From a bacterium (GTDB lineage: Bacteria > Auribacterota > UBA3054): a stretch of 64,000 nt of DNA. Below the pieces are notes generated by a model. That model did no database searches. It had not been told where the DNA came from and saw only the letters and a program-made list of their open reading frames with translations. Below, one piece after another: positions 1 through 64,000 of this stretch (within the stretch, counting starts at the first letter, position 1; each line of letters opens with the position of its first letter). Both the position numbers and the translations under genes were made by a program. The stretch is taken from positions 5,118-69,117 of the forward strand of contig JAGCTE010000006.1 of the NCBI GenBank assembly GCA_017963805.1, read 5' to 3'.

Positions 1-392
1 GGCAGTATCGTCACAAAGCGGCTGAGCGTTTTCGTTTCCACGTCGGTCGTTATCGTTTCCTTAAGAGCATAAGTTTCGTTCTTGGGAAGCGAGGCATATT
101 CGGAATCGTAGTAATCCCAGCACACCGTGCCTTCCGCTTCGTCGGAAGTCGTGTCGGAAAAGACGAGGCCGGACTGCTCAGGATCGGAAGCGACCTCCGC
201 CTTTATCACAAGAGACTTCATGTTGCCGCCAGCCAGAGCGCTGCAGTAATAGAGCTCGTCCGTGTGCAAAAGCAGTATGGGCTCGTCCGTTATTGGCGCT
301 CCGTTAAAAGAAGCGTTCCCGGACCAGCAGTCCTCGCCAAGCGCCGCGCCGCAAATTAGCGCGGATACAAAAAGCAAAAGAACTCTTTTCAT
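1..392 (-). CDS. Partial small secreted protein running off the left window edge. It is a paralog of the N-terminal PEP-CTERM module of the 5734..7434 product.
   Basis: Not in the ORF track because it is truncated by the window edge. The reverse complement from ATG at 390..392 reads MKRVLLLFVSALICGAALGEDCWSGNASFNGAP...ETKTLSRFVTILP. This is collinear with MKNILFAGLVALFCLAAFCDECWSEAGSFDGNEL...FACTVTILPEP of the 5734..7434 product. It has a signal peptide, a CWS..SF(D/N)G motif and the TILP(EP) start of a PEP-CTERM tail. Confidence 0.5.
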   Translation of the reverse strand, partial: MKRVLLLFVSALICGAALGEDCWSGNASFNGAPITDEPILLLHTDELYYCSALAGGNMKSLVIKAEVASDPEQSGLVFSDTTSDEAEGTVCWDYYDSEYASLPKNETYALKETITTDVETKTLSRFVTIL

Positions 393-471
393 GTTTTTCT
401 TCCTTTATGTTATCTACGGAAGCCATTTTACCCCAAACCATTATAAAAATCAACAGCAAACCGTTTTAGAA

Positions 472-2388
472 CTAAGCGTTCATAAAATCTTCCCAGGCGG
501 CGTAGAGATCTGCGAGTTCTTGCTGGGCTTGTTCTTTTTCCTGGGTGAGGGCGCGGCCGAGTTCGTGATCTGCTCTGGCGAAGGCCTCGGCGATCTGTTT
601 GTCGAGGTCTTCGATCTTCTGCTCAAGAGATTCTATTTTGTTGGTGAGCTCTTCTTCCTGTTTGGCCAGTTTCTGCCTGGCGTTGTTGGAAAGCGGTTTG
701 GCAGAAGTGTTTTCCGTTTTGGGTTTGGGCTGTTCTTTTTTGCTCTGCTTGTTTTCCTTCGCTTCCTTTTGCTCCCTTTCTTTCTTGTGGTACCAGAATT
801 CCGAGTAGGAGCCGGGGTAGGAGTGGAGTTTTTTGCCGTCGACTTCTATTATTCTCGTGGCGAGCTTGTCTAAGAAATAGCGGTCGTGGGAGACGACGAT
901 CAAAGTGCCCTTGTAATCGCTCAGGGCTTCCTCAACGGCTTCGCAGGTCTGGATATCGAGGTGGTTGGTGGGTTCGTCCAGGATCAGCGTGTTGGGGTTT
1001 ATTAGCATCAGTTTCGCGAGCTGGAGGCGGTTCTTTTCGCCACCGGAAAGATCTTTGATCTTCTTTTTAAGGTCGTCCTTGAAAAAGAGGAATCTCGCCA
1101 GGAGGTCGTAAGCCTGTTTTTCGTTGGTGATGCCGGAGATGGCGATCTCCTCGAAGACCGTGTTGTCGGGGTTCAAGGTCTCCTGCTGCTGGGAGCAGTA
1201 GCCGATCTTGATGGAGGGGCCTACTCTCAAGGTTGGGTTTTCCCAGTGGCCGTCGTTCATGATGGCTTTGATGAGGGTGCTTTTGCCGCTGCCGTTGGGT
1301 CCGACTAAGGCGACGCGTTCCCCGGACGTGATGTCGAGGTCAACGTGGTCGAGGACTAATCTTCCGTCGAAAGAGGCGGAAAAGCCTCTGACCTGGATGG
1401 CGATGTTGGCGTGGCTTGATTCGCCCTGGAAGCGGATAGATGCTTTCTTATCCTCTTTTTCCGGAGCCTGGACGGCGGTCTGCTTAAGCTGCTCTATCTT
1501 CGATTCCCGGGAGCGGATCATTTTCCCCCAGCGCTTGTCGTCGTAGACCTGGGCGAAATTTCTTATCCTTAAGATCATGGCTTCCAGGCTGGCAAGCCGC
1601 TTCTCATAAGCGGCGTGCTCTTTTTCCTGGCGTATCTGCTGCTCGAGCTTCTGGGCCCGGTAGTCGGAGTAGTTGCCTGGGAAATACGAGATCCTGCCGC
1701 TTTTCAGTTCGAGTATGCCGTTGCAGGTCTGGTCGAGGAGATAGCGGTTGTGGGAGACGAGAAGAATGGCCCCTTTGTATTTCTTAAGGAAATCTTCCAG
1801 CCAGGCGATGCCGACGTAGTCGAGGTGGTTGGCGGGTTCGTCAAGGATGAGAAGGTCCGGGCGGTTGAGAAGCGCGCCGGTCAGGGAGACGAGGTTGCGT
1901 TCGCCGCCGGAAAGCGACATGACGGTCTGCTTGGTCCTGTTGGCGAGTCCGAAGGCAGCCAGCATGCGCTCGGCTTGCACGGCGTAGTTGTCGCCGCCCT
2001 GCTCTTCGAAGAGATCCCTCGCCCTCTGGAAGGCGTTGAGCTTTTTGTCGAGCTCTTCGGGGGCGCACTCCGCAAGCTGCTTTTCCGCTTCCCTAAGCCT
2101 TCTCTCGACCTTGTTGTGCTCTTTCAGGAGGTAATCCAAGATCGTGACGTCGTCGGGGCAGACCACAGTCTGCGGAACGTAGCCGATCCTTGCTTCCTCG
2201 TCAAAAATAAAAGATCCTCCGGAGGTTTTCTCTTCCCCCACGAGGATCTTCAAAAGCGTGGTCTTGCCGCAGCCGTTGGCGCCAACCAATCCCCATTTGT
2301 CGCATGGGTTGATCTCGAAGGAGACGCCGTCCAAAAGGACTTGCAGTCCGTATTCCTTCCTGAGTCCGTTGACGCGGAGAAGGGCCAT
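472..2388 (-). CDS. ABC-F family ATPase (Uup/EttA/YheS-like) with two ABC domains and a C-terminal coiled coil.
   Basis: Two Walker A motifs (GANGCGKTTLLKIL, GPNGSGKSTLIKAI) and two ABC signature motifs (LSGGERNLVSLTGAL, LSGGEKNRLQLAKLM), each followed by a Walker B (LLILDEPANHLD, LILDEPTNHLD). The C-terminus is a K/E/Q-rich coiled-coil tail. No transmembrane domain. Confidence 0.9.
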   Translation of the reverse strand: MALLRVNGLRKEYGLQVLLDGVSFEINPCDKWGLVGANGCGKTTLLKILVGEEKTSGGSFIFDEEARIGYVPQTVVCPDDVTILDYLLKEHNKVERRLREAEKQLAECAPEELDKKLNAFQRARDLFEEQGGDNYAVQAERMLAAFGLANRTKQTVMSLSGGERNLVSLTGALLNRPDLLILDEPANHLDYVGIAWLEDFLKKYKGAILLVSHNRYLLDQTCNGILELKSGRISYFPGNYSDYRAQKLEQQIRQEKEHAAYEKRLASLEAMILRIRNFAQVYDDKRWGKMIRSRESKIEQLKQTAVQAPEKEDKKASIRFQGESSHANIAIQVRGFSASFDGRLVLDHVDLDITSGERVALVGPNGSGKSTLIKAIMNDGHWENPTLRVGPSIKIGYCSQQQETLNPDNTVFEEIAISGITNEKQAYDLLARFLFFKDDLKKKIKDLSGGEKNRLQLAKLMLINPNTLILDEPTNHLDIQTCEAVEEALSDYKGTLIVVSHDRYFLDKLATRIIEVDGKKLHSYPGSYSEFWYHKKEREQKEAKENKQSKKEQPKPKTENTSAKPLSNNARQKLAKQEEELTNKIESLEQKIEDLDKQIAEAFARADHELGRALTQEKEQAQQELADLYAAWEDFMNA

Positions 2389-2397
2389 TTTTAGCCC

Positions 2398-4350
2398 TTA
2401 TTCTCCTTTTTCCTCTGCCGGGACGATGCTTTCGACTTTGACATCGCCGCGGCCGGATCCGCCTTTCTTTACATTTTTGGAGACGGTCTTCTTCACTTCT
2501 TCCACCGTCTTTTTCGGCTTGGCCTTCTCGGATTTCTTGGTGGCTTCCAAGGTTTCCTCTTTGGCTTTTTCAGCGTTGCGGATCCTGTCCCTTTCGGCCT
2601 TCTCCTCTCTTTCCTTGGCCTCCCTTTCCCTTTCGGCGTCGGCTAAGGCTTTTTCGGCGATCCTTTTCGCCTTGGCTTCGGCTTCCGCTTTGGCTTTGGC
2701 CTGGTATTCTTCCCAGAGAAGTCCGCTCTCGACGTCGACTTGCTGCATTTTGAGGGTCGCTTTGTCCTCGGGGGCGGGCATGAGGCGCCACTCGACTTTG
2801 CGGCCGTCTATGACTTCCGTTTGCGGAGCGGAAGGAGGCGTTGAGGGGTTGGAAACTATTACGGGCGCGCCGCTATTGTCCTTCTTTACGACCGTCATGG
2901 TCATTTCGTTCTGCTTAGGCTGCTGCGGAGTTGTCGGCTGGACAGTTTTGGCAGGCTGCGCCGCGGGCTGGGCCGTTTGGACGGCCGGGGCGGAAGGGGC
3001 GGTCTGCTTTGGCTGCTGAGCCTGGCCTTGCTTGGCGGCGGCCATCTGCCTGAGGTACGCGTCGAAATAATTGTAGGTCGGCTTGGCGGTCGCGGGCCTG
3101 GGGCCGGAAACCGTCTCGCCCTTTACGAGCTTTATGATGATGTCGAGGGCCTGGGGCATGCAGAAGTAGCCGAGGTGCGAGCCGTGGTCGAGCATGACGA
3201 GGCGGTCGCCCATCTGGCGCTTGAGCCAGTTGCGGTCGTAGTCGTTCAAAAGGAAGTCGTCGGCGGTGTGCAAGCAGACGATGTTTCGGTTCTGCCTGAG
3301 CTCGTTGGCCATGGCCGGGAGGCTGCAGATGCCGTTGACGTGCTTGAAGGGCTCGCTGGTCGCGAAGATCGTGGGATGCGCTTCCTTTAGGAAGGTGTCG
3401 ACGTAGCGCTGGTAGCCGTAGCGCTCCAGTTGCTTTTCGAACTCCTGCTGCTTCCAGCTGGAGACTTCGCCGAAGATCTCCATGGGATGGCGCTCGATGA
3501 TCTTTTTCATAACGTCGCCCAAAGACATCCTGAACGTGAAGCCGATGACGAACGAAGCCTGCTCTTCCGTAACGGGAAGGTAGGTGTCGGTCTGGAGGGC
3601 ACCGTAAGAGTAGCCCTTGTAGAAGCCGACCGCCATGTTGCGGTTGTTGGTCAAAGTCACGGCGTCCCAGTTTTTCCAAATGCCGTAGTATTTGTCCAGA
3701 GTCGTCAAACCGTAGATGAGGTTGACGGGCGGATTAAGGAGCACGTAGCGCTTGACGTTCAGGCGGTGCTCTATAACGTCGTTGCGGGTAAGGAAAGCCG
3801 CCTGCAGGGCGCCCAGAGAATAGCCGACGACAGTGATGTCCTTCACTTTCCCGGGATGCTCCTCGTTGATGTCGTCGAGGACCCTGGCGATGTGATGGTA
3901 GAGGTCCTTGGCGTCGCTTCTGGTGTAGCCGGGAGCCATGCTGGTCAAAGCGGACTGCGTGAATTCCCAGCAGAAGGGGTTGCTTACTATGGCGACGGAA
4001 AAGCCTGCGTTGAAGATGGCTTCCGCCAAGAGCGCGGCCTGCGAGTTGCGGTAGTGGTCGCCTAAGCCGGGCACGATGAAGACGAGGTCCGCCGGCTGCT
4101 TCTGCATCCAGACGCTGTAGCGGGAATCGACTTCTTCTTCCTGGCCGTCAATTTTGTTGGTGAATTTGACCTTGCCTTTCTCGACGTCGAAATAGAAGTC
4201 GTTGTCCTTGAAGTTCGCCAGCTTGTAGCGGAAGGAGTCGACGACGGGGCCCTGGGCCGGGAAGTTGGTCAGGGCTATGTAGATCTCGCCGCTGGCGGCG
4301 AGCGTCCCCAAAGAGACGAGCAGGGAAAGTAATGCTATAAGTTTTTTCAT
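2398..4350 (-). CDS. Secreted alpha/beta-hydrolase-fold esterase/lipase-like protein with a long low-complexity C-terminal tail.
   Basis: N-terminal signal peptide MKKLIALLSLLVSLGTLAAS. GXSXG nucleophile-elbow motif in VVGYSLGALQAAF. The C-terminal ~200 aa are a P/Q/A-rich then K/E/A-rich low-complexity region. Confidence 0.55.
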   Translation of the reverse strand: MKKLIALLSLLVSLGTLAASGEIYIALTNFPAQGPVVDSFRYKLANFKDNDFYFDVEKGKVKFTNKIDGQEEEVDSRYSVWMQKQPADLVFIVPGLGDHYRNSQAALLAEAIFNAGFSVAIVSNPFCWEFTQSALTSMAPGYTRSDAKDLYHHIARVLDDINEEHPGKVKDITVVGYSLGALQAAFLTRNDVIEHRLNVKRYVLLNPPVNLIYGLTTLDKYYGIWKNWDAVTLTNNRNMAVGFYKGYSYGALQTDTYLPVTEEQASFVIGFTFRMSLGDVMKKIIERHPMEIFGEVSSWKQQEFEKQLERYGYQRYVDTFLKEAHPTIFATSEPFKHVNGICSLPAMANELRQNRNIVCLHTADDFLLNDYDRNWLKRQMGDRLVMLDHGSHLGYFCMPQALDIIIKLVKGETVSGPRPATAKPTYNYFDAYLRQMAAAKQGQAQQPKQTAPSAPAVQTAQPAAQPAKTVQPTTPQQPKQNEMTMTVVKKDNSGAPVIVSNPSTPPSAPQTEVIDGRKVEWRLMPAPEDKATLKMQQVDVESGLLWEEYQAKAKAEAEAKAKRIAEKALADAEREREAKEREEKAERDRIRNAEKAKEETLEATKKSEKAKPKKTVEEVKKTVSKNVKKGGSGRGDVKVESIVPAEEKGE

Positions 4351-5555
4351 TCGTCGATCTCCGCGCTTCTCTTAAGGTACCACATGTCTCTGGCGAAGGA
4401 GTAGGGATCGCCGTTGTCTATAAGCATGCTGTCGATGGAATCGACCTGAAGGCTGATGTTGTTCATGACCATGAAGGTCTTGACCATGCCGCCGAAGGGC
4501 AGGTACGTCCTCGGGTCCATGGCCTCGTCGAAGATCATGCCGACCGTGTCGCGGGCGGTCAAAGGACCGGCGATGGGCAGGAAGATATAGCAGCCGGGGC
4601 CGATGCCGTAATAGCCGAAGGTCTGCCCGGTGTCCTCGTCGTATTTTTCAAGGTCGAACCAGGCTTTGGCAGGGTCGAAAAGACCGCCGATGCCGACGGA
4701 CGTGTTGATAAGGAAGCGGGCGGTCTCGACGCCGGCTCCTTTGAATTTAGCCTGAGCGAGGTTGTTTATGAGTCTTTTGGGCCAGACGATGTTGTGGTCC
4801 ATTTGCGAGATGCACTCTCTGGCCACGGTGGGAACGACGAAACGGTATCCTTTGCAGACCGGGCCGATGAAGTAGGTGTAAGCGTAGTCGTTGACGACGA
4901 ACATGCAGCGGTTGAAACGCTCTATCGGGTCGTCGACGAAAAGTTCGTCGGAAAGAAGCGGCGCGGCGTCGTCCGCGTCATAGTCGTGGGAGATCTGGCT
5001 GTAATCCATGTAGTCTACGTAATCGCCGCCCACAACATTCTGCGGAGGAAGCTCAACAGTTTCCTGCTTGGGCGGCTTGGGAGGGTCCAGCTCCCGGAGC
5101 GTCACTTTCGGCAGAGCCTCAATAAGCTCCACCATATCCGGAGTGTCCAGCTTCGGGGGGTTGACCTTCATGTAGACCTTGTGGTCCAGTTCCTTGTACG
5201 GCGTGTAGAAGACCACGTTCGTTGTAAAGTTCGTGACAGAAACGTTGATGTAGTAGTCCTTCGTCTCGAAGCGCCTGACGCCGCCGGTGACCGTCACGGT
5301 CTCTATGGCCAGCTTGTAGTAGACGGAATCGGGAAGATTGGCGTCCACTCTCTCCCAGTTGGAGCTGGAGTTCATGACGACGTTCGTCACGTAGCGCGCC
5401 ACGCTCATGGTCTGCGTCTGCGCGGAGATAGTTCCGGGCGTGACCGTCTGCATGGTGACTTCGGCGTAGGCGAAGGCGCCGAAGAGGGCCGCCGCGGCCA
5501 AAACGCCGAGACGGAACCTTAGATCCTTTTTGTTTTCTCTCATTTTTATTCTCAA
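4347..5555 (-). CDS. mlaA: MlaA/VacJ-family outer-membrane lipoprotein with an extra N-terminal domain.
   Basis: The C-terminal half matches MlaA/VacJ conserved blocks (NRCMFVVNDYAYTYFIGPV, NLAQAKFKGAGVETARFLINTSVGIGGLFDPA, GYYGIGPGCYIFLPIAGPLTARDTVGMIFD). Signal peptide and hydrophobic N-terminus. Confidence 0.65.
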   Translation of the reverse strand: MRIKMRENKKDLRFRLGVLAAAALFGAFAYAEVTMQTVTPGTISAQTQTMSVARYVTNVVMNSSSNWERVDANLPDSVYYKLAIETVTVTGGVRRFETKDYYINVSVTNFTTNVVFYTPYKELDHKVYMKVNPPKLDTPDMVELIEALPKVTLRELDPPKPPKQETVELPPQNVVGGDYVDYMDYSQISHDYDADDAAPLLSDELFVDDPIERFNRCMFVVNDYAYTYFIGPVCKGYRFVVPTVARECISQMDHNIVWPKRLINNLAQAKFKGAGVETARFLINTSVGIGGLFDPAKAWFDLEKYDEDTGQTFGYYGIGPGCYIFLPIAGPLTARDTVGMIFDEAMDPRTYLPFGGMVKTFMVMNNISLQVDSIDSMLIDNGDPYSFARDMWYLKRSAEIDE

Positions 5556-5613
5556 AATGGTGATAGATATCCAATTTAAGGGAAGGTTATATTAACAAAA
5601 AGGGCTTTTTTTT

Positions 5614-5650
5614 GCAAAAGAAAAGGCCGCCCGACCGGGCGGCCTTTCTT
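5614..5650. terminator. Bidirectional rho-independent terminator hairpin ggccgccc-gacc-gggcggcc with T-rich flanks.
   Basis: GC-rich inverted repeat at 5625..5644, flanked by a T8 run on one side and tttctt on the other. It lies 3' of the minus-strand 5734..7434 gene. Confidence 0.6.
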
Positions 5651-5733
5651 AATCGCTCTCTCAGCCTCGCTTTCAGCCCGTGCGTCTAGCTAACACCCGC
5701 GCCGCGCCGCGGCTGAAAACGAGCAGGGACAAT

Positions 5734-7434
5734 TTATTTGACTAGGAACACACGGAAGCCGACATCTACGTAGCCGTGAGTGGAGCGGATAAAACGGAAG
5801 GCGGAGCGGCATAAAGAGGCTTTGGATGAATAACTTCCCCCCCGGACCACACGCTGATAATTTGTGCTCGCTCCCGCGGGATCGGTCTCCGCGCCGGTGT
5901 AATCGCCGTAGATATCCAGACACCACTCATACACGTTCCCGTGCATATCGTACAAGCCCCAGGCGTTGGGCAGATACGAGCCGACTTCGGTGTGTTTGTC
6001 GTCATATCCCCCTTTGCCGTCGGATATATTCGAAGCGTATCTGCCAAGTTTGTTCAATTCCGGATCTTCATTTTCATTTGTTATATACGTCCCGTTGTTC
6101 CATGAGGTCGTCGTTTCCGCCCTGCAGGCGTACTCCCACTGAGCTTCCGTCGGCAGGTCAAAATCAAATCCGGTCTTGGCGCGCAGAATGCCCATGAAGG
6201 ATCCTTCGTCTACCGCGTTGTTAGCCGGCCAGCTTAATCCAGTATTGTCCCCGCGGATATCGTCGTATGCAACTTGTTCCGCCGGCCTCGTATAGCCAAC
6301 ATGTTCGAACGGCCTGGTATCGAGGGCGGTTTCGCTACAGTCCATGACCAATTCATACTGTCTTTGGGTAACTTCGAACACGCCGGCATAGAAAGGTCTG
6401 GTCAGCGTCACTTTGTGCTCAACTTCGCGGGCGAGTCTGCCTATTTCGCCTTCGGGACTTCCCATGATGTATGTTCCCGCAGGGATCACGCGCAGGACCA
6501 GCTTCGTGGTCTTGTACTCTTCTGTCCAGCCGCCTTCTGGCACATCGGCAAGGTAAGACACCGGAAAACTTTCCGCGTCTTTTCCACCGGAAAGGTCTAT
6601 GACCATGTAAGTCTTGGCACTGTCAATTGCCTCGGCCTGTACCTTAACTTTGAACTTGTCGGTTTTGACGGAGTTAAAGCTTTCGTCCGGGATCCAGATT
6701 ACTTTGTGGTTTCCGGAGCCGCAGAAAGTTTCGTTGAGCGAAGAACAGAGCGCTCCCTGAAGCGTGCCTTTTTCCTTAAGCTCGAAAGTCGTTTCGCCGT
6801 TGTCAACGGAACCGTAGAACTTCATGTCATAAACCGTATTCGCGTTCGCGGGAGTCATCGTATAATTTATGACTACGTTTTTGGAACAGGGCTTGATCTG
6901 CAGGAAGCTGATGTTCCCGACGACACCGTCGGCTTTGGCGCTGAAAGAAGAAACACCGACAAGCGCCAAAATCGCGGCAAGAACTTTAACGCGCCTGCGC
7001 AGGAAAAGCGCGCCGACTATCGCGAAGATCGCGAAAATCGCCGGCTCGGGCAAAATAGTGACCGTGCAGGCGAAGGCTTCGCTAGACCTGGAGCTGGTGA
7101 CGGTCTCGGTCATCTCGTAGGTGGCGTTCTTGGGCAGATAAGAATATTCCAAAGCTCTGTAGTTCCAGGTAGTCGTTCCTTCCAGCGCCGTTCCGGTAGC
7201 GTCGGAAAAGATTTCGGCAACTATGGTCTCGTCTGATTCTTTGACCGCTTCTATGGTCAAAGAGACCGGAGCGCCGTCCGCCAGGGCGCTGCTGTAGGCT
7301 ATAGGGTCGGTGGGTTTCAAAACTATTGTCGTAAGCTCGTTTCCGTCGAAGCTGCCGGCTTCCGACCAGCACTCGTCACAGAAAGCGGCAAGGCAGAAAA
7401 GAGCGACTAACCCGGCAAACAAGATATTTTTCAT
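5734..7434 (-). CDS. Fusion or read-through protein. N-terminal part is a small secreted PEP-CTERM module (~146 aa). An in-frame second signal-peptide-like segment and a formylglycine-generating enzyme (FGE/SUMF1, sulfatase-modifying) domain follow.
   Basis: aa 1-146: signal peptide then ...CTVTILPEPAIFAIFAIVGALFLRRR, the classic PEP + TM helix + Arg cluster. No stop codon follows. The frame continues VKVLAAILALVGVSSFSAKA (signal-peptide-like) into an FGE domain: GTYIMGSPEGEIGR ... WEYACRA ... GLYDMHGNVYEWCLD ... RVVRGGSYSSKASLCRSAFRFIRSTHGYVDVGFRV. Confidence 0.7.
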   Translation of the reverse strand: MKNILFAGLVALFCLAAFCDECWSEAGSFDGNELTTIVLKPTDPIAYSSALADGAPVSLTIEAVKESDETIVAEIFSDATGTALEGTTTWNYRALEYSYLPKNATYEMTETVTSSRSSEAFACTVTILPEPAIFAIFAIVGALFLRRRVKVLAAILALVGVSSFSAKADGVVGNISFLQIKPCSKNVVINYTMTPANANTVYDMKFYGSVDNGETTFELKEKGTLQGALCSSLNETFCGSGNHKVIWIPDESFNSVKTDKFKVKVQAEAIDSAKTYMVIDLSGGKDAESFPVSYLADVPEGGWTEEYKTTKLVLRVIPAGTYIMGSPEGEIGRLAREVEHKVTLTRPFYAGVFEVTQRQYELVMDCSETALDTRPFEHVGYTRPAEQVAYDDIRGDNTGLSWPANNAVDEGSFMGILRAKTGFDFDLPTEAQWEYACRAETTTSWNNGTYITNENEDPELNKLGRYASNISDGKGGYDDKHTEVGSYLPNAWGLYDMHGNVYEWCLDIYGDYTGAETDPAGASTNYQRVVRGGSYSSKASLCRSAFRFIRSTHGYVDVGFRVFLVK

Positions 7435-7698
7435 TTGATTCCTTAATGGTTGTTTTTAGTTATGTTTTCCACCGTTAGCGGATGAACCAGCCGCAAACGA
7501 TGGCGTTATGAGACTCTTTATAAGTGTATCAAAAATAACAAGAAACAACAATCCCCTTTGTTTATGCAACATCAGAGTAATTTTCAAGATACATTCTGTG
7601 TTCTGACCTTCAAAAACGAAGTGTTTTGAAAACGTGCTCAGAACAGCAACATACCCGTCACGTTTTGGCAAGTTTGCTTTTTCGCCCGGAGGTCAAAC

Positions 7699-7739
7699 AA
7701 AAAAACAGCCGCTCTTGAAGAGCGGCTGCTTTTTGATTT
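7699..7739. terminator. Bidirectional rho-independent terminator (cagccgctcttgaagagcggctg) with an A7 run upstream and a T-run downstream.
   Basis: Perfect 9-bp stem at 7706..7728. Read on the minus strand it is followed by T7, serving the 7758..9461 gene. Read on the plus strand it is followed by ctttttgattt. Confidence 0.65.
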
Positions 7740-7757
7740 AGGCTTTAGGCTTTCGCT

Positions 7758-9461
7758 TTAGCGCTGCTTGCGGGCGGCAAAGAGGCCTATGAGGGCCAGG
7801 ATGCCGAGGAAAGCGGGCTCGGGCAGCGTGCCGGACTTGATCAGCTCGACCTTGAAGTTGTCGATGTAGTAGCCGTCGGAGCCGCTGAAGGTGTAGTTGC
7901 GGAACTGCAGGAAGTTCTCGTTGTCGCCGGCGGCGCCGGGAACGTACTCGTTGTCAAAATGGTAGGTCTCGCCGTCGAATTCAGCGTAGTGCAAAACAAA
8001 GGGGCGGGATTCGTCGCTGGCAAGGCCGATGGTGAATGTGTAGGCCACGTTGAACCACTGGCCGTAGGGGGCCAGATTGGGAACGTCGACGTTCTTGAAG
8101 GGTTCGCCGCCCATCTTGATGCCGCCGGCGGTGTGGCTCATGCTGACTTCACCCATCCTGTGGGAGAGGTCGGTGCCGAAGACCAGGTACGGCGTGACGC
8201 CTTCCGGATAGTACATATCCATGGAGACGCGGACGTCATAGGTGGGATAGATAACGTCAGGCATGTTGACCGCGGTGTGGATCTGTCCGGCGCCCGTGAT
8301 CTTCAGGCACTGGTTGCCGGCGTCTTCGGGGTCGGCCGCGATCGCGTTAGCGGCGCCGGTCTCGCCCCAAGCGGGCTGAAGTTTGACATCGCCGCCCAGA
8401 GGCATTCTCTCGAAGTCCGTGGCGTAGAGCGCCCAGCCCAAGCCTTTGTTGCCGTTCTGAGCCACGACGGAATGCGTGAAGGATTTGTCTTCTTCGCCGT
8501 TGTAATAGGAATAGGTGATGGTGGCCGCGGGCATGTTTCGGACCTGTTCGGGCAGGTTGGCGGTAAGGCCGATGGACACGGGTTCACCGGGAGCGACTTC
8601 GACCTGCTTGGTGAACTCGCCGTTCATGGAGAGCCAGTTGTCATCCGAATCGATGTCAACGGTGACGGTGGCGGAAGCGCCGGTGGCGGAGATCACGGTT
8701 TCAAGGCCTTCGGCCTCACCGAGCTTCACGACGCCGGGAGCGCTGGCGGTCACGTTGGCGGTGGGAGGAACATCGACGAATTCGCATTTGAAATCATCGA
8801 TATAGATGCTGGCGCCGCCGCCCCAAAGGAACGTTCTAAAACGACGGAATTTGTCGGGAGCGGTCTGGCCGCCCATGGGGATGTTCAGATTTGAGTAGGT
8901 CACGTCGCCGAAGGTGCATTCGCGAAGGAAAGCGCCGTTGGCAACGGTGTTGAAGGTGTAGCTGAAATAGACCCACTCGTCGCGGGGCTCGGAATTGTCA
9001 AGCGTCAGCTGCGGGGAGGTCGAGCTGAAGCGAATGCCGAACTGGCCGTCTTTTTTGATCCAGTGGTTCTCGCCCAGGCCGTCGTTGCTGCCGAAGATGA
9101 TGTCGCCGGTGTATTCGCCGGAACCGTCGGCTTTCTGCGTCGGACGCTTGACCATCATGGAGACTTTGTAGTCATACTGGGAGGACTTGCCGCCCACGTT
9201 GTCAATGTCGGTGTGAGTGCCGAACAAATTGTCCTTGGCAAAGATGTGGAGGCACTTGCCGCCATTGTAGCCGCCTTCTTCGACGATGGCGTTGTTGTTT
9301 TCCGTCGCGCCGGTGTAGCAGATCGACCAGCCGTCGAGGCCGATGATGCTAGTACCCGCTTCATAACCTTCGAAATCGTTTTCGTAGATCGTGGAGGGTT
9401 CAGCCTGCGCCATAGCCGCGCAAAGCAGAAGCGCGGTGGTTAAAACTAGAGCTTTTTTCAT
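7758..9461 (-). CDS. Secreted PEP-CTERM (exosortase-sorted) surface protein, function unknown.
   Basis: Signal peptide MKKALVLTTALLLCAAMAQA. C-terminus SGTLPEPAFLGILALIGLFAARKQR is a PEP motif + TM helix + basic tail. Beta-rich G/T/S/D-rich body. Confidence 0.75.
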   Translation of the reverse strand: MKKALVLTTALLLCAAMAQAEPSTIYENDFEGYEAGTSIIGLDGWSICYTGATENNNAIVEEGGYNGGKCLHIFAKDNLFGTHTDIDNVGGKSSQYDYKVSMMVKRPTQKADGSGEYTGDIIFGSNDGLGENHWIKKDGQFGIRFSSTSPQLTLDNSEPRDEWVYFSYTFNTVANGAFLRECTFGDVTYSNLNIPMGGQTAPDKFRRFRTFLWGGGASIYIDDFKCEFVDVPPTANVTASAPGVVKLGEAEGLETVISATGASATVTVDIDSDDNWLSMNGEFTKQVEVAPGEPVSIGLTANLPEQVRNMPAATITYSYYNGEEDKSFTHSVVAQNGNKGLGWALYATDFERMPLGGDVKLQPAWGETGAANAIAADPEDAGNQCLKITGAGQIHTAVNMPDVIYPTYDVRVSMDMYYPEGVTPYLVFGTDLSHRMGEVSMSHTAGGIKMGGEPFKNVDVPNLAPYGQWFNVAYTFTIGLASDESRPFVLHYAEFDGETYHFDNEYVPGAAGDNENFLQFRNYTFSGSDGYYIDNFKVELIKSGTLPEPAFLGILALIGLFAARKQR

Positions 9462-9617
9462 TATGTGTTTCCCTTCCCTTGATTCAGGGGGTTGTGATTA
9501 ATTAGGATCTTCGTCCATTTTGATTTGGGAGATTCAGTTTATCATAGTGTTATCATTTTTGCAACTCGGCCTGTTTCTTTAGGGAAGGTCACGGGGAAGA
9601 AAAAAGACGTTGGCTTT

Positions 9618-9626
9618 TGGTATAAT
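9618..9626 (+). promoter_or_regulatory. Extended -10 promoter (TGgTATAAT) for the partner-switching operon.
   Basis: tggTATAAT at 9618..9626 matches TGnTATAAT. A Shine-Dalgarno aaggag lies ~6 nt before the ATG at 9656. No good -35, which is typical of extended -10 promoters. Confidence 0.45.
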
Positions 9627-9655
9627 TTAGGTGAATCTTTTCACAAAGGAGCTTT

Positions 9656-9955
9656 ATGACTTATGAGATCACCTCTCCTCCTCCGGATCTGACGGTCACC
9701 GTCCAGGGCCGCCTCGACACGCTTACCTCCCCCAAACTGGAAAGCGAACTGGAGCCGAGCATCGCCCAGGCCAAGAACCTTGTTCTGGATGTTACCGGCG
9801 TGGATTACCTCTCCAGCGCCGGGCTGCGCCTGCTTCTTACCTTGCAGAAACGTTTCAAAAGGGAAGGCGGCAGCTTCAAGCTTCGCGGCATCCAGCCGGG
9901 CGTGATGGAGATACTCCGCATGACGGGCTTTTTGAAGATCCTATCCGTTGAATAA
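9656..9955 (+). CDS. STAS-domain anti-sigma-factor antagonist (SpoIIAA/RsbV-like).
   Basis: 99 aa. Conserved phosphorylatable Ser context DYLSSAGLRLLL. First gene of a 3-gene operon with a PP2C phosphatase and an anti-sigma kinase. Confidence 0.8.
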   Translation: MTYEITSPPPDLTVTVQGRLDTLTSPKLESELEPSIAQAKNLVLDVTGVDYLSSAGLRLLLTLQKRFKREGGSFKLRGIQPGVMEILRMTGFLKILSVE

Positions 9956-9964
9956 GCCTGCTTT

Positions 9965-11827
9965 ATGCGCCGATCATTTCAATTGTGGCTTTTTGTTTCC
10001 GTGGCGCTCGCTTTCGCCGCGCTCTTCTATCTGACCTATTACCTTCAGACGAAAGAGGCTTTCGGTTCCGCGGAAGCCATGATCGAACTGAGGATGGACG
10101 ACGCCAAGAAGCAGATCGCCATCAACGAGAACAACCTCAAAGCCGTGCTTGACATCTGCAACGCCTCGATGGCCAACGACGTCAAGACCGTGGCTTATAT
10201 CCTCTCGTGCGCGCCGGCCTTCGCCACCAACGCTTACAAGCTGGAAGAGCTGCGCCGCGTCATGGGCTACGACGAGGTCCACATCATCAACAGGCACGCG
10301 CTTATTGAGAACAGCGCCATCGATCCCGTCCTTGGCAACGCGGAAAACTACATCGGCTTCAATCTTAAGCTTCACGCCCAGTCCGAACCCTTCGTCCACG
10401 GCATCGGCAAGCAGGATTTCGTCCTGGTCCAGCCGCCTCTGCCCAGGGGAATGGACCGCAAGCTCTTCCAATACGGCGGCGCTTCCAGACTCGACGACGA
10501 AGGCATCGTGCAGCTTGGCATCTCCGTCAGCTTCCTGGAAAAAGCGATGGAAAACAACAGTTTGGCGACCCTTTCCCCCGGCTTGCGCATCGGCGTTGGC
10601 GGAGAGATCCTTATTGTGCGCGGCGAAAAGATCGTCGGCGCCGCCAGGGTCGACCTTGAAGGCCGCACGCTCACCTCCGTAGGATTGGATCCCGAGCTCA
10701 TATCCAAGCTCCATCAGGGCGAGGGCTCTTTTTCCGCCGAGATAGACGGCGTGGATTTCTTCGGTTTGTATGTTCAGAGCGGCGACCTTACGCTCCTTGG
10801 CGTTATGCCTACCTACGAGGTTACGAGGAAAAGGAACAGCATCGCCATCCAGCTTGTCATTTCCGCCCTGGTTTTGATGCTGGTCGTCTTCCTCTCCGTT
10901 TCGAAGCTCGTCCAGGTCATAGTTATAGACGGCATCGACCGCATCAACGCTTCCCTTGGACGCATCACGGCCGGCCACCTCGACGAGAAAGTCACGGAAA
11001 ACCGCTCCAAGGAATTTGAGGAGCTCTCCGGCGGCATCAACACGACGGTGGAAGCCCTCAAGGGCGCCATCGCCGCGGAAAAGACGAGGCTGAACAGCGA
11101 GCTGGAATTCGCCCGAGCCGTCCAGATCTCCGCGCTGCCCCAGATCCACGACGACCCGCGCTTCGAGATCTTCGCCTCCATGGAAGCCGCGAAAGAAGTC
11201 GGCGGCGACTTCTACGATTTCTTTATCGTTGACGAGTCGCACCTCGCCTTCCTTATCGCCGACGTTTCCGGCAAAGGCATCCCGGCCGCCATGTTCATGA
11301 TGAACGCCAAGGCGCAGCTGAAATCGAACATCCTGAACAACCCCCAGAAGCCGCTGGACGAAGTGATCTACGAGGTCAACAACAGCATCTGCGAAGGCAA
11401 CGACGCCTGCATGTTCGTGACCGTCTTCGTCGGCGTCCTCGACCTTAGAAGCGGGCTTATGAACTATGTCAACGCCGGCCACAACGCCCCCATCATAAGG
11501 CGCGCTAACGGCGACGCCTCCTGGCTGCCCGTGGAAAACGGCTTCGTGATAGGCGGCATGGACAGCGTCGACTACATCCAGGAGTCCGTCACCCTCTCTC
11601 CCGGCGACGGCATACTCCTTTACACCGACGGCGTCACGGAAGCCATGAACCGCCAGCTCGCCCTCTACGGCGACGACAGACTGATATCCCTCATGGACGG
11701 CCCCATCATGCGCTCCGCGCCAACCGACTGCATTCTTGGCGAACTGAAAAGCGACGTTTCGGCCTTCGCCGACGGCGCCCCTCAATCTGACGATATAACT
11801 ATGCTCTTCCTGCATTATTTGGGATAA
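9965..11827 (+). CDS. Membrane sensor PP2C-type serine phosphatase (SpoIIE/RsbU family) with an N-terminal periplasmic sensor region, TM helix and HAMP-like linker.
   Basis: The C-terminal PPM domain reads FEIFASMEAAKEVGGDFYDFF, AFLIADVSGKGIPAAMFM and LLYTDGVTEA. There are N-terminal and internal TM segments (LWLFVSVALAFAALFYLTYYL; IAIQLVISALVLMLVVFLSV). Confidence 0.8.
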   Translation: MRRSFQLWLFVSVALAFAALFYLTYYLQTKEAFGSAEAMIELRMDDAKKQIAINENNLKAVLDICNASMANDVKTVAYILSCAPAFATNAYKLEELRRVMGYDEVHIINRHALIENSAIDPVLGNAENYIGFNLKLHAQSEPFVHGIGKQDFVLVQPPLPRGMDRKLFQYGGASRLDDEGIVQLGISVSFLEKAMENNSLATLSPGLRIGVGGEILIVRGEKIVGAARVDLEGRTLTSVGLDPELISKLHQGEGSFSAEIDGVDFFGLYVQSGDLTLLGVMPTYEVTRKRNSIAIQLVISALVLMLVVFLSVSKLVQVIVIDGIDRINASLGRITAGHLDEKVTENRSKEFEELSGGINTTVEALKGAIAAEKTRLNSELEFARAVQISALPQIHDDPRFEIFASMEAAKEVGGDFYDFFIVDESHLAFLIADVSGKGIPAAMFMMNAKAQLKSNILNNPQKPLDEVIYEVNNSICEGNDACMFVTVFVGVLDLRSGLMNYVNAGHNAPIIRRANGDASWLPVENGFVIGGMDSVDYIQESVTLSPGDGILLYTDGVTEAMNRQLALYGDDRLISLMDGPIMRSAPTDCILGELKSDVSAFADGAPQSDDITMLFLHYLG

Positions 11828-11842
11828 ACAAGGAAACGACCT

Positions 11843-12253
11843 ATGAACGTAGCTGTAACTCTGCAATTCTCGGCTGAAACTAAGAACCTCCCCAACGTTC
11901 TGGAACAACTGGACACCCAGCTTCTCGCCGCGGGCTGCCCCGAAGACGCCAGGATGCAGCTGGCCGTAGCCGTGGAGGAGATCTTCGTCAACATCGCCAA
12001 CTACGCCTACGAGGGCAAGCTCGGCTCCGCCACCATAAACATCAAGGCGGACGCCCACAAAGCGACCGTTTCCTTCGCTGACAGCGGTTTCCCCTACGAT
12101 CCCCTGAAGAAGGAAGACCCCAATATCGAGCAGGCCGCGGAGGACCGCCCGATAGGAGGGCTCGGCATCTTCCTTGTCAAGGAAATGTGCGACGAGGTCC
12201 ATTACGAGCGCCGCGGGGACATGAACCTTTTGACCATCGTCAAAAAGTACTGA
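11843..12253 (+). CDS. Anti-sigma regulatory factor / serine-protein kinase (RsbW/SpoIIAB-like, HATPase_c).
   Basis: 136 aa. GHKL ATPase motifs (EEIFVNIANYAYE; DRPIGGLGIFLVKEMCDEV). It is operonic with the STAS and PP2C genes. Confidence 0.75.
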   Translation: MNVAVTLQFSAETKNLPNVLEQLDTQLLAAGCPEDARMQLAVAVEEIFVNIANYAYEGKLGSATINIKADAHKATVSFADSGFPYDPLKKEDPNIEQAAEDRPIGGLGIFLVKEMCDEVHYERRGDMNLLTIVKKY

Positions 12254-12256
12254 CCT

Positions 12257-13231
12257 TCATTCCACTTCGCGAAATTCCCCTTTCCCGTGGGAGGCTACCC
12301 TTTTTAAAAAGGCGCAGCCGCGTTCCGCTTTTTCCCTTCTCTTTACGCTTCCGTCCCTCATGGGCCTGTAGGCGATAGCGTTTATCTGCGTCGCTTTCTC
12401 CCTTCTGCTTTCGTCAATCAGAGCCATTATCCTTCTTTCGTGGACGATTTCGTCCTCGCCCTGCAGGTACGGCGGGTCGTCGCTTATCAATACGACCGCG
12501 TCGGGCTTAAGGGAGAGCGCGAACTCCAGGGCTTTTATGGGCGTGCTGCCGCTGGTGTCGGGGTCGTTGCCGCGGTTGACTTTCATCTCCTTGGCGAGCC
12601 AGGAAGAGAGTTCCCTTTTGGCGCTCTTGGTGGCGAAACAAAGGTTAGTTCGGAAGGGGAACTTCCCGTCCGTAAAGAGCACGACGTTGAAGAGCGTGTC
12701 GGGATGAAAAAGCTCCACGGTCTTCTCGGCCTCCTTCCTCACCGCCTCGAAAACGCCCTTCTGGACGATCGAGGAAGAGGAGTCCACCAGGATAACGATC
12801 GATCTAGCGGCGATCCGTTGTCCCAGGAACTCTATCTCGCCCCAGCCGTCGCCGCCCTTGGGCGCCTTACCGAGCCCCGCGTCCCCTAGGGAAAAGCTCA
12901 GGTTGTCGCTGAGGGAAAGCCCTTCGCTTTCCCTTTTTACGTTGGGCTTGACCATCTCCGGTTCCGGCAGCGCAAGACTGCTCGTGTCGCACTTGGCCGA
13001 GACGCGCATGTTTTTGGCCATGCTCTGCCCGTAGGATGCCGCCTTCTTGCACTGCAGCCTGTGCTTCAGTTCCCGGGCTTTCAGTTTCGGCCCGGCCGCG
13101 CTCGCCGTGAAGAGCGGTTTCGGCGGCTTTACAGCCCGATAGACTACTATCCCTCCCGCCACGAGAAAGAGGGCAATATGGATGCCTACGCTCACAAAAA
13201 GGCTGCCGTAGCGCGAAAAGTCAATCTTCAT
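12257..13231 (-). CDS. TonB-like N-terminal membrane anchor fused to a von Willebrand factor A (vWA) domain. Last gene of the ExbB-ExbD-ExbD cluster.
   Basis: Single N-terminal TM (LFVSVGIHIALFLVAGGIVVY) and a Pro/Lys-rich linker, in the position where TonB normally sits. The C-terminal domain has a vWA MIDAS-like start (IVILVDSSSSIVQKG ... LFTDG ... VLISDDPPY). Confidence 0.6.
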   Translation of the reverse strand: MKIDFSRYGSLFVSVGIHIALFLVAGGIVVYRAVKPPKPLFTASAAGPKLKARELKHRLQCKKAASYGQSMAKNMRVSAKCDTSSLALPEPEMVKPNVKRESEGLSLSDNLSFSLGDAGLGKAPKGGDGWGEIEFLGQRIAARSIVILVDSSSSIVQKGVFEAVRKEAEKTVELFHPDTLFNVVLFTDGKFPFRTNLCFATKSAKRELSSWLAKEMKVNRGNDPDTSGSTPIKALEFALSLKPDAVVLISDDPPYLQGEDEIVHERRIMALIDESRREKATQINAIAYRPMRDGSVKRREKAERGCAFLKRVASHGKGEFREVE

Positions 13232-13664
13232 CTTCCCCGCAGCTGAAAGTTACGTTGGTTAACCCGGCCTTGTGGCAGCAGTCCAAGACCAGCGCGATCC
13301 GTTCGTGGAGCGCTTCGTCATCGGCGGAGACCGAGACCAGGGCCGGGATCTTAGCGCCCCGGGAAGCCGCTTGGAAGCGCAGCAAGGTCTCTGTGAGCTC
13401 GGCGAGGTCCCGGCTTTTGGCCCTAACGAAGGTCTGCCCGTTCAGAACGACCGCTCCTTCTGGGTCGATCTCTATGACCTGCTCGTCCGGCATGACGACC
13501 GCTTCCGTCTCACGGCCTTCCCCAGGCAGGGAAAAACCCAAGTCCCCTTCCGTCTTGTTCAAAGAGCAGGCGGACATAAAATAGATCAAAAGCAGAAAGG
13601 TGCAGTCTATCATGGAGGAAATGGGAAAGCTGATCTTGCCCGTTTCTTTCTTTTCTCTTCTCAT
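13221..13664 (-). CDS. exbD: ExbD/TolR biopolymer transport protein.
   Basis: 147 aa. N-terminal TM with the conserved ISSMIDCTFLLLIYFM block. Confidence 0.8.
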   Translation of the reverse strand: MRREKKETGKISFPISSMIDCTFLLLIYFMSACSLNKTEGDLGFSLPGEGRETEAVVMPDEQVIEIDPEGAVVLNGQTFVRAKSRDLAELTETLLRFQAASRGAKIPALVSVSADDEALHERIALVLDCCHKAGLTNVTFSCGEDED

Positions 13665-14074
13665 CAGCTCTCCTCGTAGACGGAAAAGATTATCTTCGCG
13701 AGCCCCGCTTCGCCGCAGAGCTTCACGAATTTTTTCGTCACCGCGCTCTTGCTTCTTCTGTCAATCCTTAAGAGCACCGTGCCCTTGGGCGTCGTTTTCG
13801 CGAAAGTTTCCAATTCCTTCTTCGCTTCCTCAACGTCGACCTTCCTCCCATTGATAAGACAGCTCTCGTCACTAAGGATCGTCAGCGCGCAGAAGGCTTC
13901 CTCGCCTTCCCTCTTCCCGAAATTCTTGACTTCCGGCAGCTCCAGCTCTTCCGGCGTATTTAGATTCTGCATGGTGGCGCTGCACATGAAGAAGATGAGA
14001 AGCAAAAAGACCATGTCGATCATGGGCGCCATGTCCAGCTCACACTCCGCTTTCTTTTTCCTTTGCCGCAGCAC
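13664..14074 (-). CDS. exbD: ExbD/TolR biopolymer transport protein (second copy).
   Basis: 136 aa. MAPMIDMVFLLLIFFM block. Confidence 0.8.
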   Translation of the reverse strand: MLRQRKKKAECELDMAPMIDMVFLLLIFFMCSATMQNLNTPEELELPEVKNFGKREGEEAFCALTILSDESCLINGRKVDVEEAKKELETFAKTTPKGTVLLRIDRRSKSAVTKKFVKLCGEAGLAKIIFSVYEES

Positions 14075-14843
14075 TTCTCCTCCTTTTCGGTCTCTCTTTT
14101 TCCTCCTCTTCCTCCAGGCCCAGCCTTATCCTAACTTTCTCCCTGGCCAGCCCGGATCCCGCGTAAACGTCGATTAGTTCCGTCGCCTTGGAAAGCAGCT
14201 CCCTTTCCCTGATGTCGAAACGGCTCTTTAAAACGAAGAAGAAGACCATGGCCGGGATGCCGACGACTAACCCCGCGGCGGTAGTAAGGAGCGCCTCGCC
14301 GATGTCGCCCGCCAGCAGTTCCGGCTTGCCCATCCCGCCCAGGCCTATCTTTGAAAATGCTTTGATCATGCCGGAGACCGTTCCCAGAAGCCCCAGCATC
14401 GGGGAGAGCGCCGCGATAGTCGAGAGCAGATTGAACCAGAACTGCATCACGATGCTTTTCCCCTCCCACTTTTCGATTATCGCCTCTTCCGCCTGCTGCC
14501 GCTCCTCTTTGTCGAGAGGATACTTCAGTTTTTCGACTCCCGGCGTCATAACGACAGCCAAAACGCTTTTGCCGATCGCCAAGAGATCCAGCGCCGCGTG
14601 TATGTCGCGCCTGTAGAGCGCCTCTTCCAAGCGCTCCGGAAGGCCTTTGGGAATAAATTTTCCCTTGCGCGTCTCGAAGAAACTGTAGACGGTAAGCCAG
14701 ACCACGACGCAGGAGCAGAGCGCCAGAGGGTACATGAGAGGCCCTCCCGTCTTGAAAAGCCCCAAGGCGGTGGTGCTAAGCGATTCCTCTTCCCCGAAAA
14801 CGGTCATCGCGGCGAAAGCAAGTATGGTAAGCAAAGATCTCAC
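14040..14843 (-). CDS. exbB: MotA/TolQ/ExbB proton-channel protein.
   Basis: 267 aa with three TM helices. Conserved LGLLGTVSGMIKAF and ALLTTAAGLVVGIPA blocks. Confidence 0.85.
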   Translation of the reverse strand: MRSLLTILAFAAMTVFGEEESLSTTALGLFKTGGPLMYPLALCSCVVVWLTVYSFFETRKGKFIPKGLPERLEEALYRRDIHAALDLLAIGKSVLAVVMTPGVEKLKYPLDKEERQQAEEAIIEKWEGKSIVMQFWFNLLSTIAALSPMLGLLGTVSGMIKAFSKIGLGGMGKPELLAGDIGEALLTTAAGLVVGIPAMVFFFVLKSRFDIRERELLSKATELIDVYAGSGLAREKVRIRLGLEEEEEKERPKRRRSAAAKEKESGV

Positions 14844-15679
14844 GGCAAAAGCTCCTCGGTGTAATTGTTGATCAAATGTGTTTTGGTGTAGCGCTCCCCG
14901 ATCTCCAGCCAGCGCAGGATGAGCTTCCTGTGGCGGCGGAATTCGGTTTCCTTGTATTCGTTGGTCAATACGCCGGCTAAGCGGACCGCCGTTTCCATGT
15001 CGCCTGCTTTTAAGGCGCAGACGCTTCCCAAGAAAAGGCCGTCCGCCCCGACTTTCCTTTCCAGGGCGAAGAAAAGGTGCGGCGGCAGAAGGTAAAAGAG
15101 CGCGTTCCTATAATCTTCCTCCCCGTATAGGATCCGGCCCATGTAGTAATGCCAGAGCGCCGCCCCTTCGTCGGAGCCTTTTTCCCACGCATACCTTTCC
15201 AAAGCCTCCCTTGCCTTTTTGAGATCCCCGGTCTTCCAATAGCAGATCCCCAGATACAGTCCCGCCATTTCTTCCTGGCTCTTCAAAAAATAGCGCTTGG
15301 CTTCCTGATAGCGAGAGCAGTTGAAAAGCAGTTTCCCGTAGATATAATACGGCGCCTCCGCTCCGCCCGGCCAGCTTTCGGCCCAGGAATAAAGCTCCCA
15401 CAATTCATGCCCCCTTTCCAGCGCTCGTTTTCTTTTCGGTCCTTTGCGGTAAACCGTTTCCGAAAGCTCACGAAGCTCTACCGGATCGCTTAGCCTCAGT
15501 TTCGTCACCTGCTCCTTTTTCGCCCGGCATTTCATAAGGGATCCGTCCTTGGCGTAGCGCTCGTAAACGATCGCGTTCTCCTCGTGGGTCAGCAGTCTTC
15601 CGCTGAAACTCTGCCCGGACTGCAGCGTCAGCCTTATCGGCAGCGCAACGGACAGCAATATCCAATAGGGCTTTCTCAT
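14840..15679 (-). CDS. TPR-like repeat protein immediately upstream of exbB.
   Basis: Helical TPR-like repeats (YYMGRILYGEEDYRNALFYL; YLGICYWKTGDLKKAREALERY). The start was chosen at MRKPYWILLSVALP (signal-like) so it does not overlap the upstream TPR gene. Confidence 0.5.
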   Translation of the reverse strand: MRKPYWILLSVALPIRLTLQSGQSFSGRLLTHEENAIVYERYAKDGSLMKCRAKKEQVTKLRLSDPVELRELSETVYRKGPKRKRALERGHELWELYSWAESWPGGAEAPYYIYGKLLFNCSRYQEAKRYFLKSQEEMAGLYLGICYWKTGDLKKAREALERYAWEKGSDEGAALWHYYMGRILYGEEDYRNALFYLLPPHLFFALERKVGADGLFLGSVCALKAGDMETAVRLAGVLTNEYKETEFRRHRKLILRWLEIGERYTKTHLINNYTEELLP

Positions 15680-18165
15680 AAGTATCCTTTCTCCTTGGCT
15701 TCCTTTTCCGTCGCGGCCCAATCATTCGTCCTTCCCATAGCCTTGAAACACGCCATGCTTTTTTCATAGGCCTCCTTCGCCGCTTCTTTTTCCCCCTGGT
15801 ACATGACGTAAACGCGCTGGTAATAGGAGAGCGCCTCGCCGTATTTCCCCCCTTCCCGGTAACAGTCCCCCGCCAGCAGGAGCAATGAGGTTTTCTTTGC
15901 CGGCGCCAGGCCTTTCTGAGCCAAAAGCGCGAGAAACTTCCCAAGCGCCTCTTCCCTTTTTCCCTGCCTGAAAAGCGATAACGCCGAGATCTCGTCTTTG
16001 CGCAGGAGATCTTCCAGGCTCTGGAAGGAATCCTCGCCCTCCGCGAGGTATGTTTCCGCCTCGTCGTAGCGCTCCAAATTAACGCTCGCTTCGGCCAAAA
16101 AGAGCCAACCCTCGGAAGCCGCCGGGTCTTTCGGGAATTCCTCCGTCAAATATTTCGCCAGCTCTTTTGTCTCTTTCCCGTTCTTTTCTTCCGAAAGGAC
16201 GAGCCTGCGCCTCAAAGCCTCCGGCCCCAGGGAACGAAACTTCAGTTTGACGAGCATTGGATCGTCTTTTAAAAACAGCGAAATTTTGGCAAAGGAGCCG
16301 GTTTTCCCTTTTTCAAGATCCAATCGCGCTTCCTTCCTTAGCTCTTCCTTATACTCCGACAAGTCGGAAGAAAGCTTTGCCCCGACTTCCAGCGCGCCAA
16401 CCGCCTCCCGTTCGACAAGGTCGTCCTTTGTCTTCAGCCAAAGTTTTTTCGCCGCGGTTCTTCCTTTTTCCGTCTCTCCCAAGATCCGGCAAGCCTCGAG
16501 GTAATTTTGCAGCGCTTCGCCCCTGAAGCCCGGCGTTCCTTCCGACAGCAGGTAAGGCTCAAGCAATTCCATAACAAGCCTTGGCCTTCCCAGGACCTTG
16601 TGGATCTCAGCCGCTTTCAAAAGCGCGTAGCACTCGAAATTGTCAGGCCGCCCGCCTTCCTTAGGCAGATTCTCCTTATAGGCCGCGAGCGCTTCCGCAA
16701 GCTCCCCCAGAGCGCCCAGGGCGTCGCCTAAGGTGTTGCTTACCTCTTTTAGGTTATCGTACTTGGGGTAGCGCTCCAAAACCGCTTTAAGGGCCTTCTT
16801 GGCCCCCGAATAGTCTTCCCTGCGGTAGAGTATGGCCGCCAAACGGAACTCCACGTCCGCCATATGAAGGTTTTCGGGGTATTTTTGCTTGAAAGCCAAA
16901 AAGGTCGCCTGCGCCTCCTCGTCCATCCCCTGGTAATACTCCAGCATGCCCTTCCAATAAACGGCCTCACCTGACAGCTTGTGCTCTTCCCCGAACTCCG
17001 CCAGCCACTTCTCCGTTTCCAACAGAGCCGCCTTCTCCTCCCCCATGAAACCCAGGGCGCAGTCGGCGTAAAGTTTCGCCTCGCCAAGCATTGAGGATTC
17101 TCTGTATTTTTCCGCGTAGGCCAAAAAGCGCTCCCGCGCCCGTAAATATTCCCCCGAGCGCATGGCGCCCTGGGCCGGCAGCAGCGCCAGCGCTTCGATC
17201 TCGTCGTCTTTCAGCTTTTCCCTCAGAAGCTCCTCCGCGCCTCTGTCCAGACGATCCAGGTATCCGCCCTGCAGACAGGCGTAGCAGCTGAGCTTTCTCA
17301 ACCCGATCCTAACGAAGTCGTTGGTCGTTATCCTTATCCCTTCCCCGCAGTAGACCGCGCATTCTGGATAATACGAGGCGTCGTAGCAGGCCCTGGCCAG
17401 TCTAGCAAGCCTCGCCTCTCCGCAGGATCTTTTATTGGCCAGGCGGTAAGCGCTAAGCGCGCCCGCGAAATTATTGCTCATGTACATGACGTCCCCCAAG
17501 CGCAGCGCCAGATAATTCCTCAGCGTTTCCGCTTCTTCCTTTTTGTTGAGCGCCAAGCCTTCCCGCAGATAAGAAAGCGCCGGATCCGCCTTCCCTGTCT
17601 CCAACAAACACCAGGCCAGATGCAGACTAGAGAGCGCCCGGAATTTCTTTTCGTCCTTCACCTCTTCCCAATAGGGCAGGGCCTCCTCATAGCGCCCCGC
17701 CTTCGTCAGAGCCAGGGCCAAATTAGCTTTCACTTCCATTGCCTCGCCGACTCCCTCAGACAAAAGCGCGCGGAAAGTGTCCGCCGCGGACATAAATCGC
17801 CCGAGCTCCATTTCCGCCATGCCGAATCCGAAGCGCGCCTTCCCCGCTTCCGAAAAATCGGGATAAGCCTTCCCGACTTTATCGAAAAGCTCCGCCGCAA
17901 AATCGAACCGCCTGATCCTATACGCCGCCACGCCCCCAAAATAAGTCATCCTCGGGAAATAATTCGACATCGCCTCCTCTTCCCCGTAGCGCTCCAAAAA
18001 CGTACGCGCCGCCAAAAAGGCGTTGGTCGCCTCTCCTCTTTTCAGCGAAGCGTAAGCAAAGCGAAACAGCCCCGCCGAATCGAGATCGTCAAGCTCTCCC
18101 CCAAACGTTAGGCTAAGCCACAGGACACTTATTCCGCAAGCTATGATAATTTTCTGACCGCGCAT
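15676..18165 (-). CDS. Large secreted tetratricopeptide-repeat (TPR) protein.
   Basis: 829 aa. Signal peptide, then dozens of Ax(2)Yx(8)Ax(3)F-type TPR units throughout. Confidence 0.75.
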   Translation of the reverse strand: MRGQKIIIACGISVLWLSLTFGGELDDLDSAGLFRFAYASLKRGEATNAFLAARTFLERYGEEEAMSNYFPRMTYFGGVAAYRIRRFDFAAELFDKVGKAYPDFSEAGKARFGFGMAEMELGRFMSAADTFRALLSEGVGEAMEVKANLALALTKAGRYEEALPYWEEVKDEKKFRALSSLHLAWCLLETGKADPALSYLREGLALNKKEEAETLRNYLALRLGDVMYMSNNFAGALSAYRLANKRSCGEARLARLARACYDASYYPECAVYCGEGIRITTNDFVRIGLRKLSCYACLQGGYLDRLDRGAEELLREKLKDDEIEALALLPAQGAMRSGEYLRARERFLAYAEKYRESSMLGEAKLYADCALGFMGEEKAALLETEKWLAEFGEEHKLSGEAVYWKGMLEYYQGMDEEAQATFLAFKQKYPENLHMADVEFRLAAILYRREDYSGAKKALKAVLERYPKYDNLKEVSNTLGDALGALGELAEALAAYKENLPKEGGRPDNFECYALLKAAEIHKVLGRPRLVMELLEPYLLSEGTPGFRGEALQNYLEACRILGETEKGRTAAKKLWLKTKDDLVEREAVGALEVGAKLSSDLSEYKEELRKEARLDLEKGKTGSFAKISLFLKDDPMLVKLKFRSLGPEALRRRLVLSEEKNGKETKELAKYLTEEFPKDPAASEGWLFLAEASVNLERYDEAETYLAEGEDSFQSLEDLLRKDEISALSLFRQGKREEALGKFLALLAQKGLAPAKKTSLLLLAGDCYREGGKYGEALSYYQRVYVMYQGEKEAAKEAYEKSMACFKAMGRTNDWAATEKEAKEKGYL

Positions 18166-18216
18166 ATATTGCTCCCAATATATAAGCGGTCGCGAAAACG
18201 AAAAAATTGCGCAAAA

Positions 18217-21375
<3,159 letters not shown>

Positions 21376-21418
21376 TCAACCTAAGAAGTGCTAACATATC
21401 TCGCACAAAATGAAAAAC

Positions 21419-21495
21419 GCGCCCGTGGCTCAATTGGATAGAGCGTTTGGCTACGGACCAGAAGGTTAGGGGTTCGAGTCCCTTCGGGCGTACCA
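21419..21495 (+). tRNA. tRNA-Arg (anticodon ACG), CCA encoded.
   Basis: Hand-folded cloverleaf. Acceptor stem GCGCCCG/CGGGCGT (one G-U pair). D-arm GCTC-AATTGGATA-GAGC. Anticodon arm TTTGG-CTACGGA-CCAGA, so anticodon ACG. T-arm with GTTCGAGTC. Ends ACCA. Confidence 0.85.
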
Positions 21496-21532
21496 TATTT
21501 TCCGCCGGAGTTTCCGCTCCGGCGGTTTTTTT
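21438..21532 (+). repeat. 95-bp direct repeat, copy 1. It comprises the 3' part of tRNA-Arg (D-loop to CCA) plus the downstream terminator. It is identical to 28363..28457.
   Basis: The atagagcgtttggctacggaccagaagg...ccggcggttttttt stretch is identical in both places. The flanks diverge immediately outside it. Confidence 0.9.
21502..21532 (+). terminator. Rho-independent terminator after tRNA-Arg (ccgccggag-tttccg-ctccggcgg + T7).
   Basis: Perfect 9-bp GC-rich stem immediately followed by ttttttt. Confidence 0.7.
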
Positions 21533-21562
21533 GTTTTCAAATTGTGAACGCACCGCGTTCCA

Positions 21563-21589
21563 AATTCGTGGCACACTGTGCCACGAATT
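21563..21589. promoter_or_regulatory. Perfect 27-bp palindrome AATTCGTGGCACA-c-TGTGCCACGAATT. Candidate dimeric protein-binding or recombination site.
   Basis: 13-bp arms are exact reverse complements around a single central nucleotide. It sits 31 bp after the tRNA terminator. Confidence 0.4.
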
Positions 21590-21638
21590 CATCAAAAAGC
21601 GCTGAAAACAGTTAAATCATTGGTCACACGCAACTTCA

Positions 21639-21665
21639 AATTCGGTACACACTGTGTACCGAATT
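21639..21665. promoter_or_regulatory. Second perfect 27-bp palindrome AATTCGGTACACA-c-TGTGTACCGAATT, related to the first.
   Basis: Same outer half-sites (AATTCG...CGAATT) and the same central ACACTGT, 76 bp from the first copy. Both are preceded by ttcaaattcg / tccaaattcg. Confidence 0.4.
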
Positions 21666-21725
21666 CAGTACAAAGACAGGCTCGCCATAAATTGCAGATG
21701 ACCGGAAATAGCGCTCAGATATAAT

Positions 21726-23627
21726 CTACTCTGTTTGTCGGCGTTGAAAAACGTTGTTGTTAAGAACGCGATTCGTAGCGATATTCAAAGGTATTTCAAA
21801 ATTCTTCGGCCATTTGTGAGTTGCCGCGTCAAACATCTCTTCTCTGAATTCAGATCCGTCTTTTTCCATAGCCTGCGCAAGCACAGAATTAAAGTCCTGT
21901 TCATCAAGCGGATGTTCCTGACAATAACGCCATAGAGTTTCCTCACACTGCCAACTTATCCCGGAATTTTTCAGATCCTCGTCCGCTTTTTCGCCGCCGT
22001 AGCGCAAAGCTTGCTGAACGTTTTTGACATAATTGGTCTTGTCGCGAACAATCTGTGCGTAAAGAGCCGCGTTTTTGTGTCGCTTCCATTCCATCATGGA
22101 AAAATCTATGCTCGGAACATCAACCATAGAAAGTGTGAGAGCGCTGTAACTCTCACCGCGCTCACGTAAAAGTTCTGCCGCCATTATGTAAGCATAGGAA
22201 GTATATGTTAAGCATGTCGGATACTTATGTACGCTAAGCAAGTGAGACAAAGCCGCTGCCGAACGGTCTTCCTCAGTAAATCCAAAATCAAAGCGATGAA
22301 TTTCATGGAGCATTCTCCCGAGGAAAAAGTGCGCAGCCCCTTTGGTAAAACCATCTGAATTTTCCGGCAAAAGGAAAAAATTCATGAGGGTATAGGCCTT
22401 TTCATAATCTCCCTGCCAAAAAACGCTTTCCGCTTGCCAATACAGACGGCCTGCCGCTCCCGAGATCGCAAGTATACCTTTATATTTTTCACAATCTTCC
22501 AATCTATCTGAAGCATCAGCGATTCGCGCCTCAAACTCATCTATTTCGACAAAACGCTCAATATAATCGGACAAAGTCAGCGCGTTTGTCTCGCGCTGAC
22601 GCTGTTCCGGACTCCATAAATAAGCCGATGTTTCAATTATATTTTTCCAAGGTATAGCCTCGCTTCCTTTAAGAGAGAGATTTTTAGACCATTCCTCTCC
22701 TTCTTTTTTCATTTCTAAAAAAGCGTCCGGGATTTGCCTTCTTTCGTCCAGGAAATTTTCAGCGCTCTGTATAAAACGCATGGCATAAATCAAAACAGGC
22801 ATGCGGTTTTTATTATTTTGCTGTCGCAGCGCATAATTTTTCACATTATCTATGGCATCTAGAATCTTAATTTTTTCGCTGGAATTAGTTACGCAAAGGT
22901 AGGCGTCAAGGCAGGTTTTCGCTAAATTTGGAAAAGCGTTAACATTAACTTCCATCCACTTTTCCAAAAGTTGTAATTTTTCGCCTTCCGAAAAACCGCC
23001 TTTCAAAACAAGATTGAGCGTCGTCTCAAAATCAAGAGATTTGTCAGCACTCCTTAAAGATAGAATAAATTCACGCACTTCCTCGGTAACTTCAGGATGT
23101 TTTTCTCTAAATGAAAGCAGATACTCAATCTGGGGTTTATCAAGATTATCATACATGATAACCTCTTCATAAAGACGAAGGGCGTTTTTGATATCGTTTT
23201 GCTTGACGTAATATCTCCGCAAAGCTTGCTGGGCGTACTTGTATGAGAACCAGCGACGGCCGGCGGCTTTTTCACGGTATTTTTCCAAAACTGCCATCAG
23301 CAAAGCCGGAGCATTTCTTTGCGTTTCTGGGTCTTTCAAACTATAGACCGCGGCCAAACTTTCCAACACAAGATCTAAAGGTTCTCCGTTGGAAAGGAAA
23401 ACGCCCCTGCTCTCTTCGGCTTTAGCGGCAGCGTTAGCGAGTTTGACGGCTGTCCGCCATTGCTTTTCCTTGGCCGCATTTTCTATTTTCAAGCAACGTT
23501 CTGTCAGCCAGACGCTTCCTGTTATGTGAGGGCTGACAAGCCAGACACCCCTCTGAATATCTATGTTACCCAGGGAAAAAGAAGCCCATATGAAACTTAA
23601 GAAAAAGCAAAAAGTGTTCTTCATCAC
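21726..23627 (-). CDS. Family-D secreted helical (TPR-like) protein, copy D1, in the tRNA-flanked island.
   Basis: 633 aa with a signal peptide. The C-terminal ~250 aa are clearly homologous to the 62301..63560 product (YEKAYTLMNFFLLPENSDGFTKGAAHFFLG vs CKKAYRCMNYFLLPENKDDFSVGAAHYYLG; KYPTCLTYTSYAY vs QYKTCLTYIAYSY; TNRVLNN in both). The N-terminus is homologous to the 63557.. partial product. Confidence 0.6.
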   Translation of the reverse strand: MMKNTFCFFLSFIWASFSLGNIDIQRGVWLVSPHITGSVWLTERCLKIENAAKEKQWRTAVKLANAAAKAEESRGVFLSNGEPLDLVLESLAAVYSLKDPETQRNAPALLMAVLEKYREKAAGRRWFSYKYAQQALRRYYVKQNDIKNALRLYEEVIMYDNLDKPQIEYLLSFREKHPEVTEEVREFILSLRSADKSLDFETTLNLVLKGGFSEGEKLQLLEKWMEVNVNAFPNLAKTCLDAYLCVTNSSEKIKILDAIDNVKNYALRQQNNKNRMPVLIYAMRFIQSAENFLDERRQIPDAFLEMKKEGEEWSKNLSLKGSEAIPWKNIIETSAYLWSPEQRQRETNALTLSDYIERFVEIDEFEARIADASDRLEDCEKYKGILAISGAAGRLYWQAESVFWQGDYEKAYTLMNFFLLPENSDGFTKGAAHFFLGRMLHEIHRFDFGFTEEDRSAAALSHLLSVHKYPTCLTYTSYAYIMAAELLRERGESYSALTLSMVDVPSIDFSMMEWKRHKNAALYAQIVRDKTNYVKNVQQALRYGGEKADEDLKNSGISWQCEETLWRYCQEHPLDEQDFNSVLAQAMEKDGSEFREEMFDAATHKWPKNFEIPLNIATNRVLNNNVFQRRQTE

Positions 23628-24508
23628 AACATTGCCAGCGCCTCCACACGGCGCAATTCGCCAATAACAGAAACGATTAAGGGGAGCCTTTTCTTATCAT
23701 CTTTTTGCTCTTGCAGCCATTGTCTCAGAGCCCGGCAATAATCTCTTATAAATTCTGGTTTTTTAACGTCAAGTACGCTAGCCGCTCCAACTATAAAACA
23801 GTTCATTTCGCTTTCCCCGGCACAAGAATTATTTTTTAGCCAAGAGATTATTTTTTCTTGTTTCTTCTCCGCTGATATATCAGAGCGCAGAAAATCTCCT
23901 ATCATGAACAGCGCGTCTTTTTCTCCGGAAAAATCATCTAATAATTCCCCCAACCAGGTTACGCTATACGGCCTTTCCGCCGCTGCGTATAAGATGGTCA
24001 TCAAAGCGATTTTAGACGAAGAGTCATAAGCGAGCCATCTTCTGGCTGTCAGATCATGCGACCGCACGTCTCCCAAAGTCCAGTAATACGACATCAAAAC
24101 TCGAAAAAAGTCGACGTAACGAGCAGAAAACTTTTCTTCCGACAGTTCTTTAAATTCTAGCAAGGCTTTTTCCGTCAGTTTGGGCAGTTCCGGATCGTCG
24201 CGCCGAGCTTCGCTCAAGCATTCTATTTGGGTCAACCGTAAAGTAAGCGCCAGATCTTCTCCGCAGGCCAATTTTATACCAGCCACGGCTGAATCTAGCT
24301 TCTCACATTCAACGGACGCTCGCAAAAAATCCTTGCTTCGCATCAGCGCTTCTATGCGTAGTAAGCCTTCCTTTATAAGGTCGTCCTCTCCTTCATAATG
24401 CCGGCTGACATAACGCACGCCTTCTGTCTTTTCGCATCCGAAAACAGATCCCGCACAAAATGCCAAACAACAGCAAAATAAGAAGAGGCAAAGCTTACCC
24501 GGATTCAT
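23624..24508 (-). CDS. Hypothetical secreted protein (island cargo).
   Basis: ORF 23624..24577. The probable start is the internal MNPGKLCLFLFCCCLAFCAGSVFG signal peptide. No recognisable domain. Confidence 0.4.
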   Translation of the reverse strand: MNPGKLCLFLFCCCLAFCAGSVFGCEKTEGVRYVSRHYEGEDDLIKEGLLRIEALMRSKDFLRASVECEKLDSAVAGIKLACGEDLALTLRLTQIECLSEARRDDPELPKLTEKALLEFKELSEEKFSARYVDFFRVLMSYYWTLGDVRSHDLTARRWLAYDSSSKIALMTILYAAAERPYSVTWLGELLDDFSGEKDALFMIGDFLRSDISAEKKQEKIISWLKNNSCAGESEMNCFIVGAASVLDVKKPEFIRDYCRALRQWLQEQKDDKKRLPLIVSVIGELRRVEALAML

Positions 24509-25797
24509 TTTCTTCTGTGCAGGCAAAGCAGGCCAAGAATCACCAATCCAAGCATGCCCGGCTCTGGCAGTTCCCAAGCCAGCGTAGGCAGAGAAACGCC
24601 TTCTTCGATATACCAGACATGCTCAAAATCCCAGTTTTCAAAGGTTACTTCGCTTTTTAATTCGTCATGAGTTTTAGCAATAGCAAACGAATCATCCAAA
24701 CCGAATGTGGTGGTATCGAAATAGCAATTTGTAACAGTCAAGCTCTTTACTGATTTGAAAGCTAAAAATCCGCCGGTGTGTTTAAAATCTCCTTTTATAT
24801 TTCCTGTAGCATAGCATCTAGAAATGTTAACGCTCACATCATTTATGTAGTTTGTGGTTGAAAAATTTGGGGAAAATGATAGAGAGCCAATAAATCCTCC
24901 CGCAAAAGTCTCACGCCCTGGAAAAGAAGAATCCATTTCCAAATTGAACGCCGCATAGCAGTCCTCAATAGAGAACTCTGCATTGCCATCAGCAAGGAAA
25001 AAGCCAATTAACCCGCCAGTTTCACCAAAACCGGAAGAATATTCAGTATCATTCTCGGCATAGCAACGCGATATTCTCAAATGCGAATTTGTTTCCATCC
25101 TTATCTCACCTATCAACCCCCCTATAGAAGATTGTCCATTCACATGAACTCTGGCCTTGCATTGAGAAATAGAAATTGAATTGTTATATTGGGCATAGAC
25201 CTGGCCAATTAATCCGCCTATTCCTTCAACGGCCACTTCTTTAGGCATTTTTGATTCTATGGTTCCGCTAACAGAACAATTTTCAATAATGGAATTTCCC
25301 TGAGCTTTTCCAACCAAAATACCGGAGCCAAGCCGCCCACAATACTGGACTTCAGCGTCTTCAATCACTATGTTTTTTAAATGAAAATTCCCACATCTAA
25401 AAATACCAACATTTTCTACATATTCCATCGGCATTCTGATGTATGGGTTTTTGATGGCAAAACCTTGCCCATTATAATTTAAAATAAAAGGTTTTATATT
25501 TAAAATTCCAGAATAAGCAGTCATTATGACAGGAAATCCGCCTGCTTCACTCCACTCTTCGCCTTTGGTTTCCGAAGCCAAGATATCCTGCGTCTGCTTG
25601 CAATAAACGGTGGTTCCTTCCTGAAAGGTAGAAAGATTTTCGCTTAGCCAAACAAAGTTTTCCAAGCAAGCAATCTCATACGGACTATCTTCCGTCCCGT
25701 CTCCTTGCGGCTTCACAGGCGTCCTGTCGGCAAAAACTGCAACCACGCACAGAAAACTAAGAATTAAAAATATTTTTTTCATTGTAAACCTCCTCAT
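24505..25797 (-). CDS. Family-A surface protein, copy A1. It has GLUG-like (GG[LF]IG) repeats, likely a beta-helix, with a PEP-CTERM anchor.
   Basis: Signal peptide. N-terminal PxGDGTEDSPYEI..LENFVWL motif. Repeated GGLIG/GGFIG and I..CY motifs. Conserved C-terminal TFENWDFEHVWYIEEG block. Tail LPEPGMLGLVILGLLCLHRRK is a PEP-CTERM. Paralog of 49789..50976 and 53444..54655. Confidence 0.7.
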   Translation of the reverse strand: MRRFTMKKIFLILSFLCVVAVFADRTPVKPQGDGTEDSPYEIACLENFVWLSENLSTFQEGTTVYCKQTQDILASETKGEEWSEAGGFPVIMTAYSGILNIKPFILNYNGQGFAIKNPYIRMPMEYVENVGIFRCGNFHLKNIVIEDAEVQYCGRLGSGILVGKAQGNSIIENCSVSGTIESKMPKEVAVEGIGGLIGQVYAQYNNSISISQCKARVHVNGQSSIGGLIGEIRMETNSHLRISRCYAENDTEYSSGFGETGGLIGFFLADGNAEFSIEDCYAAFNLEMDSSFPGRETFAGGFIGSLSFSPNFSTTNYINDVSVNISRCYATGNIKGDFKHTGGFLAFKSVKSLTVTNCYFDTTTFGLDDSFAIAKTHDELKSEVTFENWDFEHVWYIEEGVSLPTLAWELPEPGMLGLVILGLLCLHRRK

Positions 25798-27170
25798 TCG
25801 GGATCTGGGGTTGGATCCGGGGCCAAGACAAAACGGCTCAGAATCGGACTGTTAATTTGTTGCGCTCTATATAGAATCTTCGGTCGCCCGAAGAAAAATG
25901 TATTGACCATTGACCAACTGGGATAACAGCCCCATCGTTGATCAGGAGGCGCTTTACGCGCCGCCAACGCGCTGGCGTATTCTATTATGTCGGCGCCGAA
26001 GTCAGACACATTGTTATTGAGTAGAAAATTTTCTGACCAAATCGGACTTTGATAAAAAGCAATGTCATCAATTCCGAAATTCATCGAATGATTTTTATTC
26101 CCAAATGTATCTTGACTGATACAAAGTAATGATATGCCTTCATAAATATAGTTTGTTGGAGAGTAAATGTCCGGACACAAAGGTTCGCAAGGCGTCACCA
26201 CGAAAGGTGTTCCATATGCCTCCCAAGTCGGATCCACCGCCCAGGCAACAGAATTAAAATTGGTTGCCACATCTTCTCTAAATATTCCCCATTCGCAACC
26301 ATCAAAATTGCATCCCAAGTTGGCAAATATAGTCCGTTCAGTTAGAGTAGGTCGCGAGGCTGCTAAGACCGCATAGGCATGGTATTGTAAATCAAGTAGT
26401 TCTCTTCCGTTAAAACGAACTTTCAAAGATCCTGTCGGGCTTGAATAATATAAATCTCCATGTCGTTCCATGAACATGTGGTATCCATCAGCGTATTCCT
26501 CCAACCACGTTTGCAAATCGCAATTTTGAATAATAAAATGCTGAGGATAATAATTATTTTTCCGGGTATCACCCCACAGTTTATAACCGCCGGAAGTTAT
26601 TATTTCCAATTTTCCTGGACCAATATACAAATCAGAATCTCTGACCCAAATTTTAACGCTGAGAAGATCATTGTCGTTCCTGTTCATTTGAACATCATCA
26701 TGATCTGGAGTCCCGTTCTTGTTGTCATCATCAAAATTCCAGTGAATAGGAACAGTAACTTGATCGCCAGTGTGCATCCCGTCTATTCCTCTCCTTTGCG
26801 AACTTAAAACAATATCCCTGTAATAAATATATTTTTCTTTTTCCAAGTGACAGATACGTCCTGTAGGATAAATATAATCAACACGAGCATAAGCAACAAG
26901 AACTACAGGCTCGCCTATATAACTTATGGTCAACGGGTTATACACGCTTGTACTCATAAGCTCGTTTCCCCACAAATCTCTTATTAAAAATACATTGGAA
27001 GTCACATCTCCCGAACAGTTAAAACTAACGGTAAACGTGTTGTTAGTTGTTCCTACCGCGACGCGAAACCTACCAAAAATGTCAATAGAATCCGGCACGT
27101 TTGCTAATGCCGCTTTGGCAAAACAAAAAGTGAACAATACAATTGAATGCAATATTATGTTTCTTTTCAT
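25794..27170 (-). CDS. Family-B secreted protein, copy B1 (HWNFDDDN / CEW motif family, function unknown).
   Basis: Signal peptide MKRNIILHSIVLFTFCFAKAALA. Shares VPIHWN(I/F)DDD(D/N)K and DGCEW motifs with the 50996..52432 and 59056..61059 products. Confidence 0.6.
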   Translation of the reverse strand: MKRNIILHSIVLFTFCFAKAALANVPDSIDIFGRFRVAVGTTNNTFTVSFNCSGDVTSNVFLIRDLWGNELMSTSVYNPLTISYIGEPVVLVAYARVDYIYPTGRICHLEKEKYIYYRDIVLSSQRRGIDGMHTGDQVTVPIHWNFDDDNKNGTPDHDDVQMNRNDNDLLSVKIWVRDSDLYIGPGKLEIITSGGYKLWGDTRKNNYYPQHFIIQNCDLQTWLEEYADGYHMFMERHGDLYYSSPTGSLKVRFNGRELLDLQYHAYAVLAASRPTLTERTIFANLGCNFDGCEWGIFREDVATNFNSVAWAVDPTWEAYGTPFVVTPCEPLCPDIYSPTNYIYEGISLLCISQDTFGNKNHSMNFGIDDIAFYQSPIWSENFLLNNNVSDFGADIIEYASALAARKAPPDQRWGCYPSWSMVNTFFFGRPKILYRAQQINSPILSRFVLAPDPTPDPE

Positions 27171-27171
27171 T

Positions 27172-28140
27172 TTACTCCTCCTTTTCCTTTAAGGATTCTG
27201 AGATAGCTTTCCTTACATCTTCGAATTCATATTCTTCCTTTTCGGGAAGTCTGTAATACCAGTAATTGTGATCGGGATGCTCAAAATAGCTTTCCATTTC
27301 TCTATGCCAATTAGGCATTTGTTCCATTACCCATGGTTCAAGCCGCATCTTACCATTAGCCAAGGCTCGTTCTATGCGCGCCCAACCTTCGGCATCTTGG
27401 AGGGTATATTTTTCTCGATTTGTTTCCCACCATTTTGCGTAATCTTTTCCTATTTGCGGATATCTATAGCCCTTTTGGAAAGGCTTTATAACCGCTTCTA
27501 AACTCTTGTCTCCATTTAGAAGCTCTTTGAAAATATACGGAAAGATATGATATCCCATGGAAGTAATGTCGCTGATAAGAAAAGACAAAATGAACTCCCT
27601 CGGATTTTCCCTCCTGTTTTCCTCCTGTCAGCAAGCATACCAGGCCTGCCAAATTTTTGGCATGTGTTTTCTTCCATATACGTACCAGAAATAATACAAA
27701 TCATCGGCACAGAAGATCCTATCGTCCTCTTTGCAATGGAACCAGGAGAAGGCCATGCATTTTGGCGCTTCATAGCCAAATTGCAAACCGCCGTGAATTC
27801 GCATCTGCTTTAAAACAGCTTCTGCCACTGTTCCAGTGGCGTACCCGTTACCGTCACAATATATTCTGGTCTCGACATCTATGCCCCAGCCGTCTTCTAC
27901 CAACTCAGTTAATTTTTCCCAAGCCTCAGAAGGCGACAAACTTTGCAACTGAATACGCGCCTCAAAACCCTCTTTGAACTGTTGTTTAATTTCACCAGGA
28001 TGCTTGTCCCAAGAAAAATCTTCCTTTTCAAAGATAACTACAGGCGTGTTCTCGGCCTTGATGAGCAAATTTGTATATGCCGCCGTCTCTATTCCAAAAA
28101 CCGGAATGGATAAGCATAAACATAAAAGCATTTTCTTCAT
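27172..28140 (-). pseudogene. Family-C secreted protein, copy C1, interrupted by a single in-frame TGA at a conserved Trp codon (28140..27631 plus 27627..27172).
   Basis: ORFs 27628..28140 and 27172..27588 are in the same frame. Across the junction the sequence reads WYAC*QEENRR...GYHIFPYIF, versus intact paralog C2 WYRCWQEENSR...GFYIFPYLA. The TGA at 27628..27630 replaces the TGG that all other copies have. Confidence 0.6.
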
Positions 28141-28362
28141 TGATTCTCTCCGCTTAATAGGCTAACTTTTAACTTCGCAATTATTGTAATAGATAAGTGT
28201 CCTTTTTGTCAAGTCTTGCTTTGCCAAAACGGTATGCCTGTTTTCACACGGCAAAACTTGCCTATTAATAACAAGTTTGAAACTTTTTTGACTACATTGC
28301 TTTGTAATAAGCTGTCGCAAAAACAAAATTTTTGTGTCAGGCTCGTTCGTATTACAGTTAAA

Positions 28363-28457
28363 ATAGAGCGTTTGGCTACGGACCAGAAGGTTAGGGGTTC
28401 GAGTCCCTTCGGGCGTACCATATTTTCCGCCGGAGTTTCCGCTCCGGCGGTTTTTTT
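28363..28457 (+). repeat. 95-bp direct repeat, copy 2. A 5'-truncated tRNA-Arg fragment plus terminator copy (att-like right end).
   Basis: Identical to 21438..21532. It lacks the tRNA acceptor 5' strand and D-stem, so it is not a functional tRNA. Confidence 0.9.
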
Positions 28458-28464
28458 ATAAAAA

Positions 28465-29631
28465 CTACCTGCTGCAGATCTCTTCCACAGCGTTCACGAA
28501 ATGCTCCCGGCCTTCGCTGATCTTGAGGGCGACTTTCAAATAATAGACAGGGGGAGGATCGAGTTCGACGCCGGCTCGCTTGGAGAAGCGGACCGCGTCC
28601 TTTTCGGTGATGAGGATGGCTTTGGCTTCAAATTGTTTCGCGGTCTCGTATATTTCCTCGATCTCGTAGCGCCTGAAGCGGTGGTGGTCCGGGAAGAAGC
28701 GTTTGCAAACGATGTTCGCGCCTTGAGTTTCCAATATTTTGACAAAGCCTTCTGGCTGGGCGATGCCGGTCACGACCATGACAGGCAGATCCTGCAGAAG
28801 CGAGAGGGGGAAGCGGCTTTCCGTATGCACGCTTATCAGTTCCGAGGGTTCGTAATAGCTGACGAGAATGTCGGCTTTCCTGTTGTACTTTCTGATCTCC
28901 TCTATGAGCTCCTCTTTCTTTTCCGGCGTCAGGTCGCGGGCTTTCGTGATGAGGATGTGGTCGGCTCTTTGCAGCTCTTCTATGGGCTCCCTCAAAAGGC
29001 CGGCGGGAAGCATCCTTTCGTATCCGAAGGGGCAGTTGGCGTCTATCAAGACCACGTCTTTCTGGCGGCGCAGCCTCATGTGCTGCATGCCGTCGTCAAG
29101 GATGATGGTGTCCACGCCGAATTCCCGCATGGCGTAGCGGGCGCCTCTCACCCTGTCGGGATCGGTTATGACGACGACGTTCTTAAGGTCCTGGGCAAGC
29201 ATGTAAGGCTCGTCGCCGGCTATCCTGGGGGAAAGCAAAAGTTCCTTGCCGTCGCAGACGACCTTGGTCTTGTTGCTGAAATCTTTGTATTTCCAGCGGA
29301 AACGCCAGCTGGGGGAATGCGATTTGTAGCCGCGGCTGACGATGGCCACTTTTCTTCCGCCTTTGCTGAGCGCGCGGGCCAGCTCTGCCACCACGGGCGT
29401 CTTGCCGGTGCCGCCGACCGTTATGTTGCCGACGCTTATGACGTAGCAGCCGGGCCAGTAGCGTTTTTTGTAGCCTTTTTTGTAAAGCCAGTTGCGGATG
29501 CCTATTATGCCGCCGTAAACTTTTCCCAGGAAGATCAGAATCGGAAGAATGACATATTTCCGCCAGCTTTTGTCGCCGCCGGAAATTAGTCTCTTCCATT
29601 TCTGCTCTCTTGAGAGTTTGTTTTTTTTCAT
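28465..29631 (-). CDS. lpxK: Tetraacyldisaccharide 4'-kinase (lipid A biosynthesis).
   Basis: P-loop ISVGNITVGGTGKTPVV followed by VAIVSRGYKS, typical of LpxK. N-terminal TM helix. Confidence 0.8.
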   Translation of the reverse strand: MKKNKLSREQKWKRLISGGDKSWRKYVILPILIFLGKVYGGIIGIRNWLYKKGYKKRYWPGCYVISVGNITVGGTGKTPVVAELARALSKGGRKVAIVSRGYKSHSPSWRFRWKYKDFSNKTKVVCDGKELLLSPRIAGDEPYMLAQDLKNVVVITDPDRVRGARYAMREFGVDTIILDDGMQHMRLRRQKDVVLIDANCPFGYERMLPAGLLREPIEELQRADHILITKARDLTPEKKEELIEEIRKYNRKADILVSYYEPSELISVHTESRFPLSLLQDLPVMVVTGIAQPEGFVKILETQGANIVCKRFFPDHHRFRRYEIEEIYETAKQFEAKAILITEKDAVRFSKRAGVELDPPPVYYLKVALKISEGREHFVNAVEEICSR

Positions 29632-30272
29632 TTGTTTTCGGCTTCCCGCTCCGCGAAGTCTATGAGTTTCCTGGCGACGGATATTTTGCTGATAAGGCCC
29701 AGGCGCTCCTTTTCCTTCTTGGGATATAGGAAAGTAGCGTTCAGTTTTCCCACCGCGAACCCGGCTAGGGGCTTGGAGACGTCGTTGGCCACGATCAGAT
29801 CGAGCCCTTTTACGAAGAGCTTCCTTTTGCCGGAGGCCTCGAGATCATTGGTCTCCGCGGCGAAACCTATTACGATCCTTTTCCCCTTGTCGGGGGAAAG
29901 GGATTTAAGGATGTCTTTGGTGCGGACCAGTTCCAGGATCGATTTCTCGGCGATCTTGTGCTCTTTCTGTTTAAGTTTTTTCGCAGGTTTGAAATCGCTG
30001 ACGGCCGCGGTCATAATAAGGACGTCGCAACGAGCGAATTCCTTTTTTATGGCCTGGTACATGTCCTCGGCGGAAACTACGGGAATGAATCTGCAGCCCT
30101 TGGGCGGCCTTAAGTTGACGGGCCCGCTTACCAGAACGCACTCATAGCCCCGCTTCACCGCCTCTTTTGCGACGGCGAAACCCATCTTGCCGGAACTGGG
30201 GTTGGAAAGGAAGCGGACCGGGTCGATGTATTCCCTGGTCGGTCCCGCGCTGACTAAAAATTTCAAGGGCAT
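29628..30272 (-). CDS. coaB: Phosphopantothenate--cysteine ligase (CoaB domain, stand-alone).
   Basis: The true start is [31 protein letters not shown], a CoaB signature. That ATG at 30270..30272 lies 2 nt after the coaC stop. The longer ORF 29628..30428 is an upstream in-frame extension overlapping coaC. Confidence 0.75.
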
Positions 30273-30274
30273 GT

Positions 30275-30799
30275 TTATTTCTTGACGATCTTCAAAATGT
30301 CTTCCAGAGGGGCGAGTCTGCCTAAGCCCGCTTTCCCGCAGGCTAGTTCGCCTTCCGTGGGATAAACGACTTCGACGCCTCTCTCCTGCAGTTTCTGGAT
30401 GTTTTCTTTCGTGGCGGGAGCTTCCCACATGCCGTCGTTCATGGCGGGAGCCACGATCTTTCTGCCCCTGTGGGCAAGCATGACGGAGCTTGGTCCGTCG
30501 TCGGCGAACCCGTAGGCCATCTTGGCGATGAAATCAGCGGAGGCCGGCAGAACTATTGCCGTTTCGCAAAGCTCGGCTAAGGCTACGTGCTCGGGGCGCC
30601 AGTCAAGCGGCTGGGCGAACTGGTCGATGTAGACAGGATTCCTGGAGAGGGTCCTGAAGGACACTTCGCCCACGAACTTCAGGGCGGCTTCCGTCATGGC
30701 GACGTGCACGTTGTAATCGTTCTTCACCAGAAGGCGCGTGAATTCGCAGGCCTTGTAGGCCGCGATCGATCCTGTTACGACTAAGAGAATGTCTTTCAT
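30275..30799 (-). CDS. coaC: Phosphopantothenoylcysteine decarboxylase flavoprotein (CoaC domain, stand-alone).
   Basis: [24 protein letters not shown] flavoprotein fold. 174 aa. Stop-2nt-ATG junction with coaB. Confidence 0.75.
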
Positions 30800-31362
30800 T
30801 TGTTACCTCCGTAGATGATATCTTCCAGCTCTTTCGCGGCTCTGTCGGCGTCGTCGTTTATGACGGTGTGGTCGAACCAGACATGTTCCGCCATTTCGCT
30901 TTTGGCTTTGGCTAATCTTCTTTTTATGACTTCCTCGCTGTCGGTGGCGCGGCCTCTTAACCTTCTCTCCAGCTCCTCATATGAGGGCGGCATGATGAAT
31001 ATGAGGTGCGCCTCCGGCATTTTCTCGTGCACGGACCTGGCGCCCTGGACGTCGATGTCCAGGAGAACGTAGTAGCCTTCCTCAAGCTGCCGCTCCACCG
31101 CTTCCCTGGGCGTGCCGTAATAGTTGCCGTGGACGGTGGCGTGCTCTAAAAAGCGGTCCTCCTTGAGCCAGGCTTGGAAAGTCTCCACGGAAAGGAAAAA
31201 GTAATCCTTTCCCTCGATTTCTCCTACTCTCGGCGGCCGCGTGGTCGCGGAAACGGAGAAGCGAAGATCGTCGTGCCTCGCCATGAGTCTGGTGACGATG
31301 GTGGATTTTCCCGCGCCGGAAGGACCGGTCAGGACGAACGCTCTGCACTTCGGATCAGCCAT
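30796..31362 (-). CDS. gmk: Guanylate kinase.
   Basis: P-loop LTGPSGAGKST and the TTRPPRVGEIEGKDYFF guanylate-kinase motif. Confidence 0.85.
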   Translation of the reverse strand: MADPKCRAFVLTGPSGAGKSTIVTRLMARHDDLRFSVSATTRPPRVGEIEGKDYFFLSVETFQAWLKEDRFLEHATVHGNYYGTPREAVERQLEEGYYVLLDIDVQGARSVHEKMPEAHLIFIMPPSYEELERRLRGRATDSEEVIKRRLAKAKSEMAEHVWFDHTVINDDADRAAKELEDIIYGGNK

Positions 31363-31865
31363 TACTGTTTTTTCGCTTTGGCGGTCTTTTTGGCGGCCGG
31401 CTTTTTGGCCGCGGGTTTTTTCGCGGGCTTCTTGGCCGCGGGCTTTTCTTCCTTGGGCTCCTCCTTGGCCTTTTTGGGCGCGGCTTTCTTCGCGGGGACC
31501 AGCTCCTCGAAATAGGTCTCCCTGTTGGCCCAGATCTCCTCGATGTTGTATTCAGATCTGGCTTCTTCCGTGAAGAGGTGGACTATCACGTCGACAAGGT
31601 CGACCGCCACCCAGTTGTTGCCGGAGAGCGTCTCGTCCGCGCTGTAGGGTTTGACGCCCATGCCTTTCAGCTCTTTCAGAAGATTCTGCCCTGCGGCCTG
31701 CATCTGCCTTTCGTTCCTGACGGAGCCGACGATGAAGAAGTCCGTGATGGGAGAGAAGCCTCTGACGTCATAGATCTTGATGTCGCTGACCTGCTTGTCT
31801 TCCAGAAGCGAGCGGTAGGTGAAAACGATCTCAGGGAGATTGGGATTTTTTGCGGTTTTTGCCAT
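31362..31865 (-). CDS. rsfS: Ribosomal silencing factor RsfS (Iojap) with a C-terminal lysine-rich PAAKK-repeat tail.
   Basis: Core IKIYDVRGFSPITDFFIVGSVRNERQMQAAG ... WVAVDLVDVIVHLF matches RsfS. Tail AKKAAPKKAKEEPKEEKPAAKKPAKKPAAKKPAAKKTAKAKKQ. Located next to nadD, as is usual. Confidence 0.75.
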   Translation of the reverse strand: MAKTAKNPNLPEIVFTYRSLLEDKQVSDIKIYDVRGFSPITDFFIVGSVRNERQMQAAGQNLLKELKGMGVKPYSADETLSGNNWVAVDLVDVIVHLFTEEARSEYNIEEIWANRETYFEELVPAKKAAPKKAKEEPKEEKPAAKKPAKKPAAKKPAAKKTAKAKKQ

Positions 31866-31866
31866 G

Positions 31867-33111
31867 TTATTTTCCTGTATAAAGTTTTTTGCTTTTTATT
31901 AGCTTCGCTACAGAAGCGGGAATATCTTTCTTATCTATCTTACCTTCTTCCAGCTTTTGACGCAAAGCGGTGGAAGAAACATCGGTGGCGGGACCCTTTA
32001 TCAGGATGTCTTCCGGCTTGATCTTCGCTGCTTCTCCCTTGCGCTGGTAAACGGCCAGCTTCGCCAGTTTCCTTATTTTTTCCGGCTCGCGCCAGGTATT
32101 GAACCCTAGGTAATTGTCGGAGCCCAGAAGGAAATAAAGCTCGCAGGGCGCGAATCTTTTTTTCAGCGTTTGAAGCGTTTCCACGGTGTAGGAAACGCCG
32201 CCTCTTTCGAGTTCGCAGCTTTCCAGCCGGAAGGCTGGCTCCTTTCTCAGCGCGGCGCTGATCAGTTCGCAGCGAACTTCGTTGTCGGCGTAGATCTTGT
32301 CCCTTTTGTGCGGCGCTATATAAGCCGGCACGAAAAGCGTAAGATCGAGTCCTAGCTGTTTTTTGGCCCTTTTGGCGATGGCTAGGTGCGTCTTGTGGAC
32401 GGGATCGAAGGATCCTCCGAAAACGCCTATCTTCAGTTTCGCCTTCCTGGGCTTCAAAAGTTTTACGATGTCCCCTGTCTTCTCTGCGTAGAGTTCCGGA
32501 TTGTAGGGCGCGACATCTTCCTTGTCGCGGAAGCCCCAGGCGACGGCCATTACCGGGATCTTGGCGTTCCTGGCGGTCTGCATGTCCACTTCGGAATCTC
32601 CGATGTAGACCGCTTCCTCAGGTTTTGCTTTGAGAAGTCTCAGGGCTTCCCAGACGGCGTCGGGAGCGGGCTTCCTTTCCCTTCCCGGCTTGTCGCCCAA
32701 GGCCGCGTCCCAAAGGAGCGGGAAAAAGCGCTTGCAGAGCTTTCTAACCGCGCGCTCAGGCTTGTTGGAGACTATGGCGATCTTGAAGCCAAGCTCTCTT
32801 AACTTTCGGAGCGCTTCCGGGATCCCGGGATAGGGCCTGGTTTTTACGACGGTATGCGCCGCATAGTAGCGGCGCATATCCGCCAGTATTTCCGGATACT
32901 CCGGATCGCGCAAGCCTTCCTTCAGCGAGCGCTCCACGAGTTTGCCCACGCCGTTGCCGACGTAGCGCCTCGCCTCGCCGAGCGTGATAGGAGGCCTGCT
33001 ATGTTTGCTCAAGGCGAAATTGACGGCGGTCTGAAGATCGTCGAGGGTATCGAGAAGCGTCCCGTCAAGATCGAAGACCGCGCATTTGTTGGTTTTGCCC
33101 ATCAATTCCAC
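31867..33111 (-). CDS. nadD: Fusion protein. N-terminal HAD-family phosphatase (phosphoglycolate-phosphatase-like) plus C-terminal nicotinate-nucleotide adenylyltransferase NadD.
   Basis: HAD motif I VFDLDGTLLDT at the N-terminus. The C-terminal half reads IGVFGGSFDPVHKTHLAIAKRA, the (H/T)xGH nucleotidyltransferase motif of NadD. Confidence 0.7.
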   Translation of the reverse strand: MELMGKTNKCAVFDLDGTLLDTLDDLQTAVNFALSKHSRPPITLGEARRYVGNGVGKLVERSLKEGLRDPEYPEILADMRRYYAAHTVVKTRPYPGIPEALRKLRELGFKIAIVSNKPERAVRKLCKRFFPLLWDAALGDKPGRERKPAPDAVWEALRLLKAKPEEAVYIGDSEVDMQTARNAKIPVMAVAWGFRDKEDVAPYNPELYAEKTGDIVKLLKPRKAKLKIGVFGGSFDPVHKTHLAIAKRAKKQLGLDLTLFVPAYIAPHKRDKIYADNEVRCELISAALRKEPAFRLESCELERGGVSYTVETLQTLKKRFAPCELYFLLGSDNYLGFNTWREPEKIRKLAKLAVYQRKGEAAKIKPEDILIKGPATDVSSTALRQKLEEGKIDKKDIPASVAKLIKSKKLYTGK

Positions 33112-34067
33112 CAGAGCTCGCCCTCCATCTTTTCCCTGATCATGTTGCGCTTCAAAAAGCCGATGGCGCTTTCCAAGCCTTCCCTGGGCGTCATGAGGCT
33201 GTCTTCGTGCTCGATACTAAGGGCGTAGTCGTAGCCTTCCATCCTGAGCGCGCCGAAGATCTGCTTCCACTTTTGCTCGCTCATGCCGTGACCCACGGTC
33301 CTGAAGAGCCAGGCGCGGTCCCTTTCCTTGTCGAAGGGCTTCGTTTCCAAAACGCCGGTCCTGTTCATGACCTCCGGATGCAGCTCGGTGTCCTTGGCGT
33401 GGAAGAAGTGGATCGCCTTGCCCAGATAGCGGATGACGGAGACGATGTCCATGCCCTGCCAGATAAGATGCGAGGGGTCAAGGTTGGCGCCTATTATGTC
33501 GCCGACGGCCGCCCTCAGCCTTAGGAGACTGTCGGGATTGTAGACGCAGAAGCCGGGGTGCATCTCGAGGGCGACGTACTTGACGCCGCCGGATTCCGCG
33601 ATCTTGGCGGCCTTCTGCCAGTACGGGATCAGAACTTCGTTCCACTGGTAATCGAGGACTTTCCTGTACTCGGTGGGCCAGGTGCAGGTCACCCAGTTGG
33701 GCTGGTCGCCTTTCCCGTCGCCGGGGCAGCCGGAGAAGGTGACCAAATGATCGACGCCCAGCTGCCCGCACAGTTCGCAGGCCGCCTCGTAATCCGCCTC
33801 AAATCTGGCGGCTATTTCGGGGTTGGGATGCACGCAGTTGCCGTGCACGGAGAGGCAGACGAGGTTTATCTCGTGCTTCTTGAAGGTGTCCAAGAGTTTC
33901 TGCCTGGCCTTAGGATCCTTGACGAGCAATTTGGCGTCGGCGTGGGCCGTGCCGGGGTAGCCTCCGACGCCCAGCTCCATGGCCTCGACGCCCTGGCTTT
34001 TCAGGTAAGCGAGAGCGGCGTCAAGGCTCATGTCGGCCAGAGCCGGGGAAAATACGCAAAGCTGCAT
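33102..34067 (-). CDS. Sugar phosphate isomerase/epimerase (xylose-isomerase-like TIM barrel).
   Basis: 321 aa. Typical AP-endonuclease-2 / xylose-isomerase-like barrel blocks (LSIEHEDS, HAKD, ALEMHPG). Confidence 0.6.
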   Translation of the reverse strand: MQLCVFSPALADMSLDAALAYLKSQGVEAMELGVGGYPGTAHADAKLLVKDPKARQKLLDTFKKHEINLVCLSVHGNCVHPNPEIAARFEADYEAACELCGQLGVDHLVTFSGCPGDGKGDQPNWVTCTWPTEYRKVLDYQWNEVLIPYWQKAAKIAESGGVKYVALEMHPGFCVYNPDSLLRLRAAVGDIIGANLDPSHLIWQGMDIVSVIRYLGKAIHFFHAKDTELHPEVMNRTGVLETKPFDKERDRAWLFRTVGHGMSEQKWKQIFGALRMEGYDYALSIEHEDSLMTPREGLESAIGFLKRNMIREKMEGELWWN

Positions 34068-34076
34068 ATTGCCTCC

Positions 34077-35177
34077 TTATTTTTTGGAGCTTTTCTGTTT
34101 CTTGAAGTAGAAGGGTTTGCCGGTCTTGGCGGATTCGTAGATGCCTTCCAGGATCTGCGTGACGACGTAGGCCTGCTCGGCTTTGACCACCAGTTCGCCT
34201 TTGCCGAGGACGGCCTGCGTGAAGACGCGGGCTTCCCTGTCTTCCGAATTCTCGGTGTGCCCGTCGAAGAAAGCCGCGCCGCTGGCCTTGAGGTCGGGCT
34301 TAAGGACGTAGCGGGCGTTGTTCTTGATGCCGTTGATCCTCAAGCCGTCTTTCATGTCGGCGCCGGCCAAGGTGCCGCTGAATTCCGTGCAGGCTTCGCC
34401 GGTACTGAGGGTGTTGAGCGCCCAGCTCGATTCCACGATGATGGTGGCGCCGTTCTTCATGACGACGAAGCCGAAGGCGCTGTCTTCCACCGTGAACTTC
34501 TTGGGATCCCAGTCGCCCCAGGCGTTGCCCTGGTCGGTCTGCTTGTTGAGCTTGTGGTAGGTCGTCCCGACGGCGTAGGCGGGCTCGTAGTTGTTCAGCA
34601 TGTAGAGCGTCAGGTCGAGGGTGTGCGTCGCGATGTCGATAAGGGGACCGCCGCCCTGCTGCTTCTCGTCAAGGAAGACGCCCCAGGTCGGGACGGCCCT
34701 GCGGCGGATGGCCTGGGCCTTGGCGTAGTAGATGTCGCCGAAGGTGCCCTTCTCGCATTCCTTCTTCAAGAAGATGGCCTGCGGGGTGTAGCGGCTCTGG
34801 TAACCGATGGTGAGGATGCGTTTGTATTTCTTGGCGGCGTCCAGCATCTTTTTCGCTTCCTTGCTGTTGATGGCCATGGGCTTTTCGCACATGACGTGCT
34901 TGCCGGCTTTCATGGCGTCCACGGAGATGAAGCTGTGGGAGATGTTGGGAGTAAGGACCAATACCGCGTCGATGGTCTTGTCTTTAAGGAGCTCCTTGTA
35001 ATCCTTGTAGACCTTGGCGCCGGGGATCCCGTACTCCTTGGCGGCCTTTTCCGCTCTCTCCACGATGATGTCGCAGAAGGCGACCATTTCGGAATCAGGG
35101 TTGTGCTTGTGGGCGGGAAGGTGCTTGCCGTTGGCGATGCCGCCGCAGCCGATGACGCCGATGCGAACTTTTTTCAT
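34077..35177 (-). CDS. Gfo/Idh/MocA-family NAD(P)-dependent oxidoreductase.
   Basis: N-terminal Rossmann motif MKKVRIGVIGCGGIANGKH. 366 aa. Confidence 0.8.
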   Translation of the reverse strand: MKKVRIGVIGCGGIANGKHLPAHKHNPDSEMVAFCDIIVERAEKAAKEYGIPGAKVYKDYKELLKDKTIDAVLVLTPNISHSFISVDAMKAGKHVMCEKPMAINSKEAKKMLDAAKKYKRILTIGYQSRYTPQAIFLKKECEKGTFGDIYYAKAQAIRRRAVPTWGVFLDEKQQGGGPLIDIATHTLDLTLYMLNNYEPAYAVGTTYHKLNKQTDQGNAWGDWDPKKFTVEDSAFGFVVMKNGATIIVESSWALNTLSTGEACTEFSGTLAGADMKDGLRINGIKNNARYVLKPDLKASGAAFFDGHTENSEDREARVFTQAVLGKGELVVKAEQAYVVTQILEGIYESAKTGKPFYFKKQKSSKK

Positions 35178-35208
35178 TTTTTTCTCCTTTGAGGGGTGTT
35201 ATATTTTT

Positions 35209-35940
35209 TTAATTTTCTGCGATGGGTTCCAGAGGCTTAACATTGGGGCAGTCGATCTCCGTTAGCCACTTGTCGGGCTTCACGAATTCCGCGATGTTCG
35301 TTAAAAGCTTCTGGATCTTGGGATCCTGGTAGACTGGGTAGGTCTCGTGTCCGGGCTGGAAATAGATCACCTTGCCGTAGTAGCGCTTGAAGAACGCGAT
35401 GGAACGGAAGACTTCCCCGCCCTGGAACCAGCCGATGGCGAGAAGCCTGTCGGGCTGCGGGATGCCGAAGGGTTCGCCGTACATCTCTTCGTGCGGTATC
35501 TCGAGGTATTCGCCATCAAGGCCTTCGAAGATCTGGTGATTGGGCTCCACGAACCACAGTCTTTCCTTTTCGGCCACCTCTCTCCATTTCAGTGTGCAGG
35601 GGCCGCCCACCAAGGAGCGGAAGGGTTTGGATAGGTGCGCGGAATGCAAAAAGACTATGCCCATGCCTTTCCAGACTCTTCTCACGATCTTCTTGACGAG
35701 TTCGTCGTTTACTTTGCCGTGATAGCAGTGTCCCCACCAGAAGAGGACGTCGGTGGATCCAAGGATCTCGTCGGTAAGGTTCGCCCCGTCGTCGCCTTCA
35801 TTCTGCAGCACGACTGTCGTTTTGTTGCCGGCTTTCTCAAGGAACGCGGCGATCGTCTCGCCCATGCCCAAGGGATACGCTTCCTTGACTTCGCCTTCGC
35901 GCATCTGCCTATAGTTTTCGCACCAAACGGTGATGTTCAT
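35209..35940 (-). CDS. ThuA-like (trehalose-utilisation / class-I glutamine-amidotransferase-like) protein.
   Basis: 243 aa. Sits between two Gfo/Idh/MocA genes, as in ThuA/ThuB pairs. Assignment from overall pattern, moderate confidence. Confidence 0.45.
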   Translation of the reverse strand: MNITVWCENYRQMREGEVKEAYPLGMGETIAAFLEKAGNKTTVVLQNEGDDGANLTDEILGSTDVLFWWGHCYHGKVNDELVKKIVRRVWKGMGIVFLHSAHLSKPFRSLVGGPCTLKWREVAEKERLWFVEPNHQIFEGLDGEYLEIPHEEMYGEPFGIPQPDRLLAIGWFQGGEVFRSIAFFKRYYGKVIYFQPGHETYPVYQDPKIQKLLTNIAEFVKPDKWLTEIDCPNVKPLEPIAEN

Positions 35941-35960
35941 AATGTTTCCCCGGTGTTGGG

Positions 35961-37013
35961 TTAAAAATCTATTTCGACCACCTTGTTTTCCGCGGCGGAT
36001 CTGGCGGCGGCGGTCATGATCTTAAGTACGCGCAGGACTTCCCAATTCTTGACGTAGGGCTCCTCTTCCTTTCTCATTGCCTTGATGAAATGCTTGTAGA
36101 AGGCGAAGGGCTCGGGCTTGACGATCTCCAGAGGCAGCGTCTCCACCGTATCGTGCGGACGGTAGGCCATGGTTTTCGTGAAGCCGTTGCCGGCCTTGAT
36201 GCCGGTTATCTCTCTGGGCTTTTCCGTATAGATGGGGCGGACCATTTTGCCGTGGAGATCCCAGTCCTCCACCACCGCCGTGCCGTCGTGGCCGTAGACC
36301 ACCCAGCGGGGCAGCGGCGTGAAGCAGTTGGTGTCCACCACCACTTCGACGCACTTGTTGCCACTGAAGACCATCTCCAGCTTAAAGGCGTCATCGCAGT
36401 CGTAGCCGGCCTCGTAAGAGTACTGGCAGTAAAGGTGCAGAAGCTTCTCCTTCATCATGAACATGACTTGGTCGATCATGTGCACGCCCCAGTCGAGCAT
36501 CATGCCGCCGCCTTTAATTTTCTCGCAGCGCCAGCCGGACGGGACGCCGTTGGCGCCCTGCACTCTGGACTCTATGCGGCCGATCGGGCCGAGGAGATCC
36601 TTCTCGTAAATGTTTTTGACGACGAGGTAGTCGTCGTCCCAGCGCCTGTTCTGATGGACCATTAGAAGCGTTCCGCATTCGTCGGCGGTCTCCGCCATGT
36701 CCTCGAAAAGGCTTGGCGTTATGGCGGCGGGCTTTTCGCAGATGACATGCTTGCCGGCTTTGGCGCAGGCCTTGGCGTAAAAGGGATGCCAGTCGTTGGG
36801 AGTCGCGATAAGGACGGCTTCCAGTTCCGGATCAGCCAATAAGTCCTCGTAATTCTTGTAAACGACAAGGCCGTTTTCCGCGGCTCTTTTCTGACTCTTG
36901 GGATCAATGTCGTAGACGCCTTTCGCTTCGATAATTCCGCTCTTGGCCATATGTTTGACATGGTATCCGCCCATGCCTCCGTAACCGATGACGCCGACCT
37001 TTACCGTGCTCAT
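35961..37013 (-). CDS. Gfo/Idh/MocA-family oxidoreductase (ThuB-like).
   Basis: MSTVKVGVIGYGGMGGYH Rossmann start. 350 aa. Confidence 0.8.
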   Translation of the reverse strand: MSTVKVGVIGYGGMGGYHVKHMAKSGIIEAKGVYDIDPKSQKRAAENGLVVYKNYEDLLADPELEAVLIATPNDWHPFYAKACAKAGKHVICEKPAAITPSLFEDMAETADECGTLLMVHQNRRWDDDYLVVKNIYEKDLLGPIGRIESRVQGANGVPSGWRCEKIKGGGMMLDWGVHMIDQVMFMMKEKLLHLYCQYSYEAGYDCDDAFKLEMVFSGNKCVEVVVDTNCFTPLPRWVVYGHDGTAVVEDWDLHGKMVRPIYTEKPREITGIKAGNGFTKTMAYRPHDTVETLPLEIVKPEPFAFYKHFIKAMRKEEEPYVKNWEVLRVLKIMTAAARSAAENKVVEIDF

Positions 37014-37074
37014 AGCTTTTTGTTTTTTCTCCTGATGTTTTTTAGTGATTTATGTTTTTATATTTTATTATTTT

Positions 37075-37992
37075 CTAGCTCATGGCGCGCAGCCTCGCCA
37101 CTCTTTCCGCGATGGGCGGGTGAGTGGCGAAAAGGGAGTCGGCGCTGAAAAAAGATTTTTTCATAGGCTCGGAAATGAACAGCGCCTTGGTCGCGCCGGA
37201 GGCGGCCTTGACTTCCCCGGGATCCGCCGCTATCTTTTCCAGGGCGCTGGCCAACCCTTCGGGGTTCCTGGTCAGGAAGACGGCCCCCGCGTCCGCCAGA
37301 TATTCCCTTTCCCTTGAAATGGCCAGCTGCACGATGGTGGAAAGCAACGGTGCGAAGATCATCAGCGCCAGGCAGACTATCAGGATCAGCGCCTGCCCCT
37401 GCCCGGCTTTCCGGGAAGAGGACCGCCTTCCGCCCCCGAAGAGCATGAAGCGCCAGGCGAAGCGGGCGATCATGGCCACCGCGCCAACCATGAAGCAGAC
37501 CAGGGTCGAAAACAGAATGTCGTAGTGCCTGATGTGGGAAAGCTCGTGGGCGATGACGCCCTGCAGTTCGTTTCTGTTCAGCTTCACAAGCAAACCCCTG
37601 GTGACCGCCACCGCGCTGTCCTTGGGGTCGCGCCCGGTGGCGAAGGCGTTGGGCGCCTCCTCTTCCATGATGTAAACTTTCGGCATTGGCAGCCCGCCGG
37701 CGATGGCCATCTCTTCCACAACGTTGTAAAGCTGCCGCTCGCTTTTGGGATCCGCCTCTTTGGCTCCGCTCAGGGCCATGATGGCCGCGCTGCCCTTAAA
37801 ATACCCGAAGAAGATGTAGACCGCGACGAAGATCAGGGAAAGAACAATGACGGCGCCCTGCTCCTCTTTCGGGAAAAAACCGGAGAGCGCCGCGCAGAAA
37901 GCCGTCAGAAGGATCGCCAGAAGCGCGACGAAGAAAACGGACTTCCGTTTGTTGGACCTGATGCAGTCCTGGATGCTTTTTCTTTCGGCCAT
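37075..37992 (-). CDS. htpX: M48-family zinc metalloprotease HtpX-like.
   Basis: HEXXH in VIAHELSHIRHYD. Downstream EREYLAD third-ligand motif. Multiple TM helices. Confidence 0.8.
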   Translation of the reverse strand: MAERKSIQDCIRSNKRKSVFFVALLAILLTAFCAALSGFFPKEEQGAVIVLSLIFVAVYIFFGYFKGSAAIMALSGAKEADPKSERQLYNVVEEMAIAGGLPMPKVYIMEEEAPNAFATGRDPKDSAVAVTRGLLVKLNRNELQGVIAHELSHIRHYDILFSTLVCFMVGAVAMIARFAWRFMLFGGGRRSSSRKAGQGQALILIVCLALMIFAPLLSTIVQLAISREREYLADAGAVFLTRNPEGLASALEKIAADPGEVKAASGATKALFISEPMKKSFFSADSLFATHPPIAERVARLRAMS

Positions 37993-38004
37993 TCGCGGTC
38001 CCTT

Positions 38005-38547
38005 TTAGAACTTCACTTCGGGGGCGGTTTCCTCCGCTTCCGAGACCTGGAAATACTCGTAGGGCTTGAAAGAAAAGAGCTTCGCTATTATGACGCTGGG
38101 GAAGCTTTCGCAGCGGGTGTTGAAAGTCATGATGCTGTCGTTGTAATGCTGCCTGGCGAAAGCCACTTTGTTTTCGGTGGCCGTCAGCTCTTCCTGCAAT
38201 GAAAGCATGTTGGCGTTGGCTTTCAGCTCTGGATATCTCTCCACCACCGCCAAAAGGCCGTGCAGCGAATTCGTCAGCTTGTTCTCCGCGGCCACGGAAT
38301 CGCGGACGTCCTTGGCGTTCAGGGCCAGGTTGCGGGCTTCTATGACTTTTTCCAGCGTCTCTTTCTCGTACTGCATGTACCCCTTGACGCACTCCACCAG
38401 ATTGGGTATCAGCTCATGGCGTCTTTTAAGCTGCACGGAGATCTGTCCCCAGGCGTTTTTGATCTCGTTGGTCCCGCGGACAAATCCGTTGTAGGAAAGG
38501 ACGGCCCAGGAGACGAGGATCACAAGCAGGATAATAGTGATCAGCAT
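38005..38547 (-). CDS. lemA: LemA-family membrane protein.
   Basis: 180 aa. N-terminal TM followed by conserved NGFVRGTNEIKNAWGQISVQLKRRHELIPNLVE. Confidence 0.75.
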   Translation of the reverse strand: MLITIILLVILVSWAVLSYNGFVRGTNEIKNAWGQISVQLKRRHELIPNLVECVKGYMQYEKETLEKVIEARNLALNAKDVRDSVAAENKLTNSLHGLLAVVERYPELKANANMLSLQEELTATENKVAFARQHYNDSIMTFNTRCESFPSVIIAKLFSFKPYEYFQVSEAEETAPEVKF

Positions 38548-38647
38548 AGTTGGTCCTAAATTTGCTTTTGAATCGGTTATTTGTTTGTCTTTTTATAAGT
38601 TATATTGTAGCAAAAGGGAAAATGCTTTTAATTAAAAGCGTTTCAGG

Positions 38648-38656
38648 CGTGGATAA
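38648..38656. promoter_or_regulatory. DnaA box (cGTGGATAA, 8/9 match to TGTGGATAA).
   Basis: Read directly in the dnaA upstream region. Confidence 0.45.
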
Positions 38657-38696
38657 GCCGCTTTTTCAACAAACTTGTCAACACATTGCTGACAGG

Positions 38697-38705
38697 TTAT
38701 CCACA
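38697..38705. promoter_or_regulatory. Perfect consensus DnaA box TTATCCACA.
   Basis: Exact 9-mer, ~450 bp upstream of the dnaA start. Confidence 0.55.
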
Positions 38706-39150
38706 TTTTTGTAAAAGGGCGCCGGCGTGCTTTCCCGAGGCCGTTTCCCACGCCCGGAAAAGGGCGCATTCCGCGGTTCCGCCGAATGCTCGGGATCTTT
38801 TTTCACACCATTATTCACTTTTATATAACTATCTTGCGGCCACTATCTTATGCGGCGTAAGAAAGAGCCTCTTGCTTTTCTCGCCCGGGTTTGCTACATT
38901 TTTCCCCGTATCATGTGCCAAAAAGACTCCTGAACGGGGCCTCTTCGACAAGATATCAACATGTCGGCGAGACTTTTTCAGAAAAACCGTCTTTACAAAC
39001 GGAGAGGATTATGGTAAAGTGGTGCCGTTCTTTTTTGCGAAAAGGTAAAAAGGAATGACCGGAAAGAGCGCCGTGCCCTTTTTGGTGTGTGTGTAAAGAA
39101 GAATTAATCGGGCCAAGCCCGCGTAACAATATTCAGTGTAAGGGTTATTT

Positions 39151-40518
39151 GTGAACGACTATCAGGGAATGTGGGAGAAAGTCCTGGAGCTGGTGAAGCA
39201 TTCCACCGATCCAATGGTCTTTTCGGCTTTCTTCTCTTCTGTTGAACCTGTCAATTTTGCGGATGGCCTCTTTTCTATTCGTACCAACAACGCGTTGACT
39301 GCGGAGTATGTGAAGAAGAACCTGGGCTCCTTCATCGAGGAGAATCTCTCGAAGGAAGCCGGATCTCCCGTCACTTTGAAAGTCATCGTCAACGGTGAGC
39401 CGGAAGAAGAGAGCGCCCCGTCACCCGTTTCTCCTGATAGTGAAGTTAAGGAACCCGTTTTGCGCGCCCAGGAACCTCCGAAACTGAACCGCAATTACGT
39501 TTTCTCAAATTTCATTATCGGTCCTTCGAACCAGTACGCTCACGCCGCCGCCTATGACGTGGCCAACAATCCCGGCGTTTCCTACAATCCGCTTTTCATC
39601 TACGGCGGCTCCGGGCTCGGCAAAACGCACCTTATGCAGGCGATCGGCAACGCCATCTACGAAAGGGACAACAGCAAAAGGATCCTCTACATCACTTGCG
39701 AGAACTTCTGCTCCGATTTCCAGGCTTCCCTTTCCTTCAAGAACAACGTGCATCAGTTCAGGGAAAAATACCGCTCCAACTACGACGTCATTCTTATCGA
39801 CGACGTGCAGCATCTCTCCTTGGTGAACCGCACTCAGGACGAGTTCTTCCAGCTCTTCGAGTATCTTTTCGCCAACAATTGCCAGATCGTCATGACCTGC
39901 GACAAATCCCCGAAGGAACTGAAGAACATCAGCGACAGGCTCATTACGCGCTTCGAGTGGGGCGTGGTCGCCGACATTCAGCCGCCTGATTTCGAGACGC
40001 GCCAGGCCATCATCAAGAAGAAATGCCAGGACCGCGGTTTCAAGATCGACGACGACGTCTGCTCTTTCCTCGCCGGCAAGATCCAGAATCATGTCAGGGA
40101 AATTGAGGGCGTGCTCACAAGACTCAGGATCTACGCTTCCGTCCAAAACCAGCCCATCTCCATCAAGCTGGCGAAGGAATGCATGAAGGAATACGTTTCC
40201 GACCAGAACATTTCCCTGGACGTCATCAAGCGCGCGGTCGCCGCTTATTTCGACATAAGCCTAAGCGACCTCACCTCCCACAGAAGGCCGAAAAACATCG
40301 CGAAACCGAGGCAATTGGCCATGTTCCTCTGCCGTTCCATGACCAACAGCTCGCTTAACGAAATAGCCGCTTCTTTCGGCGGAAAAGATCACACGACGGT
40401 CCTTTACGCCTGCAAGAAAATAGAGGAAACGAAAAACAGCGACGACGAGCTTAGTTTCCAAATAGACGCTCTGAAAAAGTACATCATGAAAAATCGTCGG
40501 GAAGAATCTGACAGATGA
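39151..40518 (+). CDS. dnaA: Chromosomal replication initiator DnaA (GTG start).
   Basis: AAA+ Walker A GGSGLGKTHLMQAIGN and Walker B ILIDDVQHL. C-terminal DNA-binding domain block ASFGGKDHTTVLYACKKIEE. Confidence 0.9.
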   Translation: MNDYQGMWEKVLELVKHSTDPMVFSAFFSSVEPVNFADGLFSIRTNNALTAEYVKKNLGSFIEENLSKEAGSPVTLKVIVNGEPEEESAPSPVSPDSEVKEPVLRAQEPPKLNRNYVFSNFIIGPSNQYAHAAAYDVANNPGVSYNPLFIYGGSGLGKTHLMQAIGNAIYERDNSKRILYITCENFCSDFQASLSFKNNVHQFREKYRSNYDVILIDDVQHLSLVNRTQDEFFQLFEYLFANNCQIVMTCDKSPKELKNISDRLITRFEWGVVADIQPPDFETRQAIIKKKCQDRGFKIDDDVCSFLAGKIQNHVREIEGVLTRLRIYASVQNQPISIKLAKECMKEYVSDQNISLDVIKRAVAAYFDISLSDLTSHRRPKNIAKPRQLAMFLCRSMTNSSLNEIAASFGGKDHTTVLYACKKIEETKNSDDELSFQIDALKKYIMKNRREESDR

Positions 40519-40524
40519 AAAAAA

Positions 40525-40553
40525 GAGACCCTGAAAAACAGGGTCTTTTTTTT
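40525..40553 (+). terminator. Rho-independent terminator after dnaA (agaccctg-aaaaa-cagggtct + T8).
   Basis: Perfect 8-bp stem followed by tttttttt. Confidence 0.7.
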
Positions 40554-40910
40554 GACATTTTCTCCACAGTTTTTTCTCAGGTTAAAAATGGATCCAATAA
40601 AGTGTGAGTATTTTGAGAATAAAATCGGCCGGTTATCCACCTGTTGAAAAGAGGCCCTTTTTTCACTTCCATATTCACAGCTTTTTCAAAGCTCGAAAAT
40701 GTATATCATATTTAAACAAGCAAATTTATATAAATTTTTCTATCAACTCACAACCCATAATGATAATAATTCTTTAATAGATCTATAAATGATTTTTAAC
40801 AGTACCTTGTGTAAGAACTTGTAGGAATATGATTACACACAGGAAAAAGAAAGAGGAAATATGGTAAAATAGCTTACCTTGAAAATTAACCTCAATACAA
40901 ATTCAATCTT
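40554..40910. other. Candidate oriC. The dnaA-dnaN intergenic region holds a DnaA box (TTATCCACc at 40633..40641) and a ~200-bp strongly AT-rich DNA-unwinding element (about 40680..40880).
   Basis: AT-richness is striking against a ~58% GC background. The location is the classical dnaA-dnaN spacer. The DnaA box was read directly. Confidence 0.55.
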
Positions 40911-42005
40911 ATGAAATTCACTTGCGCCATTTCCGACCTGCGCGACGCCGTGCAGCTTCTGCAGCCTGTCTGTTCAAACAAACCGGCTTTCCCAATAGTA
41001 GCCAATATTCTGATCCGCACGAAGGAAAATTCCGTCGAGCTAACCGGCACAGATCTTGACATCACAATAAAGACTTCCATCGAGGCTTCCGTGGAAAAAG
41101 AAGGCGAGACCACCGTTCCCGTCCGCTACATGAGAGACACTTTGATGAAGATCAAAAGCGTCGCCCAGATCAGCGTGGAAGTCGATGAGAACAACGTGAT
41201 AAAGATCACGGCCGGCGAAAGGATCAAATGTAACTTGAGAGGCGTGGCCGCCGCCGACTTCCCCTCCTTCCCGGTCCTCAGCGAATGCGAATCCGTTTCC
41301 ATTCCCGCCAAGGAATTCTCGAAGATGCTCCGCTACACCGGCTACGCCATGAGCCATGACGAGCAGCGTTACATTCTGAACGGCATCTGCTTCTCTTTCG
41401 GAGAACAGCTGGACGTCGTGGCTACCGACGGCAGAAGGCTTGCCAAATACACCGTGCCTGAGATCAAAACGGAAAAAGTCAGCCAGATCATCATTCCTGT
41501 AAAAGCCATCAACATGATGCAGCAGCTTCTCGCGGGCGACGATCCCGTTTCCATGCGCTTCTCGTCTTCTCAGGTCGAAATAATCGTCGGGCGCAACACG
41601 CTTGTCGCGCGTCTGATGGACGGCCATTATCCCGATTACAAGCAGGTCCTGCCGAAAAACAAATCTTTCTCCTTGACTTTGAATTCCGGCGATTTCTCCA
41701 ACGCTGTCGAGCTCGCCTCCGTCGTCACGGACAAAAACAAACAGGGCGTCGTCAAACTGAGCCTGGCGGCCGGGAAGATGAAAGTCTCCGCCCAGACGGC
41801 CGACATCGGCGAAAACAGTTCCGAACTTGAGACCGAGTACGCCGGCGAACCGATGGACATTTCCTTCAACCCGACTTTCCTTCTCGACGTTTTCAGGAAC
41901 ATCGACGAGACGGAAGTCACGATGGACGTCATAAACCCCATCAGCCCGACCGTCATAAGAACCACGGACAACTTCATCAGCATCATCATGCCGATGCGCT
42001 TCTAA
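40911..42005 (+). CDS. dnaN: DNA polymerase III beta sliding clamp.
   Basis: 364 aa. Three-domain clamp pattern starting MKFTCAISDLRDAVQLLQPV. Located directly after dnaA. Confidence 0.85.
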   Translation: MKFTCAISDLRDAVQLLQPVCSNKPAFPIVANILIRTKENSVELTGTDLDITIKTSIEASVEKEGETTVPVRYMRDTLMKIKSVAQISVEVDENNVIKITAGERIKCNLRGVAAADFPSFPVLSECESVSIPAKEFSKMLRYTGYAMSHDEQRYILNGICFSFGEQLDVVATDGRRLAKYTVPEIKTEKVSQIIIPVKAINMMQQLLAGDDPVSMRFSSSQVEIIVGRNTLVARLMDGHYPDYKQVLPKNKSFSLTLNSGDFSNAVELASVVTDKNKQGVVKLSLAAGKMKVSAQTADIGENSSELETEYAGEPMDISFNPTFLLDVFRNIDETEVTMDVINPISPTVIRTTDNFISIIMPMRF

Positions 42006-42030
42006 TAAAAAAACTTTTTGACAAGCGAAT

Positions 42031-42055
42031 GAAAACCGCCGCGAGGCGGTTTTCT
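42031..42055 (+). terminator. Rho-independent terminator after dnaN (aaaaccgcc-gcga-ggcggtttt).
   Basis: Stem ccgcc/ggcgg followed by ttttctc. Confidence 0.5.
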
Positions 42056-42071
42056 CATCTATGAAGCCGGA

Positions 42072-42359
42072 ATGAAAAAACTGACTTTCCAAAAGAGCGA
42101 CGAACTGATAGACGTTTTCCTTGACAAGATCCTGGATTCCAAAAAGGGATTGCTTCTGAAAGTGAAGAACGCCTGGAGCGACTGCGTTGGCAAAGACCTT
42201 TCTCTGCATACCGAGCCCGAGGAAACGAACGGCGGGATCCTTTACGTCAAAGTCAAAAGCTCGCTTTGGAAAAAGGAGCTTAGGATGACCATGGGAAGGA
42301 TGGTGGAAGAGAAGGTGAGGGAGGTTTTTCCGGAAATCAAAAAGATCGTCTGGCGGTGA
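42072..42359 (+). CDS. DUF721-family small protein (DciA-like helicase-operator candidate) downstream of dnaN.
   Basis: 95 aa. Size, position next to dnaN and the conserved W...LWKKEL pattern are typical of DUF721/DciA proteins. Confidence 0.4.
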   Translation: MKKLTFQKSDELIDVFLDKILDSKKGLLLKVKNAWSDCVGKDLSLHTEPEETNGGILYVKVKSSLWKKELRMTMGRMVEEKVREVFPEIKKIVWR

Positions 42360-42925
42360 TGAAATTGCTTTTTGCCTGTTTTGATTTTTTCAGGGACGAG
42401 GAAATCTGCCTCTCGAAGGAGGCTTACGAGCTTCTGTCAAAAAATGGGCAAACCGCGGCGCGCCTGCTTCCGGTCTCCTGGGAAAAAATAGACGAAAGTG
42501 TGGAAGCTTTGATGAAGGAGGATTTCGATTCGCTCGTCATCTTTGGAAACGGCAGGGGCGAGACGCACAAAATAGAAAAGCTCGCCGTGAACGCCCAGGG
42601 GACCAACATCCTTGACAACAGCGGAGCGCGCTGCCAGGGGGACGCGATCTCAAAGGACGGCAAGGCGGCCTTTTTCTCGACCTGGAACGTCGAGGCGTTG
42701 AACGAAGAGATGCAAAAACTTGGACTTCCCTCCCAGATCTCCTATTTCTCCGGGCTTTTTCTCTGCAACGGCGCCTATTACCGCGCGCTGAGCGGTGAGT
42801 GCGGAAAAACCGAAAGGCGGCCCATAGTTCTTCTTCACCTCAGCCCCGAGCGGAACATAGGGTCAGATCTTCCACTAATTTTAAAAGCGCTCGCGTCTTC
42901 CTTGGACAGGACAATCTTGCTATAA
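42356..42925 (+). CDS. Pyrrolidone-carboxylate peptidase-like (peptidase C15 family) protein.
   Basis: Collinear with Pcp. FACFDFF aligns with TGFDPF. GRGETHKIEKLAVN aligns with GGRMQITPERVAIN (Glu). SGLFLCNGAYY aligns with AGTFVCNHLFY (Cys). LLHLSP aligns with FIHIPY (His). Confidence 0.55.
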   Translation: MMKLLFACFDFFRDEEICLSKEAYELLSKNGQTAARLLPVSWEKIDESVEALMKEDFDSLVIFGNGRGETHKIEKLAVNAQGTNILDNSGARCQGDAISKDGKAAFFSTWNVEALNEEMQKLGLPSQISYFSGLFLCNGAYYRALSGECGKTERRPIVLLHLSPERNIGSDLPLILKALASSLDRTILL

Positions 42926-42932
42926 TTAAGAT

Positions 42933-44495
42933 ATGTTGGATAAAAATTACGAAACGGATGTTCTTATAATCGGCTGCGGCGTCGGCGGGGCGGTCACCGC
43001 CCTGGCGGCCGCCGACAACGGCTGCAAAGTCGTCATTCTTTCCCGCAAAGAAGGTGTCGAGGACACTTCCACGGTCAGGGCCCAGGGCGGCATCATCTAC
43101 AAAGGCAAACTGCCGCCTGAGGAACTGGCCCGCGACATTCAGACCGCCGGCTGTTCCCGCTGCTGGCAGGAAGCTGTCGACCATCTCACCAAGGTCGGCC
43201 CCGCTCTGGTCGACAAATGGCTGGTCCAGCGCTCGGGCGTCAAGTTCGACGAAGGAGCGGACGGTTACGACCTGACGAGGGAAGGCGGCCACGGCGAGCC
43301 GAGGATCGCGCACTGCCGCGACAAAACGGGCTACGACATCGCGCACTGTCTTTTCGACACGATCAAAAAGCATCCCAACATCACGATCCTTGAGAACGCG
43401 ACCGCCATTGATCTTCTGACGACGACGCACCATTCCAGGAACCCGCAGGATCTCTACAAGCCGACCGAGTGCTTCGGAGCATACGTGCTTTTGAACAAGC
43501 CGCACGAGATCATAGAGATCTTCGCGAAGGAGACGGTCCTGGCGACAGGCGGCGTGGGCCGCATTTACCTGCACACGACGAACAACGAGAGCGCCAGGGG
43601 CGACGGCTACGCCATGGCTTACCGCGCCGGCGCCAGGCTCCTCAACATGGAGTTCGTGCAGTTCCACCCGACGACCCTGTACCTTGAGGGCGCGAAGAAC
43701 TTCCTTATCACGGAATCCCTGAGGGGCGAAGGCGCGGTTCTAAAAGACCGCCACGGCCGGACGTTCATGGAGCACTACCACGAGATGGCTTCTCTCGCTC
43801 CGAGGGACATTGTGGCCAGAGCCATCCACCACGAGATGTTAAAGGAGCAGCAGAACTGCATGTACCTCGACATCTCCTTTAAGGATCCCGAATGGCTCAA
43901 AGAGCGCTTCCCGACCATCTACCAGAACTGCCTGCAGTTCGGGATAGACATCACCAAGGAGCCGATCCCGATCGTTCCGGCCGCCCACTATTCCTGCGGC
44001 GGAGTTTTGGTCGACCTTATGGCGAGATCTTCTATTGACCGTCTCAGGGCGGTCGGCGAAGTCAGCTGCACCGGCATCCACGGCGCCAACAGGCTTGCCT
44101 CCACTTCGCTTCTCGAAGCGGTCATCTGGGGCGCCTGCGCCGGCGAGGACATAGCGAAACGCGTGGCGGAAAAGAAAAACTGGGCCTTCCCCGTCATCGA
44201 TCACTGGAAAGAGGAAAGGGAGCCGGTCGAGCCCGCGATGCTCAAGCAGGACTGGATGACGATCAGGCAGACGATGTGGAACTACGTCGGTTTGGTGAGG
44301 AGCCCGAAGAGGCTGCACCGCGCCAAGCTGATCTTAAGGGAACTGCAGAACGAAACGGAGACCTTCTACCGCAGGGCGGCCCTGACGGACGCGATAATCG
44401 GCCTCAGGAACGGACTCCAGGCCGCCATGATCGTCCTCTACTCCGCTATTCTGAACCCCAAGAGCAGCGGCTGCCACTACATTGAAAACGATTAA
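42933..44495 (+). CDS. nadB: L-aspartate oxidase (FAD-dependent, succinate-dehydrogenase/fumarate-reductase flavoprotein family).
   Basis: FAD dinucleotide-binding motif DVLIIGCGVGGAVTALAAA. RGEGAVL, HYSCGGV and ANRLASTSLLE blocks. 520 aa. Confidence 0.8.
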   Translation: MLDKNYETDVLIIGCGVGGAVTALAAADNGCKVVILSRKEGVEDTSTVRAQGGIIYKGKLPPEELARDIQTAGCSRCWQEAVDHLTKVGPALVDKWLVQRSGVKFDEGADGYDLTREGGHGEPRIAHCRDKTGYDIAHCLFDTIKKHPNITILENATAIDLLTTTHHSRNPQDLYKPTECFGAYVLLNKPHEIIEIFAKETVLATGGVGRIYLHTTNNESARGDGYAMAYRAGARLLNMEFVQFHPTTLYLEGAKNFLITESLRGEGAVLKDRHGRTFMEHYHEMASLAPRDIVARAIHHEMLKEQQNCMYLDISFKDPEWLKERFPTIYQNCLQFGIDITKEPIPIVPAAHYSCGGVLVDLMARSSIDRLRAVGEVSCTGIHGANRLASTSLLEAVIWGACAGEDIAKRVAEKKNWAFPVIDHWKEEREPVEPAMLKQDWMTIRQTMWNYVGLVRSPKRLHRAKLILRELQNETETFYRRAALTDAIIGLRNGLQAAMIVLYSAILNPKSSGCHYIEND

Positions 44496-44519
44496 CCAAC
44501 CAAACATTGGACAGAAATT

Positions 44520-45671
44520 ATGCACTACCAGATCGCGCCTCACGGCAATGAACTGATCAATCGCGTCCTCACAGGGGCGCGGCGGGATTTTTGGCAGGAA
44601 AAAGCGGAATCACTTCCGAGCATAACGCTTGACAAGCGCAAAGTCTACGACGTGATGATGATCGCGGACGGCGCCTACAGCCCCTTGGAGGGCTTCATGG
44701 GGTCCGAGGACTACACCAGCGTTTTGAACAAGATGCGCCTGCCCAACGGCCTGCCCTGGCCCATCCCCATTGTCCTGGGCGTTCACCCCGACAGAGCCGA
44801 CGAGTTCGACGTTTTCGGACACATCGCTCTGAAAGACAAGACCGGCCTGACCCTTGCCATTCTCCACCTGACGGAGAAATTCAAAGTCAACAAGGATCTC
44901 GAGCTGGCGAAAATTTACCGCACGACCAACCCCGAGCACCCGAGCGTCAAATACCTCCTGGAGGAAAGGGGCGACGTGCTTCTGGCCGGGCCCATAGACG
45001 TCATCAACCGTCCCGCCGAGGACGTCCTTGACACGCACCTTATGACGCCGGCCCAGACGAGAAGGATCTTCAAGGAACGCGGCTGGAGCCGCGTCGTCGG
45101 TTTCCAAACGCACAACCCCATTCTGAGAAGCCACGAGTATATGATCAAAACGGCCCTGGAGCTCTGCGACGGACTGTTTTTGCATCCCCTCAGGACGACG
45201 CCGCACGAGAACGCGGTCCCGGCCGACATCAGAATGAAGTGCTACGAGACCTTCATCGAGAATTATCTGCCCGAAGAAAGAGTGCAGCTGGCGGTCTTCC
45301 CGACCACCCAGCGCTTCGCGGGCCCGAGGGAAACGATATTGCACGCCATCGTTCACAAGAACTACGGCTGCTCGCATTTCATCGTCGGCTACGACCACGC
45401 CGGCTGGAAGGATTACTACAACGACATCGACACGACCAGGATCTTCAGGAACTTCGGTCCGATGGAACTCGGCATCCAGCCGATGTTCTTCGACAAGGTC
45501 GTCTACTGCAAGAAGTGCAAAGCCATGGTCACGGCCAAGACCTGCCCGCACGGCAGCGCCGACTACGTGAGTCTGACCTGCACCGAAGTGAGGGAAATGC
45601 GCCAGAAAGGCATGCCGGTCCCCGAGGAATTCATTCGACCCGAGATCGCGGAACTTCTGCAGATAAAATAA
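44520..45671 (+). CDS. sat: Sulfate adenylyltransferase (ATP sulfurylase).
   Basis: GFQTHNPILRSHEYM (QTRN-like) and GCSHFIVGYDHAG (HxxH/GRD region) blocks. 383 aa. Confidence 0.8.
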   Translation: MHYQIAPHGNELINRVLTGARRDFWQEKAESLPSITLDKRKVYDVMMIADGAYSPLEGFMGSEDYTSVLNKMRLPNGLPWPIPIVLGVHPDRADEFDVFGHIALKDKTGLTLAILHLTEKFKVNKDLELAKIYRTTNPEHPSVKYLLEERGDVLLAGPIDVINRPAEDVLDTHLMTPAQTRRIFKERGWSRVVGFQTHNPILRSHEYMIKTALELCDGLFLHPLRTTPHENAVPADIRMKCYETFIENYLPEERVQLAVFPTTQRFAGPRETILHAIVHKNYGCSHFIVGYDHAGWKDYYNDIDTTRIFRNFGPMELGIQPMFFDKVVYCKKCKAMVTAKTCPHGSADYVSLTCTEVREMRQKGMPVPEEFIRPEIAELLQIK

Positions 45672-46886
45672 ATGCCAAAGGTCTACACTCACGCGCTAGG
45701 CTGCAAGATCAGCTATTGTGACAACCGGGAAGCGGAGGAGCTGCTTTGCGCGATAGGCTGGACTTTGACAAAAAACGCCAAGGAGGCTGATCTTTTTCTC
45801 CTGACCGCCTGCACGGTGACGCAAAAAGCGGACGCCGATCTAAGAAAGCTGGCGCGCCAGTTGAAAAAGCAGAATCCCGGCGCTGATCTTTGGATCTACG
45901 GCTGCTGGGCCAACGTCGCGGAAAAGCACGAGCCCTTCCCGGAGCCGGCCCTTGTCATCAAGGGGAAAGCGGAGCTTGAGAAAGCGATAGGAAAACTTTC
46001 CTGCGACGCTCCTAAGGAAACCTCGCTGGAAAGGAACAGGCTTTTCGTCAAGGTCCAGGACGGCTGCGACAGGTTCTGCGCCTACTGCATCGTCCCCTTC
46101 GCCAGAGGCGTTCCCAAAAGCATGCCCTACTCCGAGATCCTCTCCCGCGTGAAAAAAGCGCGCGAAGAGGGCATCAAGGAATGCGTGCTCTCCGGGATCC
46201 ACATCGCCTCCTGGAAAGAGGACGGTAAGGACATCGCTGACCTTTGCGCCGCTCTCCTTAAGGACACAGACCTCCCGAGGCTCAGGGTAAGCTCGCTTGA
46301 CGTGACGGGCGCTTCGGAAAAGCTGAGAAAGCTCATGATAGAGGAACCAAGGCTCATGCCGCACTTGCACATTCCTCTGCAGTCCGGCAGCGACCGCGTC
46401 CTCAAGCTCATGAACCGCCCGCTTTCGAGAGCGCAGCTTATGGAGTCCATGGAAGCTTTCCTCGAAGAAGTTCCCAGGATGATGCTCTCTACGGACATCA
46501 TCGTAGGCTTCCCGGGCGAGACGGAGGAAGACTTCCAGGAGACCCTGTCCTTCGTGGGCAAGATCTCCTTCGGCAAGGTCCACTACTTCCCCTATTCGCC
46601 CAGGCCGGGAACGGCCGCGGCCAAAAGGGTAAAGGACTTCGTTCCGGACGGAGTGAAGAAGGAACGCGAGGAAAGGCTGAGAAAAGCGGCTGAGGAAGCG
46701 GCTAAGATCTGCCGCGCGCCCTTCCAAGGCCAGACCTTCAAGGTCCTGACGGAGAATAAGACCAAGGACGGCATTCTGGGCTTTACGGAGAACTACCTGA
46801 GAGTCTGCACTCGAAAGGAGCTCACTGAAAACGAAATATACGAACTTACCATAGACGGAACAGAAACAAAATTCATCGCGCAATAG
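45672..46886 (+). CDS. MiaB/RimO/MtaB-family radical-SAM methylthiotransferase.
   Basis: N-terminal MTTase domain with LGCKISYCD. Radical SAM CxxxCxxC in VQDGCDRFCAYCIVPFARG. C-terminal TRAM-like region. Confidence 0.7.
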   Translation: MPKVYTHALGCKISYCDNREAEELLCAIGWTLTKNAKEADLFLLTACTVTQKADADLRKLARQLKKQNPGADLWIYGCWANVAEKHEPFPEPALVIKGKAELEKAIGKLSCDAPKETSLERNRLFVKVQDGCDRFCAYCIVPFARGVPKSMPYSEILSRVKKAREEGIKECVLSGIHIASWKEDGKDIADLCAALLKDTDLPRLRVSSLDVTGASEKLRKLMIEEPRLMPHLHIPLQSGSDRVLKLMNRPLSRAQLMESMEAFLEEVPRMMLSTDIIVGFPGETEEDFQETLSFVGKISFGKVHYFPYSPRPGTAAAKRVKDFVPDGVKKEREERLRKAAEEAAKICRAPFQGQTFKVLTENKTKDGILGFTENYLRVCTRKELTENEIYELTIDGTETKFIAQ

Positions 46887-46889
46887 AAT

Positions 46890-47570
46890 ATGTGGAAAAA
46901 AACTAAAGATTTTTTCACCAACATCCTGTACAAAGTGATCTACTTTTTCGGCTGGTGCGGATTCAGGCTCCTCTTCTGCGTCGGCCACAGGTACAGGATC
47001 CACCGCACTGACAGGAAGAAGGTCCTGAAAGGCAGGAAGCAGGGCGTCCTCATCGTGGCGAACCACGCCAGCTTCCTGGACCCCGGCATCGTCGGCATCA
47101 TCTTCTTCCACCGCATCTGGTACCTGGCGAGGCAGTCGCTCTTCGAGAACAAGTCCTTCGCCTGGCTCATCACCGCGGTGGGCGCGCTGCCCATCTCCAG
47201 GGAGAAATTGGACCTGGCGACCTTAAGGCAGGTCAAGACTTACATCGAAGAAGGCCGCGACGTTCTGCTCTTCCCGGAGGGAACGAGGACGGACGACGGC
47301 GAACTGCAGGAAGGCCAGGCCGGCGTAGGCTTCTTCGCCGACAAAGTGAAAGCGGACATTCTCCCCGTCTATGTCAAGGGATCCTTCGAGTCCTGGCCGA
47401 AGAGCGGCGAATATCACTTCGCCAAGCTTGATTCCATAGTAGGAGACCTGATCCCCTACGAACACTGGCAGACGCTGCCAAGCGGCCGCGAGCGCTACCA
47501 GCTCATCGCCAACGGCATCATGGAAAAACTCGCAGAACTGAAAAAAGAGCTGGAAGAGATCAAGAAATGA
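46890..47570 (+). CDS. plsC: 1-acyl-sn-glycerol-3-phosphate acyltransferase.
   Basis: HX4D motif ANHASFLDP and FPEGTRT motif. Confidence 0.8.
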   Translation: MWKKTKDFFTNILYKVIYFFGWCGFRLLFCVGHRYRIHRTDRKKVLKGRKQGVLIVANHASFLDPGIVGIIFFHRIWYLARQSLFENKSFAWLITAVGALPISREKLDLATLRQVKTYIEEGRDVLLFPEGTRTDDGELQEGQAGVGFFADKVKADILPVYVKGSFESWPKSGEYHFAKLDSIVGDLIPYEHWQTLPSGRERYQLIANGIMEKLAELKKELEEIKK

Positions 47571-48526
47571 AAGAGAAAAGCGGCATAATCTTCATGGGAA
47601 CGCCCCAGATGGCGGCCGACTGCCTGAAAAGGCTCATAAGAGATGGCCGTCCCGTCAAGGCTGTCTTCACCCAGCCCGACAGGCCCGTCGGCAGACATCG
47701 CGAAATCACGCCGAGCCCCGTGAAATCTGTCGCTAAGGAAAACAACATCCCTGTCTACACTCCGGAAAGCCTTAAGACCAAGGAAGTGGAAGATCTCTTC
47801 AACGAGCTCTCCCCCAAAGTCGCGATCGTCGTGGCCTATGGCAAGATCATTCCCACGAATCTGCTTGCCATTCCGGAAAGCTTCATCAATCTGCACTTTT
47901 CGCTCCTGCCTCTCTACAGAGGCGCCGCGCCGGTGCAACGAGCCCTCTACGACGGCCAGACCGTAACGGGCGTCTCGATCCAGTACCTGGCGGCCAAATT
48001 GGACGCCGGCGACATCATTGCCGATGCTCCCTTCACCATAAACCCCAAAGACACCACAGAGACGCTCTGGGAGCGTTCTGTGGCCATCGGTGCGTCGCTC
48101 CTGACCAGGATAGCCGCCCAGCTTCTCGAGGGCCGCCTCCCCGCCACTCCGCAAGACGAGACGAAGGTCACCTACGCCGCCAAGATGGCCCGCGAGGACG
48201 GCTTCATCGACTGGACCTGGAACGCCAAGATGATCCACAACCATATCCGTGCCTGCAACCCCTGGCCCGGCGCCGTCACCTGGAGAAAAGGCAAGGAAAT
48301 AAAGCTCTGGGGAAGCGAATGGCCCGTTCCCGCGCCCGGCCCCCTTGGCAGCCCCGGCGAAATAATTACGACGAAAAAAGAGCTCTTCGTCTGCGCCATA
48401 GACGGCTTCATTAAGATAACCGACCTGCAGCCCGCGGGCGGCGCGAGGCAGAAAGCGGAAGCTTTTGTCGCCGGTTTAAGAGGCGAAAAGGCTTTTCTGG
48501 AAAACAAACCAGAGGACGTTGAATGA
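47567..48526 (+). CDS. fmt: Methionyl-tRNA formyltransferase.
   Basis: IIFMGTPQMAADCL N-terminus. HFSLLPLYRGAAPVQRAL catalytic block. C-terminal Fmt domain. Confidence 0.85.
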   Translation: MKEKSGIIFMGTPQMAADCLKRLIRDGRPVKAVFTQPDRPVGRHREITPSPVKSVAKENNIPVYTPESLKTKEVEDLFNELSPKVAIVVAYGKIIPTNLLAIPESFINLHFSLLPLYRGAAPVQRALYDGQTVTGVSIQYLAAKLDAGDIIADAPFTINPKDTTETLWERSVAIGASLLTRIAAQLLEGRLPATPQDETKVTYAAKMAREDGFIDWTWNAKMIHNHIRACNPWPGAVTWRKGKEIKLWGSEWPVPAPGPLGSPGEIITTKKELFVCAIDGFIKITDLQPAGGARQKAEAFVAGLRGEKAFLENKPEDVE

Positions 48527-49722
48527 CGGCCAGGCAGCTGGCCCTCGCCGCGCTCCTAAATTGGCAGAAAGATCCCCAAAGCCATCTGGAGCAGCACATC
48601 AAGGGAAACCTCCCTCCCAAAGACCTTGACCTCGCCTACACCATCTGCCGCGGCGTCCTGAAAGAAAAGTCTTTTTTGAAAGCCACTCTCAAGCGTTATC
48701 TCAAAAAAGACAAGCTTCCCAAAGCAACTGAAACCATCCTGCTCATTGCCGCCTATCAAAGGCTCTTCCTCACGAAGATCCCCAACTACGCCATCATTTC
48801 CGAAGCGGTCAAATTAGCCAAGCAAAAATCCCCCGCCCACGCCTCTCTCGTCAACGCCGTCCTACGCAATCTCGACCGAGACATCACGGAAGGCTTCGAT
48901 CCCAACAAACAAGACCTTTCCCTTTCTGAGCGCTACTCCCATCCCCAGGAACTCATCGACTTAATAAACGACGAGACCAAAGATCAGGCCCTAACGGAAC
49001 AGATCCTTATTTGGGACAACGCCAAACCGAAAACTTTCCTAAGACTGAAAAACGGCGGCTATGAAGAATGCCTTGACGTCAAGGCGGCCGTCAACAGTCC
49101 TGAGTTCAAGCAAGGCGAGATCTACTTCATGCAGCTCTGGTCGCAAGCCGTGGCCAACGCCGCGCCCGTAAAAGACGGCAGCAAAGTCCTTGACCTCTGC
49201 GCCGCCCCCGGCGGCAAGAGCCTCGCCCTCTTGGACCGAGCCAAAATAAAACTCACCGCCTGCGACCTCTCCGAAACCAGACTCTCGCAACTTAGAGAAA
49301 ACTTCGCGCGCCTCGGCTACGAAAACGATTCTAGTATCACAATAAAACAAATTGACGCCCGCATAGCCCAGACAGAGTTCCCGCCAGAATCTTTTGACCT
49401 TGTGCTCCTCGACGCCCCCTGCTCAAGCCTAGGCACCATCCAACGCAATCCCGAACTCAGGTGGCGCTTCAAAATTGACCAGCTCGCTGAATACGCCGCG
49501 CTCCAGAAAAGCATTCTAAATGCCGCCCAAACCTTGGTCGCTCCCCAAGGCTATCTCCTCTACGCCGTCTGCTCTTTTGCCAAAGCCGAGCGCGAGGCCG
49601 CGGACCTCCTCCGCCAGGACAAAAATTGGATTTTAAAAGAAGAAAAGCTCACCTACCCCGGCGAGCAGAACCTTTTCGACGGCGGCTACTTCGCTCTCTT
49701 CCAGAAAAAGAGCGGAACTTGA
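48523..49722 (+). CDS. rsmB: 16S rRNA (cytosine-C5) methyltransferase RsmB/Sun with an N-terminal NusB-like domain.
   Basis: SAM motif LDLCAAPGGKSLAL and catalytic DAPCSSLGTIQRNPELRW. Conserved fmt-rsmB synteny. Confidence 0.8.
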   Translation: MTARQLALAALLNWQKDPQSHLEQHIKGNLPPKDLDLAYTICRGVLKEKSFLKATLKRYLKKDKLPKATETILLIAAYQRLFLTKIPNYAIISEAVKLAKQKSPAHASLVNAVLRNLDRDITEGFDPNKQDLSLSERYSHPQELIDLINDETKDQALTEQILIWDNAKPKTFLRLKNGGYEECLDVKAAVNSPEFKQGEIYFMQLWSQAVANAAPVKDGSKVLDLCAAPGGKSLALLDRAKIKLTACDLSETRLSQLRENFARLGYENDSSITIKQIDARIAQTEFPPESFDLVLLDAPCSSLGTIQRNPELRWRFKIDQLAEYAALQKSILNAAQTLVAPQGYLLYAVCSFAKAEREAADLLRQDKNWILKEEKLTYPGEQNLFDGGYFALFQKKSGT

Positions 49723-49788
49723 TTCTACGAGTTGTTTTTTATAAAATATTCTAGAAACGGTTTTCATTTTATTATCGAGGGACATGTT

Positions 49789-50976
49789 ATGAAAAAAGCA
49801 TTGGCTTTGTTTTTGCTCATAGCCTGCACCAGTCTTTTCGCGGAAGACGTCTCCGTAAAGCCCGCGGGTGAAGGCACCGCGGAAAGTCCCTATTTGTTCG
49901 ACAGCTTGGAAAACTTTTTCTGGCTAAGAAAACAAACCTCCGAAATGGATCCCAACGTTCCGGTCTATTGCAAGCAGATAAAAGACATCGACGCCAGCGC
50001 CACGCAGCAAGGCGGCGATTACGCATGGTCGGACATAAACTTTTCCCAAAACAACCTTTTCGTCTACGATGGTCAAGAATATACTATCTACGGTCTTGAA
50101 CCGAACGAAAAAGGCGCCCTTTTCGGCACCGGCTACATGCAGCTCAAAAACATCCGAATACAAGGCGCGGAAGGGATCAAGACCTGCGCTTTGGCGAAAA
50201 ACTTATCTTCAGACAAAAGCAGAAACGGCTGTTTTGAGAATTGCTATATCAAAGGGCTTTTGGTAGAGACGCCAGCATTAGCAGATACAGTTAGAGGCAT
50301 GTTCATAAAAATCGAAGATTGTATCGTTGAAGCGGACATAGAAATAAAAAACGAGAAAACATCAAGCGGCGCTTTAATAAACTTTATGTACATTAAGGGA
50401 GGAACAAACAGCGTAAGAAAAACTTGTTTTAAGGGAAAAGTAAAAACAAAACCTCTATCGCACGTTTGTGGGTTAACGGTAACTTTGACATTAGGAAGCG
50501 TGCTTAACAACACCGAACTTAAAATAGAAGATTGCTACACGGATCTAACCGTGGAATGCGATCCTGATGACAGACATACCGTCACCGGACTAATAGGCGC
50601 TGCGGATATGAGCATTTACTCGAACGTAGTTTTGAGTATCGAGCGTTGCTACACGACGTGCGAGGCAAGCGAAAGCATGGATTATGGCGCTGCATACATT
50701 TATCAACTGACAAATACTGTCAACACGTTGAACATAAAGGGCTGTTATTACAGAGAGGCTCCACATTTCACCGACGATTACGCGATCGGAAAGACCGATG
50801 AGGAAATGAAGCAACAGGCCACTTTTGAAAACTGGGACTTTGAGAATGTCTGGGACATCGACGAAGGCAAAACCATGCCTTATTTCATATCCGAACTTCC
50901 CGAACCGACAGGAATGGCAATTATGTTTTTGATGCTTCTAGTAAAAATCGGAGACTCTAAAATAACAAAAAAATAA
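49789..50976 (+). CDS. Family-A GLUG-like repeat surface protein with a PEP-CTERM-like anchor, copy A2.
   Basis: Start taken at MKKALALFLLIACTSLFA (signal peptide; the ORF track starts 19 codons earlier). PAGEGTAESPYLFDSLENFFWL N-terminal motif. I(K/E)DCY repeat units. ATFENWDFENVWDIDEGKTMPYFISELPEPTGMAIMFLMLLV tail. Confidence 0.65.
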   Translation: MKKALALFLLIACTSLFAEDVSVKPAGEGTAESPYLFDSLENFFWLRKQTSEMDPNVPVYCKQIKDIDASATQQGGDYAWSDINFSQNNLFVYDGQEYTIYGLEPNEKGALFGTGYMQLKNIRIQGAEGIKTCALAKNLSSDKSRNGCFENCYIKGLLVETPALADTVRGMFIKIEDCIVEADIEIKNEKTSSGALINFMYIKGGTNSVRKTCFKGKVKTKPLSHVCGLTVTLTLGSVLNNTELKIEDCYTDLTVECDPDDRHTVTGLIGAADMSIYSNVVLSIERCYTTCEASESMDYGAAYIYQLTNTVNTLNIKGCYYREAPHFTDDYAIGKTDEEMKQQATFENWDFENVWDIDEGKTMPYFISELPEPTGMAIMFLMLLVKIGDSKITKK

Positions 50977-50995
50977 AAGGTCAACAGGAAATCAC

Positions 50996-52432
50996 ATGGA
51001 AAAAGGAATCGAAAAAGAACAAACATTCTGGCTTGTTTTGGCGACAAGTTTTGTGATTTTGAAAAGTTTAACTATATATGCCTATCAAACAGAATTTCTG
51101 AATATTATTGGTAATACCAACGTGGCAATTGGAAAATCATCGGTGTCATATGACATTGATTATAATGTTAATGGCAATATTTTGAATTGCCATTCAAGTG
51201 TCTTTGATGTAGAAGGCGATGTCCTTGACGAAAGCGTTCCTGGCAGCCAGAATCTTGATCTGTTTTTTACCGCACCCTCTCATGAGTGCGTTTTGATTAT
51301 TGAGGCTTCAATAACTTATCAAACATATATATATCCATGGGAATATCATGTCCTTTCAGCAACTAGAAATGTAAATGTTCAAAAGCCGTTTTTGCATACC
51401 ATTAGAACAGGCTTAGACGGTGTTACTTATGAAGACAACAGCATAGCTGTGCCCATTCATTGGAATATAGATGATGATGACAAATCCGGGTATGGCGGAG
51501 GCTCCAATGCAGATTATGGGGAAGATTATAGACAATACGAATTTTTGTCTAGCGGTATTGATGACGATTTATATAGTATACAAGCAAGCGTAACAAATGC
51601 CGATTTTAATGCATCTGGTTGTATATTAAAAATAAAAACCCCAGACTCTATGCGTTTGTGGTTTTCTCAAAACAAAAGCACGCTATGCTGTGATACGAAT
51701 AGCATTTATAGAACGCGTTGCAACATTGTAAATTGGTTCAATACTCACGCAAACTCAGCGGGAAACAGGTTGTATGTCGAATGGGTGGTTCCGCCAAACA
51801 CGACTACAAACGAATGTATTGAGTTTTACTGTAACGACATTCAATTTGCCGAATTGCGTTATAAAGGTTATGCCGTTACGGTTGGAGGGCTACCAAACAA
51901 AGCAGAAAGAGCGTTTTTTGAAACAAATTGCTATTTTTTGGATGGGTGCGAATGGCGTATTGCACCCGGCGGCGGAACTCACGTGCATGATCGCAATTCC
52001 TTATCGGAATCTATAGATCCAACCTGGGAGAGATACGGGGAAGAGTTTGTTGCAACAACCAGCGCACCGCTCTGCACAAACATTTATTTTTTGCGTACAG
52101 CAATGTATAATAACTTCCAATGCCGTTGCATCAGCATGGATTCCTTTTATGACCAGAATCACATATTTAGCGAAGCCGACGCAACGGCTTTTTTCACAAT
52201 CTATAATTTCTGGCATGATAATTTCTCAAATATCCGCTTTACAGCGATATCATATACTACAACGGACAGTTTGCGGCACGCAAAATTAATGATGCCAATA
52301 GGGTTAATTGTCATTCTTCTTGGGCAATGGTTTCAAGCCGTTTTTTCAATAGGCCAAAAATCGTTCATAGAGCCGAGCAGCTTGGACCAATTAAAACAAT
52401 TCAAAAAACTTACATTATGGTTCCATCGCTAG
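50996..52432 (+). CDS. Family-B secreted protein, copy B2 (HWNIDDDD / CEW motif family).
   Basis: N-terminal hydrophobic segment. VPIHWNIDDDDKSGYGG and LDGCEWRIAPGG motifs shared with B1 and B3. Markedly AT-rich coding sequence. Confidence 0.6.
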   Translation: MEKGIEKEQTFWLVLATSFVILKSLTIYAYQTEFLNIIGNTNVAIGKSSVSYDIDYNVNGNILNCHSSVFDVEGDVLDESVPGSQNLDLFFTAPSHECVLIIEASITYQTYIYPWEYHVLSATRNVNVQKPFLHTIRTGLDGVTYEDNSIAVPIHWNIDDDDKSGYGGGSNADYGEDYRQYEFLSSGIDDDLYSIQASVTNADFNASGCILKIKTPDSMRLWFSQNKSTLCCDTNSIYRTRCNIVNWFNTHANSAGNRLYVEWVVPPNTTTNECIEFYCNDIQFAELRYKGYAVTVGGLPNKAERAFFETNCYFLDGCEWRIAPGGGTHVHDRNSLSESIDPTWERYGEEFVATTSAPLCTNIYFLRTAMYNNFQCRCISMDSFYDQNHIFSEADATAFFTIYNFWHDNFSNIRFTAISYTTTDSLRHAKLMMPIGLIVILLGQWFQAVFSIGQKSFIEPSSLDQLKQFKKLTLWFHR

Positions 52433-52467
52433 ACCCGGAAGGTAATTCTTTGGAGGAGGAATAAAAT

Positions 52468-53427
52468 ATGATGCTAGTTGTTTGTATAGTTTTATTCTCA
52501 TCTATTGTTTTTGGAATAGAGCCGGAAAGGTTTACTTCGTTATTGGAAAAAGCGGGGCAAACGCCTGCTATTGTTTTTGAAAAGGACGATTTTTCTTGGG
52601 ATAAATATCCGGCGGAAGTCAAAACGAATTTCATTGATGGCGTTAACGCGCAGGACCAACTTAACAAACTGGCTCCTTCTGAAACGATTCCCATCTTGTT
52701 TGATTTACTTGAAAACGGCAAGGACATCGAAAAAGCGATTCCTTTATATCTTGAAAAACACGGGTATTACACCAATTCATTTACCGAAGAAATTTATAAG
52801 CAAATAAGAGATCAAGGCGGGATTAGTTGCGGGTACAGCGGACTGGGATCGTTAGCGTTTCCCTGGCTAACGAAGAAATATAGAGGTAAAGATTTCAACG
52901 AACGTGAGATCCAGTACTTCTGGTGGGTTTATGACAGAAAACATCTGCCTGAAATCTGGCAAACTTGGTATCGCTGCTGGCAGGAAGAGAACTCCAGACC
53001 GGAACCGAGAAAATATGTGCAAACACGTTTGCTTTCTGACGTTTCGTGTTTGGGATTTTATATCTTCCCTTACCTTGCGGAAACCCTGAAAAACGATAAG
53101 AGTTTGGAAGCGATTGTTGACATTTTTAAATCTTATCCGTGCTTTCCCATCAAAGGAGATTTTCAATTGTGGTGGGAAAATAACGAGGCTAGATACGCTT
53201 TTCCGGAAGCGAAAGGTTGGAATCACGCTCTAGAGATCATTCGCACAGAAAAATTAGCAGTATATGGATCGGCAAAGGAGAATATGTTTTTGTGGCACGA
53301 GCTTGCAGAAAAATATTATTCTGGCTATAATGTAAATCGGTATTGGTATTATTTTCTTTCCGACAAGGAAGAAATAAAAGAAGAAGATGTTACTGAGGCG
53401 ATTTGCAAAGCAATAGAAGACAAATGA
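52468..53427 (+). CDS. Family-C secreted W/Y-rich protein, intact copy C2.
   Basis: Signal peptide. FEKDDFSWDKYP, YFWWVYDRKHLPEIWQTWYRCWQEE and YWYYFLSDKEE motifs. It is homologous over its whole length to the C1 pseudogene pair and to C3 at 61099..62304. Confidence 0.6.
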   Translation: MMLVVCIVLFSSIVFGIEPERFTSLLEKAGQTPAIVFEKDDFSWDKYPAEVKTNFIDGVNAQDQLNKLAPSETIPILFDLLENGKDIEKAIPLYLEKHGYYTNSFTEEIYKQIRDQGGISCGYSGLGSLAFPWLTKKYRGKDFNEREIQYFWWVYDRKHLPEIWQTWYRCWQEENSRPEPRKYVQTRLLSDVSCLGFYIFPYLAETLKNDKSLEAIVDIFKSYPCFPIKGDFQLWWENNEARYAFPEAKGWNHALEIIRTEKLAVYGSAKENMFLWHELAEKYYSGYNVNRYWYYFLSDKEEIKEEDVTEAICKAIEDK

Positions 53428-53443
53428 TTTTAAAGGAGCGTTT

Positions 53444-54655
53444 ATGAAAAAAATATTTGTCTATATTTTTGTGCTTACAGGTTTGGTTTTCGCCGATTGT
53501 GGTCCCATAAAGCCCTTAGGCAAAGGGACACATGAGGATCCTTTTCTTTTTGCGCAGATCGGTAATTTTGCTTGGTTTGCGAACAATTATAAAAAGATCG
53601 AACATGGCCCAATCGTTTATTGCGTGCAGGTAAACGATATTGACGCCACGAAATCAAAAGACTGGTGGCGTTTCCCTATAATGCGGACGGATGATTATAT
53701 TTTGAATTACGATGGGCAAGGATATTCGATCAATAATCTTTGCATGGGCTGGTGTGATAACGAAACTGGCGGACTGTTCACGGAAGGCGTTTTCCAGTTG
53801 AAAAACATAAACCTTATTGAAGCGGAAAAGAACAGATATGAAAACACCGTCGGACTTTTAGTTGGGAAGCTATACGCGGGAAAAGGGCAGGAGGCGTTTG
53901 TCCGAAATTGTCATGTACAGGGAAAAACGACATACTGGCTTGCCAGCGCGTTTATCGGTAAGTTAACGGTTGGAAAAGGCGGCAAAATTGAAATAAGCGA
54001 TTGTTCCGTTGACGCGGAAATCAAAGACGGACCTGCGGGGCTGATCACGACGGTAAACAACCACGGAACATTGACGATTAAAAACACATCGATTAAGTGT
54101 CAAATCGATTATAATATCGATCCTTTGTCTTGGGGCGGAGATGTGAAGACCGCCGGTTTTATAAATCAGATTTTATTGTATAAAGGGTCAAAAACGAATA
54201 TCGAAGATTGCTATTCCGATGTTGATATTAATATTATGGTGAGATCCGCTGTCGCTTCCGGCTTTATAGGCGAATTGTTCAATCAGGACCATAGAGAGAG
54301 AGTCGATGTTGCGATCAAGCGTTGTTATTCTACAGGAACTATAAACAAGACCAACGGTTACGCGACGGCAAGTTTCCTATCCATAGTGGACAATCTCTAT
54401 ACCAACGAAGAGACCATAATTGTAAAGGATTGCTATTACAATTCCACGTCCTTTAAAAAAGGCGATAAATACGCGCTTCCCAAGACAGAAGAAGAGATGA
54501 AACAGTTGGCCACCTTCGAAAACTGGGACTTTGAGAATGTTTGGGACATCGATGAAGGCGAAAGCATGCCTTATTTCATATCCGAAATTCCTGAGCCCTG
54601 CGGAATGCTTGTGCTTCTTCTTTTGCCTTTGTTTTTAAGAAGAAACAAAAATTAA
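53444..54655 (+). CDS. Family-A GLUG-like repeat surface protein with a PEP-CTERM anchor, copy A3.
   Basis: Signal peptide. I(E/K)DCY / I(K)RCY repeat units. ATFENWDFENVWDIDEGESMPYFISEIPEPCGMLVLLLLPLFLRRNKN gives a PEP + TM + basic tail. Confidence 0.7.
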   Translation: MKKIFVYIFVLTGLVFADCGPIKPLGKGTHEDPFLFAQIGNFAWFANNYKKIEHGPIVYCVQVNDIDATKSKDWWRFPIMRTDDYILNYDGQGYSINNLCMGWCDNETGGLFTEGVFQLKNINLIEAEKNRYENTVGLLVGKLYAGKGQEAFVRNCHVQGKTTYWLASAFIGKLTVGKGGKIEISDCSVDAEIKDGPAGLITTVNNHGTLTIKNTSIKCQIDYNIDPLSWGGDVKTAGFINQILLYKGSKTNIEDCYSDVDINIMVRSAVASGFIGELFNQDHRERVDVAIKRCYSTGTINKTNGYATASFLSIVDNLYTNEETIIVKDCYYNSTSFKKGDKYALPKTEEEMKQLATFENWDFENVWDIDEGESMPYFISEIPEPCGMLVLLLLPLFLRRNKN

Positions 54656-56598
54656 AATTCTCCGGCGAAGGGGCCGGGGAGTATTTGGCCTTCGCGCTTC
54701 TTGCCCTCGAAGTCTGTGTCGAAAGTGATCGGCGTGCCGTCGGGGTTCTCGAAGGGCTGGTCGGGCTGGAAGGCTTTGCCCAAGGTCTCCGTGGTGATAA
54801 GTCTTACCGGATGGTTCTTTATCAGGTCGTAGAGGTTGGTCTTGAGTTTTAGTTTGCCGTCCTTTTCTTCCAATTCCACGAAAACTTTGCTTTGGTCGTC
54901 GACGATGGCGTTCCTCTCTTTTTTCCAGGGCTTGGCGCCGTTTAGGTAAACGTTCCCGGAGCACCAGACCGGCAGATAGCGGAAGTGGAATTTTTCCAGG
55001 GCGTCCATGTCGGGCGTTTCGTTTGCCATGTCGAAGTTGGCGATCCATTCCTCGTAGGTGGGAAATTCGTCGAAGACCGAGGTGCCCGTTTCGGTCTTGA
55101 ACTTGTAGTCGTCTTTCTTTATGAAGATGTTGTTGTAGATTCTGTCGTCGCCGTGCAGGATCGTCATGAAGCCCATGACTTCCGTGCGGTGCGGGATGTG
55201 GTACGGCGTGTAGCGCTGGCGGAGCTTGCCCTCGACCATTCCGTCGCAGCCGGCGTCGATAGAGGCGATGGGGCCCATGATGAGGTTGTGAACGAGAGCG
55301 AAGCCTTCCGTCGCCATCCTGAAGGAGACGTCGGAGAGCAGGATGTTGTTGTCTATGAGCGTGGGGCCGTGGCCGACTTCCACGAAGATGTCCTGGCTGC
55401 CCATGCCGCCCTCTAGGTGCTTTGCGAAGGTTGGGCGGTGGTTGTCGTGCAAAAGATTTTGGGTGATCCTGGTGCCCTGGGCTTCCCAGTCCGTCCAGAT
55501 GCCCATGACGCAATGATGGATGTGATTGCGTCGGATGGTGACGTCGATGGCGGCGTGCATCTTGATGCCCGCCACTTCCGCGCCGCCCAGTTCCATCATG
55601 GTGTTGATATGGTGGATGTGGTTGTCCTCTATGAGGGAGAAGACGCCGCCCATGCGGCCTATGATGCCACCCTGCTCGCAGTGGTGGATGTGGTTGCGGC
55701 GGATGATGTGGGAGCCAATTCTTTCCTTGAGCCAGCCGTGATATTGGCCGCGGCAGACCGCGTCGCGCTCCATCTGGGTCGGGCTCTTGACGTGCTTTAT
55801 GGTGAAGAAGTGTTCGTTTTCGGGGTCTAAGTATTTGCCAACGCAGATGCCGGCGCATTTGGAGAGCGAGATGTCGCAATCCTCGATGATCCAGCCCTTG
55901 GACCAATGCGGTCCTATCATGCCGTCCTGGAAGGCGGCGGGAGGAGCCCAGGTGGTGGCGGCCTTGTCGATCTTGAAGCCGCTGACGGTAATGTAGCTTA
56001 CGCCGGTTTTGGAGGGGAAGAAGCAGCGGCGGCGGACGGTGAATTCCACTTTCTCCTTGTTGGGATCCTTATCCTGGAAGTTGGCGTAGAAGACAGTATA
56101 GTCCCCTTCCTTTTCGGAATACCACTGGTAAAGGGACTTCTCCGGTTCCCAGGAAGTCTCGGATCTTTTTCCTTCCAGGCAGTCGTTTAAGGTCAGAGCC
56201 TCGTAGAGCGACTCGTCGTTCATGAAGACGCAGCCAGTGTGTCTTTTTTTCCCGGCGAAATACCAGTCACCGTAAACGAAGGTCGTGTAAGGATCGTAGT
56301 CGCCGAAGATGGCGGTCTTAACTTTGGCAGTCCAGACGCCGCCTTTGTAGGGTTTCCAGTCTGTCAGAAGTTCGGCGCCGGTGATCTCCGCGCCCAGAGG
56401 TTCTATGCTGCGGTAAACTATCCTCTGCTCTTCCGTGCCGGCGTTTTGGGGGTCAACGTACTCGCGGTAGAGGCCGGGGGCCACCAAAACTTCGTCGCCG
56501 GGTTGGGCGATTCGCGCGGCGTCGTTTATCTTCGCGAAGGGCTCTTCTTTCGTGCCGCGGCCGGGGGCTTTGGCTTTAGCGTCAACGTAGATGATCAT
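54652..56598 (-). CDS. Right-handed parallel beta-helix (pectin-lyase-fold) protein, cytoplasmic by sequence.
   Basis: 648 aa. Repeated NHIHHC units (RNHIHHCEQGG, EDNHIHHINT, RRNHIHHCVMG, LHDNHRPT) are typical of beta-helix coils. No signal peptide. Stop codon overlaps the A3 stop in a shared TTAA. Confidence 0.6.
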   Translation of the reverse strand: MIIYVDAKAKAPGRGTKEEPFAKINDAARIAQPGDEVLVAPGLYREYVDPQNAGTEEQRIVYRSIEPLGAEITGAELLTDWKPYKGGVWTAKVKTAIFGDYDPYTTFVYGDWYFAGKKRHTGCVFMNDESLYEALTLNDCLEGKRSETSWEPEKSLYQWYSEKEGDYTVFYANFQDKDPNKEKVEFTVRRRCFFPSKTGVSYITVSGFKIDKAATTWAPPAAFQDGMIGPHWSKGWIIEDCDISLSKCAGICVGKYLDPENEHFFTIKHVKSPTQMERDAVCRGQYHGWLKERIGSHIIRRNHIHHCEQGGIIGRMGGVFSLIEDNHIHHINTMMELGGAEVAGIKMHAAIDVTIRRNHIHHCVMGIWTDWEAQGTRITQNLLHDNHRPTFAKHLEGGMGSQDIFVEVGHGPTLIDNNILLSDVSFRMATEGFALVHNLIMGPIASIDAGCDGMVEGKLRQRYTPYHIPHRTEVMGFMTILHGDDRIYNNIFIKKDDYKFKTETGTSVFDEFPTYEEWIANFDMANETPDMDALEKFHFRYLPVWCSGNVYLNGAKPWKKERNAIVDDQSKVFVELEEKDGKLKLKTNLYDLIKNHPVRLITTETLGKAFQPDQPFENPDGTPITFDTDFEGKKREGQILPGPFAGEF

Positions 56599-57257
56599 AA
56601 GTTTGCCTTTTTTGTTTGCGCTCTGCGCGTTCTGATCAGGCTGAGGAAAATATCGTCAGAAAGACCGTAGTCCTTGTCCCAGCTTAAGAGGAGGCGGACC
56701 AGGGCGTTTTCCGAAAGATTAGGGTTTTCGTCGATGATGTCGGTGATCTCGTTCTGCTCTTCCCTTAAGAGCAGATAAAGGGCGGCGGCTTTTTTCAGTT
56801 CCGGCCAAAGAGCAGGGTCGCTCTTGAAAGCGCGCTTTCCTATGAGCAGCGTCTCGTACCAGATCTTGACGTTCTCCCAGGCGGAAAAAGCAAAGGACCT
56901 AACGGGAGCGTTGCTTTTGAATTCGTCGATGAGGGAGATCGTGGCTTCTTTTTGGCGGCCTATTTGGGATAGGTAGGCAAGAATGGTCAGAAGGTTGATC
57001 TGGCAGAAGGCCTCGTGGCCGAAGACGAGAGTCAATTCGTTGTTTTTGAGCTGTTCTTCGGGCGGCAGGATGGAGAAAACTTTTTGCTTGTAATCGTCAA
57101 GCGTTTCCCGGTGCCAGGCGGCGCGCGTTGCGAGGAAGGATGGGGAAAAGACTTCCCTTTCGCAGGGGCCCGTTATCATGGCTTCCCTCATGGGGACGCC
57201 CTCCGGATACTTGTCCAGGAGGGCGTCTCCGGGAATGATGACGATACGGCCGCTCAT
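56595..57257 (-). CDS. Hypothetical protein (220 aa) co-operonic with panC.
   Basis: 4-nt overlaps with both neighbours. No domain recognised. Confidence 0.4.
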   Translation of the reverse strand: MSGRIVIIPGDALLDKYPEGVPMREAMITGPCEREVFSPSFLATRAAWHRETLDDYKQKVFSILPPEEQLKNNELTLVFGHEAFCQINLLTILAYLSQIGRQKEATISLIDEFKSNAPVRSFAFSAWENVKIWYETLLIGKRAFKSDPALWPELKKAAALYLLLREEQNEITDIIDENPNLSENALVRLLLSWDKDYGLSDDIFLSLIRTRRAQTKKANL

Positions 57258-58117
57258 TTCTTGGGCGTAGTGAGCCAGACGTTGTCTATTAGTCTGGTGG
57301 TGCCGAAATAGACGGCCAGAGCGATCAGGATCTTCTGGCCGGGCTTGAAGCTTTTCACTTCCTCAAGCGTCCCGCGGTCGACTACGCTGACGTAGTCGAT
57401 CTTGGCAAGCGGCGCGGAAGTGATGATCTTGGTTATGAGGCTTCTGACTTGATTGGCGCTTTTGCCGGAGGAGACGGCCTTTTTGGCGGCCTTGAGGGAC
57501 TGGCTGAGGACCAGGGCCTGCTTCTTTTCTTCGGGGCTCAGGTACTTGTTGCGGGAGCTAAGAGCCAGGCCGCTTTTTTCCCTGATGAGCGGGCATTCGA
57601 TAATCTTTATGGGGAAGTCCAAGTCCCTGACCATGCGCTCAAGGATGAGGAGCTGCTGGGCGTCCTTCTTGCCGAAGCAGGCCACTTGCGGCTGGAAGAG
57701 ATTGAAAAGCTTGGAAACCACGGTGCAGACGCCCTTGAAGTGGCCTACTCTGCGGGCGCCGCAAAGGAAGCGGGAAAGGCTCTCCTCGTTGACCCAGGCG
57801 GAGCGGTCCTCGAAGTACATGTCCTTGGGCTGGGGCGCGAAGACGGCATCCACTTTTTCCCTTTCGCAGACCAAGAGATCGTCCTGAAAGGTCCTGGGAT
57901 ACTTGGCGAAGTCCTCGTTGGGGCCAAACTGGGTGGGGTTGACGAAGACCGAGACGATGACGATGTCCGCTTTGGGGCGGGCCTGGCGCATAAGGGAGGC
58001 GTGGCCTTCGTGCAAGGCTCCCATGGTGGGAACCAGCGCGATGGTCTTGCCGGCCTTCTGCTGGGCCGTGACGTAGGCTCTTGCGGCCTTCTTATCGCGC
58101 AGAATGACAGGCTTCAT
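57254..58117 (-). CDS. panC: Pantoate--beta-alanine ligase.
   Basis: VPTMGALHEGHASLMRQA HIGH-type motif. 287 aa. Confidence 0.85.
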   Translation of the reverse strand: MKPVILRDKKAARAYVTAQQKAGKTIALVPTMGALHEGHASLMRQARPKADIVIVSVFVNPTQFGPNEDFAKYPRTFQDDLLVCEREKVDAVFAPQPKDMYFEDRSAWVNEESLSRFLCGARRVGHFKGVCTVVSKLFNLFQPQVACFGKKDAQQLLILERMVRDLDFPIKIIECPLIREKSGLALSSRNKYLSPEEKKQALVLSQSLKAAKKAVSSGKSANQVRSLITKIITSAPLAKIDYVSVVDRGTLEEVKSFKPGQKILIALAVYFGTTRLIDNVWLTTPKK

Positions 58118-58416
58118 TATTTTTGCTCCTTGTCTTTTTTCTGATCCTCGGCGGTCTCGGCGTAGTTCATCTGCAGCATGGCGATCTGGTCGTTAAGCAG
58201 GTCAGATTCTTCCTTGGAGAGATTGCCCTTGGATTTTTCCCTCAGCATGACGAGGGAATCGATGAAGTAGCTGGCGCCCTGGAGGTCGACTTTCGTTTCC
58301 TTGGTCTCGGGGTTGGCGATCTTGCCAAGGTTGACCATGGCCAGCTGGGCGAAATTGAAGATCAGCATCACGAAAAGATGGCTGTTGTGATCGTGTTCGT
58401 GTTCATGTTCTGCCAT
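58117..58416 (-). CDS. DUF1844-family small protein.
   Basis: 99 aa. LAMVNLGKIANPETKETKVDLQGASYFIDSLVMLREKSKGNLSKEE matches the DUF1844 pattern. Confidence 0.5.
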   Translation of the reverse strand: MAEHEHEHDHNSHLFVMLIFNFAQLAMVNLGKIANPETKETKVDLQGASYFIDSLVMLREKSKGNLSKEESDLLNDQIAMLQMNYAETAEDQKKDKEQK

Positions 58417-58730
58417 AAATGCTCCTTAATGTTGTATTACCTCGTAAATTATACCATTTGCTTTAGGCGCAAAAAAACAACACCCACCCCCAAGCGAACT
58501 CACGGAAAATGGCGTATAAGGGAAAGCGAGCGCATAATCTGTGAACACGGAGCGAAGGCTTCATTTGTTCTCGGCTAGTTTTTTACAGCGGAAGCATACC
58601 GCCTAATTTTCTCTAAAACGCGATTTAAGGCCGCTCCGGAATCGCCCCTTTGCTTTTTGGCCAAAATCCGCGGAAACGCTGTTTTTGGCGATGCCAAGCG
58701 GCTTAAAAACGCCGTCTCGCACCCGCCCTG

Positions 58731-58759
58731 TTGACTTTTCCTCGTTTTTCTGATACTAT
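58731..58759 (+). promoter_or_regulatory. Sigma70-like promoter TTGACT-17bp-TACTAT, ~290 nt upstream of B3.
   Basis: -35 at 58731..58736 (5/6 match to TTGACA), 17-bp spacer, -10 at 58754..58759 (5/6 match to TATAAT). Confidence 0.4.
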
Positions 58760-59055
58760 GGCTGCACAGGCGCTTTAGCCCTTTCTGTTGTTCACTTAAC
58801 AACCGATCGTAACGCAGAACCCAACACCAAAACGAAACCATGAAAAACACAAGAAATGATTTTATTGGCGCTGAGTCCTTTGTTTGGCGCTACACCAGTC
58901 TACGCTGACGCTATCCTTTCATAAGCCCAGGCTAGTTTCAGCGTTTGTATTTAAAGGCCTCTCCGATACTACTCGCTAGGGCGCAGCTGTGCCCGGACAG
59001 ATCATACCACGCGCTTCGGAAGGCGAGCTCAACAAGTAATCCTTAACTAAAATTT

Positions 59056-61059
59056 ATGAATAGAAAAAGAAAACCTTTATCGCGGATGAAAACGTTTTTC
59101 TCCATTCTGCTCATCCTAGCCTGCGCGCTAGTATCAACATCTATTTGCTTAGCCAACGACGGGTCAGACATCACTATCAGCGGGGAGTCTCCTCGCCATG
59201 GAATTGGCTCCTCGCTTTATACGGCATCTTCAAAAGACGGCGATGTGGTTTCTTGCGATTGGTGGATAACAGATTTTGTAAAATACAATCCAACTTCTAC
59301 CGTAACGCTTGCTGAAGTTGAAAAGCGAGGAGAAGATGCTTACTTAACATTTCATGATTTCGGCTCTGTAACTCTCAAATGCAGAGCCTCAGTTGATATA
59401 AAAGGGGAAAACAAAGACCAATACGGTAGCAGGACAATTGAGTGCAAAAAGCTACCCCCAAACACAACTCCGACACTGAGCATTAATGGCGAAGATTATG
59501 TGTCGCTTAATTCAGAGCACGAATATGTAGCGGAATGTAAAGCGGCTGGAACCCCTACGATAACCTGGGCATATCCGGTCAACCAAACTCATACAGGGGA
59601 AAAAGTAACCATAGAATTCACGGATTTAGGATTCTTTCGATTGAATTGTACTTTAAAGTCTACCGACGCCCAAGGAAACAATGTTCCGGATGTAGACGAC
59701 CACAAAGACATACATGTTCTTTCGCCTGTCGTACTAACAGCGTTGAGAGCAAATTACGAAAATCCCAATGTCGCCAACATCCCCGGAGAAGAAATAGTCA
59801 AGATACATTACAATATTGACGATGATGACGAATCGTGCGAAGAAAACGACTACAACAAGGGTTGCGACTGCCTGCAAACAGCATTTAAGACAGGCAACGA
59901 AAATCCTGATGACGATCTGTGCAAACTTGAGATAAGCTTTGGAAACAACTTCAACGATTTTACAGAAGGAACTGTGTATATCGAAGTCACCAAGGGTTTA
60001 AGGCTTTGGTGTAACAACCTGCGCACAAATGACAATGATATTTTCTTAGGTAAAGATAATAAACCCGAACAAATAGCATTGTCTTTCAGTGTCCCGGCGG
60101 AAAAAACAAAAATTCAAAATATTATAAACAACGGCCTGTATGTTGAAGGCTTAGCTCCGGGTTACAGATACCTAAAGATAAAGTTTGCCGACAAGCAACT
60201 TAAATTGCCGTATTATTGTTACGCGGTTGGAGAACCACAAAACCAGCCGGACCTAACAACAAGGAAATCTTATAAGAAGAATAGCAGTTTCCCTAATCTT
60301 GTTGACTGCGAATGGTGCATAAAAGAGTTATCAAACACAACTTATCTTGATTCATATAACTGCATAGCATATGCTGTTGACCCCAGAAGAGAGGTTTTCG
60401 ACGATAATACTGCTAGTTATGCCACACCTTTTCAAGGGGCTTTCTGGGTAAATACAAACGAGTTCTGGTTAGGAACGCCAGGTTTTGATTCTTGGAACGA
60501 GAACAATTGGCGTATGGACCCGTTTGTATATGAGGTACATATTGCATTAGATGATTGGTCTTCTTTAAAAACAGAATATAGAGTTAAATTTCTAAACCCA
60601 AATATAACGCCATTTATAGCTTTGGATACAAATGATTCTGTATTTTTCCGAGGATTTTCTTTAGCTTATAGAGAATTATTAAAGGATGTTTTAAGAGAGC
60701 ACCCGACTTATATGACACTGACATGGCGTGGTACTTCAATGGCTGTATTTAATAGAGCGGCAGCGACTGATGACATAGATAATTTTTTCACTTTACCAGA
60801 TTTTGCCGCTTCAATTTATAACGGCCATACTCTTGTTGGATGTGATACAAACGATAACAGCAGAATAGTTATGTATTATTCAGAGTATCACGCGGCAAGA
60901 GCATTGTCAAAAACATTTGATTGTAAAAAACTTGGCAAAAGCGCTGATCCAGATTGGAAGATGGCTGTAAGTAAATGCGGAAAGAGACGACAGCTATTGA
61001 TCCATCGCGAAGAACAAGTAGCCCCTTTGTATGGAAAAGTAAAAAGAGCATACAAATAA
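59056..61059 (+). CDS. Family-B secreted protein, copy B3 (largest copy, 667 aa).
   Basis: Signal peptide in MKTFFSILLILACALVSTSICLA. IHYNIDDDDESCEEND and DCEWCIKELS motifs shared with B1/B2. AT-rich. Confidence 0.6.
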   Translation: MNRKRKPLSRMKTFFSILLILACALVSTSICLANDGSDITISGESPRHGIGSSLYTASSKDGDVVSCDWWITDFVKYNPTSTVTLAEVEKRGEDAYLTFHDFGSVTLKCRASVDIKGENKDQYGSRTIECKKLPPNTTPTLSINGEDYVSLNSEHEYVAECKAAGTPTITWAYPVNQTHTGEKVTIEFTDLGFFRLNCTLKSTDAQGNNVPDVDDHKDIHVLSPVVLTALRANYENPNVANIPGEEIVKIHYNIDDDDESCEENDYNKGCDCLQTAFKTGNENPDDDLCKLEISFGNNFNDFTEGTVYIEVTKGLRLWCNNLRTNDNDIFLGKDNKPEQIALSFSVPAEKTKIQNIINNGLYVEGLAPGYRYLKIKFADKQLKLPYYCYAVGEPQNQPDLTTRKSYKKNSSFPNLVDCEWCIKELSNTTYLDSYNCIAYAVDPRREVFDDNTASYATPFQGAFWVNTNEFWLGTPGFDSWNENNWRMDPFVYEVHIALDDWSSLKTEYRVKFLNPNITPFIALDTNDSVFFRGFSLAYRELLKDVLREHPTYMTLTWRGTSMAVFNRAAATDDIDNFFTLPDFAASIYNGHTLVGCDTNDNSRIVMYYSEYHAARALSKTFDCKKLGKSADPDWKMAVSKCGKRRQLLIHREEQVAPLYGKVKRAYK

Positions 61060-61098
61060 AACACAATTAAAATATTCTTCACATTAAGGAAAATTCCT

Positions 61099-62304
61099 AT
61101 GAAAAAATATACCTTATTCATTCTGATGTTTTTAACGGCACTCAACGTTTTTAGTTTAACTCAAGAAGAAAAAGAAAAAATCTATAATTCTATTGTCGCC
61201 GAAGCAAAGCTACCTGAGGATTACAGTAGCTCATCGCTTTTATCTATTTCATATGCTAGAAAAAACACACGTCAATTGCCTCCTGGATTCGATGTTGATG
61301 CATATGTTGAAACTCTTATTGGAACAAATTCCAAGCAAAAAACAAATTTTGTGGGAACGATTTCTAAATTAGAAGCAGACGCCAACAAAGCATCAAAATA
61401 TCTTAATTCTTTGCCGCCTTCAACGCTTATTCCGGCGTTTTATGAGCTAAGATTGGATGGTAAAATACGCGATTCTGTTGATTATTATGCATATATAGAT
61501 CTTGACGAAACCAACGAATATGACAAAGCAGATTTGGTTCGCGTTTTTGAGAATGAAGCGATCGTGCGGAAAAAGAGAGAACTTGCAGGAATTGTTCTCA
61601 GATATTCTCGTTGCGAAGGTTTTATAAAAGGCGACCTCATAGGAATGATCAATCCCAAAGCGTCGTATGAAAGCAATTTTCGCGCATACTGGTGGCTGGA
61701 AGGAAGGAGATTCATGCCTGAGATCTGGAACGTTTGGTATCCCTGCTGGCAAAACGAGATGTCCAGGAAAAAACCTAGGGAGTCGGTGACGGAACAATTG
61801 GTGGAAGACATCGGCTGTTTCGGTACATTTCTCTTTCCACATTTGAACGAAGCGATCAAGGAAGGTGATTATACCCTGACGCCTGTTTTAGAAGAGATTT
61901 CTTATCGCACCGAGGTTGAATTGCCGTCGGCAAAAGAATTCTGCGAATGGTATTCGACCAATAGTTACAAGTATGATTATCCGCCTTGCGAAGGCATAAG
62001 AAAGACGATCGAGAAAGTCAAGGATCCCTATATTCTTTCCGAGCTGAAAGGCGAAGACACGTATGACGATAGGAAAAAATTTGGTGACAAATGGGCGTTT
62101 CACACTTTTGAACGAAATGTGTTCAAGCAAGTCCTCTGGCAAGCGGAAGACTATTACAAGAAGAGGGAATACCCGCCCGATTACTGGTATTACAAGCTGC
62201 CTGACGAAGCGGCTTATGAATATAAGTCAGAGATTCCGAGCTTCAGCGGTTCCACCAACTTCAATAAGGGCTTCCTTAAGAAAATAGAAGAAAAGCGGAA
62301 ATGA
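61099..62304 (+). CDS. Family-C secreted W/Y-rich protein, copy C3.
   Basis: Signal peptide MKKYTLFILMFLTALNVFS. YWWLEGRRFMPEIWNVWYPCWQNEMSRKKP and DYWYYKLPDEAAYEYK motifs, collinear with C2. Confidence 0.6.
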   Translation: MKKYTLFILMFLTALNVFSLTQEEKEKIYNSIVAEAKLPEDYSSSSLLSISYARKNTRQLPPGFDVDAYVETLIGTNSKQKTNFVGTISKLEADANKASKYLNSLPPSTLIPAFYELRLDGKIRDSVDYYAYIDLDETNEYDKADLVRVFENEAIVRKKRELAGIVLRYSRCEGFIKGDLIGMINPKASYESNFRAYWWLEGRRFMPEIWNVWYPCWQNEMSRKKPRESVTEQLVEDIGCFGTFLFPHLNEAIKEGDYTLTPVLEEISYRTEVELPSAKEFCEWYSTNSYKYDYPPCEGIRKTIEKVKDPYILSELKGEDTYDDRKKFGDKWAFHTFERNVFKQVLWQAEDYYKKREYPPDYWYYKLPDEAAYEYKSEIPSFSGSTNFNKGFLKKIEEKRK

Positions 62305-63560
62305 ATAGGCTGCTGTTTGTTTTGCTTTTTTTCGGCTTTGGCGTTTCGGCCGCGTTAGGGGAAGCGCTGTCTTCCAATTTCGTCTTGGACGACAAGGATT
62401 ACGCTTCCATGACAGAAAGGCTGCTGCCTTACTGCGGTGAAGAAGCAAAGGGCTTTTTAGAGGAAAAGCTGCGCTCCGGGAAAGACCTTAAGGACGCGTA
62501 TGAGCTGGCCAGGATAGAAGCGCACCCCTTGCTGGAGCAGGAGCTTGAGAAAAGAAAAGCTCTGCTTGGCAAGGGACGGATAAGGCTGTTGTCATATGAC
62601 GAGATCTGTGACAATGTCAAATATGTCTGGAGCGCCTTCTATCTTCAGAAAAACGGAAAAGGCTTGTCGGTTGAAAAAATGATCGGGGCCTTGAACAAGA
62701 TCGAGGAACTGAAGGAAAGGCTAAAAGACGACAGCGACCAGCTGTATGATATAAACGAATACAGGGATCTGCATCTTCTGCCTGGAATGTCGGGTCAGCT
62801 TTACCAGCTGGCGGAGAAGATATTCTGGCGCGGACACTGCAAAAAGGCCTACCGCTGTATGAATTATTTCCTTTTGCCAGAGAACAAAGACGACTTCTCG
62901 GTAGGGGCGGCGCACTATTATCTCGGCAATCTTCTGGCGCATAGGTGGGACGAACTTGGCTATAAAGCTTCGGACAAAATGGAGCTGGAAGCGCTGCGGC
63001 ATTACATTAAAACGCCGCAGTATAAAACCTGCCTGACATATATAGCGTACTCATATTTTAAAGCGGCGGATATGGCATCCCGTTTCAATGATTACCGGAC
63101 ATCATACGCTTTGGCATCCATGGACGTTCCATGCGTGGATTATGACTATGCAACCGGCCAGCGTCATTACAACGCGGCCCTGGCCAGTTACGAGTTGAAA
63201 AAATTCACAAACTGCGTGCTGCATATCCAGGAAGTGCAGCGGTACTATCCGAGACTTGAAGTGGAATGGCTCTTAAAGCGGATCCCCTATTACGACAAGG
63301 AAAGCCTGTGGAACTGGTGCTTTACGAATAAGCTTAGCGAAGCTGACAGGTACAACGCCGTTGTTGATGCCTTGACAAACGAGACTGCGTGTGTCGAGCT
63401 GGACGAGCTTTACGAAATTCTGACGATAGAATGGCCAAAATCGGCTGATCTGCCGGAAAGCGTAAGGACGAACAGGGTATTGAACAACAAATTCTTCGAG
63501 AATCTGCATAACGAAAATTTGAAAAGATTGCGTCAAAACAAAAAGAGGAGAAAAGAATGA
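62301..63560 (+). CDS. Family-D secreted helical protein, copy D3.
   Basis: Signal peptide. Its C-terminal two-thirds are homologous to D1 (21726..23627). Confidence 0.6.
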   Translation: MNRLLFVLLFFGFGVSAALGEALSSNFVLDDKDYASMTERLLPYCGEEAKGFLEEKLRSGKDLKDAYELARIEAHPLLEQELEKRKALLGKGRIRLLSYDEICDNVKYVWSAFYLQKNGKGLSVEKMIGALNKIEELKERLKDDSDQLYDINEYRDLHLLPGMSGQLYQLAEKIFWRGHCKKAYRCMNYFLLPENKDDFSVGAAHYYLGNLLAHRWDELGYKASDKMELEALRHYIKTPQYKTCLTYIAYSYFKAADMASRFNDYRTSYALASMDVPCVDYDYATGQRHYNAALASYELKKFTNCVLHIQEVQRYYPRLEVEWLLKRIPYYDKESLWNWCFTNKLSEADRYNAVVDALTNETACVELDELYEILTIEWPKSADLPESVRTNRVLNNKFFENLHNENLKRLRQNKKRRKE

Positions 63561-64000
63561 GAAACACGTTTGGAAAAATATTGTTTTTGGCGGTTGTTTT
63601 CTGCGCCTGCAATTGCTTTTCCGGGCACATAGACATCGTCAACGGAGTGTGGGCGGTCTCCAAGAACATGACGAAGAACCAGGAGATAGGAGGGAAACTA
63701 AGGGAGATAGAGGCGGTTGCCCGGCAGGACACCGACAAGGCGGCCGAGCTTTGCAAGGAGCTGAAAGAGTCGCTTGACGATCCCGAGATCTATACGGACG
63801 ACGGGGAGTATCTGCCACTGGTGCTGGACAGCATGTGGCTGTATTACGCGGCGCATAAAGGTTTGCAGGGAAAAGCTGTGCTTACGGAAGCACAAAGGCT
63901 GATAGAGGAATACGCCGAAAAGGCGGAGGGGCAGAGATATTGTGCGTACAAGTATCTTTATCATCGCATAAGAGGGTATTACTACGGCAAGAAAGACAAT
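63557..64000 (+). CDS. Family-D-related secreted protein, N-terminal fragment, truncated by the right window edge.
   Basis: ATG at 63557 overlaps the D3 stop (ATGA). MRNTFGKILFLAVVFCACNCFSGHIDIVNGVWAVS...CAYKYLYHRIRGYYYGKKDN is collinear with the D1 N-terminus MMKNTFCFFLSFIWASFSLGNIDIQRGVWLVS...FSYKYAQQALRRYYVKQND. Confidence 0.5.
   Translation, partial: MRNTFGKILFLAVVFCACNCFSGHIDIVNGVWAVSKNMTKNQEIGGKLREIEAVARQDTDKAAELCKELKESLDDPEIYTDDGEYLPLVLDSMWLYYAAHKGLQGKAVLTEAQRLIEEYAEKAEGQRYCAYKYLYHRIRGYYYGKKDN

Follow-up and report, generated by a model that had tools for sequence, protein, structure and literature searches.

A predicted PEP-CTERM sorting signal at a conserved internal position, head-to-tail with a putative internal signal peptide, in a fused FGE-fold protein

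The new feature of the gene described here is what appears to be a PEP-CTERM sorting signal at a conserved internal position, placed head-to-tail with a putative internal signal peptide. The gene lies at 5734..7434 on the reverse strand of the window, the 64,000-nucleotide stretch of bacterial DNA that was analysed, and is a conserved ('programmed') fusion; explanations by a lost stop codon, by sequencing error or by internal initiation are rejected. Its product is probably (we put this at about 0.6) a secretory polyprotein derived from a fused operon pair, which would be cut by an exosortase at the PEP motif and by signal peptidase I between A-K-A and the following D. Terminal position is the basis on which C-terminal sorting signals, including LPXTG, PEP-CTERM, GlyGly-CTERM and MYXO-CTERM, are defined and annotated. 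In the literature searched, the coverage of which was incomplete, neither an internal PEP-CTERM signal nor a link between PEP-CTERM and FGE-fold proteins was found described.

Architecture of the fused precursor

Translation of the ORF yields one uninterrupted frame of 566 aa plus stop, which bears out the preliminary description of an internal PEP-CTERM signal fused in-frame to a formylglycine-generating enzyme (FGE)-type domain. In order, the protein contains a signal peptide, a beta-sandwich of ~108 aa, a VTILPEP sequence with a hydrophobic helix and RRR, a second signal-peptide-like segment (ending A-K-A before D), a second beta-sandwich and an FGE-fold domain. Three hydrophobic segments are detected in a hydropathy scan (aa 4-22, KD 2.08; aa 127-145, KD 2.22; aa 149-167, KD 1.69). 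The AlphaFold2 model of the 566-aa protein, for which 59 homologues served as input, has a mean pLDDT of 82 and places the beta-sandwiches at aa 20-127 and 172-269 and the FGE fold from approximately residue 276. Between these well-folded domains are short helices at aa 132-144 and 149-161, with the low confidence to be expected when membrane segments are modelled alone. Approximately 80 nt past the ORF stop, a terminator-like GC hairpin with a U-run is present on the same strand (5614..5656; dG -27.6 kcal/mol, z -4.5), and this hairpin is absent from the list produced by a consensus terminator scan.

All features of the precursor are encoded on the reverse strand. The N-terminal signal peptide (aa 1-19; 7378..7434) has the sequence MKNILFAGLVALFCLAAFC followed by DE, with a predicted helix at aa 2-13 and small residues before a conserved DExWS motif; cleavage is predicted at aa 19, before DE. 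It is followed by the beta-sandwich cargo domain, hereafter the N-module (aa 20-127; 7054..7377), which is modelled as all-beta with a pLDDT of about 80-94. Modelled as a module, it reaches a pLDDT of 83 and gives only weak, generic Ig/FN3-like structural matches, with no significant match among solved structures. The internal PEP-CTERM-like unit, VTIL-PEP-AIFAIFAIVGALFL-RRR (aa 125-148; 6991..7062), carries the P129-E130-P131 signature at 7042..7050 and a predicted helix at aa 132-144 (KD 2.22). The preliminary description had confined this unit to the first 146 codons; it in fact ends at codon 148, and the junction with the next segment falls at nt 6990/6991.

Read through the junction, the sequence is CTVTILPEP-AIFAIFAIVGALFL-RRR-VKVLAAILALVGVSSFSAKA-DGVVG, in which the VKVLAAILALVGVSSFSAKA stretch parses as VK-VLAAILALVGV-SSFSAKA, then DGVVG. 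This internal signal-peptide-like segment (aa 149-168; 6931..6990; predicted helix 149-161) was compared with the reference features of Sec/signal peptidase I substrates, namely a basic n-region, an h-region of ~10-15 residues and a polar c-region in which positions -3 and -1 are small. It contains all three, with RRR-V-K as the n-region, VLAAILALVGV as the h-region and SSFS-A-K-A, before D, as the c-region. The predicted mature C-terminal part begins at D169 with DGVVGNISFLQIK. Its second beta-sandwich (aa 170-270; 6625..6927; VGNISFLQIKP..., with a QxxP motif) has AlphaFold2 strands at 172-269, and Q179 and P182 within it are invariant in the 59-sequence alignment. The remainder is the PvdO-like FGE-fold (PF03781) domain (aa about 276-562; 5749..6609), which is recognized from Pfam, sequence and Foldseek matches. 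Neither internal nor N-terminal hydrophobic segment resembles a lipoprotein signal: there is no lipobox, position -1 of the first site is F or L, and the second site is without Cys at +1.

The fusion is conserved among relatives of this gene. An identical 566-aa protein occurs on 12 contigs, the six places listed being in six different metagenome assemblies. A scan of species-representative genomes finds the junction at 12 loci (L007-L018) in seven ruminant-gut MAGs, from goat, sheep, yak and water buffalo, and at these loci the reading frame is open throughout as far as the contigs reach. The internal PEP unit and junction are likewise present in 84 of the 120 best-scoring homologue clusters, and orthologue clusters by the dozen retain the open frame at 35-97% identity. 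It could be proposed that a lost stop codon, frameshift or misassembly merged two genes in this genome alone, and the spacer of just 23-28 nt between the unfused pairs of relatives (see below) makes such an event easy to envisage. This artefact or pseudogene explanation is refuted by the identical protein on 12 contigs together with the uninterrupted frames of the homologues and rumen MAG loci, and its probability is negligible. Against it, too, stand three paralogs inside ~11 kb of the source contig, all of them fused.

The first of these additional paralogs enters the window at its edge, where the 5' part of the gene (1..392, reverse strand; 43% identity to the N-module) is cut at 'VTIL'. 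It was correctly recognized in the preliminary description as a paralog of the N-module, but was also taken there as evidence that the small module exists independently. On the source contig this gene encodes a 577-aa protein with its own internal PEP unit and FGE domain, and so it provides no demonstration of module independence. A third paralog of 843 aa comes after it. The near-identical reference MAG RGIG3546 (L007; 99% over the junction) contains two more fused paralogs on other contigs (L009 and L011).

Conservation of the two internal signals

The junction was aligned across 59 full-length homologues with identity down to 35%. P129, E130 and P131 are invariant in 59/59 sequences, with zero entropy, while conservation reaches at least 90% at T126, G141, R146, R148, A166 and A168, and 57/59 sequences have K or R at position 147. 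K150, L152 and A154 are also conserved, and D is common at position 169, the +1 position. PEP and A-x-A are the most conserved positions of the linker, and the hydrophobic residues between them drift freely. In the preliminary description it was suggested that orthologues be aligned across the junction and that a poorly conserved PEP region would mark the motif as coincidental; the alignment shows an uninterrupted frame, and no part of the junction is better conserved than the PEP region.

The same alignment bears on the proposal that the FGE-fold part is also, or only, translated from a start at the junction, with a normal N-terminal signal peptide. The sequence past RRR does resemble a complete signal peptide. 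However, codon 149 is GTT in the window and encodes V, T or A in 26, 15 and 14 of the 59 homologues, with Met in one member only, which argues that there is no conserved internal start codon. Initiation at L156, the closest TTG in frame, would leave the signal peptide truncated and devoid of its n-region. A non-ATG internal start is consequently rejected, codon 149 being no start codon here or in most relatives, and translation from the junction is very improbable. Among the three readings put forward initially, a lost stop, a programmed fusion and an internal start, it is the programmed fusion that stands; the lost stop fails on the 12 contigs and 84/120 clusters, and the internal start on codon 149.

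The internal unit was assessed against the features of PEP-CTERM/exosortase sorting (TIGR02595; Haft and colleagues) as listed in bioRxiv 10.1101/2023.06.07.544157. It resembles the PEP-CTERM system in its tripartite arrangement of PEP motif, hydrophobic helix and Arg/Lys cluster, in the N-terminal signal peptide of its protein and in the many copies per genome. The signature motif stands at the start of the domain (P129/E130/P131 in 59/59) and is followed by a strongly hydrophobic helix (aa 132-145, KD 2.22) and a basic cluster (R146, R148), for which the reference size is 2-5 basic residues. At the N-terminus of the protein is a hydrophobic segment (aa 4-22), and small residues are conserved ahead of DExWS. 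The window encodes at least four PEP-CTERM proteins of the ordinary C-terminal kind (7758-9461, 24505-25851, 49723-50976 and 53417-54655). It departs from the system in position: 418 residues lie past the basic cluster, and the signal (aa 125-148 of 566) is followed directly by a second signal peptide. The score of the excised segment with TIGR02595 is 16.4 bits, compared with 9.9 bits for the full-length protein (cutoff 16). No exosortase was found within the window or the next 10 kb, either as a polytopic candidate or as a Pfam or NCBIfam match.

Relatives of the N-module bear the signal at their true C-terminus. A profile of the module searched against 1.84 billion representative proteins recovers only 60 relatives, indicating a small, lineage-restricted family. 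These include ~20 full-length fused proteins plus fragments, which extend >390 residues past the basic cluster, and 17 proteins that end 0-10 residues past it and therefore carry a C-terminal PEP-CTERM. In the latter the module is single (154-173 aa) or present in 2-4 tandem copies, and an example tail reads ...VTILPEPGMMLVALAATLCALVKRF followed by the stop. TIGR02595 gives 16.4-19.7 bits on the true tails of the standalone relatives, with no match for one tail (P0173). The zero entropy of PEP down to 35% identity and the ability of the isolated segment to reach the TIGR02595 cutoff place the pattern beyond chance. On these sequence comparisons, the internal motif appears homologous to genuine C-terminal PEP-CTERM signals, and the N-module appears to be a real PEP-CTERM cargo.

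Unfused gene pairs and the FGE-fold partner

Each half of the fused protein is homologous to separate genes. At all four standalone loci with readable downstream DNA (L022, L024, L028 and L029), the module gene is followed by a stop codon, 23-28 nt and a separate gene. The downstream partner genes start with a classical signal peptide (e.g. MKKALYLSILTATLATMALA, with cleavage before DNAATGLSSQQRWPWNGKVDIDYTL) that ends in ALA or FA before D and is followed by 'VS.V..QRWPWNGKVDI', and they share the second beta-sandwich of the window protein. The two partner genes that are complete (L022 and L024) both contain PF03781, and the other two (L028 and L029) stop at the contig end. A further C-part gene that stands alone (P0038) is preceded by an unrelated gene and a terminator and begins at its own ATG. 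The internal segment at aa 149-168 aligns collinearly with the signal peptides at the N-termini of the unfused orthologues and of P0038 (M-K-K...ALA before D, in register), and fused and unfused forms agree in the register of the predicted mature N-terminus, D-x-V-S/G-x-V...Q..P. The earlier characterization of the N-terminal part as exosortase-substrate-like and of the second stretch as signal-peptide-like is upheld by these separate adjacent genes.

Rosetta-stone fusions are those in which genes adjacent in some genomes form a single ORF in others, which implies functional partnership. Given the operon pairs of a module gene with a signal-peptide/beta-sandwich/FGE-fold gene, the window gene is such a fusion of adjacent operon genes. 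It differs from Rosetta-stone fusions generally in that a membrane topology and two processing sites would have to be preserved besides the reading frame.

Fusion probably occurred at least twice. The unfused partner family comprises about 80 clusters. A second fused clade, made up of 37 clusters and having the junction IKLLPEPAMLFLIPLLFLLRGARKVKFFLPALLIALVSFEAAA followed, across the predicted cleavage site, by DVVSGVTCRQRWPWNG, is among its nearest relatives. Both halves of this clade have their nearer relatives among unfused genes, with the window clade more distant; its N-module shares 40-45% identity with C-terminal-PEP-CTERM proteins (E about 1e-30), compared with <=33% identity to modules of the window-clade type (E about 1e-8). 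In a neighbour-joining tree of the C-part, the window clade is uniformly fused, and the second clade and a small third (P0152/P0155) are nested among unfused genes. The proximity of the second clade's halves to unfused genes suggests repeated fusion of module and FGE-fold genes and favours at least two independent events, a point that is suggestive because the tree is without support values.

The C-terminal domain adopts the FGE fold but is unlikely to be a sulfatase maturase. Pfam PF03781 (FGE-sulfatase) matches aa 316-562 (E 3e-35), and the closest sequence match is to PvdO (5hha; E 2e-19). In Foldseek searches, 5hha and Treponema denticola variable protein 1 (2y3c) are matched at E about 1e-16, ahead of true FGE structures at E about 1e-12. 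The proteins closest in sequence and fold, PvdO, T. denticola variable protein 1 and PorK/GldK (9mzu), are FGE-fold proteins other than FGEs with a periplasmic or surface location. The domain is set apart from PvdO and GldK by NCBIfam scores far under the equivalog cutoffs (103 vs 500 for PvdO; 78 vs 350 for GldK). The cysteine pair of human FGE (C336 and C341) is incomplete: the C341 position corresponds to the conserved C542 (56/59 sequences), and the C336 position is Ser here and variable, though never Cys, in the family. The initial assignment as a 'full FGE domain' is accordingly right about the PF03781 fold, and its designation as a sulfatase maturase was overstated. With one of the two catalytic cysteines of FGE missing, a role as a true FGE/sulfatase maturase is unsupported, and the domain is best regarded as an FGE-fold protein without an assigned activity. 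Members of the family are presently annotated only as 'formylglycine-generating enzyme family protein'.

Proposed processing and its significance

Two ancestral genes would have contributed to the precursor. The first would have encoded a small secreted beta-sandwich protein with a terminal PEP-CTERM exosortase sorting signal; the product of the second would also have been secreted, by means of a signal peptide of its own, and would have combined a beta-sandwich with an FGE-fold domain. With the stop codon and a spacer of ~25 nt lost, the basic residues that end the PEP-CTERM (RRR) would have been joined to the basic n-region of the signal peptide downstream, and the merged basic stretch would form a single short cytoplasmic loop. 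The N-terminal signal peptide would initiate Sec export of the N-module, after which the PEP-CTERM helix would act as a stop-transfer sequence (N-out, C-in) with RRR-x-K remaining cytoplasmic. The second hydrophobic segment would then restart export of the remaining chain (N-in, C-out), a topology that follows from the positive-inside rule. Exosortase would cut at PEP and signal peptidase I after A-K-A (A168), the latter site being read from the (-3,-1) rule and from collinearity. Two mature proteins would result, as from the two-gene arrangement but in a 1:1 ratio, and a hairpin of ~37 aa would be left in the membrane and discarded.

In favour of this scheme, PEP and A-x-A are the best conserved positions of the linker, of which the simplest reading is that both ancestral processing steps have been kept. 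The earlier view that a PEP-CTERM located internally would escape the usual processing is unsupported; the proposed topology, together with the fact that both cleavage motifs are conserved, argues for retention of normal processing. We know of nothing in sortase-type systems that demands a free C-terminus.

The same linker could also function uncleaved, with the two hydrophobic segments simply tethering one inner-membrane protein with two periplasmic domains, and with PEP and A-x-A as relics of the fusion. In its favour, the two helices lie just 4-5 basic residues apart, and no exosortase was found within the window or the next 10 kb. Relics should decay, yet PEP is invariant and A-x-A at least 90% conserved to 35% identity, with the hydrophobic cores varying freely, and both motifs are retained in the second, probably independent fused clade. 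Moreover, the second segment, with an h-region of ~12 residues and a polar c-region, resembles a signal peptide rather than a membrane helix of 19 or more residues. We consider an uncleaved hairpin quite unlikely.

Use of just one of the two sites is unlikely as well. Signal peptidase might release the FGE-fold part and leave the N-module membrane-anchored, or exosortase might release the N-module and leave the FGE-fold part held by an uncleaved signal anchor. PEP and A-x-A are each conserved separately, as cleavage at one of them would allow, and an exosortase that needs a free C-terminal tail would leave only the second site in use. The equally strong conservation of both motifs speaks against a single cut, as do the unfused pairs, which yield both products separate from each other. 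Cleavage at both sites thus remains the preferred interpretation.

Comparable logic operates in other polyproteins. Flavivirus and bunyavirus glycoprotein precursors contain a stop-transfer helix, a short basic loop and an internal signal peptide, repeated along the chain, with cuts by signal peptidase; these viral envelope polyproteins differ from the window protein in belonging to eukaryotic-host ER systems and in having no exosortase-type step. Among bacteria, the cytochrome b-c1 precursor FbcH of Bradyrhizobium japonicum, studied by Thony-Meyer and colleagues, is reportedly a polyprotein that signal peptidase cuts at an internal signal sequence located after a membrane helix, to give two proteins 1:1. 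FbcH has no sorting signal, its upstream part is a polytopic membrane protein and a single enzyme processes it, in contrast to the arrangement proposed here. If both cuts occur in the window protein, it would be a rare bacterial case of the viral-type stop-transfer and internal-signal polyprotein logic.

A broader proposal can be advanced more tentatively, its odds falling somewhat short of even: the 'sorting signal + signal peptide' hairpin would be a modular polyprotein linker that has arisen more than once, by which one Sec-exported chain is converted by two membrane enzymes into a surface-sorted module and an FGE-fold partner at 1:1. The conserved pairing and the repeated fusion suggested above argue that the N-module and the FGE-fold protein act together, and it may be speculated that they form a 1:1 complex displayed via the sorted module. 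Through the fusion, and through the conserved operon pair, a PEP-CTERM cargo specific to this lineage becomes associated with an FGE-fold protein, and this association provides a lead to the function of both. Internal sorting signals of this kind will escape annotation pipelines. A conserved and probably repeatedly evolved internal PEP-CTERM also offers a natural test of any requirement of exosortase for a free C-terminal tail. If the polyprotein reading is true, exosortase recognition would not require the signal to be C-terminal, and the function of an FGE-fold family would be coupled to PEP-CTERM cargo, one example being a binding partner that the anchored module displays.

Fused copies and a variant of the unfused partner

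Two fused paralogs, sharing the one-ORF layout of the window gene (5734..7434, minus strand), are encoded on the minus strand of the source contig just outside window position 1: a protein of 577 aa (L001:17043-18776) and one of 843 aa containing two FGE-fold domains (L001:18978-21509). Together they form a tandem with the neighbourhood of the window gene. Fused copies also occur on other contigs of the near-identical ruminant-gut reference MAG RGIG3546 (loci L009 and L011). Related to the unfused partner, the separate FGE-fold protein encoded downstream of the standalone module gene, is the 411-aa protein P0324. Its N-terminus resembles the signal peptide encoded by the module gene upstream (MQKILLFFVALGFCTLL...), joined directly to the end of the partner's signal peptide, and the protein looks like a deletion variant from which the entire N-module has gone.

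Terminator-like hairpin and adjacent genes

At 5614-5656 on the minus strand is a GC hairpin of high stability (ΔG -27.6 kcal/mol), accompanied by a U-run; it was not picked up by the consensus terminator scan, yet is clear when folded. Nearby, a gene for a secreted alpha/beta-hydrolase-like protein (2398-4350, minus), which has a long, low-complexity, Lys/Glu/Ala-rich C-terminal tail, is adjoined by genes for MlaA (4347-5555) and an ABC-F type ATPase (472-2388). Pfam labels identify a partner-switching module at 9656-12253, comprising a STAS anti-sigma antagonist, a HATPase_c_2 anti-sigma kinase and a SpoIIE-type phosphatase, the last with a membrane/sensor region at its N-terminal side.

Replication origin, canonical PEP-CTERM proteins and base composition

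The window encodes a putative DnaA (39142-40518) and a confirmed DnaN (40911-42005). Near 40 kb the genes reverse direction and the AT skew flips sign, which makes the 38.4-39.1 kb gap the probable site of the replication origin. Canonical C-terminal PEP-CTERM tails are carried by four proteins (7758-9461 and 24505-25851, minus; 49723-50976 and 53417-54655, plus), half of which contain GLUG motifs (PF07581). Between the pair at 49.7-54.7 kb lie two ORFs (50966-52432 and 52465-53427) that match no family. GC content falls to 0.42-0.48 at 20000-28000, 48000-56000 and 60000-64000, compared with ~0.55 elsewhere; these stretches coincide with groups of proteins of unassigned function that are secreted or carry PEP-CTERM, and could be acquired islands.

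Follow-up and report, generated by a model that had tools for sequence, protein, structure and literature searches.

A conserved six-gene cluster of a UBP3 bacterium encodes an ExbB/ExbD-type motor and a vWA-domain protein as candidate force transducer

Six minus-strand genes in the window, i.e., the whole 64,000-nucleotide stretch of DNA analyzed, probably encode a Ton/Tol-type motor driven by the proton motive force (PMF), with the membrane-anchored vWA protein X as periplasmic force transducer and an envelope-spanning output; we assign this reading a probability of roughly 60%. The envelope-spanning, PMF-driven system proposed in the preliminary description is thus supported by the gene set, the vWA fold of X, its transmembrane (TM) docking motif, and the conserved gene order. 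The same reading, a motor with a vWA transducer, was published independently in 2025 (PMC12204202).

Table 1. Positions of the six genes and of the subdivisions of X in the window
Feature	Length or residues	Position	Strand	Remarks
Gene 1, secreted TPR protein	829 aa	15676..18165	-	signal-like N-terminus MRGQKIIIACGISVLWLSLTFG
Gene 2, secreted TPR-like protein	279 aa from ATG	14840..15679	-	signal peptide
ExbB/TolQ-family proton-channel subunit	267 aa	14040..14843	-	PF01618 (MotA_ExbB), 1.6e-24
ExbD paralogue 1 (ExbD1)	136 aa	13664..14074	-	PF02472, 4.6e-23; TM Asp in PMIDMVFLLLIFFM
ExbD paralogue 2 (ExbD2)	147 aa	13221..13664	-	PF02472, 3e-15; TM Asp in SMIDCTFLLLIYFM
X, vWA force-transducer candidate	324 aa	12257..13231	-	TM helix, linker, vWA domain
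X TM helix (GSLFVSVGIHIALFLVAGGIVVY)	residues 9-31	13139..13207	-	translation checked
X linker	residues 32-140 (109 residues)	12812..13138	-	low-confidence AF2 region
X vWA domain	residues 141-324	12260..12811	-	AF2 fold and Foldseek
X MIDAS motif DSSSS		12770-12784	-	coordinates checked
X MIDAS motif TSGST		12542-12556	-	coordinates checked
X MIDAS motif DD		12476-12481	-	coordinates checked

The co-directional, overlapping arrangement described earlier was confirmed at 12257-18165, and Pfam assignments together with the coordinates verified the 5'->3' order TPR (829 aa), TPR, ExbB, ExbD, ExbD, and X (324 aa). All five junctions overlap by 1-35 nt, in order by 4 (ATGA, formed by the gene 1 stop and the gene 2 start), 4 (GTGA), 35, 1, and 11 nt, the last being shared by the genes for ExbD2 and X. 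The six genes are translationally coupled, and independent gene calls on metagenome contigs gave the identical six genes. The proposal had been made dependent on conservation of the gene order in relatives; the order TPR/TPR-like/ExbB/ExbD/ExbD/X, headed by gene 1, was kept in 10/10 distant loci (those with readable upstream sequence, ~25-45% identity to X, Verrucomicrobia included), while the flanking genes were unrelated and differed in every one of them. In the UBP3 clade, a GH2 β-galactosidase gene on the same strand ends 51 nt upstream of the operon; this neighbor is not conserved outside the clade. The host belongs to candidate phylum UBP3 (99% identity to MAG UBA3054), known from ruminant-gut MAGs, here those of yak, goat, sheep, and buffalo. 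UBP3 is not an established member of the PVC group.

The ExbB subunit carries a signal-like extension at its N-terminus and retains LGLLGT and GEAL..T; Verrucomicrobial orthologues share the channel motifs LGLLGTVSGM and IGEALLTTAAGL read from its sequence. ExbB and both ExbDs scored far under the TolQ, TolR, ExbB, and ExbD equivalog cutoffs (for ExbB, 63.6 versus 221 with TolQ and 49 versus 206 with ExbB). The TM Asp is retained in ExbD1 and ExbD2, the latter with a conserved PDEQ motif. ExbD1 clustered with the first ExbD of other loci and not with ExbD2, and the mean score between loci was 322 for the same type versus 110 across types. Judged by sequence, ExbD1 and ExbD2 are distinct types, each orthologous across clades.

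The single N-terminal TM helix ascribed to X was recovered both by hydropathy (Kyte-Doolittle 2.43 for residues 9-31) and in the AF2 model (helix 9-34). It contains S14-x3-H18 (13178-13192), which by its sequence matches the Ser and His at the core of the "SHLS" motif for motor docking in TonB/TolA. The segment reads SVGIH, as compared with SVCIH in E. coli TonB. An exhaustive profile search for X yielded 1636 cluster representatives at E ≤ 1e-3. The TM His was present in 114 of 141 TM-bearing representatives, 99 of which (87%) had Ser or Thr at His-4 versus 5.9% Ser/Thr at other TM positions. The register around the His is fixed, with S(-4) in 81%, A(+7) in 63%, G(+8) in 69%, and V(+11) in 64%, and Phe occupied His+23 in 69% of 108 representatives. 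Of the four SHLS positions, S and H alone are retained, L(+7) being mostly Ala and S(+11) Val or Ile, and the nearest non-UBP3 relatives of X (P0015-P0019) lack the TM His. With the S-x3-H register conserved in the family, the TonB-like anchor emerged stronger than originally noted.

The linker is probably disordered, as suggested by an AF2 pLDDT < 50 across residues 35-140. A linker is present as described earlier, but here it is only modestly rich in Pro (P 7.3%) and Lys (K 11.9%), the Pro-rich stretch being plainer in the family profile. Its membrane-proximal part contains the conserved motifs PPKPLF and, following it, K49-x3-R53-x-L55-x-H57; F41 of PPKPLF (13109-13111) lies at His+23, and alignment A1 shows no variation at F41, K49, R53, L55, and H57. 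The AF2 monomer model showed no β strand in this putative motor-box region, and no profile-level similarity of X to solved TonB, TolA, or any other PDB chain was found.

The C-terminal domain (residues 141-324) was modeled with a pLDDT of ~80. A Foldseek search of the PDB with X gave 148 matches at E ≤ 1e-3, the best 50 of which all were, or contained, a vWA/integrin-I-type domain. The Pfam VWA match was weak (E = 0.005, below cutoff), no TonB_C match was obtained at E ≤ 0.1, and an NCBI protein 98% identical to X carries the name "VWA domain-containing protein". The family conserves the MIDAS residues D150-x-S152-x-S154, S229/T230, and D251, and the pattern D-x-[ST]-x-[ST], G-[ST], D was retained in 17 diverse relatives. 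The head of X is thus predicted to be a vWA fold with a complete MIDAS motif, in line with the original assignment as vWA rather than TonB_C. A diverged TonB_C was ruled out, with no Pfam TonB_C match and all listed Foldseek matches being vWA. Since the head is vWA and not TonB_C, partner capture could not proceed by TonB-box β-strand pairing. Domains of the vWA and integrin-I type serve as load-bearing modules for adhesion that depend on the MIDAS.

Both remaining proteins are TPR-related. Gene 1 gave matches to numerous Pfam TPR families (E as low as 1e-17) and just exceeded the cutoff of the YbgF-type TPR model TIGR02795 (91.6 versus 90.1 bits, as the sum of three stretches), whereas it scored 44 against a cutoff of 383 with the CpoB model NF008068. 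The comparison with CpoB drawn earlier stands for the TPR repeats but not for orthology. The gene 1 product is ~3 times as long as CpoB, and its orthologues elsewhere are longer still (912-999 aa). Gene 2, whose product would be 293 aa long if translation began at a TTG further upstream (15721), encodes a five-strand β domain (residues 13-63) followed by a TPR-like helical repeat (67-257). Its AF2 model (mean pLDDT 85.5) confidently predicts a TPR fold resembling periplasmic motor scaffolds; the Pfam TPR_2 score was 28.1 bits (cutoff 27), and the best Foldseek PDB matches were TPR proteins, among them the Campylobacter motor scaffold PflB. Homologues in distant loci share 16-21% identity and the same layout.

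We infer that an ExbB pentamer would surround an ExbD1-ExbD2 heterodimer (5:2 motor) and that X would take the place of TonB or TolA as periplasmic force transducer, its TM helix docking outside the ExbB ring via S14-x3-H18. The membrane-proximal PPKPLF and KxxxRxLxH motifs would engage the ExbD periplasmic domains like the TonB/TolA "motor box", the flexible linker of ~110 residues would cross the periplasm, and the vWA domain would grip an acidic residue of its partner via the intact MIDAS metal site, so that proton flux through the motor would exert a pull on this partner. The two secreted TPR proteins would be obligatory periplasmic partners that surround the motor as scaffolds or, alternatively, serve as adaptor or ligand joining X to the outer-membrane side.

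The main alternative output is energized import across the outer membrane, which we regard as possible but rather unlikely: X would substitute for TonB and energize an outer-membrane transporter or "selfish" periplasmic glycan uptake, with the TPR proteins as cargo or enzyme scaffolds. The model here is the ExbBD-linked periplasmic complexes proposed for Verrucomicrobia, namely MUL1 (Amuc_0543-0548) of the related lineage Akkermansia muciniphila, likewise an ExbB/ExbD-associated cluster with periplasmic accessory proteins and the one cluster of this kind for which a phenotype (mucin use, gut colonization) has been reported. There, the mucin-transport genes mul1A and mul1B (Amuc_0544, Amuc_0543) adjoin the ExbD- and ExbB-annotated Amuc_0546 and Amuc_0548, and glycan accumulation in the periplasm depends on mul (PMC13174399). 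An import function would also fit the ExbB/ExbD-type motor and the GH2 gene next to the operon, but this neighbor is confined to the UBP3 clade, the flanks differ in every distant locus, and neither the operon nor those window ORFs that were scanned included a TonB-dependent transporter or SusCD-like gene. Moreover, the annotated MUL1 order (ExbB, hypothetical, ExbD, hypothetical, Mul1A, Mul1B) is unlike TPR-TPR-ExbB-ExbD-ExbD-vWA, and the Mul1B model NF052542 matched neither gene 2 products nor flanking ORFs and reached only E = 0.04 with gene 1. vWA domains act as adhesins in many systems, and vWA pilins and adhesins were among the Foldseek matches of X. Motor-driven surface adhesion or gliding, in which the vWA domain or a partner under its pull would attach to a substrate, might be proposed by analogy with the Myxococcus Agl-Glt machinery, which has the vWA adhesin CglB; gliding is raised as a possible function in PMC12204202. 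Such a machine appears improbable: the anchor of X lies in the inner membrane and its linker is only ~110 residues long, which keeps the vWA domain in the periplasm; the operon and its vicinity lack Glt-like outer-membrane or track components; and the hosts of the operon, with MAGs from rumen, freshwater, and soil, differ widely in lifestyle.

Incidental adjacency, with X as a Bat-like/MoxR-type or generic vWA protein independent of the motor, would accord with the subthreshold Pfam VWA score, with the 14th Foldseek rank of 4jdu (a Bacteroides fragilis aerotolerance-related membrane vWA protein), and with the solitary gene for the weakly related Planctomycetota vWA protein P0221 (E = 5e-8 to X). 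We consider it very improbable in view of the 11-nt overlap with ExbD2, the synteny in 10/10 loci despite unrelated flanks, and the conserved S-x3-H register. The Bat operon (BatA-E) and MoxR-vWA systems share membrane-anchored vWA and TPR proteins with the cluster, but the window ORFs that were scanned included neither a MoxR nor a DUF58 gene, and PADLOC gave no defense-system match except generic TPR; the comparison with Bat held for the fold but not for the partner genes. Bat proteins are not known to have an ExbB/ExbD link or an S-x3-H anchor. Least probable of all is that a canonical Tol-Pal or Ton system has diverged here, with X as TolA or TonB and the TPR protein as CpoB; the marginal TIGR02795 hit of gene 1 and the best ExbB score, that with TolQ, would point toward this reading. 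As in TonB-ExbB-ExbD, an ExbB/ExbD-family motor is combined with a single N-terminal S-x3-H helix, a flexible linker, and a globular head; however, this head is vWA with a MIDAS site instead of TonB_C, there are two ExbD paralogues rather than one and two TPR proteins, and no TonB-dependent transporter is linked. With TolQRA-TolB-Pal-CpoB, the cluster shares the grouping of motor, anchored transducer, and TPR protein in one operon as well as detectable YbgF-type repeats, and by this analogy an envelope-spanning housekeeping role would be plausible. TolA domain III is missing from X, the window ORFs that were scanned included neither tolB nor pal, and CpoB orthology and equivalog-level motor scores are lacking. 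The canonical reading is contradicted by the fold and motif results for X.

The preferred reading, X as transducer of an ExbB/ExbD motor, has its closest counterpart in the vWA force transducers of TolA/TonB topology of the Tichowtungia aerotolerans family, predicted in silico (Mol Biol Evol 2025, PMC12204202). They are described with the same synteny and the same architecture of a TM helix with an SHLS-type His, a probably disordered linker of ~100 residues, and a C-terminal vWA domain. AF3 models in that study place the transducer TM helix on the motor via the conserved His; no deletion phenotype was reported. Tichowtungia has two transducer genes (supplement of PMC12204202) versus one here, and the study mentions one TPR gene, whereas the conserved unit here has a second one with a β domain. 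In the second vWA family described there, the TPH-vWA or TolQ-only systems, a vWA head is likewise coupled to a MotA/TolQ/ExbB-type pentamer, but exbD is absent and the vWA protein takes the place of ExbD by means of a trans-pore helix with an Asp; the cluster studied here has two exbD genes, and no Asp was found in the TM core of X or of 141 TM-bearing relatives. The locus adds UBP3, absent from the phyla listed in PMC12204202, to the hosts of such transducers, together with a second TPR protein that is conserved and begins with a β domain at its N-terminus, a family-wide intact MIDAS motif, and two ExbD types, each by sequence orthologous across clades. The six-gene unit encodes no outer-membrane partner; our best guess for the output is an envelope-spanning housekeeping function, in which the motor and X would tether or organize the outer membrane in place of TolA-Pal.

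The six-gene operon that ends in X, a protein with a TM helix, a linker and a vWA domain, is a member, from the candidate phylum UBP3, of a class of force transducers known since 2025 from in silico prediction ('Origin and Evolution of Bacterial Periplasmic Force Transducers', Mol Biol Evol 2025, PMC12204202); no phenotype is given there for this class. The preliminary description, which had placed a vWA protein at the TonB/TolA position of a Tol/Exb-like cluster, was correct in this hypothesis, and the concept had already been published. All six ORFs were located on the minus strand exactly at the positions it had given, and the same six genes were obtained in independent gene calls from identical metagenome contigs. 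From gene 1 to X, the genes overlap at each junction (ATGA, GTGA, 35 nt, 1 nt, and 11 nt), as is typical of operons with translational coupling. A promoter and terminator scan of positions 11800-18600 gave a signal at chance level.

Positions and assignments of the operon genes, neighboring features of the window, and small ORFs of distant loci (positions within the respective locus)
Feature	Position	Strand	Size and assignment
Operon	12257-18165	-	six genes
Gene 1 (large TPR protein)	15676-18165	-	829 aa; matches to many TPR families (Pfam)
Gene 2 (TPR-like protein)	14840-15679	-	279 aa; marginal TPR_2 match (Pfam)
Gene 3 (ExbB)	14040-14843	-	MotA_ExbB, 1.6e-24 (Pfam)
Gene 4 (ExbD1)	13664-14074	-	ExbD, 4.6e-23 (Pfam)
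Gene 5 (ExbD2)	13221-13664	-	ExbD, 3e-15 (Pfam)
X	12257-13231	-	324 aa; VWA match under cutoff, E = 0.005 (Pfam)
GH2 LacZ-type beta-galactosidase	18217-21351	-	NF052611, 735 bits, under the cutoff of 999
Partner-switching module	9656-12253	+	STAS, SpoIIE/PP2C and HATPase_c_2 proteins
Protein with sorting tail	7758-9461	-	567 aa; no family match
dnaA	39151-40518	+	
dnaN	40911-42005	+	
Low-GC island	21726-28140	-	
Low-GC island	49732-54655	+	
Low-GC island	59056-63560	+	
Related island ORFs	24505-25797, 53444-54655, 49732-50976		GLUG motif in the first two
Related island ORFs	25794-27170, 50996-52432		
Related island ORFs	27628-28140, 52468-53427, 61099-62304		
Related island ORFs	21726-23627 (C-terminal part), 62301-63560		
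Small ORF, distant locus L015	3393-3764		no family match
Small ORF, distant locus L017	5439-5831		no family match
Small ORF, distant locus L026	2948-3301		no family match

In the AF2 model of X, calculated with an alignment of nine family members, residues 9-34 formed an N-terminal helix, residues 35-140 had a pLDDT below 50, suggesting a disordered linker, and residues 141-324 formed a well-modelled alpha/beta domain (pLDDT about 80). A Foldseek search against the PDB gave 148 matches at E <= 1e-3; the best 50 of these were all vWA/integrin-I-type domains or chains with one, and the matches included ITIH1, CMG2, the calcium-channel alpha2delta subunit, and a Bat-related protein from B. fragilis. 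The MIDAS residues (D150-x-S152-x-S154, S229/T230, and D251) are invariant in close relatives, and the pattern D-x-[ST]-x-[ST], G-[ST], D is retained in 17 relatives of X down to 21% identity. Judged by these residues, the head of X is very likely functional in metal-dependent binding. No TonB_C match was obtained in X at E <= 0.1 (Pfam), and a diverged TonB_C or TolA-III domain was ruled out by fold and motifs. Thus, the C-terminal domain is of the vWA type and not TonB_C, as had been proposed. The linker (residues 32-140) comprises 109 residues compared with about 100 in domain II of the published class; its assignment as Lys/Pro-rich holds to a modest degree (11.9% Lys, 7.3% Pro), but not in the sense of a strong enrichment in this member.

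The TM helix of X has the sequence GSLFVSVGIHIALFLVAGGIVVY and contains the motif S14-x3-H18 (SVGIH) within residues 9-31, which parallels S16-x3-H20 of E. coli TonB (SVCIH) and the corresponding SAVLH of TolA. An exhaustive profile search for the X family yielded 1636 cluster representatives at E <= 1e-3, and among the best 149 of these a clear TM helix was present in 141. A TM His was found in 114 of the 141 TM-bearing representatives and was preceded by Ser or Thr at a distance of exactly four residues in 99 of 114 (87%), compared with 5.9% Ser/Thr at other TM positions. A TM Asp was found in none of the 141, and it is absent in X, too. After alignment on the His, the family showed a fixed register with S at -4 (81%), A at +7 (63%), G at +8 (69%), V at +11 (64%), and F at +23 (69%), followed by a Pro-rich patch at +26 to +33 and an (E)PRKLEH-like motif. 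X itself carries A25, G26, V29, F41, K49, R53, L55, and H57, the last five of which are invariant within its own clade. From the SHLS motor-docking motif, S and H are retained in X, and the remaining two positions are replaced (+7 Ala, +11 Val). By this pattern, S14 and H18 are assigned as the S/H core of SHLS, and the conserved membrane-proximal element is assigned to the place of the TonB/TolA 'motor box'. In the AF2 model of the X monomer, no beta strand was predicted in this putative motor-box region. The family profile gave no match to any PDB sequence at E <= 1; the link of the anchor to TonB/TolA is therefore one of motifs alone.

The closest relatives of X outside UBP3 (P0015-P0019 from the profile search) are without the TM His and retain the Ser (e.g. 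SAILIAGAF); the His is present in relatives more distant than these. In P0035, P0029, and P0030, the X-type TM/linker/vWA module is fused to a cytoplasmic N-terminal extension, which is a Ser/Thr protein kinase domain in P0035 (Pfam) and, judged by eye from the sequence, a SAM-like domain in P0029 and P0030. These fusions hint that a part of the wider X family is tied to signalling instead of a motor.

With the NCBIfam equivalog models of TolQ, TolR, ExbB, and ExbD, all motor subunits scored far below the cutoffs, with 63.6 versus a cutoff of 221 for the TolQ model TIGR02796, and 36.1 and 25.7 versus 127.3 for the TolR model TIGR02801. Thus, the motor belongs to the family but is not a canonical Ton or Tol motor. 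ExbB retains the channel motifs LGLLGT and GEAL..T, and the TM Asp is retained in both ExbD paralogues. Mean ExbD alignment scores were 322 for the same type between loci versus 110 across types; by these scores, the two ExbDs represent distinct types, each orthologous across loci, which implies an ancient heterodimer.

The structure of the gene 2 product was predicted using an alignment of close relatives only. In the model, which was confident (AF2, pLDDT 85.5), a signal peptide was accompanied by a beta domain of five strands and a solenoid of the TPR-like type; the PDB neighbors were TPR proteins, among them PflB, a periplasmic scaffold from the flagellar motor of Campylobacter (Foldseek). 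A word-indexed homologue search recovered only close relatives with at least 66% identity; the positional counterparts in distant loci exhibit the same layout at 16-21% identity, and orthology of the distant gene 2 products is thus derived from position together with this alignment and the shared architecture. Gene 1 scored 91.6 bits with the YbgF-type model TIGR02795 (cutoff 90.1) by summed TPR stretches, and 44 with the CpoB model NF008068 (cutoff 383). The earlier comparison with CpoB/YbgF is therefore borne out for the resemblance of the repeats but not for orthology to CpoB. By sequence, the repeats are CpoB/BamD/PorW-like, and gene 1 appears to be the orthologue of none of these.

Near-identical loci were found in ruminant-gut MAGs, one of which is 'bacterium UBP3_UBA3054', left unclassified by NCBI; UBP3 is a candidate phylum. 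For synteny, nine individual distant relatives were looked up and a genome collection was scanned, giving ten distant loci with readable upstream sequence (L015, L017, L018, L019, L020, L022, L023, L024, L025, and L026). Identity to X in these loci was about 25-45%, and the labels Verrucomicrobia, Chthoniobacterales, or Terrimicrobiaceae are attached to several of them. Verrucomicrobial genomes with the operon include GCA_026398275, GCA_964445975, GCA_049315725, and GCA_018970255. The proposed gene order of large TPR protein, gene 2, ExbB, ExbD, ExbD, and X was kept in 10 of 10 distant loci with differing flanks, indicating an autonomous, anciently conserved six-gene module. In the clade with 40-45% identity, a small ORF of 117-130 aa separates the large TPR gene from gene 2; neither the window nor the Verrucomicrobial loci have it. 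A weak vWA match in a Planctomycetota genome (E = 5e-8) was solitary. In L017, a gene for a PD-(D/E)XK nuclease is inserted ahead of exbB. In L018, L019, L022, L024, and L025, divergent LuxE/LuxC-type genes (acyl-protein synthetase/reductase) and infA are found upstream of the large TPR gene, a block specific to the Verrucomicrobial lineage.

In the window, the end of the GH2 gene is separated by 51 nt from gene 1, which lies downstream of it on the minus strand as well, and co-transcription of the GH2 gene with the operon, in the UBP3 clade only, is possible. The partner-switching module is convergent with X, the stop codons being 3 nt apart. Its products are an anti-anti-sigma-like STAS protein, a SpoIIE/PP2C phosphatase that has a membrane and sensor region at its N-terminus, and a kinase of the HATPase_c_2 type; the module is kept across the UBP3 clade and not in the distant loci. 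The 567-aa protein carries, besides a signal peptide, a PEP-CTERM-like sorting tail at its C-terminus, LPEPAFLGILALIGLFAARKQR. Given the presence of dnaA and dnaN, the origin region of chromosome replication probably falls within the window. Three islands of low GC content (0.38-0.43 versus a background of about 0.56) hold paralogous sets of unannotated ORFs with 26-44% identity and look like a multi-copy cassette that was horizontally acquired or is fast-evolving.

Members of the published class with TolA/TonB topology have, like X, an N-terminal TM helix with an SHLS-type His, a domain II of ~100 residues, and a vWA fold; the class is further described as having a 'motor box' strand in the disordered region behind the TM helix, and in AF3 models of other members the conserved His occupies the TonB/TolA site of the motor (PMC12204202). 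The window locus fits each testable feature of this class. In the second vWA class, the TPH-vWA/TolQ-only family, the vWA protein substitutes for ExbD via an Asp-bearing trans-pore helix, and an exbD or tolR gene is absent (PMC12204202); in contrast, the window operon contains two exbD genes, and X has no TM Asp. TonB differs from X by its TonB_C head for the TonB box. In Bat/MoxR-vWA systems, MoxR and DUF58 genes are adjacent, whereas neither a MoxR AAA+ ATPase nor DUF58 was found in the operon or among the window ORFs scanned. No match to TolB, OmpA/Pal, or TolA was obtained among the window ORFs scanned. With PADLOC components (e.g. Zorya-type MotAB), only generic TPR matches were observed (E = 3.6e-4 and 6.6e-3); as nothing relevant was found in PADLOC, an anti-phage defence system was ruled out.

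Based on motifs, synteny, and analogy, X would dock on ExbB, engage ExbD, and pull a partner bound at its MIDAS. As output we lean towards envelope housekeeping, with the operon replacing TolA-Pal in a role such as tethering or organisation, because all ten distant loci examined have unrelated flanks, because the operon hosts come from very different habitats, and because the vWA transducer family was identified in a species without a discernible TolA or TonB (PMC12204202). The main rival is energised import, favored by the GH2 gene upstream of the operon in the UBP3 clade and by the Akkermansia mucin utilisation locus MUL1, in which the mucin-transport genes mul1A and mul1B adjoin genes annotated as ExbB and ExbD. 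However, the gene order of MUL1 differs, and the Mul1B model (NF052542, NCBIfam, 'Mul1B family putative transporter subunit') matched here only gene 1, weakly (E = 0.04), with no match in gene 2 products, flanking ORFs, or Verrucomicrobial orthologues; with Mul1B matches lacking and a different annotated gene order, identity of the locus with MUL1 itself was ruled out. Less supported than import are a gliding or adhesion machine, an incidental adjacency of X to the motor, against which stands their pairing in all ten distant loci, and a Tol or Ton system that has diverged, against which stand the vWA head and the low equivalog scores. Going beyond housekeeping as such, the module may generally take the place of TolA/TonB in UBP3, Verrucomicrobia, and related lineages, with the MIDAS-bearing vWA domain holding a TPR or outer-membrane partner under load by a bond that depends on metal, for tethering or import; this proposal is tentative, with a probability of roughly one in four.

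Textbooks name two routes, Ton and Tol, by which inner-membrane energy reaches the outer membrane of Gram-negative bacteria. If the proposal is true, the module would add a third kind of envelope force transducer driven by the PMF, with an output of either outer-membrane tethering or TonB-independent 'selfish' glycan import, as in PVC-type polysaccharide degraders, without SusCD. To a concept already in print, the locus adds breadth by a new candidate phylum, and it supplies residues that can be tested (S14 and H18; F41 and K49/R53/L55/H57; D150, S152, S154, and D251), together with two ExbD types and two TPR partners. A third transducer class would imply another mode of partner capture, MIDAS-metal coordination versus beta-strand pairing, and would point to an undiscovered energised envelope process in Verrucomicrobia-like bacteria, which include important polysaccharide degraders of the gut and rumen.

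Follow-up and report, generated by a model that had tools for sequence, protein, structure and literature searches.

Introduction

CIMEs are a described class of elements that keep attL and attR while their integration genes are absent, and they were defined on the decay products of streptococcal ICEs and IMEs (PMC5704250). Islander rests on a related principle, the pairing of a regenerated target gene with a displaced fragment (PMC4383910). For the tDNA islands of Klebsiella, 27 of 162 have no integrase, known tDNA-island repeats measure 15-221 bp, and both D-loop and anticodon-loop sublocations are on record (10.1101/2020.11.02.365908).

Here, we analysed a 64-kb stretch of DNA (the window) from an uncultured rumen lineage (UBP3-labelled MAGs), in which positions 21533-28362 probably represent a genomic island that integrated at tRNA-Arg(ACG) via a tRNA-derived attP. 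Because it encodes no integrase, whether lost or acting in trans from the start, we regard it as non-autonomous and CIME-like today. Like a CIME, it has attL and attR, sits where a tRNA gene ends (3'), and contains cargo only, with no genes for integration or transfer. In contrast to the streptococcal elements, it has no conjugation or relaxase remnants, and hence gives no evidence of an ICE or IME origin; no tandem partner element was seen, and its host is not a Firmicute. With the Islander and Klebsiella islands it shares a regenerated tRNA and a displaced 3' fragment, variable presence between relatives, low GC, a repeat of 95 bp within the recorded range and, as in the 27 Klebsiella cases, a missing integrase. 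It differs from them in lacking the integrase expected by Islander-type definitions, in its very small size (6.8 kb, a single operon), and in that its low GC goes with the cargo family, wherever this is located. The island is of a familiar kind, a decayed integrase-less tRNA island, and no new type of element.

Results

Within the window, ARAGORN found a single tRNA gene, tRNA-Arg(ACG), which together with its terminator occupies 21419-21532, and a repeat search returned an exact 95-nt direct repeat with a spacing of 6925 nt. The repeat runs from tRNA position 20, at the end of the D-loop, through the CCA and a 6-nt spacer to a terminator with a 10-bp stem and a T-run. With its start 12 nt 5' of the anticodon loop and its end past the CCA, it is inside the ranges known for tDNA islands in both length and position. 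The region has no other repeat that approaches this pair, which excludes chance. The terminator copy in the island is of the type specific to this species cluster, and the segment between the repeats is low in GC (0.42 versus 0.56). The features at the two ends are as follows:

21419..21495, + strand: tRNA-Arg(ACG), the putative regenerated target gene at the attL end (ARAGORN; Rfam tRNA, 62.8 bits)
21438..21532, + strand: left copy of the 95-nt repeat, attL core (100% identity; terminator at 21502-21525 plus T-run)
28343..28362, + strand: decayed copy of tRNA positions 1-19 (TCGTTCGTATTACAGTTAAA), internal to the island and abutting the right repeat (Rfam; register comparison)
28363..28457, + strand: attR core, the right-hand 95-nt copy, made up of the displaced 3' part of the tRNA and the terminator; 8 nt separate it from the stop codon of lpxK

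The decayed copy came to light through an Rfam full-length tRNA match at 28343-28417, whose 30 bits lie just above the gathering score (29). Compared in register with tRNA positions 1-19, TCGTTCGTATTACAGTTAAA is identical at 9 of 19 positions, 7 of the 10 differences are transitions, and 6 of the 7 acceptor pairs are kept (joint frequency 0.002-0.005 among background 20-mers). Identity therefore drops at tRNA position 19/20 from 100% to about 47%, the pattern expected of an attP of which only the tRNA-rebuilding part is kept. Judged from this similarity over 20 nt, we interpret 28343-28362 as the probable P-side of a tRNA-derived attP, and a 5' tRNA half beside the right repeat would fit such an attP and an attL/attR structure.

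Examination of related genomes gave clean empty sites (lacZ-tRNA-terminator-lpxK) in five related lineages (L011, L031, L013, L049 and L050), outgroups with a different terminator sequence among them, indicating a true insertion. At these sites the two flank alignments overlap by exactly the 95 bp, and one metagenome scan added a single further empty site. Artefacts are unlikely, because assemblies of the window's own species never collapsed the repeat to the empty form. Every spanning contig of that species has the island, which appears to be fixed there, and the present sampling suggests that the island-bearing state occurs in one terminal lineage only. Six contigs (L004, L005, L007, L009, L022 and L023) end within the repeat; we do not read these ends as a sign of circles or strain heterogeneity, since assembly-graph breaks at a 95-bp repeat explain them equally well. 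The genes on either side of the island are lacZ (18217-21351) and lpxK (28465-29631). These data bear out the observations of the initial annotation and part of its interpretation. It had described the intact tRNA-Arg(ACG) with its exact copy at 28363..28457, the separation of lacZ from lpxK by an island without an integrase, and an attL/attR footprint of insertion into a tRNA gene, the last now upheld by the exact repeat, the empty sites and the decayed 5' tRNA half. The empty junction in relatives had been set beforehand as a test, and its outcome was positive.

The gap between the tRNA and lpxK also occurs in other forms. Sibling species share the left junction and the hairpin module described below, followed by YhcG cargo, but the right-hand repeat is absent, and another species has unrelated cargo without repeats. 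Among close relatives the gap has four states: it is empty or holds the island, the hairpin module and YhcG, or a gene of 296 aa. As other cargo is present at this site in sibling species without the 95-bp duplication, we consider the site a general hotspot, at which insertion does not always leave a duplication.

We found no candidate for the recombinase. While an Islander-type definition calls for a tyrosine or serine integrase in the island, the ORFs that fill this island, all on the minus strand, matched no recombinase, excisionase or transposase model (Pfam, NCBIfam, PADLOC), and the structure models of protein D and of the confident N-terminal half of protein B are non-enzymatic repeat folds. 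No integrase was present among the large ORFs of the window. As to the satellite or trans-mobilised element suggested in the initial annotation, searches of the 64-kb window, of same-species contigs, and of viral, metagenome, phage and plasmid collections revealed neither an integrase that could act as helper nor a copy of attP. They likewise gave no excised form, no circular junction and no empty site in the same species, and no related integrase-bearing element was found in those collections. Against viral contigs, the terminator part, the tRNA 3' part, the hairpin motif and protein B gave nothing useful; against phages and plasmids, attP matches were confined to the generic tRNA part. Nothing points to a prophage or phage satellite, with no phage domains in Pfam and neither a B homolog nor a copy of the att sequence in IMG/VR. 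A split SSV-type integrase across the att site was rejected because the reconstructed attP region has no room for one: the operon's first and last genes are only 510 nt apart in it. XerCD/dif-type hijacking does not fit either: at ~11 kb from dnaA/dnaN the island is in the wrong position, and its repeat is part of a tRNA.

The island carries a five-gene operon:

21726..23627, - strand: D, last in the operon, for a secreted protein of 632-633 aa with a TPR-like alpha-solenoid fold (AlphaFold, Foldseek)
23624..24508, - strand: hyp, 294 aa as called in same-species contigs, with an N-terminal hydrophobic signal-like segment
24505..25782, - strand: A, GLUG-motif protein (Pfam Glug, 3e-7) that starts with a signal peptide and ends in a PEP-CTERM-like tail (ELPEPGMLGLVILGLLCLHRRK)
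25794..27170, - strand: B, secreted, its N-terminal half tandem Ig/FN3-like beta-sandwiches (structure model)
27172..28140, - strand: C, pseudogene in the window, fragments 27172-27588 and 27628-28140 (tblastn with a paralog, strain comparison)

The AlphaFold model of D is all-alpha (mean pLDDT 78.8) and its Foldseek matches are TPR scaffolds only; D has no Pfam match, and a paralog lies at 62301-63560. No family in Pfam, NCBIfam or PADLOC matched hyp. The PEP-CTERM motif was seen by eye in A and in both of its paralogs in the window (49732-50976 and 53444-54655), with no match to a PEP-CTERM HMM in the Pfam and NCBIfam searches. The C-terminal half of B was modelled poorly, and its family is tiny, with 5 matches in 5.8 billion proteins. 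Searches of PDB sequences with B, D and A gave nothing useful.

Both fragments of C are covered in tblastn by its paralog (52468-53427), and one TGG-to-TGA nonsense change, at 27628, accounts for the disruption. C, a pseudogene in the window as the initial annotation had it, is intact (322 aa) in most other strains. In strains L002 and L003, loss of 1 bp at 26985 splits B. We rejected phase variation through slippage at repeats as the source of the breaks in C and B, which comprise two distinct nonsense substitutions and two deletions, one of 11 bp and one of 1 bp.

Around the operon, the non-coding ends of the island have the following features:

21532..21539, + strand: TGTTTTCA, copy 1, at the repeat/island junction (motif count)
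21533..21675, no strand assigned: left-end hairpin module, in which TGAAAACAGTTAAA separates two perfect palindromes of 13+1+13 (21562-21590 and 21638-21666)
21603-21610, - strand: TGTTTTCA, copy 2 (motif count)
28183..28212, - strand: best sigma-70-like promoter of the island, TTGACA-18-TACAAT, 11/12, in an island-specific segment upstream of the operon
28239-28246: TGTTTTCA, copy 3 (motif count)

Within the window, the hairpin motif occurs at the left island end only (0 expected), and DNA folding gave z = -7.9 for 21496-21730, a stretch that includes the tRNA terminator hairpin too. The module is 94% identical to its counterpart in L012, where it is tandemly duplicated, and between species the palindromes are preserved by compensatory changes. 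An IS200/IS605- or REP-like element is unsupported, the motif being found at a single site in the window and compared loci and nowhere in IMG/VR. Nor do the palindromes resemble terminators of gene D: T-runs are absent, a terminator search was negative, and in the sibling species they stand upstream of YhcG. Rfam found nothing in the island ends besides the tRNA. Three of the four TGTTTTCA copies in the 64 kb fall inside ~420 bp of non-coding island ends, a clustering spotted post hoc, and the two arms have 8- and 9-mers in common; we consider the copies candidate arm-type binding sites, a role suggested by their placement. L034 and L032 lack a counterpart of the segment 28149-28362, in which the predicted promoter lies; apart from this promoter the operon is promoterless.

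At those two loci we found the five-gene operon again, with 96% (L034) and 82.5% (L032) identity, in unrelated neighbourhoods with neither tRNA nor repeats, and the breakpoints coincide with the edges of the operon itself. Hence, the island is composite, its operon and att backbone being separable, and the att element need not have delivered the operon. The proposal in the initial annotation that an integrative element had delivered the cassette is therefore in need of qualification. Furthermore, the low GC is no sign of recent foreign origin, because the gene family is low in GC wherever it is located.

Discussion

We propose that a circular element carrying a tRNA-derived attP recombined with the tRNA-Arg(ACG) gene as attB. 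This would have regenerated the tRNA at attL. At attR, the 3' tRNA fragment with its terminator would have been displaced and joined to the decayed 5' half that the element brought along. Catalysis was most likely the work of a tyrosine-type integrase, which would either have gone from the island or never have been there, acting in trans. What remains would be an att-arm backbone of ~0.5 kb, in which three TGTTTTCA motifs lie together with two palindromes and a predicted promoter, around a 6.4-kb promoterless operon. Its products, predicted to be secreted or at the surface, are a GLUG protein with a putative PEP-CTERM tail, a protein with Ig-like beta-sandwiches, a solenoid of TPR-like type and two others. 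Any present-day mobility of the island, like the integrase-type catalysis and the arm-site role of the motifs, is inferred.

The duplication could also have arisen by RecA-dependent, Campbell-type integration, in which one crossover between homologous sequences, inside the 95 bp, would bring in circular or transformed DNA that happened to carry the cluster's tRNA 3' end and terminator, with no need for a site-specific recombinase. The failure to find an integrase, the 100% identity of two copies that match the cluster-specific terminator, and the coincidence of the repeat's right boundary with the junction of the sibling species' hairpin/YhcG insert, a possible source of the circle, all agree with such an event. 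We nevertheless hold it to be unlikely, as 95 bp is a short substrate for RecA and as it leaves unexplained the choice of a tRNA gene, the motif clusters in both arms, and the decayed 5' half, whose divergence implies that the element had long carried the tRNA copy.

Alternatively, homologous recombination in the flanking lacZ and lpxK may exchange the contents of the gap between strains and between species, with the 95-bp repeat a relic of an older event that had no part in this species' acquisition of the operon. The four gap states among closely related species, the separability of the operon from the att backbone, and the discordant identities of the two flanks (in L012, 87.3% on the lacZ side versus 91.9% on the lpxK side) speak for such turnover. 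It would, however, account for the spread and not for the origin of the duplication and pseudo-tRNA, and it is compatible with integration through a tRNA-derived attP without replacing it; as a full account we find it distinctly unlikely. That the arrangement is ancestral, an old duplication of the tRNA region with genes between the copies, is very improbable. Empty sites alone give no polarity, because deletion between the repeats, by recombination across the 95 bp or by integrase excision, would also give back a perfect empty site. Yet five lineages are empty, including outgroups with their own terminator sequence, other relatives have unrelated cargo, and the repeat copies show zero divergence as against about 50% in the adjacent 5' half.

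Returning to integration via a tRNA-derived attP, the locus places tRNA-gene targeting and island decay at work in an uncultured rumen lineage known from MAGs only, and it marks a surface-protein operon of this lineage as accessory, with quick turnover. The tRNA-Arg/lpxK gap can serve as a marker for strain typing and for tracing the missing recombinase. As integrase-less tRNA islands are already well known, the practical value is modest. In a more speculative and quite improbable reading, the ~0.5-kb att backbone would capture surface-protein operons of low GC that have no promoter of their own, and would serve as a miniature platform for their expression. These operons would relocate between loci of this lineage with nucleotide-sharp, repeat-free boundaries by an undescribed recombination mechanism. 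If true, backbone and operons would form an operon-scale, integron-like shuffling system for cell-surface variation.

The cargo resembles an integron cassette without being one. It is a promoterless, sharp-edged unit found in several contexts, with a predicted promoter supplied by the platform, whereas an attC-like site, IntI and attI are all missing, the unit is an operon of five genes, and the flanking repeat is a tRNA fragment. Membership was rejected also because L032 and L034 have no conserved hairpin downstream of the operon and no integrase was found among the window's large ORFs. The presence of one promoterless operon at three unrelated loci, with sharp boundaries, is the more interesting lead.

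A tRNA-derived repeat brackets a five-gene island

ARAGORN identified one tRNA in the whole window, tRNA-Arg(ACG) at 21419-21495, and a repeat search yielded an exact 95-nt direct repeat with copies at 21438-21532 (attL) and 28363-28457 (attR), each running from tRNA position 20 to the CCA and on through a short spacer and a terminator with a 10-bp stem and T-run. The interval between the copies, with lacZ as neighbour on one side and lpxK on the other, has a GC content of ~0.42 vs ~0.56 outside and is occupied by five minus-strand genes, listed in transcription order:

27628-28140 and 27172-27588, minus strand, gene C (split in the window)
25794-27170, minus strand, gene B
24505-25782, minus strand, gene A
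23624-24508, minus strand, 294-aa unknown
21726-23627, minus strand, gene D

The initial annotation had placed and described the island correctly (tRNA, exact repeat, minus-strand genes), including the lack of an integrase: none of the five genes matched recombinase, excisionase, or transposase models, and the large ORFs of the 64-kb window contained no recombinase domain. The structural model of D (mean pLDDT 79) shows a TPR-like alpha-solenoid, while that of B has a tandem Ig/FN3-like beta-sandwich as its confident N-terminal half and a poorly modelled C-terminal half.

Empty sites in relatives

Among related genomes retrieved by way of LpxK, we found the empty lacZ-tRNA-lpxK junction that the initial annotation had proposed looking for. 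It occurs in five lineages, where ~8-19 nt lie between the tRNA terminator and the lpxK stop codon and the 95 bp is single-copy:

L011, MAG UBA3054, flanks about 92-94% identical
L031, flanks about 89-92% identical
L013, flanks about 85% identical
L049 and L050, LpxK 77-78% identical

In L011, L013, and L031, both flank alignments overlap on precisely the 95 bp. Contigs from the species of the window are about 99.95% identical, and those that span the site all contain the island flanked by its two repeats, none being empty. As several assemblers never collapsed the repeat in this species, it is unlikely that misassembly accounts for the empty sites of the relatives. Hence, the island is a real insertion.

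The tRNA-Arg gene sequence is identical in all lineages compared, but its terminator differs by lineage and comes in two versions (that of L036, L049, and L050 vs that at 21496-21532 of the window); in both repeat copies of the island it is the one specific to the species cluster to which the window belongs. Many own-species metagenome contigs terminate within the 95-bp repeat (L004, L005, L007, L009, L022, L023) and two extend from repeat to repeat. Such ends are most simply assembly-graph breaks, and strain heterogeneity or circular forms would also fit.

Island ends

At the right end, Rfam gave a second tRNA match at 28343-28417, weak but full-length (30 bits vs a gathering score of 29). 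Aligned in register with tRNA positions 1-19, the 20 nt inside the island that adjoin the right repeat agree at 9/19 positions, with 7/10 differences being transitions and 6/7 acceptor-stem pairs still possible, a joint occurrence of match and pairing seen in just 0.2-0.5% of background 20-mers. Identity to the tRNA drops sharply at position 19/20, from 100% to about 47%, as is expected if an element-borne tRNA copy is conserved only where it rebuilds the gene upon integration. Published tDNA islands have repeats between 15 and 221 bp long and include D-loop and anticodon-loop sublocations (10.1101/2020.11.02.365908); the window's repeat fits these ranges both in its length and in starting close to the D-loop/anticodon stem.

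The non-coding part of the island amounts to about 420 bp. It holds two perfect 13+1+13 palindromes that are absent elsewhere in the window and are kept across species by compensatory changes; the stretch containing them (21496-21730, tRNA terminator included) has a fold z of -7.9. Three of the four copies of TGTTTTCA in the 64 kb likewise lie in these ends, and ACAGTTAAA is common to both (28354 and 21608). We infer that the following sites and the palindromes would be arms of an attP:

28212-28183, minus strand, best promoter-like site of the island (TTGACA-18-TACAAT)
21532-21539, TGTTTTCA
21603-21610, minus strand, TGTTTTCA
28239-28246, TGTTTTCA

Queries of IMG/VR with either portion of the repeat (terminator or tRNA 3' part), with the hairpin motif, or with protein B retrieved no parent element, attP, or circular junction, nor did one metagenome scan, which yielded just another empty site; the reconstructed 510-nt attP matched annotated phages and plasmids only in its generic tRNA part.

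A separable operon in a hotspot

Copies of the five-gene operon occur in unrelated neighbourhoods on two other contigs, L034:432-6859 (96% identical) and L032:8986-15398 (82.5%). Their homology to the window is restricted to 21720 to about 28148-28158, breaking at the RBS of C and about 25 nt past the D stop, and neither copy has the tRNA, the hairpin module (21533-21675), or a flanking repeat. The operon is thus separable from the att sites, and the island combines a ~0.5-kb backbone with an operon that has no promoter of its own. The long flanks available for L032 show that the operon there, at ~0.40 GC, interrupts a genome of ~0.56 GC, indicating that low GC characterizes the family and does not point to recent acquisition from a foreign source.

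The tRNA-Arg/lpxK gap is a hotspot. In one sibling species (L012, L042-L045), the gap has the island's left junction and the hairpin module, the latter tandemly duplicated, together with a YhcG/DUF1016 PDDEXK nuclease gene that PADLOC matches to its candidate defence family PDC-S02 (E = 1.6e-138); module and gene occupy L012:9938-11372. The right-hand 95-bp copy is absent there, the 95 bp being single-copy. In another species (L036-L041), which shares about 95% identity with the empty L013, the gap holds a single gene of GC 0.416 that lacks a promoter and encodes a 296-aa secreted protein of no detectable family; in L036 (L036:11168-12120) it is wedged between the stop codon of lpxK and the terminator of the tRNA, with no repeat. 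The closest empty sites leave only ~8 nt between terminator and lpxK stop codon, so that selection largely forces the junctions to nearly coincide. dnaA and dnaN (39151-42005) lie ~11 kb from the island, placing the hotspot near a probable replication origin.

Origin of the island

We favor the reading that the island is probably what remains of an integrative element targeting tRNA genes, non-autonomous and now without a recombinase, with attL, attR, and a tRNA-derived attP. It corresponds to the cis-mobilizable element (CIME) of the streptococcal literature (PMC5704250) and shares the regenerated target and displaced fragment of the Islander principle (PMC4383910), from which it differs by the missing integrase; it is a further member of an already known kind of element. 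The initial annotation had proposed a decayed or satellite integrative element that delivered a surface-protein cassette: its observation was confirmed and the attL/attR insertion is real, but its interpretation is supported only in part, as the operon also occurs in L034 and L032 without tRNA or repeats and the gap is a hotspot.

The remnant reading leaves the sibling-species arrangement without attR unexplained. RecA-dependent Campbell integration could have used the exact 95-bp homology, which we consider unlikely, and we deem it less likely still that the hotspot acquired the island through flanking homologous exchange, the repeat being an older relic. An operon-scale cassette-shuffling system using a miniature att/promoter platform receives yet lower credence from us, and an ancestral arrangement, which would have been lost in the other lineages, appears very improbable.

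Cargo genes

Protein A starts with a signal peptide, contains GLUG motifs, and ends in a PEP-CTERM-like tail, and signal-like N-terminal segments are also present in B, C, D, and the 294-aa unknown; at most, the cargo is a predicted secreted or surface complex. The family is tiny, with 5 matches for B and 8 for D among 5.8 billion public proteins. In a comparison of the window with L001-L030, only about 13 sites of the island vary among about 15 contigs (about 99.95% identical), and about a third of them are four independent loss-of-function changes:

27628, nonsense, gene C (the window's own allele)
27987, nonsense, gene C
27581-27591, 11-bp deletion, gene C
26985, 1-bp deletion, gene B

This pattern points to selection on C and B being either relaxed or in favor of their loss; the island looks fixed, with its cargo decaying or selected against.

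Two paralogous low-GC clusters in the window (49732-54655 and 59056 onward, to 63997; 22-43% protein identity to the genes of the island), with genes of the A, B, C, and D types and no evident flanking repeats, are tightly packed between housekeeping genes (rsmB/GH120 and panC). A more distant organism (L035:513-9503, GCA_024712465.1) has a seven-gene cluster with a D-like gene of 37% protein identity to island D.

What the first reader, a model, noticed from the sequence alone, without database searches (positions are those of the whole stretch)
49732..54655. Intact copy (A2-B2-C2-A3) of a lineage-specific four-family secreted-protein cassette with PEP-CTERM-anchored GLUG-like proteins
Four consecutive plus-strand genes encode secreted proteins with no confident match to any characterised system, except that family A has GLUG-like repeats and an exosortase (PEP-CTERM) tail.

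The families are:
- A: signal peptide, P.GxGT..SPY...LENF.WL start, I(K/E)DCY repeat units, invariant ATFENWDFENVWDIDEG block, then PEP-CTERM.
- B: VPIHWNIDDDDK and DGCEW motifs.
- C: FEKDDFSWDKYP, YFWWVYDRKHLPEIWQTWYRCWQEE and YWYYFL motifs.
- D: helical, TPR-like.

The same families recur at 21.7-28.1 kb and at 59.1-64 kb with a different gene order each time (C-B-A-x-D; A-B-C-A; B-C-D-D). That pattern suggests a modular, diversifying cell-surface system rather than a simple tandem duplication.

An anchored A protein with soluble partners B, C and D could form a surface complex such as an adhesin, a glycan-degrading machine or contact-dependent recognition.
Basis: partly seen in the sequence, partly recalled or inferred. 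Interest (0 to 1): 0.8.

Follow-up and report, generated by a model that had tools for sequence, protein, structure and literature searches.

The report
Mobile islets encoding secreted protein cassettes
An uncultured ruminant-gut bacterium carries several small, AT-rich, inserted gene islets. Each encodes a pair of exported proteins of unknown function that is also conserved in many environmental bacteria, here joined by surface-anchored beta-helix proteins. The pattern is real and undescribed, but its function is still unproven.

Summary
The four genes are real and form a tight operon (A2-B2-C2-A3). The same families recur at 21.7-28.1 kb and 59.1-64 kb.

The copy is not intact: B2 carries a 10-bp frameshifting deletion.

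- **A** is a GLUG beta-helix protein (related to PDB 3N6Z). Its PEP-CTERM-like tail scores just under the model cut-offs.
- **B** is not an orphan. Its C-terminus belongs to Pfam DUF7689.
- **C** belongs to the helical partner family encoded directly after DUF7689 genes in many environmental bacteria (60 of 77).
- B3 keeps the family's invariant Cys and His. B1 and B2 have lost them.
- **'x'** and the two **'D'** genes are halves of one family.

All cassettes, here and in relatives, are AT-rich islets (GC3 0.36-0.50 for A, B and C genes against 0.63-0.81 in flanking genes). They sit at different host genes. Four are flanked by duplicated host 3' ends. Cassette 1 lies between perfect 95-bp repeats of tRNA-Arg, with no integrase.

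Best reading: mobile islets carrying a derived, probably non-catalytic enzyme-partner pair plus surface-anchored beta-helix proteins. Function is unproven. This is an uncharacterised module of moderate interest.

The parts
49786..50976 (+). A2: exported GLUG-type beta-helix protein with a PEP-CTERM-like tail (LPEPTGMAIMFLMLLVKIGDSKITKK). The ORF opens at a TTG at 49732; the likely start is the ATG at 49786.
   Evidence: 55% identical ortholog in GCA_017557885.1; the A-family profile hits PDB 3N6Z at 3e-12.
50996..52461 (+). B2: signal peptide, two beta-sandwich domains (HWNIDDDD...DDDL motif) and a DUF7689-type domain lacking the family's Cys and His. It is disrupted: the reading frame as it stands ends at 52432, and the ancestral frame resumes at 52234 and ends at 52461.
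52231..52232 (+). Site of a 10-bp deletion (TTAAACACAG in strains L022 and L024) that frameshifts B2.
52468..53427 (+). C2: exported all-helical, Trp-rich protein. It is a divergent member of the partner family encoded directly after DUF7689 genes.
   Evidence: hhalign probability 97%, E 8e-11..
53444..54655 (+). A3: second GLUG beta-helix protein with tail IPEPCGMLVLLLLPLFLRRNKN. Its stop overlaps the stop of the convergent GH120-like gene.
   Evidence: GLUG 25.3 bits..
49719..49747 (+). Weak sigma-70-like promoter match upstream of A2. The number of matches in the region is not above the shuffle expectation.
27172..28140 (-). C1, with an in-frame TGA at 27628-27630 in place of the invariant Trp of WYxCWQEE. 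An intact allele exists elsewhere (P0046).
25794..27170 (-). B1: B paralog lacking the family's Cys and His.
24505..25782 (-). A1: GLUG protein with tail LPEPGMLGLVILGLLCLHRRK, the tail closest to the PEP-CTERM models.
23624..24508 (-). It is a paralog of the N-terminal half of D (Dn), possibly a lipoprotein (VFGC).
21726..23627 (-). D1: fusion of the Dn and Dc modules.
21419..21495 (+). tRNA-Arg(ACG), the integration target of cassette 1.
21438..21532 (+). Left copy of a perfect 95-bp direct repeat: the 3' 58 nt of tRNA-Arg plus a terminator hairpin.
28363..28457 (+). Right copy of the 95-bp repeat. It scores as a degenerate tRNA (Rfam 30 bits). Together the two copies bound the 6.8-kb islet 21533-28362.
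59056..61059 (+). B3: a longer B with extra N-terminal Ig-like repeats. It keeps the DUF7689 family's Cys (YNCIAYAVD), His (YHAARAL) and Ser-Lys.
61099..62304 (+). C3: the partner of B3. It is hit directly by the environmental partner HMM (5.8e-11).
62301..63560 (+). D2 = Dc, homolog of the C-terminal half of D1.
63557..64000 (+). D3 = Dn, homolog of the N-terminal half of D1. It runs off the window; the full gene is 307 aa in L105.

Best explanation
The segment is one copy (type II, A-B-C-A') of a family of small, AT-rich, horizontally moving gene islets in an uncultured ruminant-gut bacterium (NCBI MAG 'bacterium', locus tags J6X96_).

**Shown:**
- Every islet is built around an adjacent pair of exported proteins. 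B has Ig-like domains, an Asp-rich beta-sandwich and a DUF7689 domain. C is a helical, HEAT-like protein.
- This pair is a diverged form of a gene pair found next to each other in many environmental bacteria.
- The islets sit at different host genes. Four are flanked by duplicated host 3' ends. They carry no integrase and have foreign codon usage.

**Inferred:**
- In its canonical form, and in cassette 3 of this window, B is an exported Cys/His-type enzyme. C is its dedicated binding partner (guard, inhibitor or chaperone).
- In the cassette of the finding, B has lost the invariant Cys and His, so the B-C pair now acts by binding rather than catalysis.
- Two GLUG beta-helix proteins have been added. 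They are delivered to the cell surface through a PEP-CTERM/exosortase-type tail.
- The product is therefore a cell-envelope or surface assembly for adhesion or recognition in the gut.
- Spread is by recombination between the carried and resident copies of the host 3' end (Campbell-type).

In this strain the copy is probably defective, because B2 is frameshifted.
For: **Operon and conserved order**
- Gaps between genes are 6-19 bp.
- The order is identical in more than 12 related loci and tandemly extended in L004.

**B belongs to the DUF7689 family**
- The exhaustive profile search gave 148 representatives.
- 65 of 73 distant relatives hit PF24738.
- The family HMM scores B3 at 1.5e-69 and B2 at 1.8e-42.
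- Cys/His/Ser-Lys are kept in B3-type and distant members. They are replaced in B1, B2 and the type-II orthologs.
- In the AF2 model (pLDDT 78) the Cys-equivalent position opens a helix and the His-equivalent position opens a strand.

**C belongs to the partner family**
- 58 of 66 immediate downstream genes form one family.
- hhalign gives probability 97%, E 8e-11.
- 60 of 77 B genes are followed by a C-like gene, and 60 of 64 C-like genes are preceded by B.

**A**
- GLUG hits and PDB 3N6Z at 3e-12.
- The tail pattern [LIV]PEP + 13-15 hydrophobic residues + basic residues is conserved in orthologs. It also occurs on unrelated proteins of the same genomes.

**Islet nature**
- GC is 39-44% against 55-60% in the flanks. 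GC3 is 0.36-0.50 against 0.63-0.81. The same holds in all relatives.
- A perfect 95-bp tRNA-Arg repeat flanks cassette 1.
- Flanking repeats of 300 bp, 241 bp and 31 nt occur at other loci.
- C2 and A3 are nearly identical between strains (dS 0.005-0.066), while flanking genes show dS 0.09-1.47.

**Selection:** dN/dS is 0.17-0.49.
Against: - No function has been demonstrated for DUF7689, for the partner family or for GLUG.
- The fold of DUF7689 could not be tied to any solved enzyme.
- The PEP-CTERM models stay below their cut-offs, and no exosortase gene could be looked for.
- A physical B-C or A-B-C interaction was not modelled.
- Two of the three cassettes in this window carry inactivating lesions.
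- No flanking repeat was found for cassette 3.
- The right junction of cassette 2 in the window is eroded.
- The Campbell-type route is inferred from repeats alone.
Confidence: 0.4

Rival explanations
1. Antagonism module. B is an exported Cys/His toxin (for example a cell-wall or protein hydrolase) aimed at competitors. C is the periplasmic immunity protein that protects the producer. The islets are polymorphic toxin-immunity cassettes.
For: - DUF7689 always sits at the extreme C-terminus behind variable N-terminal parts (PKD, cadherin, Big_9, Chlam_PMP, FlgD_ig).
- A conserved exported partner gene follows directly.
- Orphan DUF7689-only ORFs without a signal peptide, followed in L075 by a second partner gene, occur in L043 and L075.
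- The islets are multi-copy, mobile and compositionally foreign.
Against: - In the cassette of the finding, B lacks the Cys and His. Yet C is the best-conserved gene of the cassette (68-78% identity across species, against 49-57% for B). That is not expected of an immunity gene for a dead toxin.
- B and C are coupled almost 1:1, with few orphan partners.
- No secretion-system or trafficking domain is linked.
- Canonical pairs have near-native GC.
Confidence: 0.25
2. Cargo-processing module. B is a sortase-like or protease-like enzyme that matures or attaches the A proteins (or other PEP-CTERM cargo). C and D act as scaffolds.
For: - A and B are adjacent in type I and II cassettes.
- Architecture: Ig-like domains followed by a C-terminal Cys/His-type domain. 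L,D-transpeptidases with the same layout were the top Foldseek matches, though only at TM about 0.2.
Against: - The correlation runs the wrong way. Cassettes with A have a B without the invariant Cys, and the B that keeps the Cys and His (type III) has no A.
- Canonical B-C pairs in other phyla have no GLUG neighbour.
Confidence: 0.08
3. Glycan-degrading or adhesive surface machine made of A+B+C+D together.
For: - All products have signal peptides.
- A is a beta-helix, a fold shared with many polysaccharide lyases and hydrolases.
- Glycoside hydrolase genes (GH2, GH120-like) lie next to two of the cassettes.
Against: - No family hits a carbohydrate-active enzyme or binding module.
- The neighbouring GH genes are host genes outside the islets, and they differ from locus to locus.
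- A and D co-occur only in type I cassettes.
Confidence: 0.1
4. Decaying foreign DNA with no present function in this strain.
For: - C1 has a nonsense codon and B2 a frameshift.
- Codon usage is foreign.
- dN/dS is higher than in housekeeping genes.
Against: - Gene order and reading frames are kept across species at 27-70% identity.
- dN/dS stays well below 1.
- Intact alleles of both damaged genes exist in other strains.
Confidence: 0.08

Closest known systems
PEP-CTERM / exosortase protein sorting (TIGR02595, PF07589)
   Same: The A proteins end in [LIV]PEP, then 13-15 hydrophobic residues, then a basic cluster, at the very C-terminus. Unrelated proteins of the same genomes carry the same tail.
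   Different: The curated models stay under their cut-offs (best 15.3 against 16 and 17.7 against 20.7). The hydrophobic stretch is short. No exosortase gene was seen or could be searched for.
GLUG-domain beta-helix proteins (PF07581; PDB 3N6Z 'putative immunoglobulin A1 protease'; N-terminal region of ZmpA-type proteases)
   Same: A1 and A3 pass the Pfam cut-off. The A-family profile matches 3N6Z at 3e-12 over the repeat region.
   Different: There is no protease domain. The proteins are small (about 400 aa), have an exosortase-type tail, and sit in a fixed operon with B and C.
Pfam DUF7689 proteins and their downstream partner (uncharacterised)
   Same: B shares the Asp-rich beta-sandwich plus DUF7689 unit. 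C shares the partner fold and motifs (WW..GRK..P...W; LG..PY; WW..N..Y..P). The gene order B then C is the same.
   Different: B1 and B2 lack the invariant Cys and His. The cassettes are multi-copy, AT-rich and inserted, and carry extra A and D genes. Canonical pairs have native GC and TPR-protein neighbours that show no detectable homology to D.
Polymorphic toxin-immunity cassettes and periplasm-acting effector/immunity pairs such as T6SS Tae/Tai (from established knowledge)
   Same: C-terminal putative enzyme domain behind variable N-termini. Exported cognate partner encoded directly downstream. Occasional orphan modules. Location on mobile islets.
   Different: Export is by Sec signal peptides, and no dedicated secretion system is linked. 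Coupling is 1:1. The partner is more conserved than the 'toxin' even where the catalytic residues are lost.
Genomic islands integrated at tRNA genes
   Same: Cassette 1 is bounded by a perfect direct repeat of the tRNA-Arg 3' end and has deviant GC.
   Different: It is only 6.8 kb with no integrase or other mobility gene. Sister islets use other targets (3' ends of CNNM and rsmB, and a convergent gene junction) with repeats of up to 300 bp. This fits homologous single crossover better than a site-specific recombinase.
N-terminal Ca-binding Ig-like domains of protein-arginine deiminases
   Different: There is no Pfam PAD_N or PAD_M hit. The catalytic domain is unrelated. Many other Ig-like proteins score equally well.

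Membership tests
PEP-CTERM sorting signal | C-terminal PEP motif, then a hydrophobic helix, then a basic cluster at the protein's end | tested here: met
   Tails of A1, A2, A3 and about 15 orthologs.
PEP-CTERM sorting signal | Score at or above the curated cut-off of TIGR02595 / PF07589 | tested here: not met
   A1 scores 15.3 bits (cut-off 16) and 17.7 bits (cut-off 20.7). A2, A3 and three orthologs give no hit.
PEP-CTERM sorting signal | Exosortase (EpsH/Xrt) gene in the same genome | not testable with these tools
   Only 64 kb of the genome was available, and the Pfam searches run on about 20 flanking ORFs gave no exosortase.
PEP-CTERM sorting signal | Several unrelated proteins in the genome share the tail | tested here: met
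   Window 7758-9461(-) ends in TLPEPAFLGILALIGLFAARKQR. L014 1-1824 ends in IPEPSFITLLVILSLVLMKRRA.
GLUG domain (PF07581) | Pfam gathering score (20.5 bits) | tested here: met
   A1 scores 30.8 bits and A3 25.3 bits. A2 has no hit of its own but is 30-34% identical to both. The family profile hits PDB 3N6Z at 3e-12.
DUF7689 (PF24738) | Pfam gathering score (22.6 bits) on the protein itself | tested here: not met
   B3 scores 14.6 bits (E 0.057). B1 and B2 give no hit.
DUF7689 (PF24738) | Homology to bona fide members shown by a profile | tested here: met
   The profile of B finds 148 representatives. 65 of 73 of them pass PF24738 at E up to 1.7e-21. Their HMM scores B3 at 1.5e-69, B2 at 1.8e-42 and B1 at 6e-35.
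DUF7689 (PF24738) | Family-invariant residues: Cys of YNC(I/V)A, His of HAA(R/K), Ser-Lys, His of IEH | tested here: inconclusive
   B3 keeps all except the Glu before Ser-Lys. B1 and B2 have Ser for Cys and Leu/Phe for His, as do the type-II orthologs aligned; the type-I ortholog L014_B lacks the Cys but keeps the His. So the test is met for cassette 3 and not met for the cassette of the finding.
DUF7689 partner family (unnamed) | Exported helical protein encoded directly downstream on the same strand, homologous to the environmental partners | tested here: met
   hhalign gives probability 97%, E 8e-11. The partner HMM hits C3 at 5.8e-11, C1 at 8.4e-7 and C2 at 1.2e-6.
Polymorphic toxin-immunity system | C-terminal toxin domain behind variable N-terminal regions, with the immunity gene immediately downstream | tested here: met
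   (for the wider family).
Polymorphic toxin-immunity system | Arrays of orphan toxin-tip and immunity modules | tested here: inconclusive
   Only two loci (L043, L075) show orphan modules. Only 3 unpaired partner genes were found.
Polymorphic toxin-immunity system | Toxicity of the domain and protection by the cognate partner | not testable with these tools
   Needs an experiment.
Polymorphic toxin-immunity system | Linked secretion or trafficking apparatus (T5SS/T6SS/T7SS, Rhs, etc.) | tested here: not met
   None was found in the cassettes or recurrently among 135 neighbours. Secretin genes near L016 and L017 are not conserved neighbours.
tRNA-integrated genomic island | Direct repeat of the tRNA 3' end at both borders | tested here: met
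   95 bp, 100% identical.
tRNA-integrated genomic island | Integrase or recombinase gene in the island | tested here: not met
   The islet 21533-28362 holds only D1, X1, A1, B1 and C1.
TPR proteins (for D) | TPR models above their cut-offs | tested here: not met
   Best hits are E 0.28-0.43. hhalign against the TPR neighbours of canonical pairs gives probability 1-2%.
Anti-phage defence systems / phage proteins | Match to PADLOC or PHROGs models | tested here: not met
   No meaningful hit.

The most novel reading that the evidence does not exclude
The DUF7689 protein and its helical partner form a previously undescribed, widely distributed two-protein exported system with its own chemistry. 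In one gut lineage it has become a self-propagating, integrase-less islet. The islet copies itself into the 3' ends of host genes by carrying a piece of the target. It has also swapped catalysis for surface display by recruiting exosortase-sorted beta-helix proteins. That would be both a new kind of envelope or competition system and an unusual mode of gene mobility.
Probability: 0.25. Interest if true: 0.8.

Novelty: new variant of a known kind. Interest (0 to 1): 0.55.

Why it matters
- **A testable pairing.** The work links an uncharacterised Pfam family (DUF7689) to an obligate, unnamed partner protein found across many environmental bacteria. That gives a two-gene unit that can be tested directly for enzyme/inhibitor or toxin/immunity behaviour.
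- **A natural experiment.** One genome holds a version with the conserved Cys and His (cassette 3). It also holds versions without them that have gained surface-anchored beta-helix proteins (cassettes 1 and 2).
- **An unexplained transfer route.** The islets are compositionally foreign, multi-copy (at least six B genes in one MAG) and exchanged between strains. They carry no mobility gene and are flanked by 31-300 bp duplications of host 3' ends. How genes move among uncultured rumen bacteria this way deserves explanation.

Tried and rejected
**Fold assignment of B and DUF7689**
- Profile searches of PDB sequences with the whole family, the canonical family and the DUF7689 domain alone found nothing.

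**Fold of C**
- The partner profile has no PDB match.

**D**
- No PDB match.
- I tested whether D corresponds to the TPR proteins next to canonical pairs. hhalign gave probability 1-2%, so this was rejected.
- Dn against Dc and D against C also showed no relation.

**Defence-system or phage origin**
- PADLOC and PHROGs gave nothing.

**The nearly identical 3' ends of A2 and A3**
- A 145-nt repeat at 80% identity might suggest gene conversion. The block consists of residues with one or two codons, so the DNA identity is not clearly beyond what the invariant peptide imposes. Not pursued.

**Taxonomy**
- NCBI calls the MAGs only 'bacterium'.
- The RGIG paper's held supplements and a literature search did not list these MAGs.

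**Literature**
- No paper mentions DUF7689 or GLUG together with PEP-CTERM.

**Flanking repeats for cassette 3**
- None were found.

**Positive selection**
- Rejected at whole-gene level, since dN/dS is below 0.5.

Full report
**Observation**

The window holds four consecutive plus-strand ORFs at 49732-54655, separated by 6-19 bp.
- A2: likely start is the ATG at 49786; ends at 50976.
- B2: 50996 onward.
- C2: 52468-53427.
- A3: 53444-54655.

The same families recur in two other places.
- On the minus strand at 21.7-28.1 kb, in the order C1-B1-A1-X1-D1.
- At 59.1-64 kb, as B3-C3-D2-D3.

The paralogy is far beyond chance.
- A proteins: 30-34% identity, E 1e-47 to 1e-59.
- B1/B2: 26% (2e-32). 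B2/B3: 27% (6e-8).
- C2/C3: 29% (3e-28).
- D1/D2: 33% (2e-58).

**Corrections to the observation**

1. The copy is not intact. A 99%-identical protein from another sample (P0001, 492 aa) matches B2 up to residue 413 and then continues in the +1 frame to 52461. Alignment with two syntenic strains shows a clean 10-bp deletion (TTAAACACAG) between 52231 and 52232. The truncated 478-aa product is also called on an independent assembly, and the intact 492-aa one on another. So the lesion looks real and polymorphic.
2. C1 carries an in-frame TGA (27628-27630) at the invariant Trp of WYxCWQEE. The intact allele exists elsewhere (P0046).
3. 'x' (X1) is a paralog of the N-terminal half of D1. D2 matches the C-terminal half and D3 the N-terminal half. 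The third cassette is therefore B-C-Dc-Dn, not B-C-D-D.

**Family A**

- Pfam GLUG passes its cut-off in A1 (30.8 bits) and A3 (25.3 bits, cut-off 20.5), but not in A2.
- A profile of the family matches PDB 3N6Z, deposited as a putative immunoglobulin A1 protease, at 3e-12 across the repeat region.
- Most members end in [LIV]PEP, then 13-15 hydrophobic residues, then a basic cluster.
- The curated PEP-CTERM models stay just under threshold for A1 (15.3 against 16; 17.7 against 20.7) and do not see A2 or A3.
- The same kind of tail sits on unrelated proteins of these genomes: window 7758-9461 and L014 1-1824. This supports a genome-wide sorting system of this type.
- No exosortase gene could be looked for.
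- Some orthologs replace the tail with a roughly 190-aa extension.

**Family B**

- Word-indexed searches found only 36 (B2) and 21 (B3) clusters among 5.8 billion proteins, all from gut or rumen assemblies.
- A scan of GTDB species genomes found four ruminant MAGs.
- An exhaustive profile search found 148 representatives. Of 73 distant ones, 65 pass Pfam DUF7689 (PF24738), with varied N-terminal parts: PKD, FlgD_ig, Big_9, cadherin, Chlam_PMP and others.
- The HMM of these relatives scores B3 at 1.5e-69, B2 at 1.8e-42 and B1 at 6e-35.
- The conserved unit is an Asp-rich beta-sandwich (H.N.DND...D...E.DL) followed by DUF7689. The DUF7689 part has a near-invariant Cys (YNCIAWS), His (HAAR), Ser-Lys and a second His (IEH).
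- B3 and its orthologs keep Cys, His and Ser-Lys. B1, B2 and the type-II orthologs aligned carry Ser and Phe/Leu at the Cys and His positions.
- In the AlphaFold model (pLDDT 78, pTM 0.72), the Cys-equivalent residue opens a helix (335-340). The His-equivalent residue opens a strand (429-433) of the following sheet. From general knowledge, this is the arrangement of papain-like Cys/His hydrolases. It is an inference.
- No paper mentions DUF7689, and NCBIfam has no model for it.

**Family C**

- There are only 13 clusters.
- I fetched 80 environmental loci that encode canonical DUF7689 proteins. In these, 58 of 66 genes directly downstream on the same strand form a single family of exported helical proteins. 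A few of them hit HEAT repeats.
- Profile-profile comparison joins C to this family (probability 97%, E 8e-11 over 181 columns).
- The family's HMM hits C3 (5.8e-11), C1 (8.4e-7) and C2 (1.2e-6) directly.
- Overall, 60 of 77 B genes with a downstream neighbour are followed by a C-like gene, and 60 of 64 C-like genes are preceded by B.
- The B-C pair is therefore an old, tightly coupled two-gene unit, not a lineage-specific invention.
- TPR proteins are the only other recurrent neighbours (18 of 135). They show no detectable homology to D.

**Cassette types in relatives**

- Type II, A-B-C-A', is found at two conserved sites. One is after TGT-smpB-hisD-def-peptidase C1-CNNM-CNNM. The other is after rsmB, as in the window. 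In L004 it is tandemly extended to A-B-C-A-B-C-A.
- Type I has the order D-B-C-A-X in L014 and C-B-A-X-D in the window.
- Type III is B3-C3-Dc-Dn. It is kept even where B is only 27% identical (L018).
- The invariant core is B next to C.
- A is present only where B lacks the invariant Cys. The B that keeps the Cys and His has no A.
- The MAG of the window (locus tags J6X96_) has at least six B genes.

**The cassettes are inserted islets**

- In the window they have 39-44% GC against 55-60% in the flanks.
- GC3 is 0.36-0.50 for A, B and C genes, against 0.63-0.81 for neighbouring genes.
- Every cassette in every relative shows the same drop: 33-43% against 50-58%.
- Canonical pairs in environmental bacteria are close to their flanks (median -3.6 points).
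- Cassette 1 lies exactly between two perfect 95-bp direct repeats, 21438-21532 and 28363-28457. The repeat consists of the last 58 nt of tRNA-Arg(ACG) plus a terminator hairpin. The right copy scores as a degenerate tRNA.
- The 6.8-kb islet between the repeats holds only the five cassette genes and no integrase.
- At other loci the flanking repeats are different pieces of host DNA.
  - 300 bp (95% identical) of the CNNM 3' end in L006.
  - 241 bp (97%) of a convergent gene junction in L015.
  - 31 nt (90%) of the rsmB 3' end right after A3 in L024.
- No repeat was found for cassette 3.
- Different targets, long repeats and the absence of a recombinase fit integration by a single homologous crossover of a circle that carries a piece of the target. 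This is inferred, not shown.
- Between syntenic strains, C2 and A3 are almost identical (dS 0.005-0.066). A2 and B2 show dS 0.35-0.68 and flanking genes show dS 0.09-1.47. This points to recent exchange of part of the cassette.
- dN/dS is 0.17-0.49 for cassette genes against 0.03-0.23 for flanking genes. Constraint is relaxed but purifying, with no whole-gene signal of diversifying selection.

**Interpretation**

Shown:
- a conserved operon;
- an ancient B-C pair;
- loss of the family's invariant Cys in all A-containing cassettes, and of the His in most of them;
- PEP-type tails on A;
- foreign composition;
- flanking target duplications.

Inferred:
- Canonical B is an exported Cys/His enzyme, and C is its dedicated binding partner.
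- In the finding's cassette the pair works by binding.
- The A proteins are displayed on the surface by exosortase-type sorting.

The main rival is a toxin-immunity reading.
- For it: the C-terminal position of DUF7689 behind variable N-termini, the downstream exported partner, and two loci with orphan modules.
- Against it: C is the best-conserved gene precisely where B is catalytically dead. Coupling is 1:1. No secretion apparatus is linked.

Other readings are less likely.
- A cargo-processing role for B is contradicted by the inverse association of A with catalytic B.
- Pure decay is contradicted by conserved frames and order across species and by dN/dS below 0.5.
- PADLOC and PHROGs gave nothing.

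**Verdict**

The more remarkable features are the conserved DUF7689-partner pair and the islet behaviour.

It is best filed as a new variant of known kinds: exosortase-type surface proteins plus an enzyme-partner module on a small genomic islet. There is a real chance (about 0.25) that the B-C unit and its mode of spread are something new. Interest is 0.55.

Noticed in passing
window 21438-21532 and 28363-28457: A perfect 95-bp direct repeat (the 3' part of tRNA-Arg plus a terminator hairpin) bounds cassette 1. The 6.8-kb islet between the copies has no integrase.
   Followed up: yes
L006 8380-8679 / 13762-14061; L015 9578-9818 / 15273-15513; L024 362-392 / 5333-5363: Sister cassettes at other loci are flanked by duplicated host 3' ends of 300 bp (95% identical), 241 bp (97%) and 31 nt (90%). 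This suggests insertion by homologous single crossover rather than a site-specific recombinase.
   Followed up: partly
window 27628-27630 (- strand): An in-frame TGA in C1 replaces an invariant Trp. The intact allele (P0046) is seen in other samples.
   Followed up: yes
window 39151-42005: dnaA and dnaN lie here, with an AT-rich dip at 40-41 kb, so the window probably spans the replication origin. Cassette 1 (minus strand, to the left) and cassettes 2 and 3 (plus strand, to the right) all point away from it.
   Followed up: no
window 52468-54655 vs L022 and L024: C2 and A3 are nearly identical between strains (dS 0.005-0.066). A2 and B2 show dS 0.35-0.68 and flanking genes show dS 0.09-1.47. 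This is a mosaic that points to recent exchange of half the cassette.
   Followed up: partly
L022 7384-8706: One strain has an extra RhuM-family gene between rsmB and A2, plus three identical 28-nt palindromes (AACTGTCGCAAATTTTGCGACAGTTGGA) spaced 114 bp apart. L024 has related palindromes and a 1.06-kb extra segment after A3.
   Followed up: no
window about 21559-21594 and 21634-21669: Two similar palindromes of about 28 nt (AAATTCGTGGCACACTGTGCCACGAATT and AAATTCGGTACACACTGTGTACCGAATT) lie just downstream of D1 inside the islet. They may be terminators or REP-like elements.
   Followed up: no
window 7758-9461 (- strand): A 567-aa protein with no Pfam hit ends in TLPEPAFLGILALIGLFAARKQR, the same tail type as the A proteins. 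It has native GC (GC3 0.79).
   Followed up: partly
L004 8295-17966: The cassette is tandemly expanded to A-B-C-A-B-C-A. Here the A proteins carry a C-terminal extension of about 190 aa in place of the PEP tail.
   Followed up: partly
L043 5478-5984; L075 9096-10395; L025 933-2393: In environmental loci, orphan DUF7689-only ORFs without a signal peptide follow the main pair; in L075 the orphan is itself followed by a second partner gene. In addition, one partner protein is an internal duplication (486 aa).
   Followed up: partly
window 50772-50916 and 54463-54607: The 3' ends of A2 and A3 share a 145-nt block at 80% DNA identity (about 90% over the central 100 nt), although the genes are otherwise only 34% identical at the protein level. 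This is probably the invariant peptide, though gene conversion is possible.
   Followed up: partly
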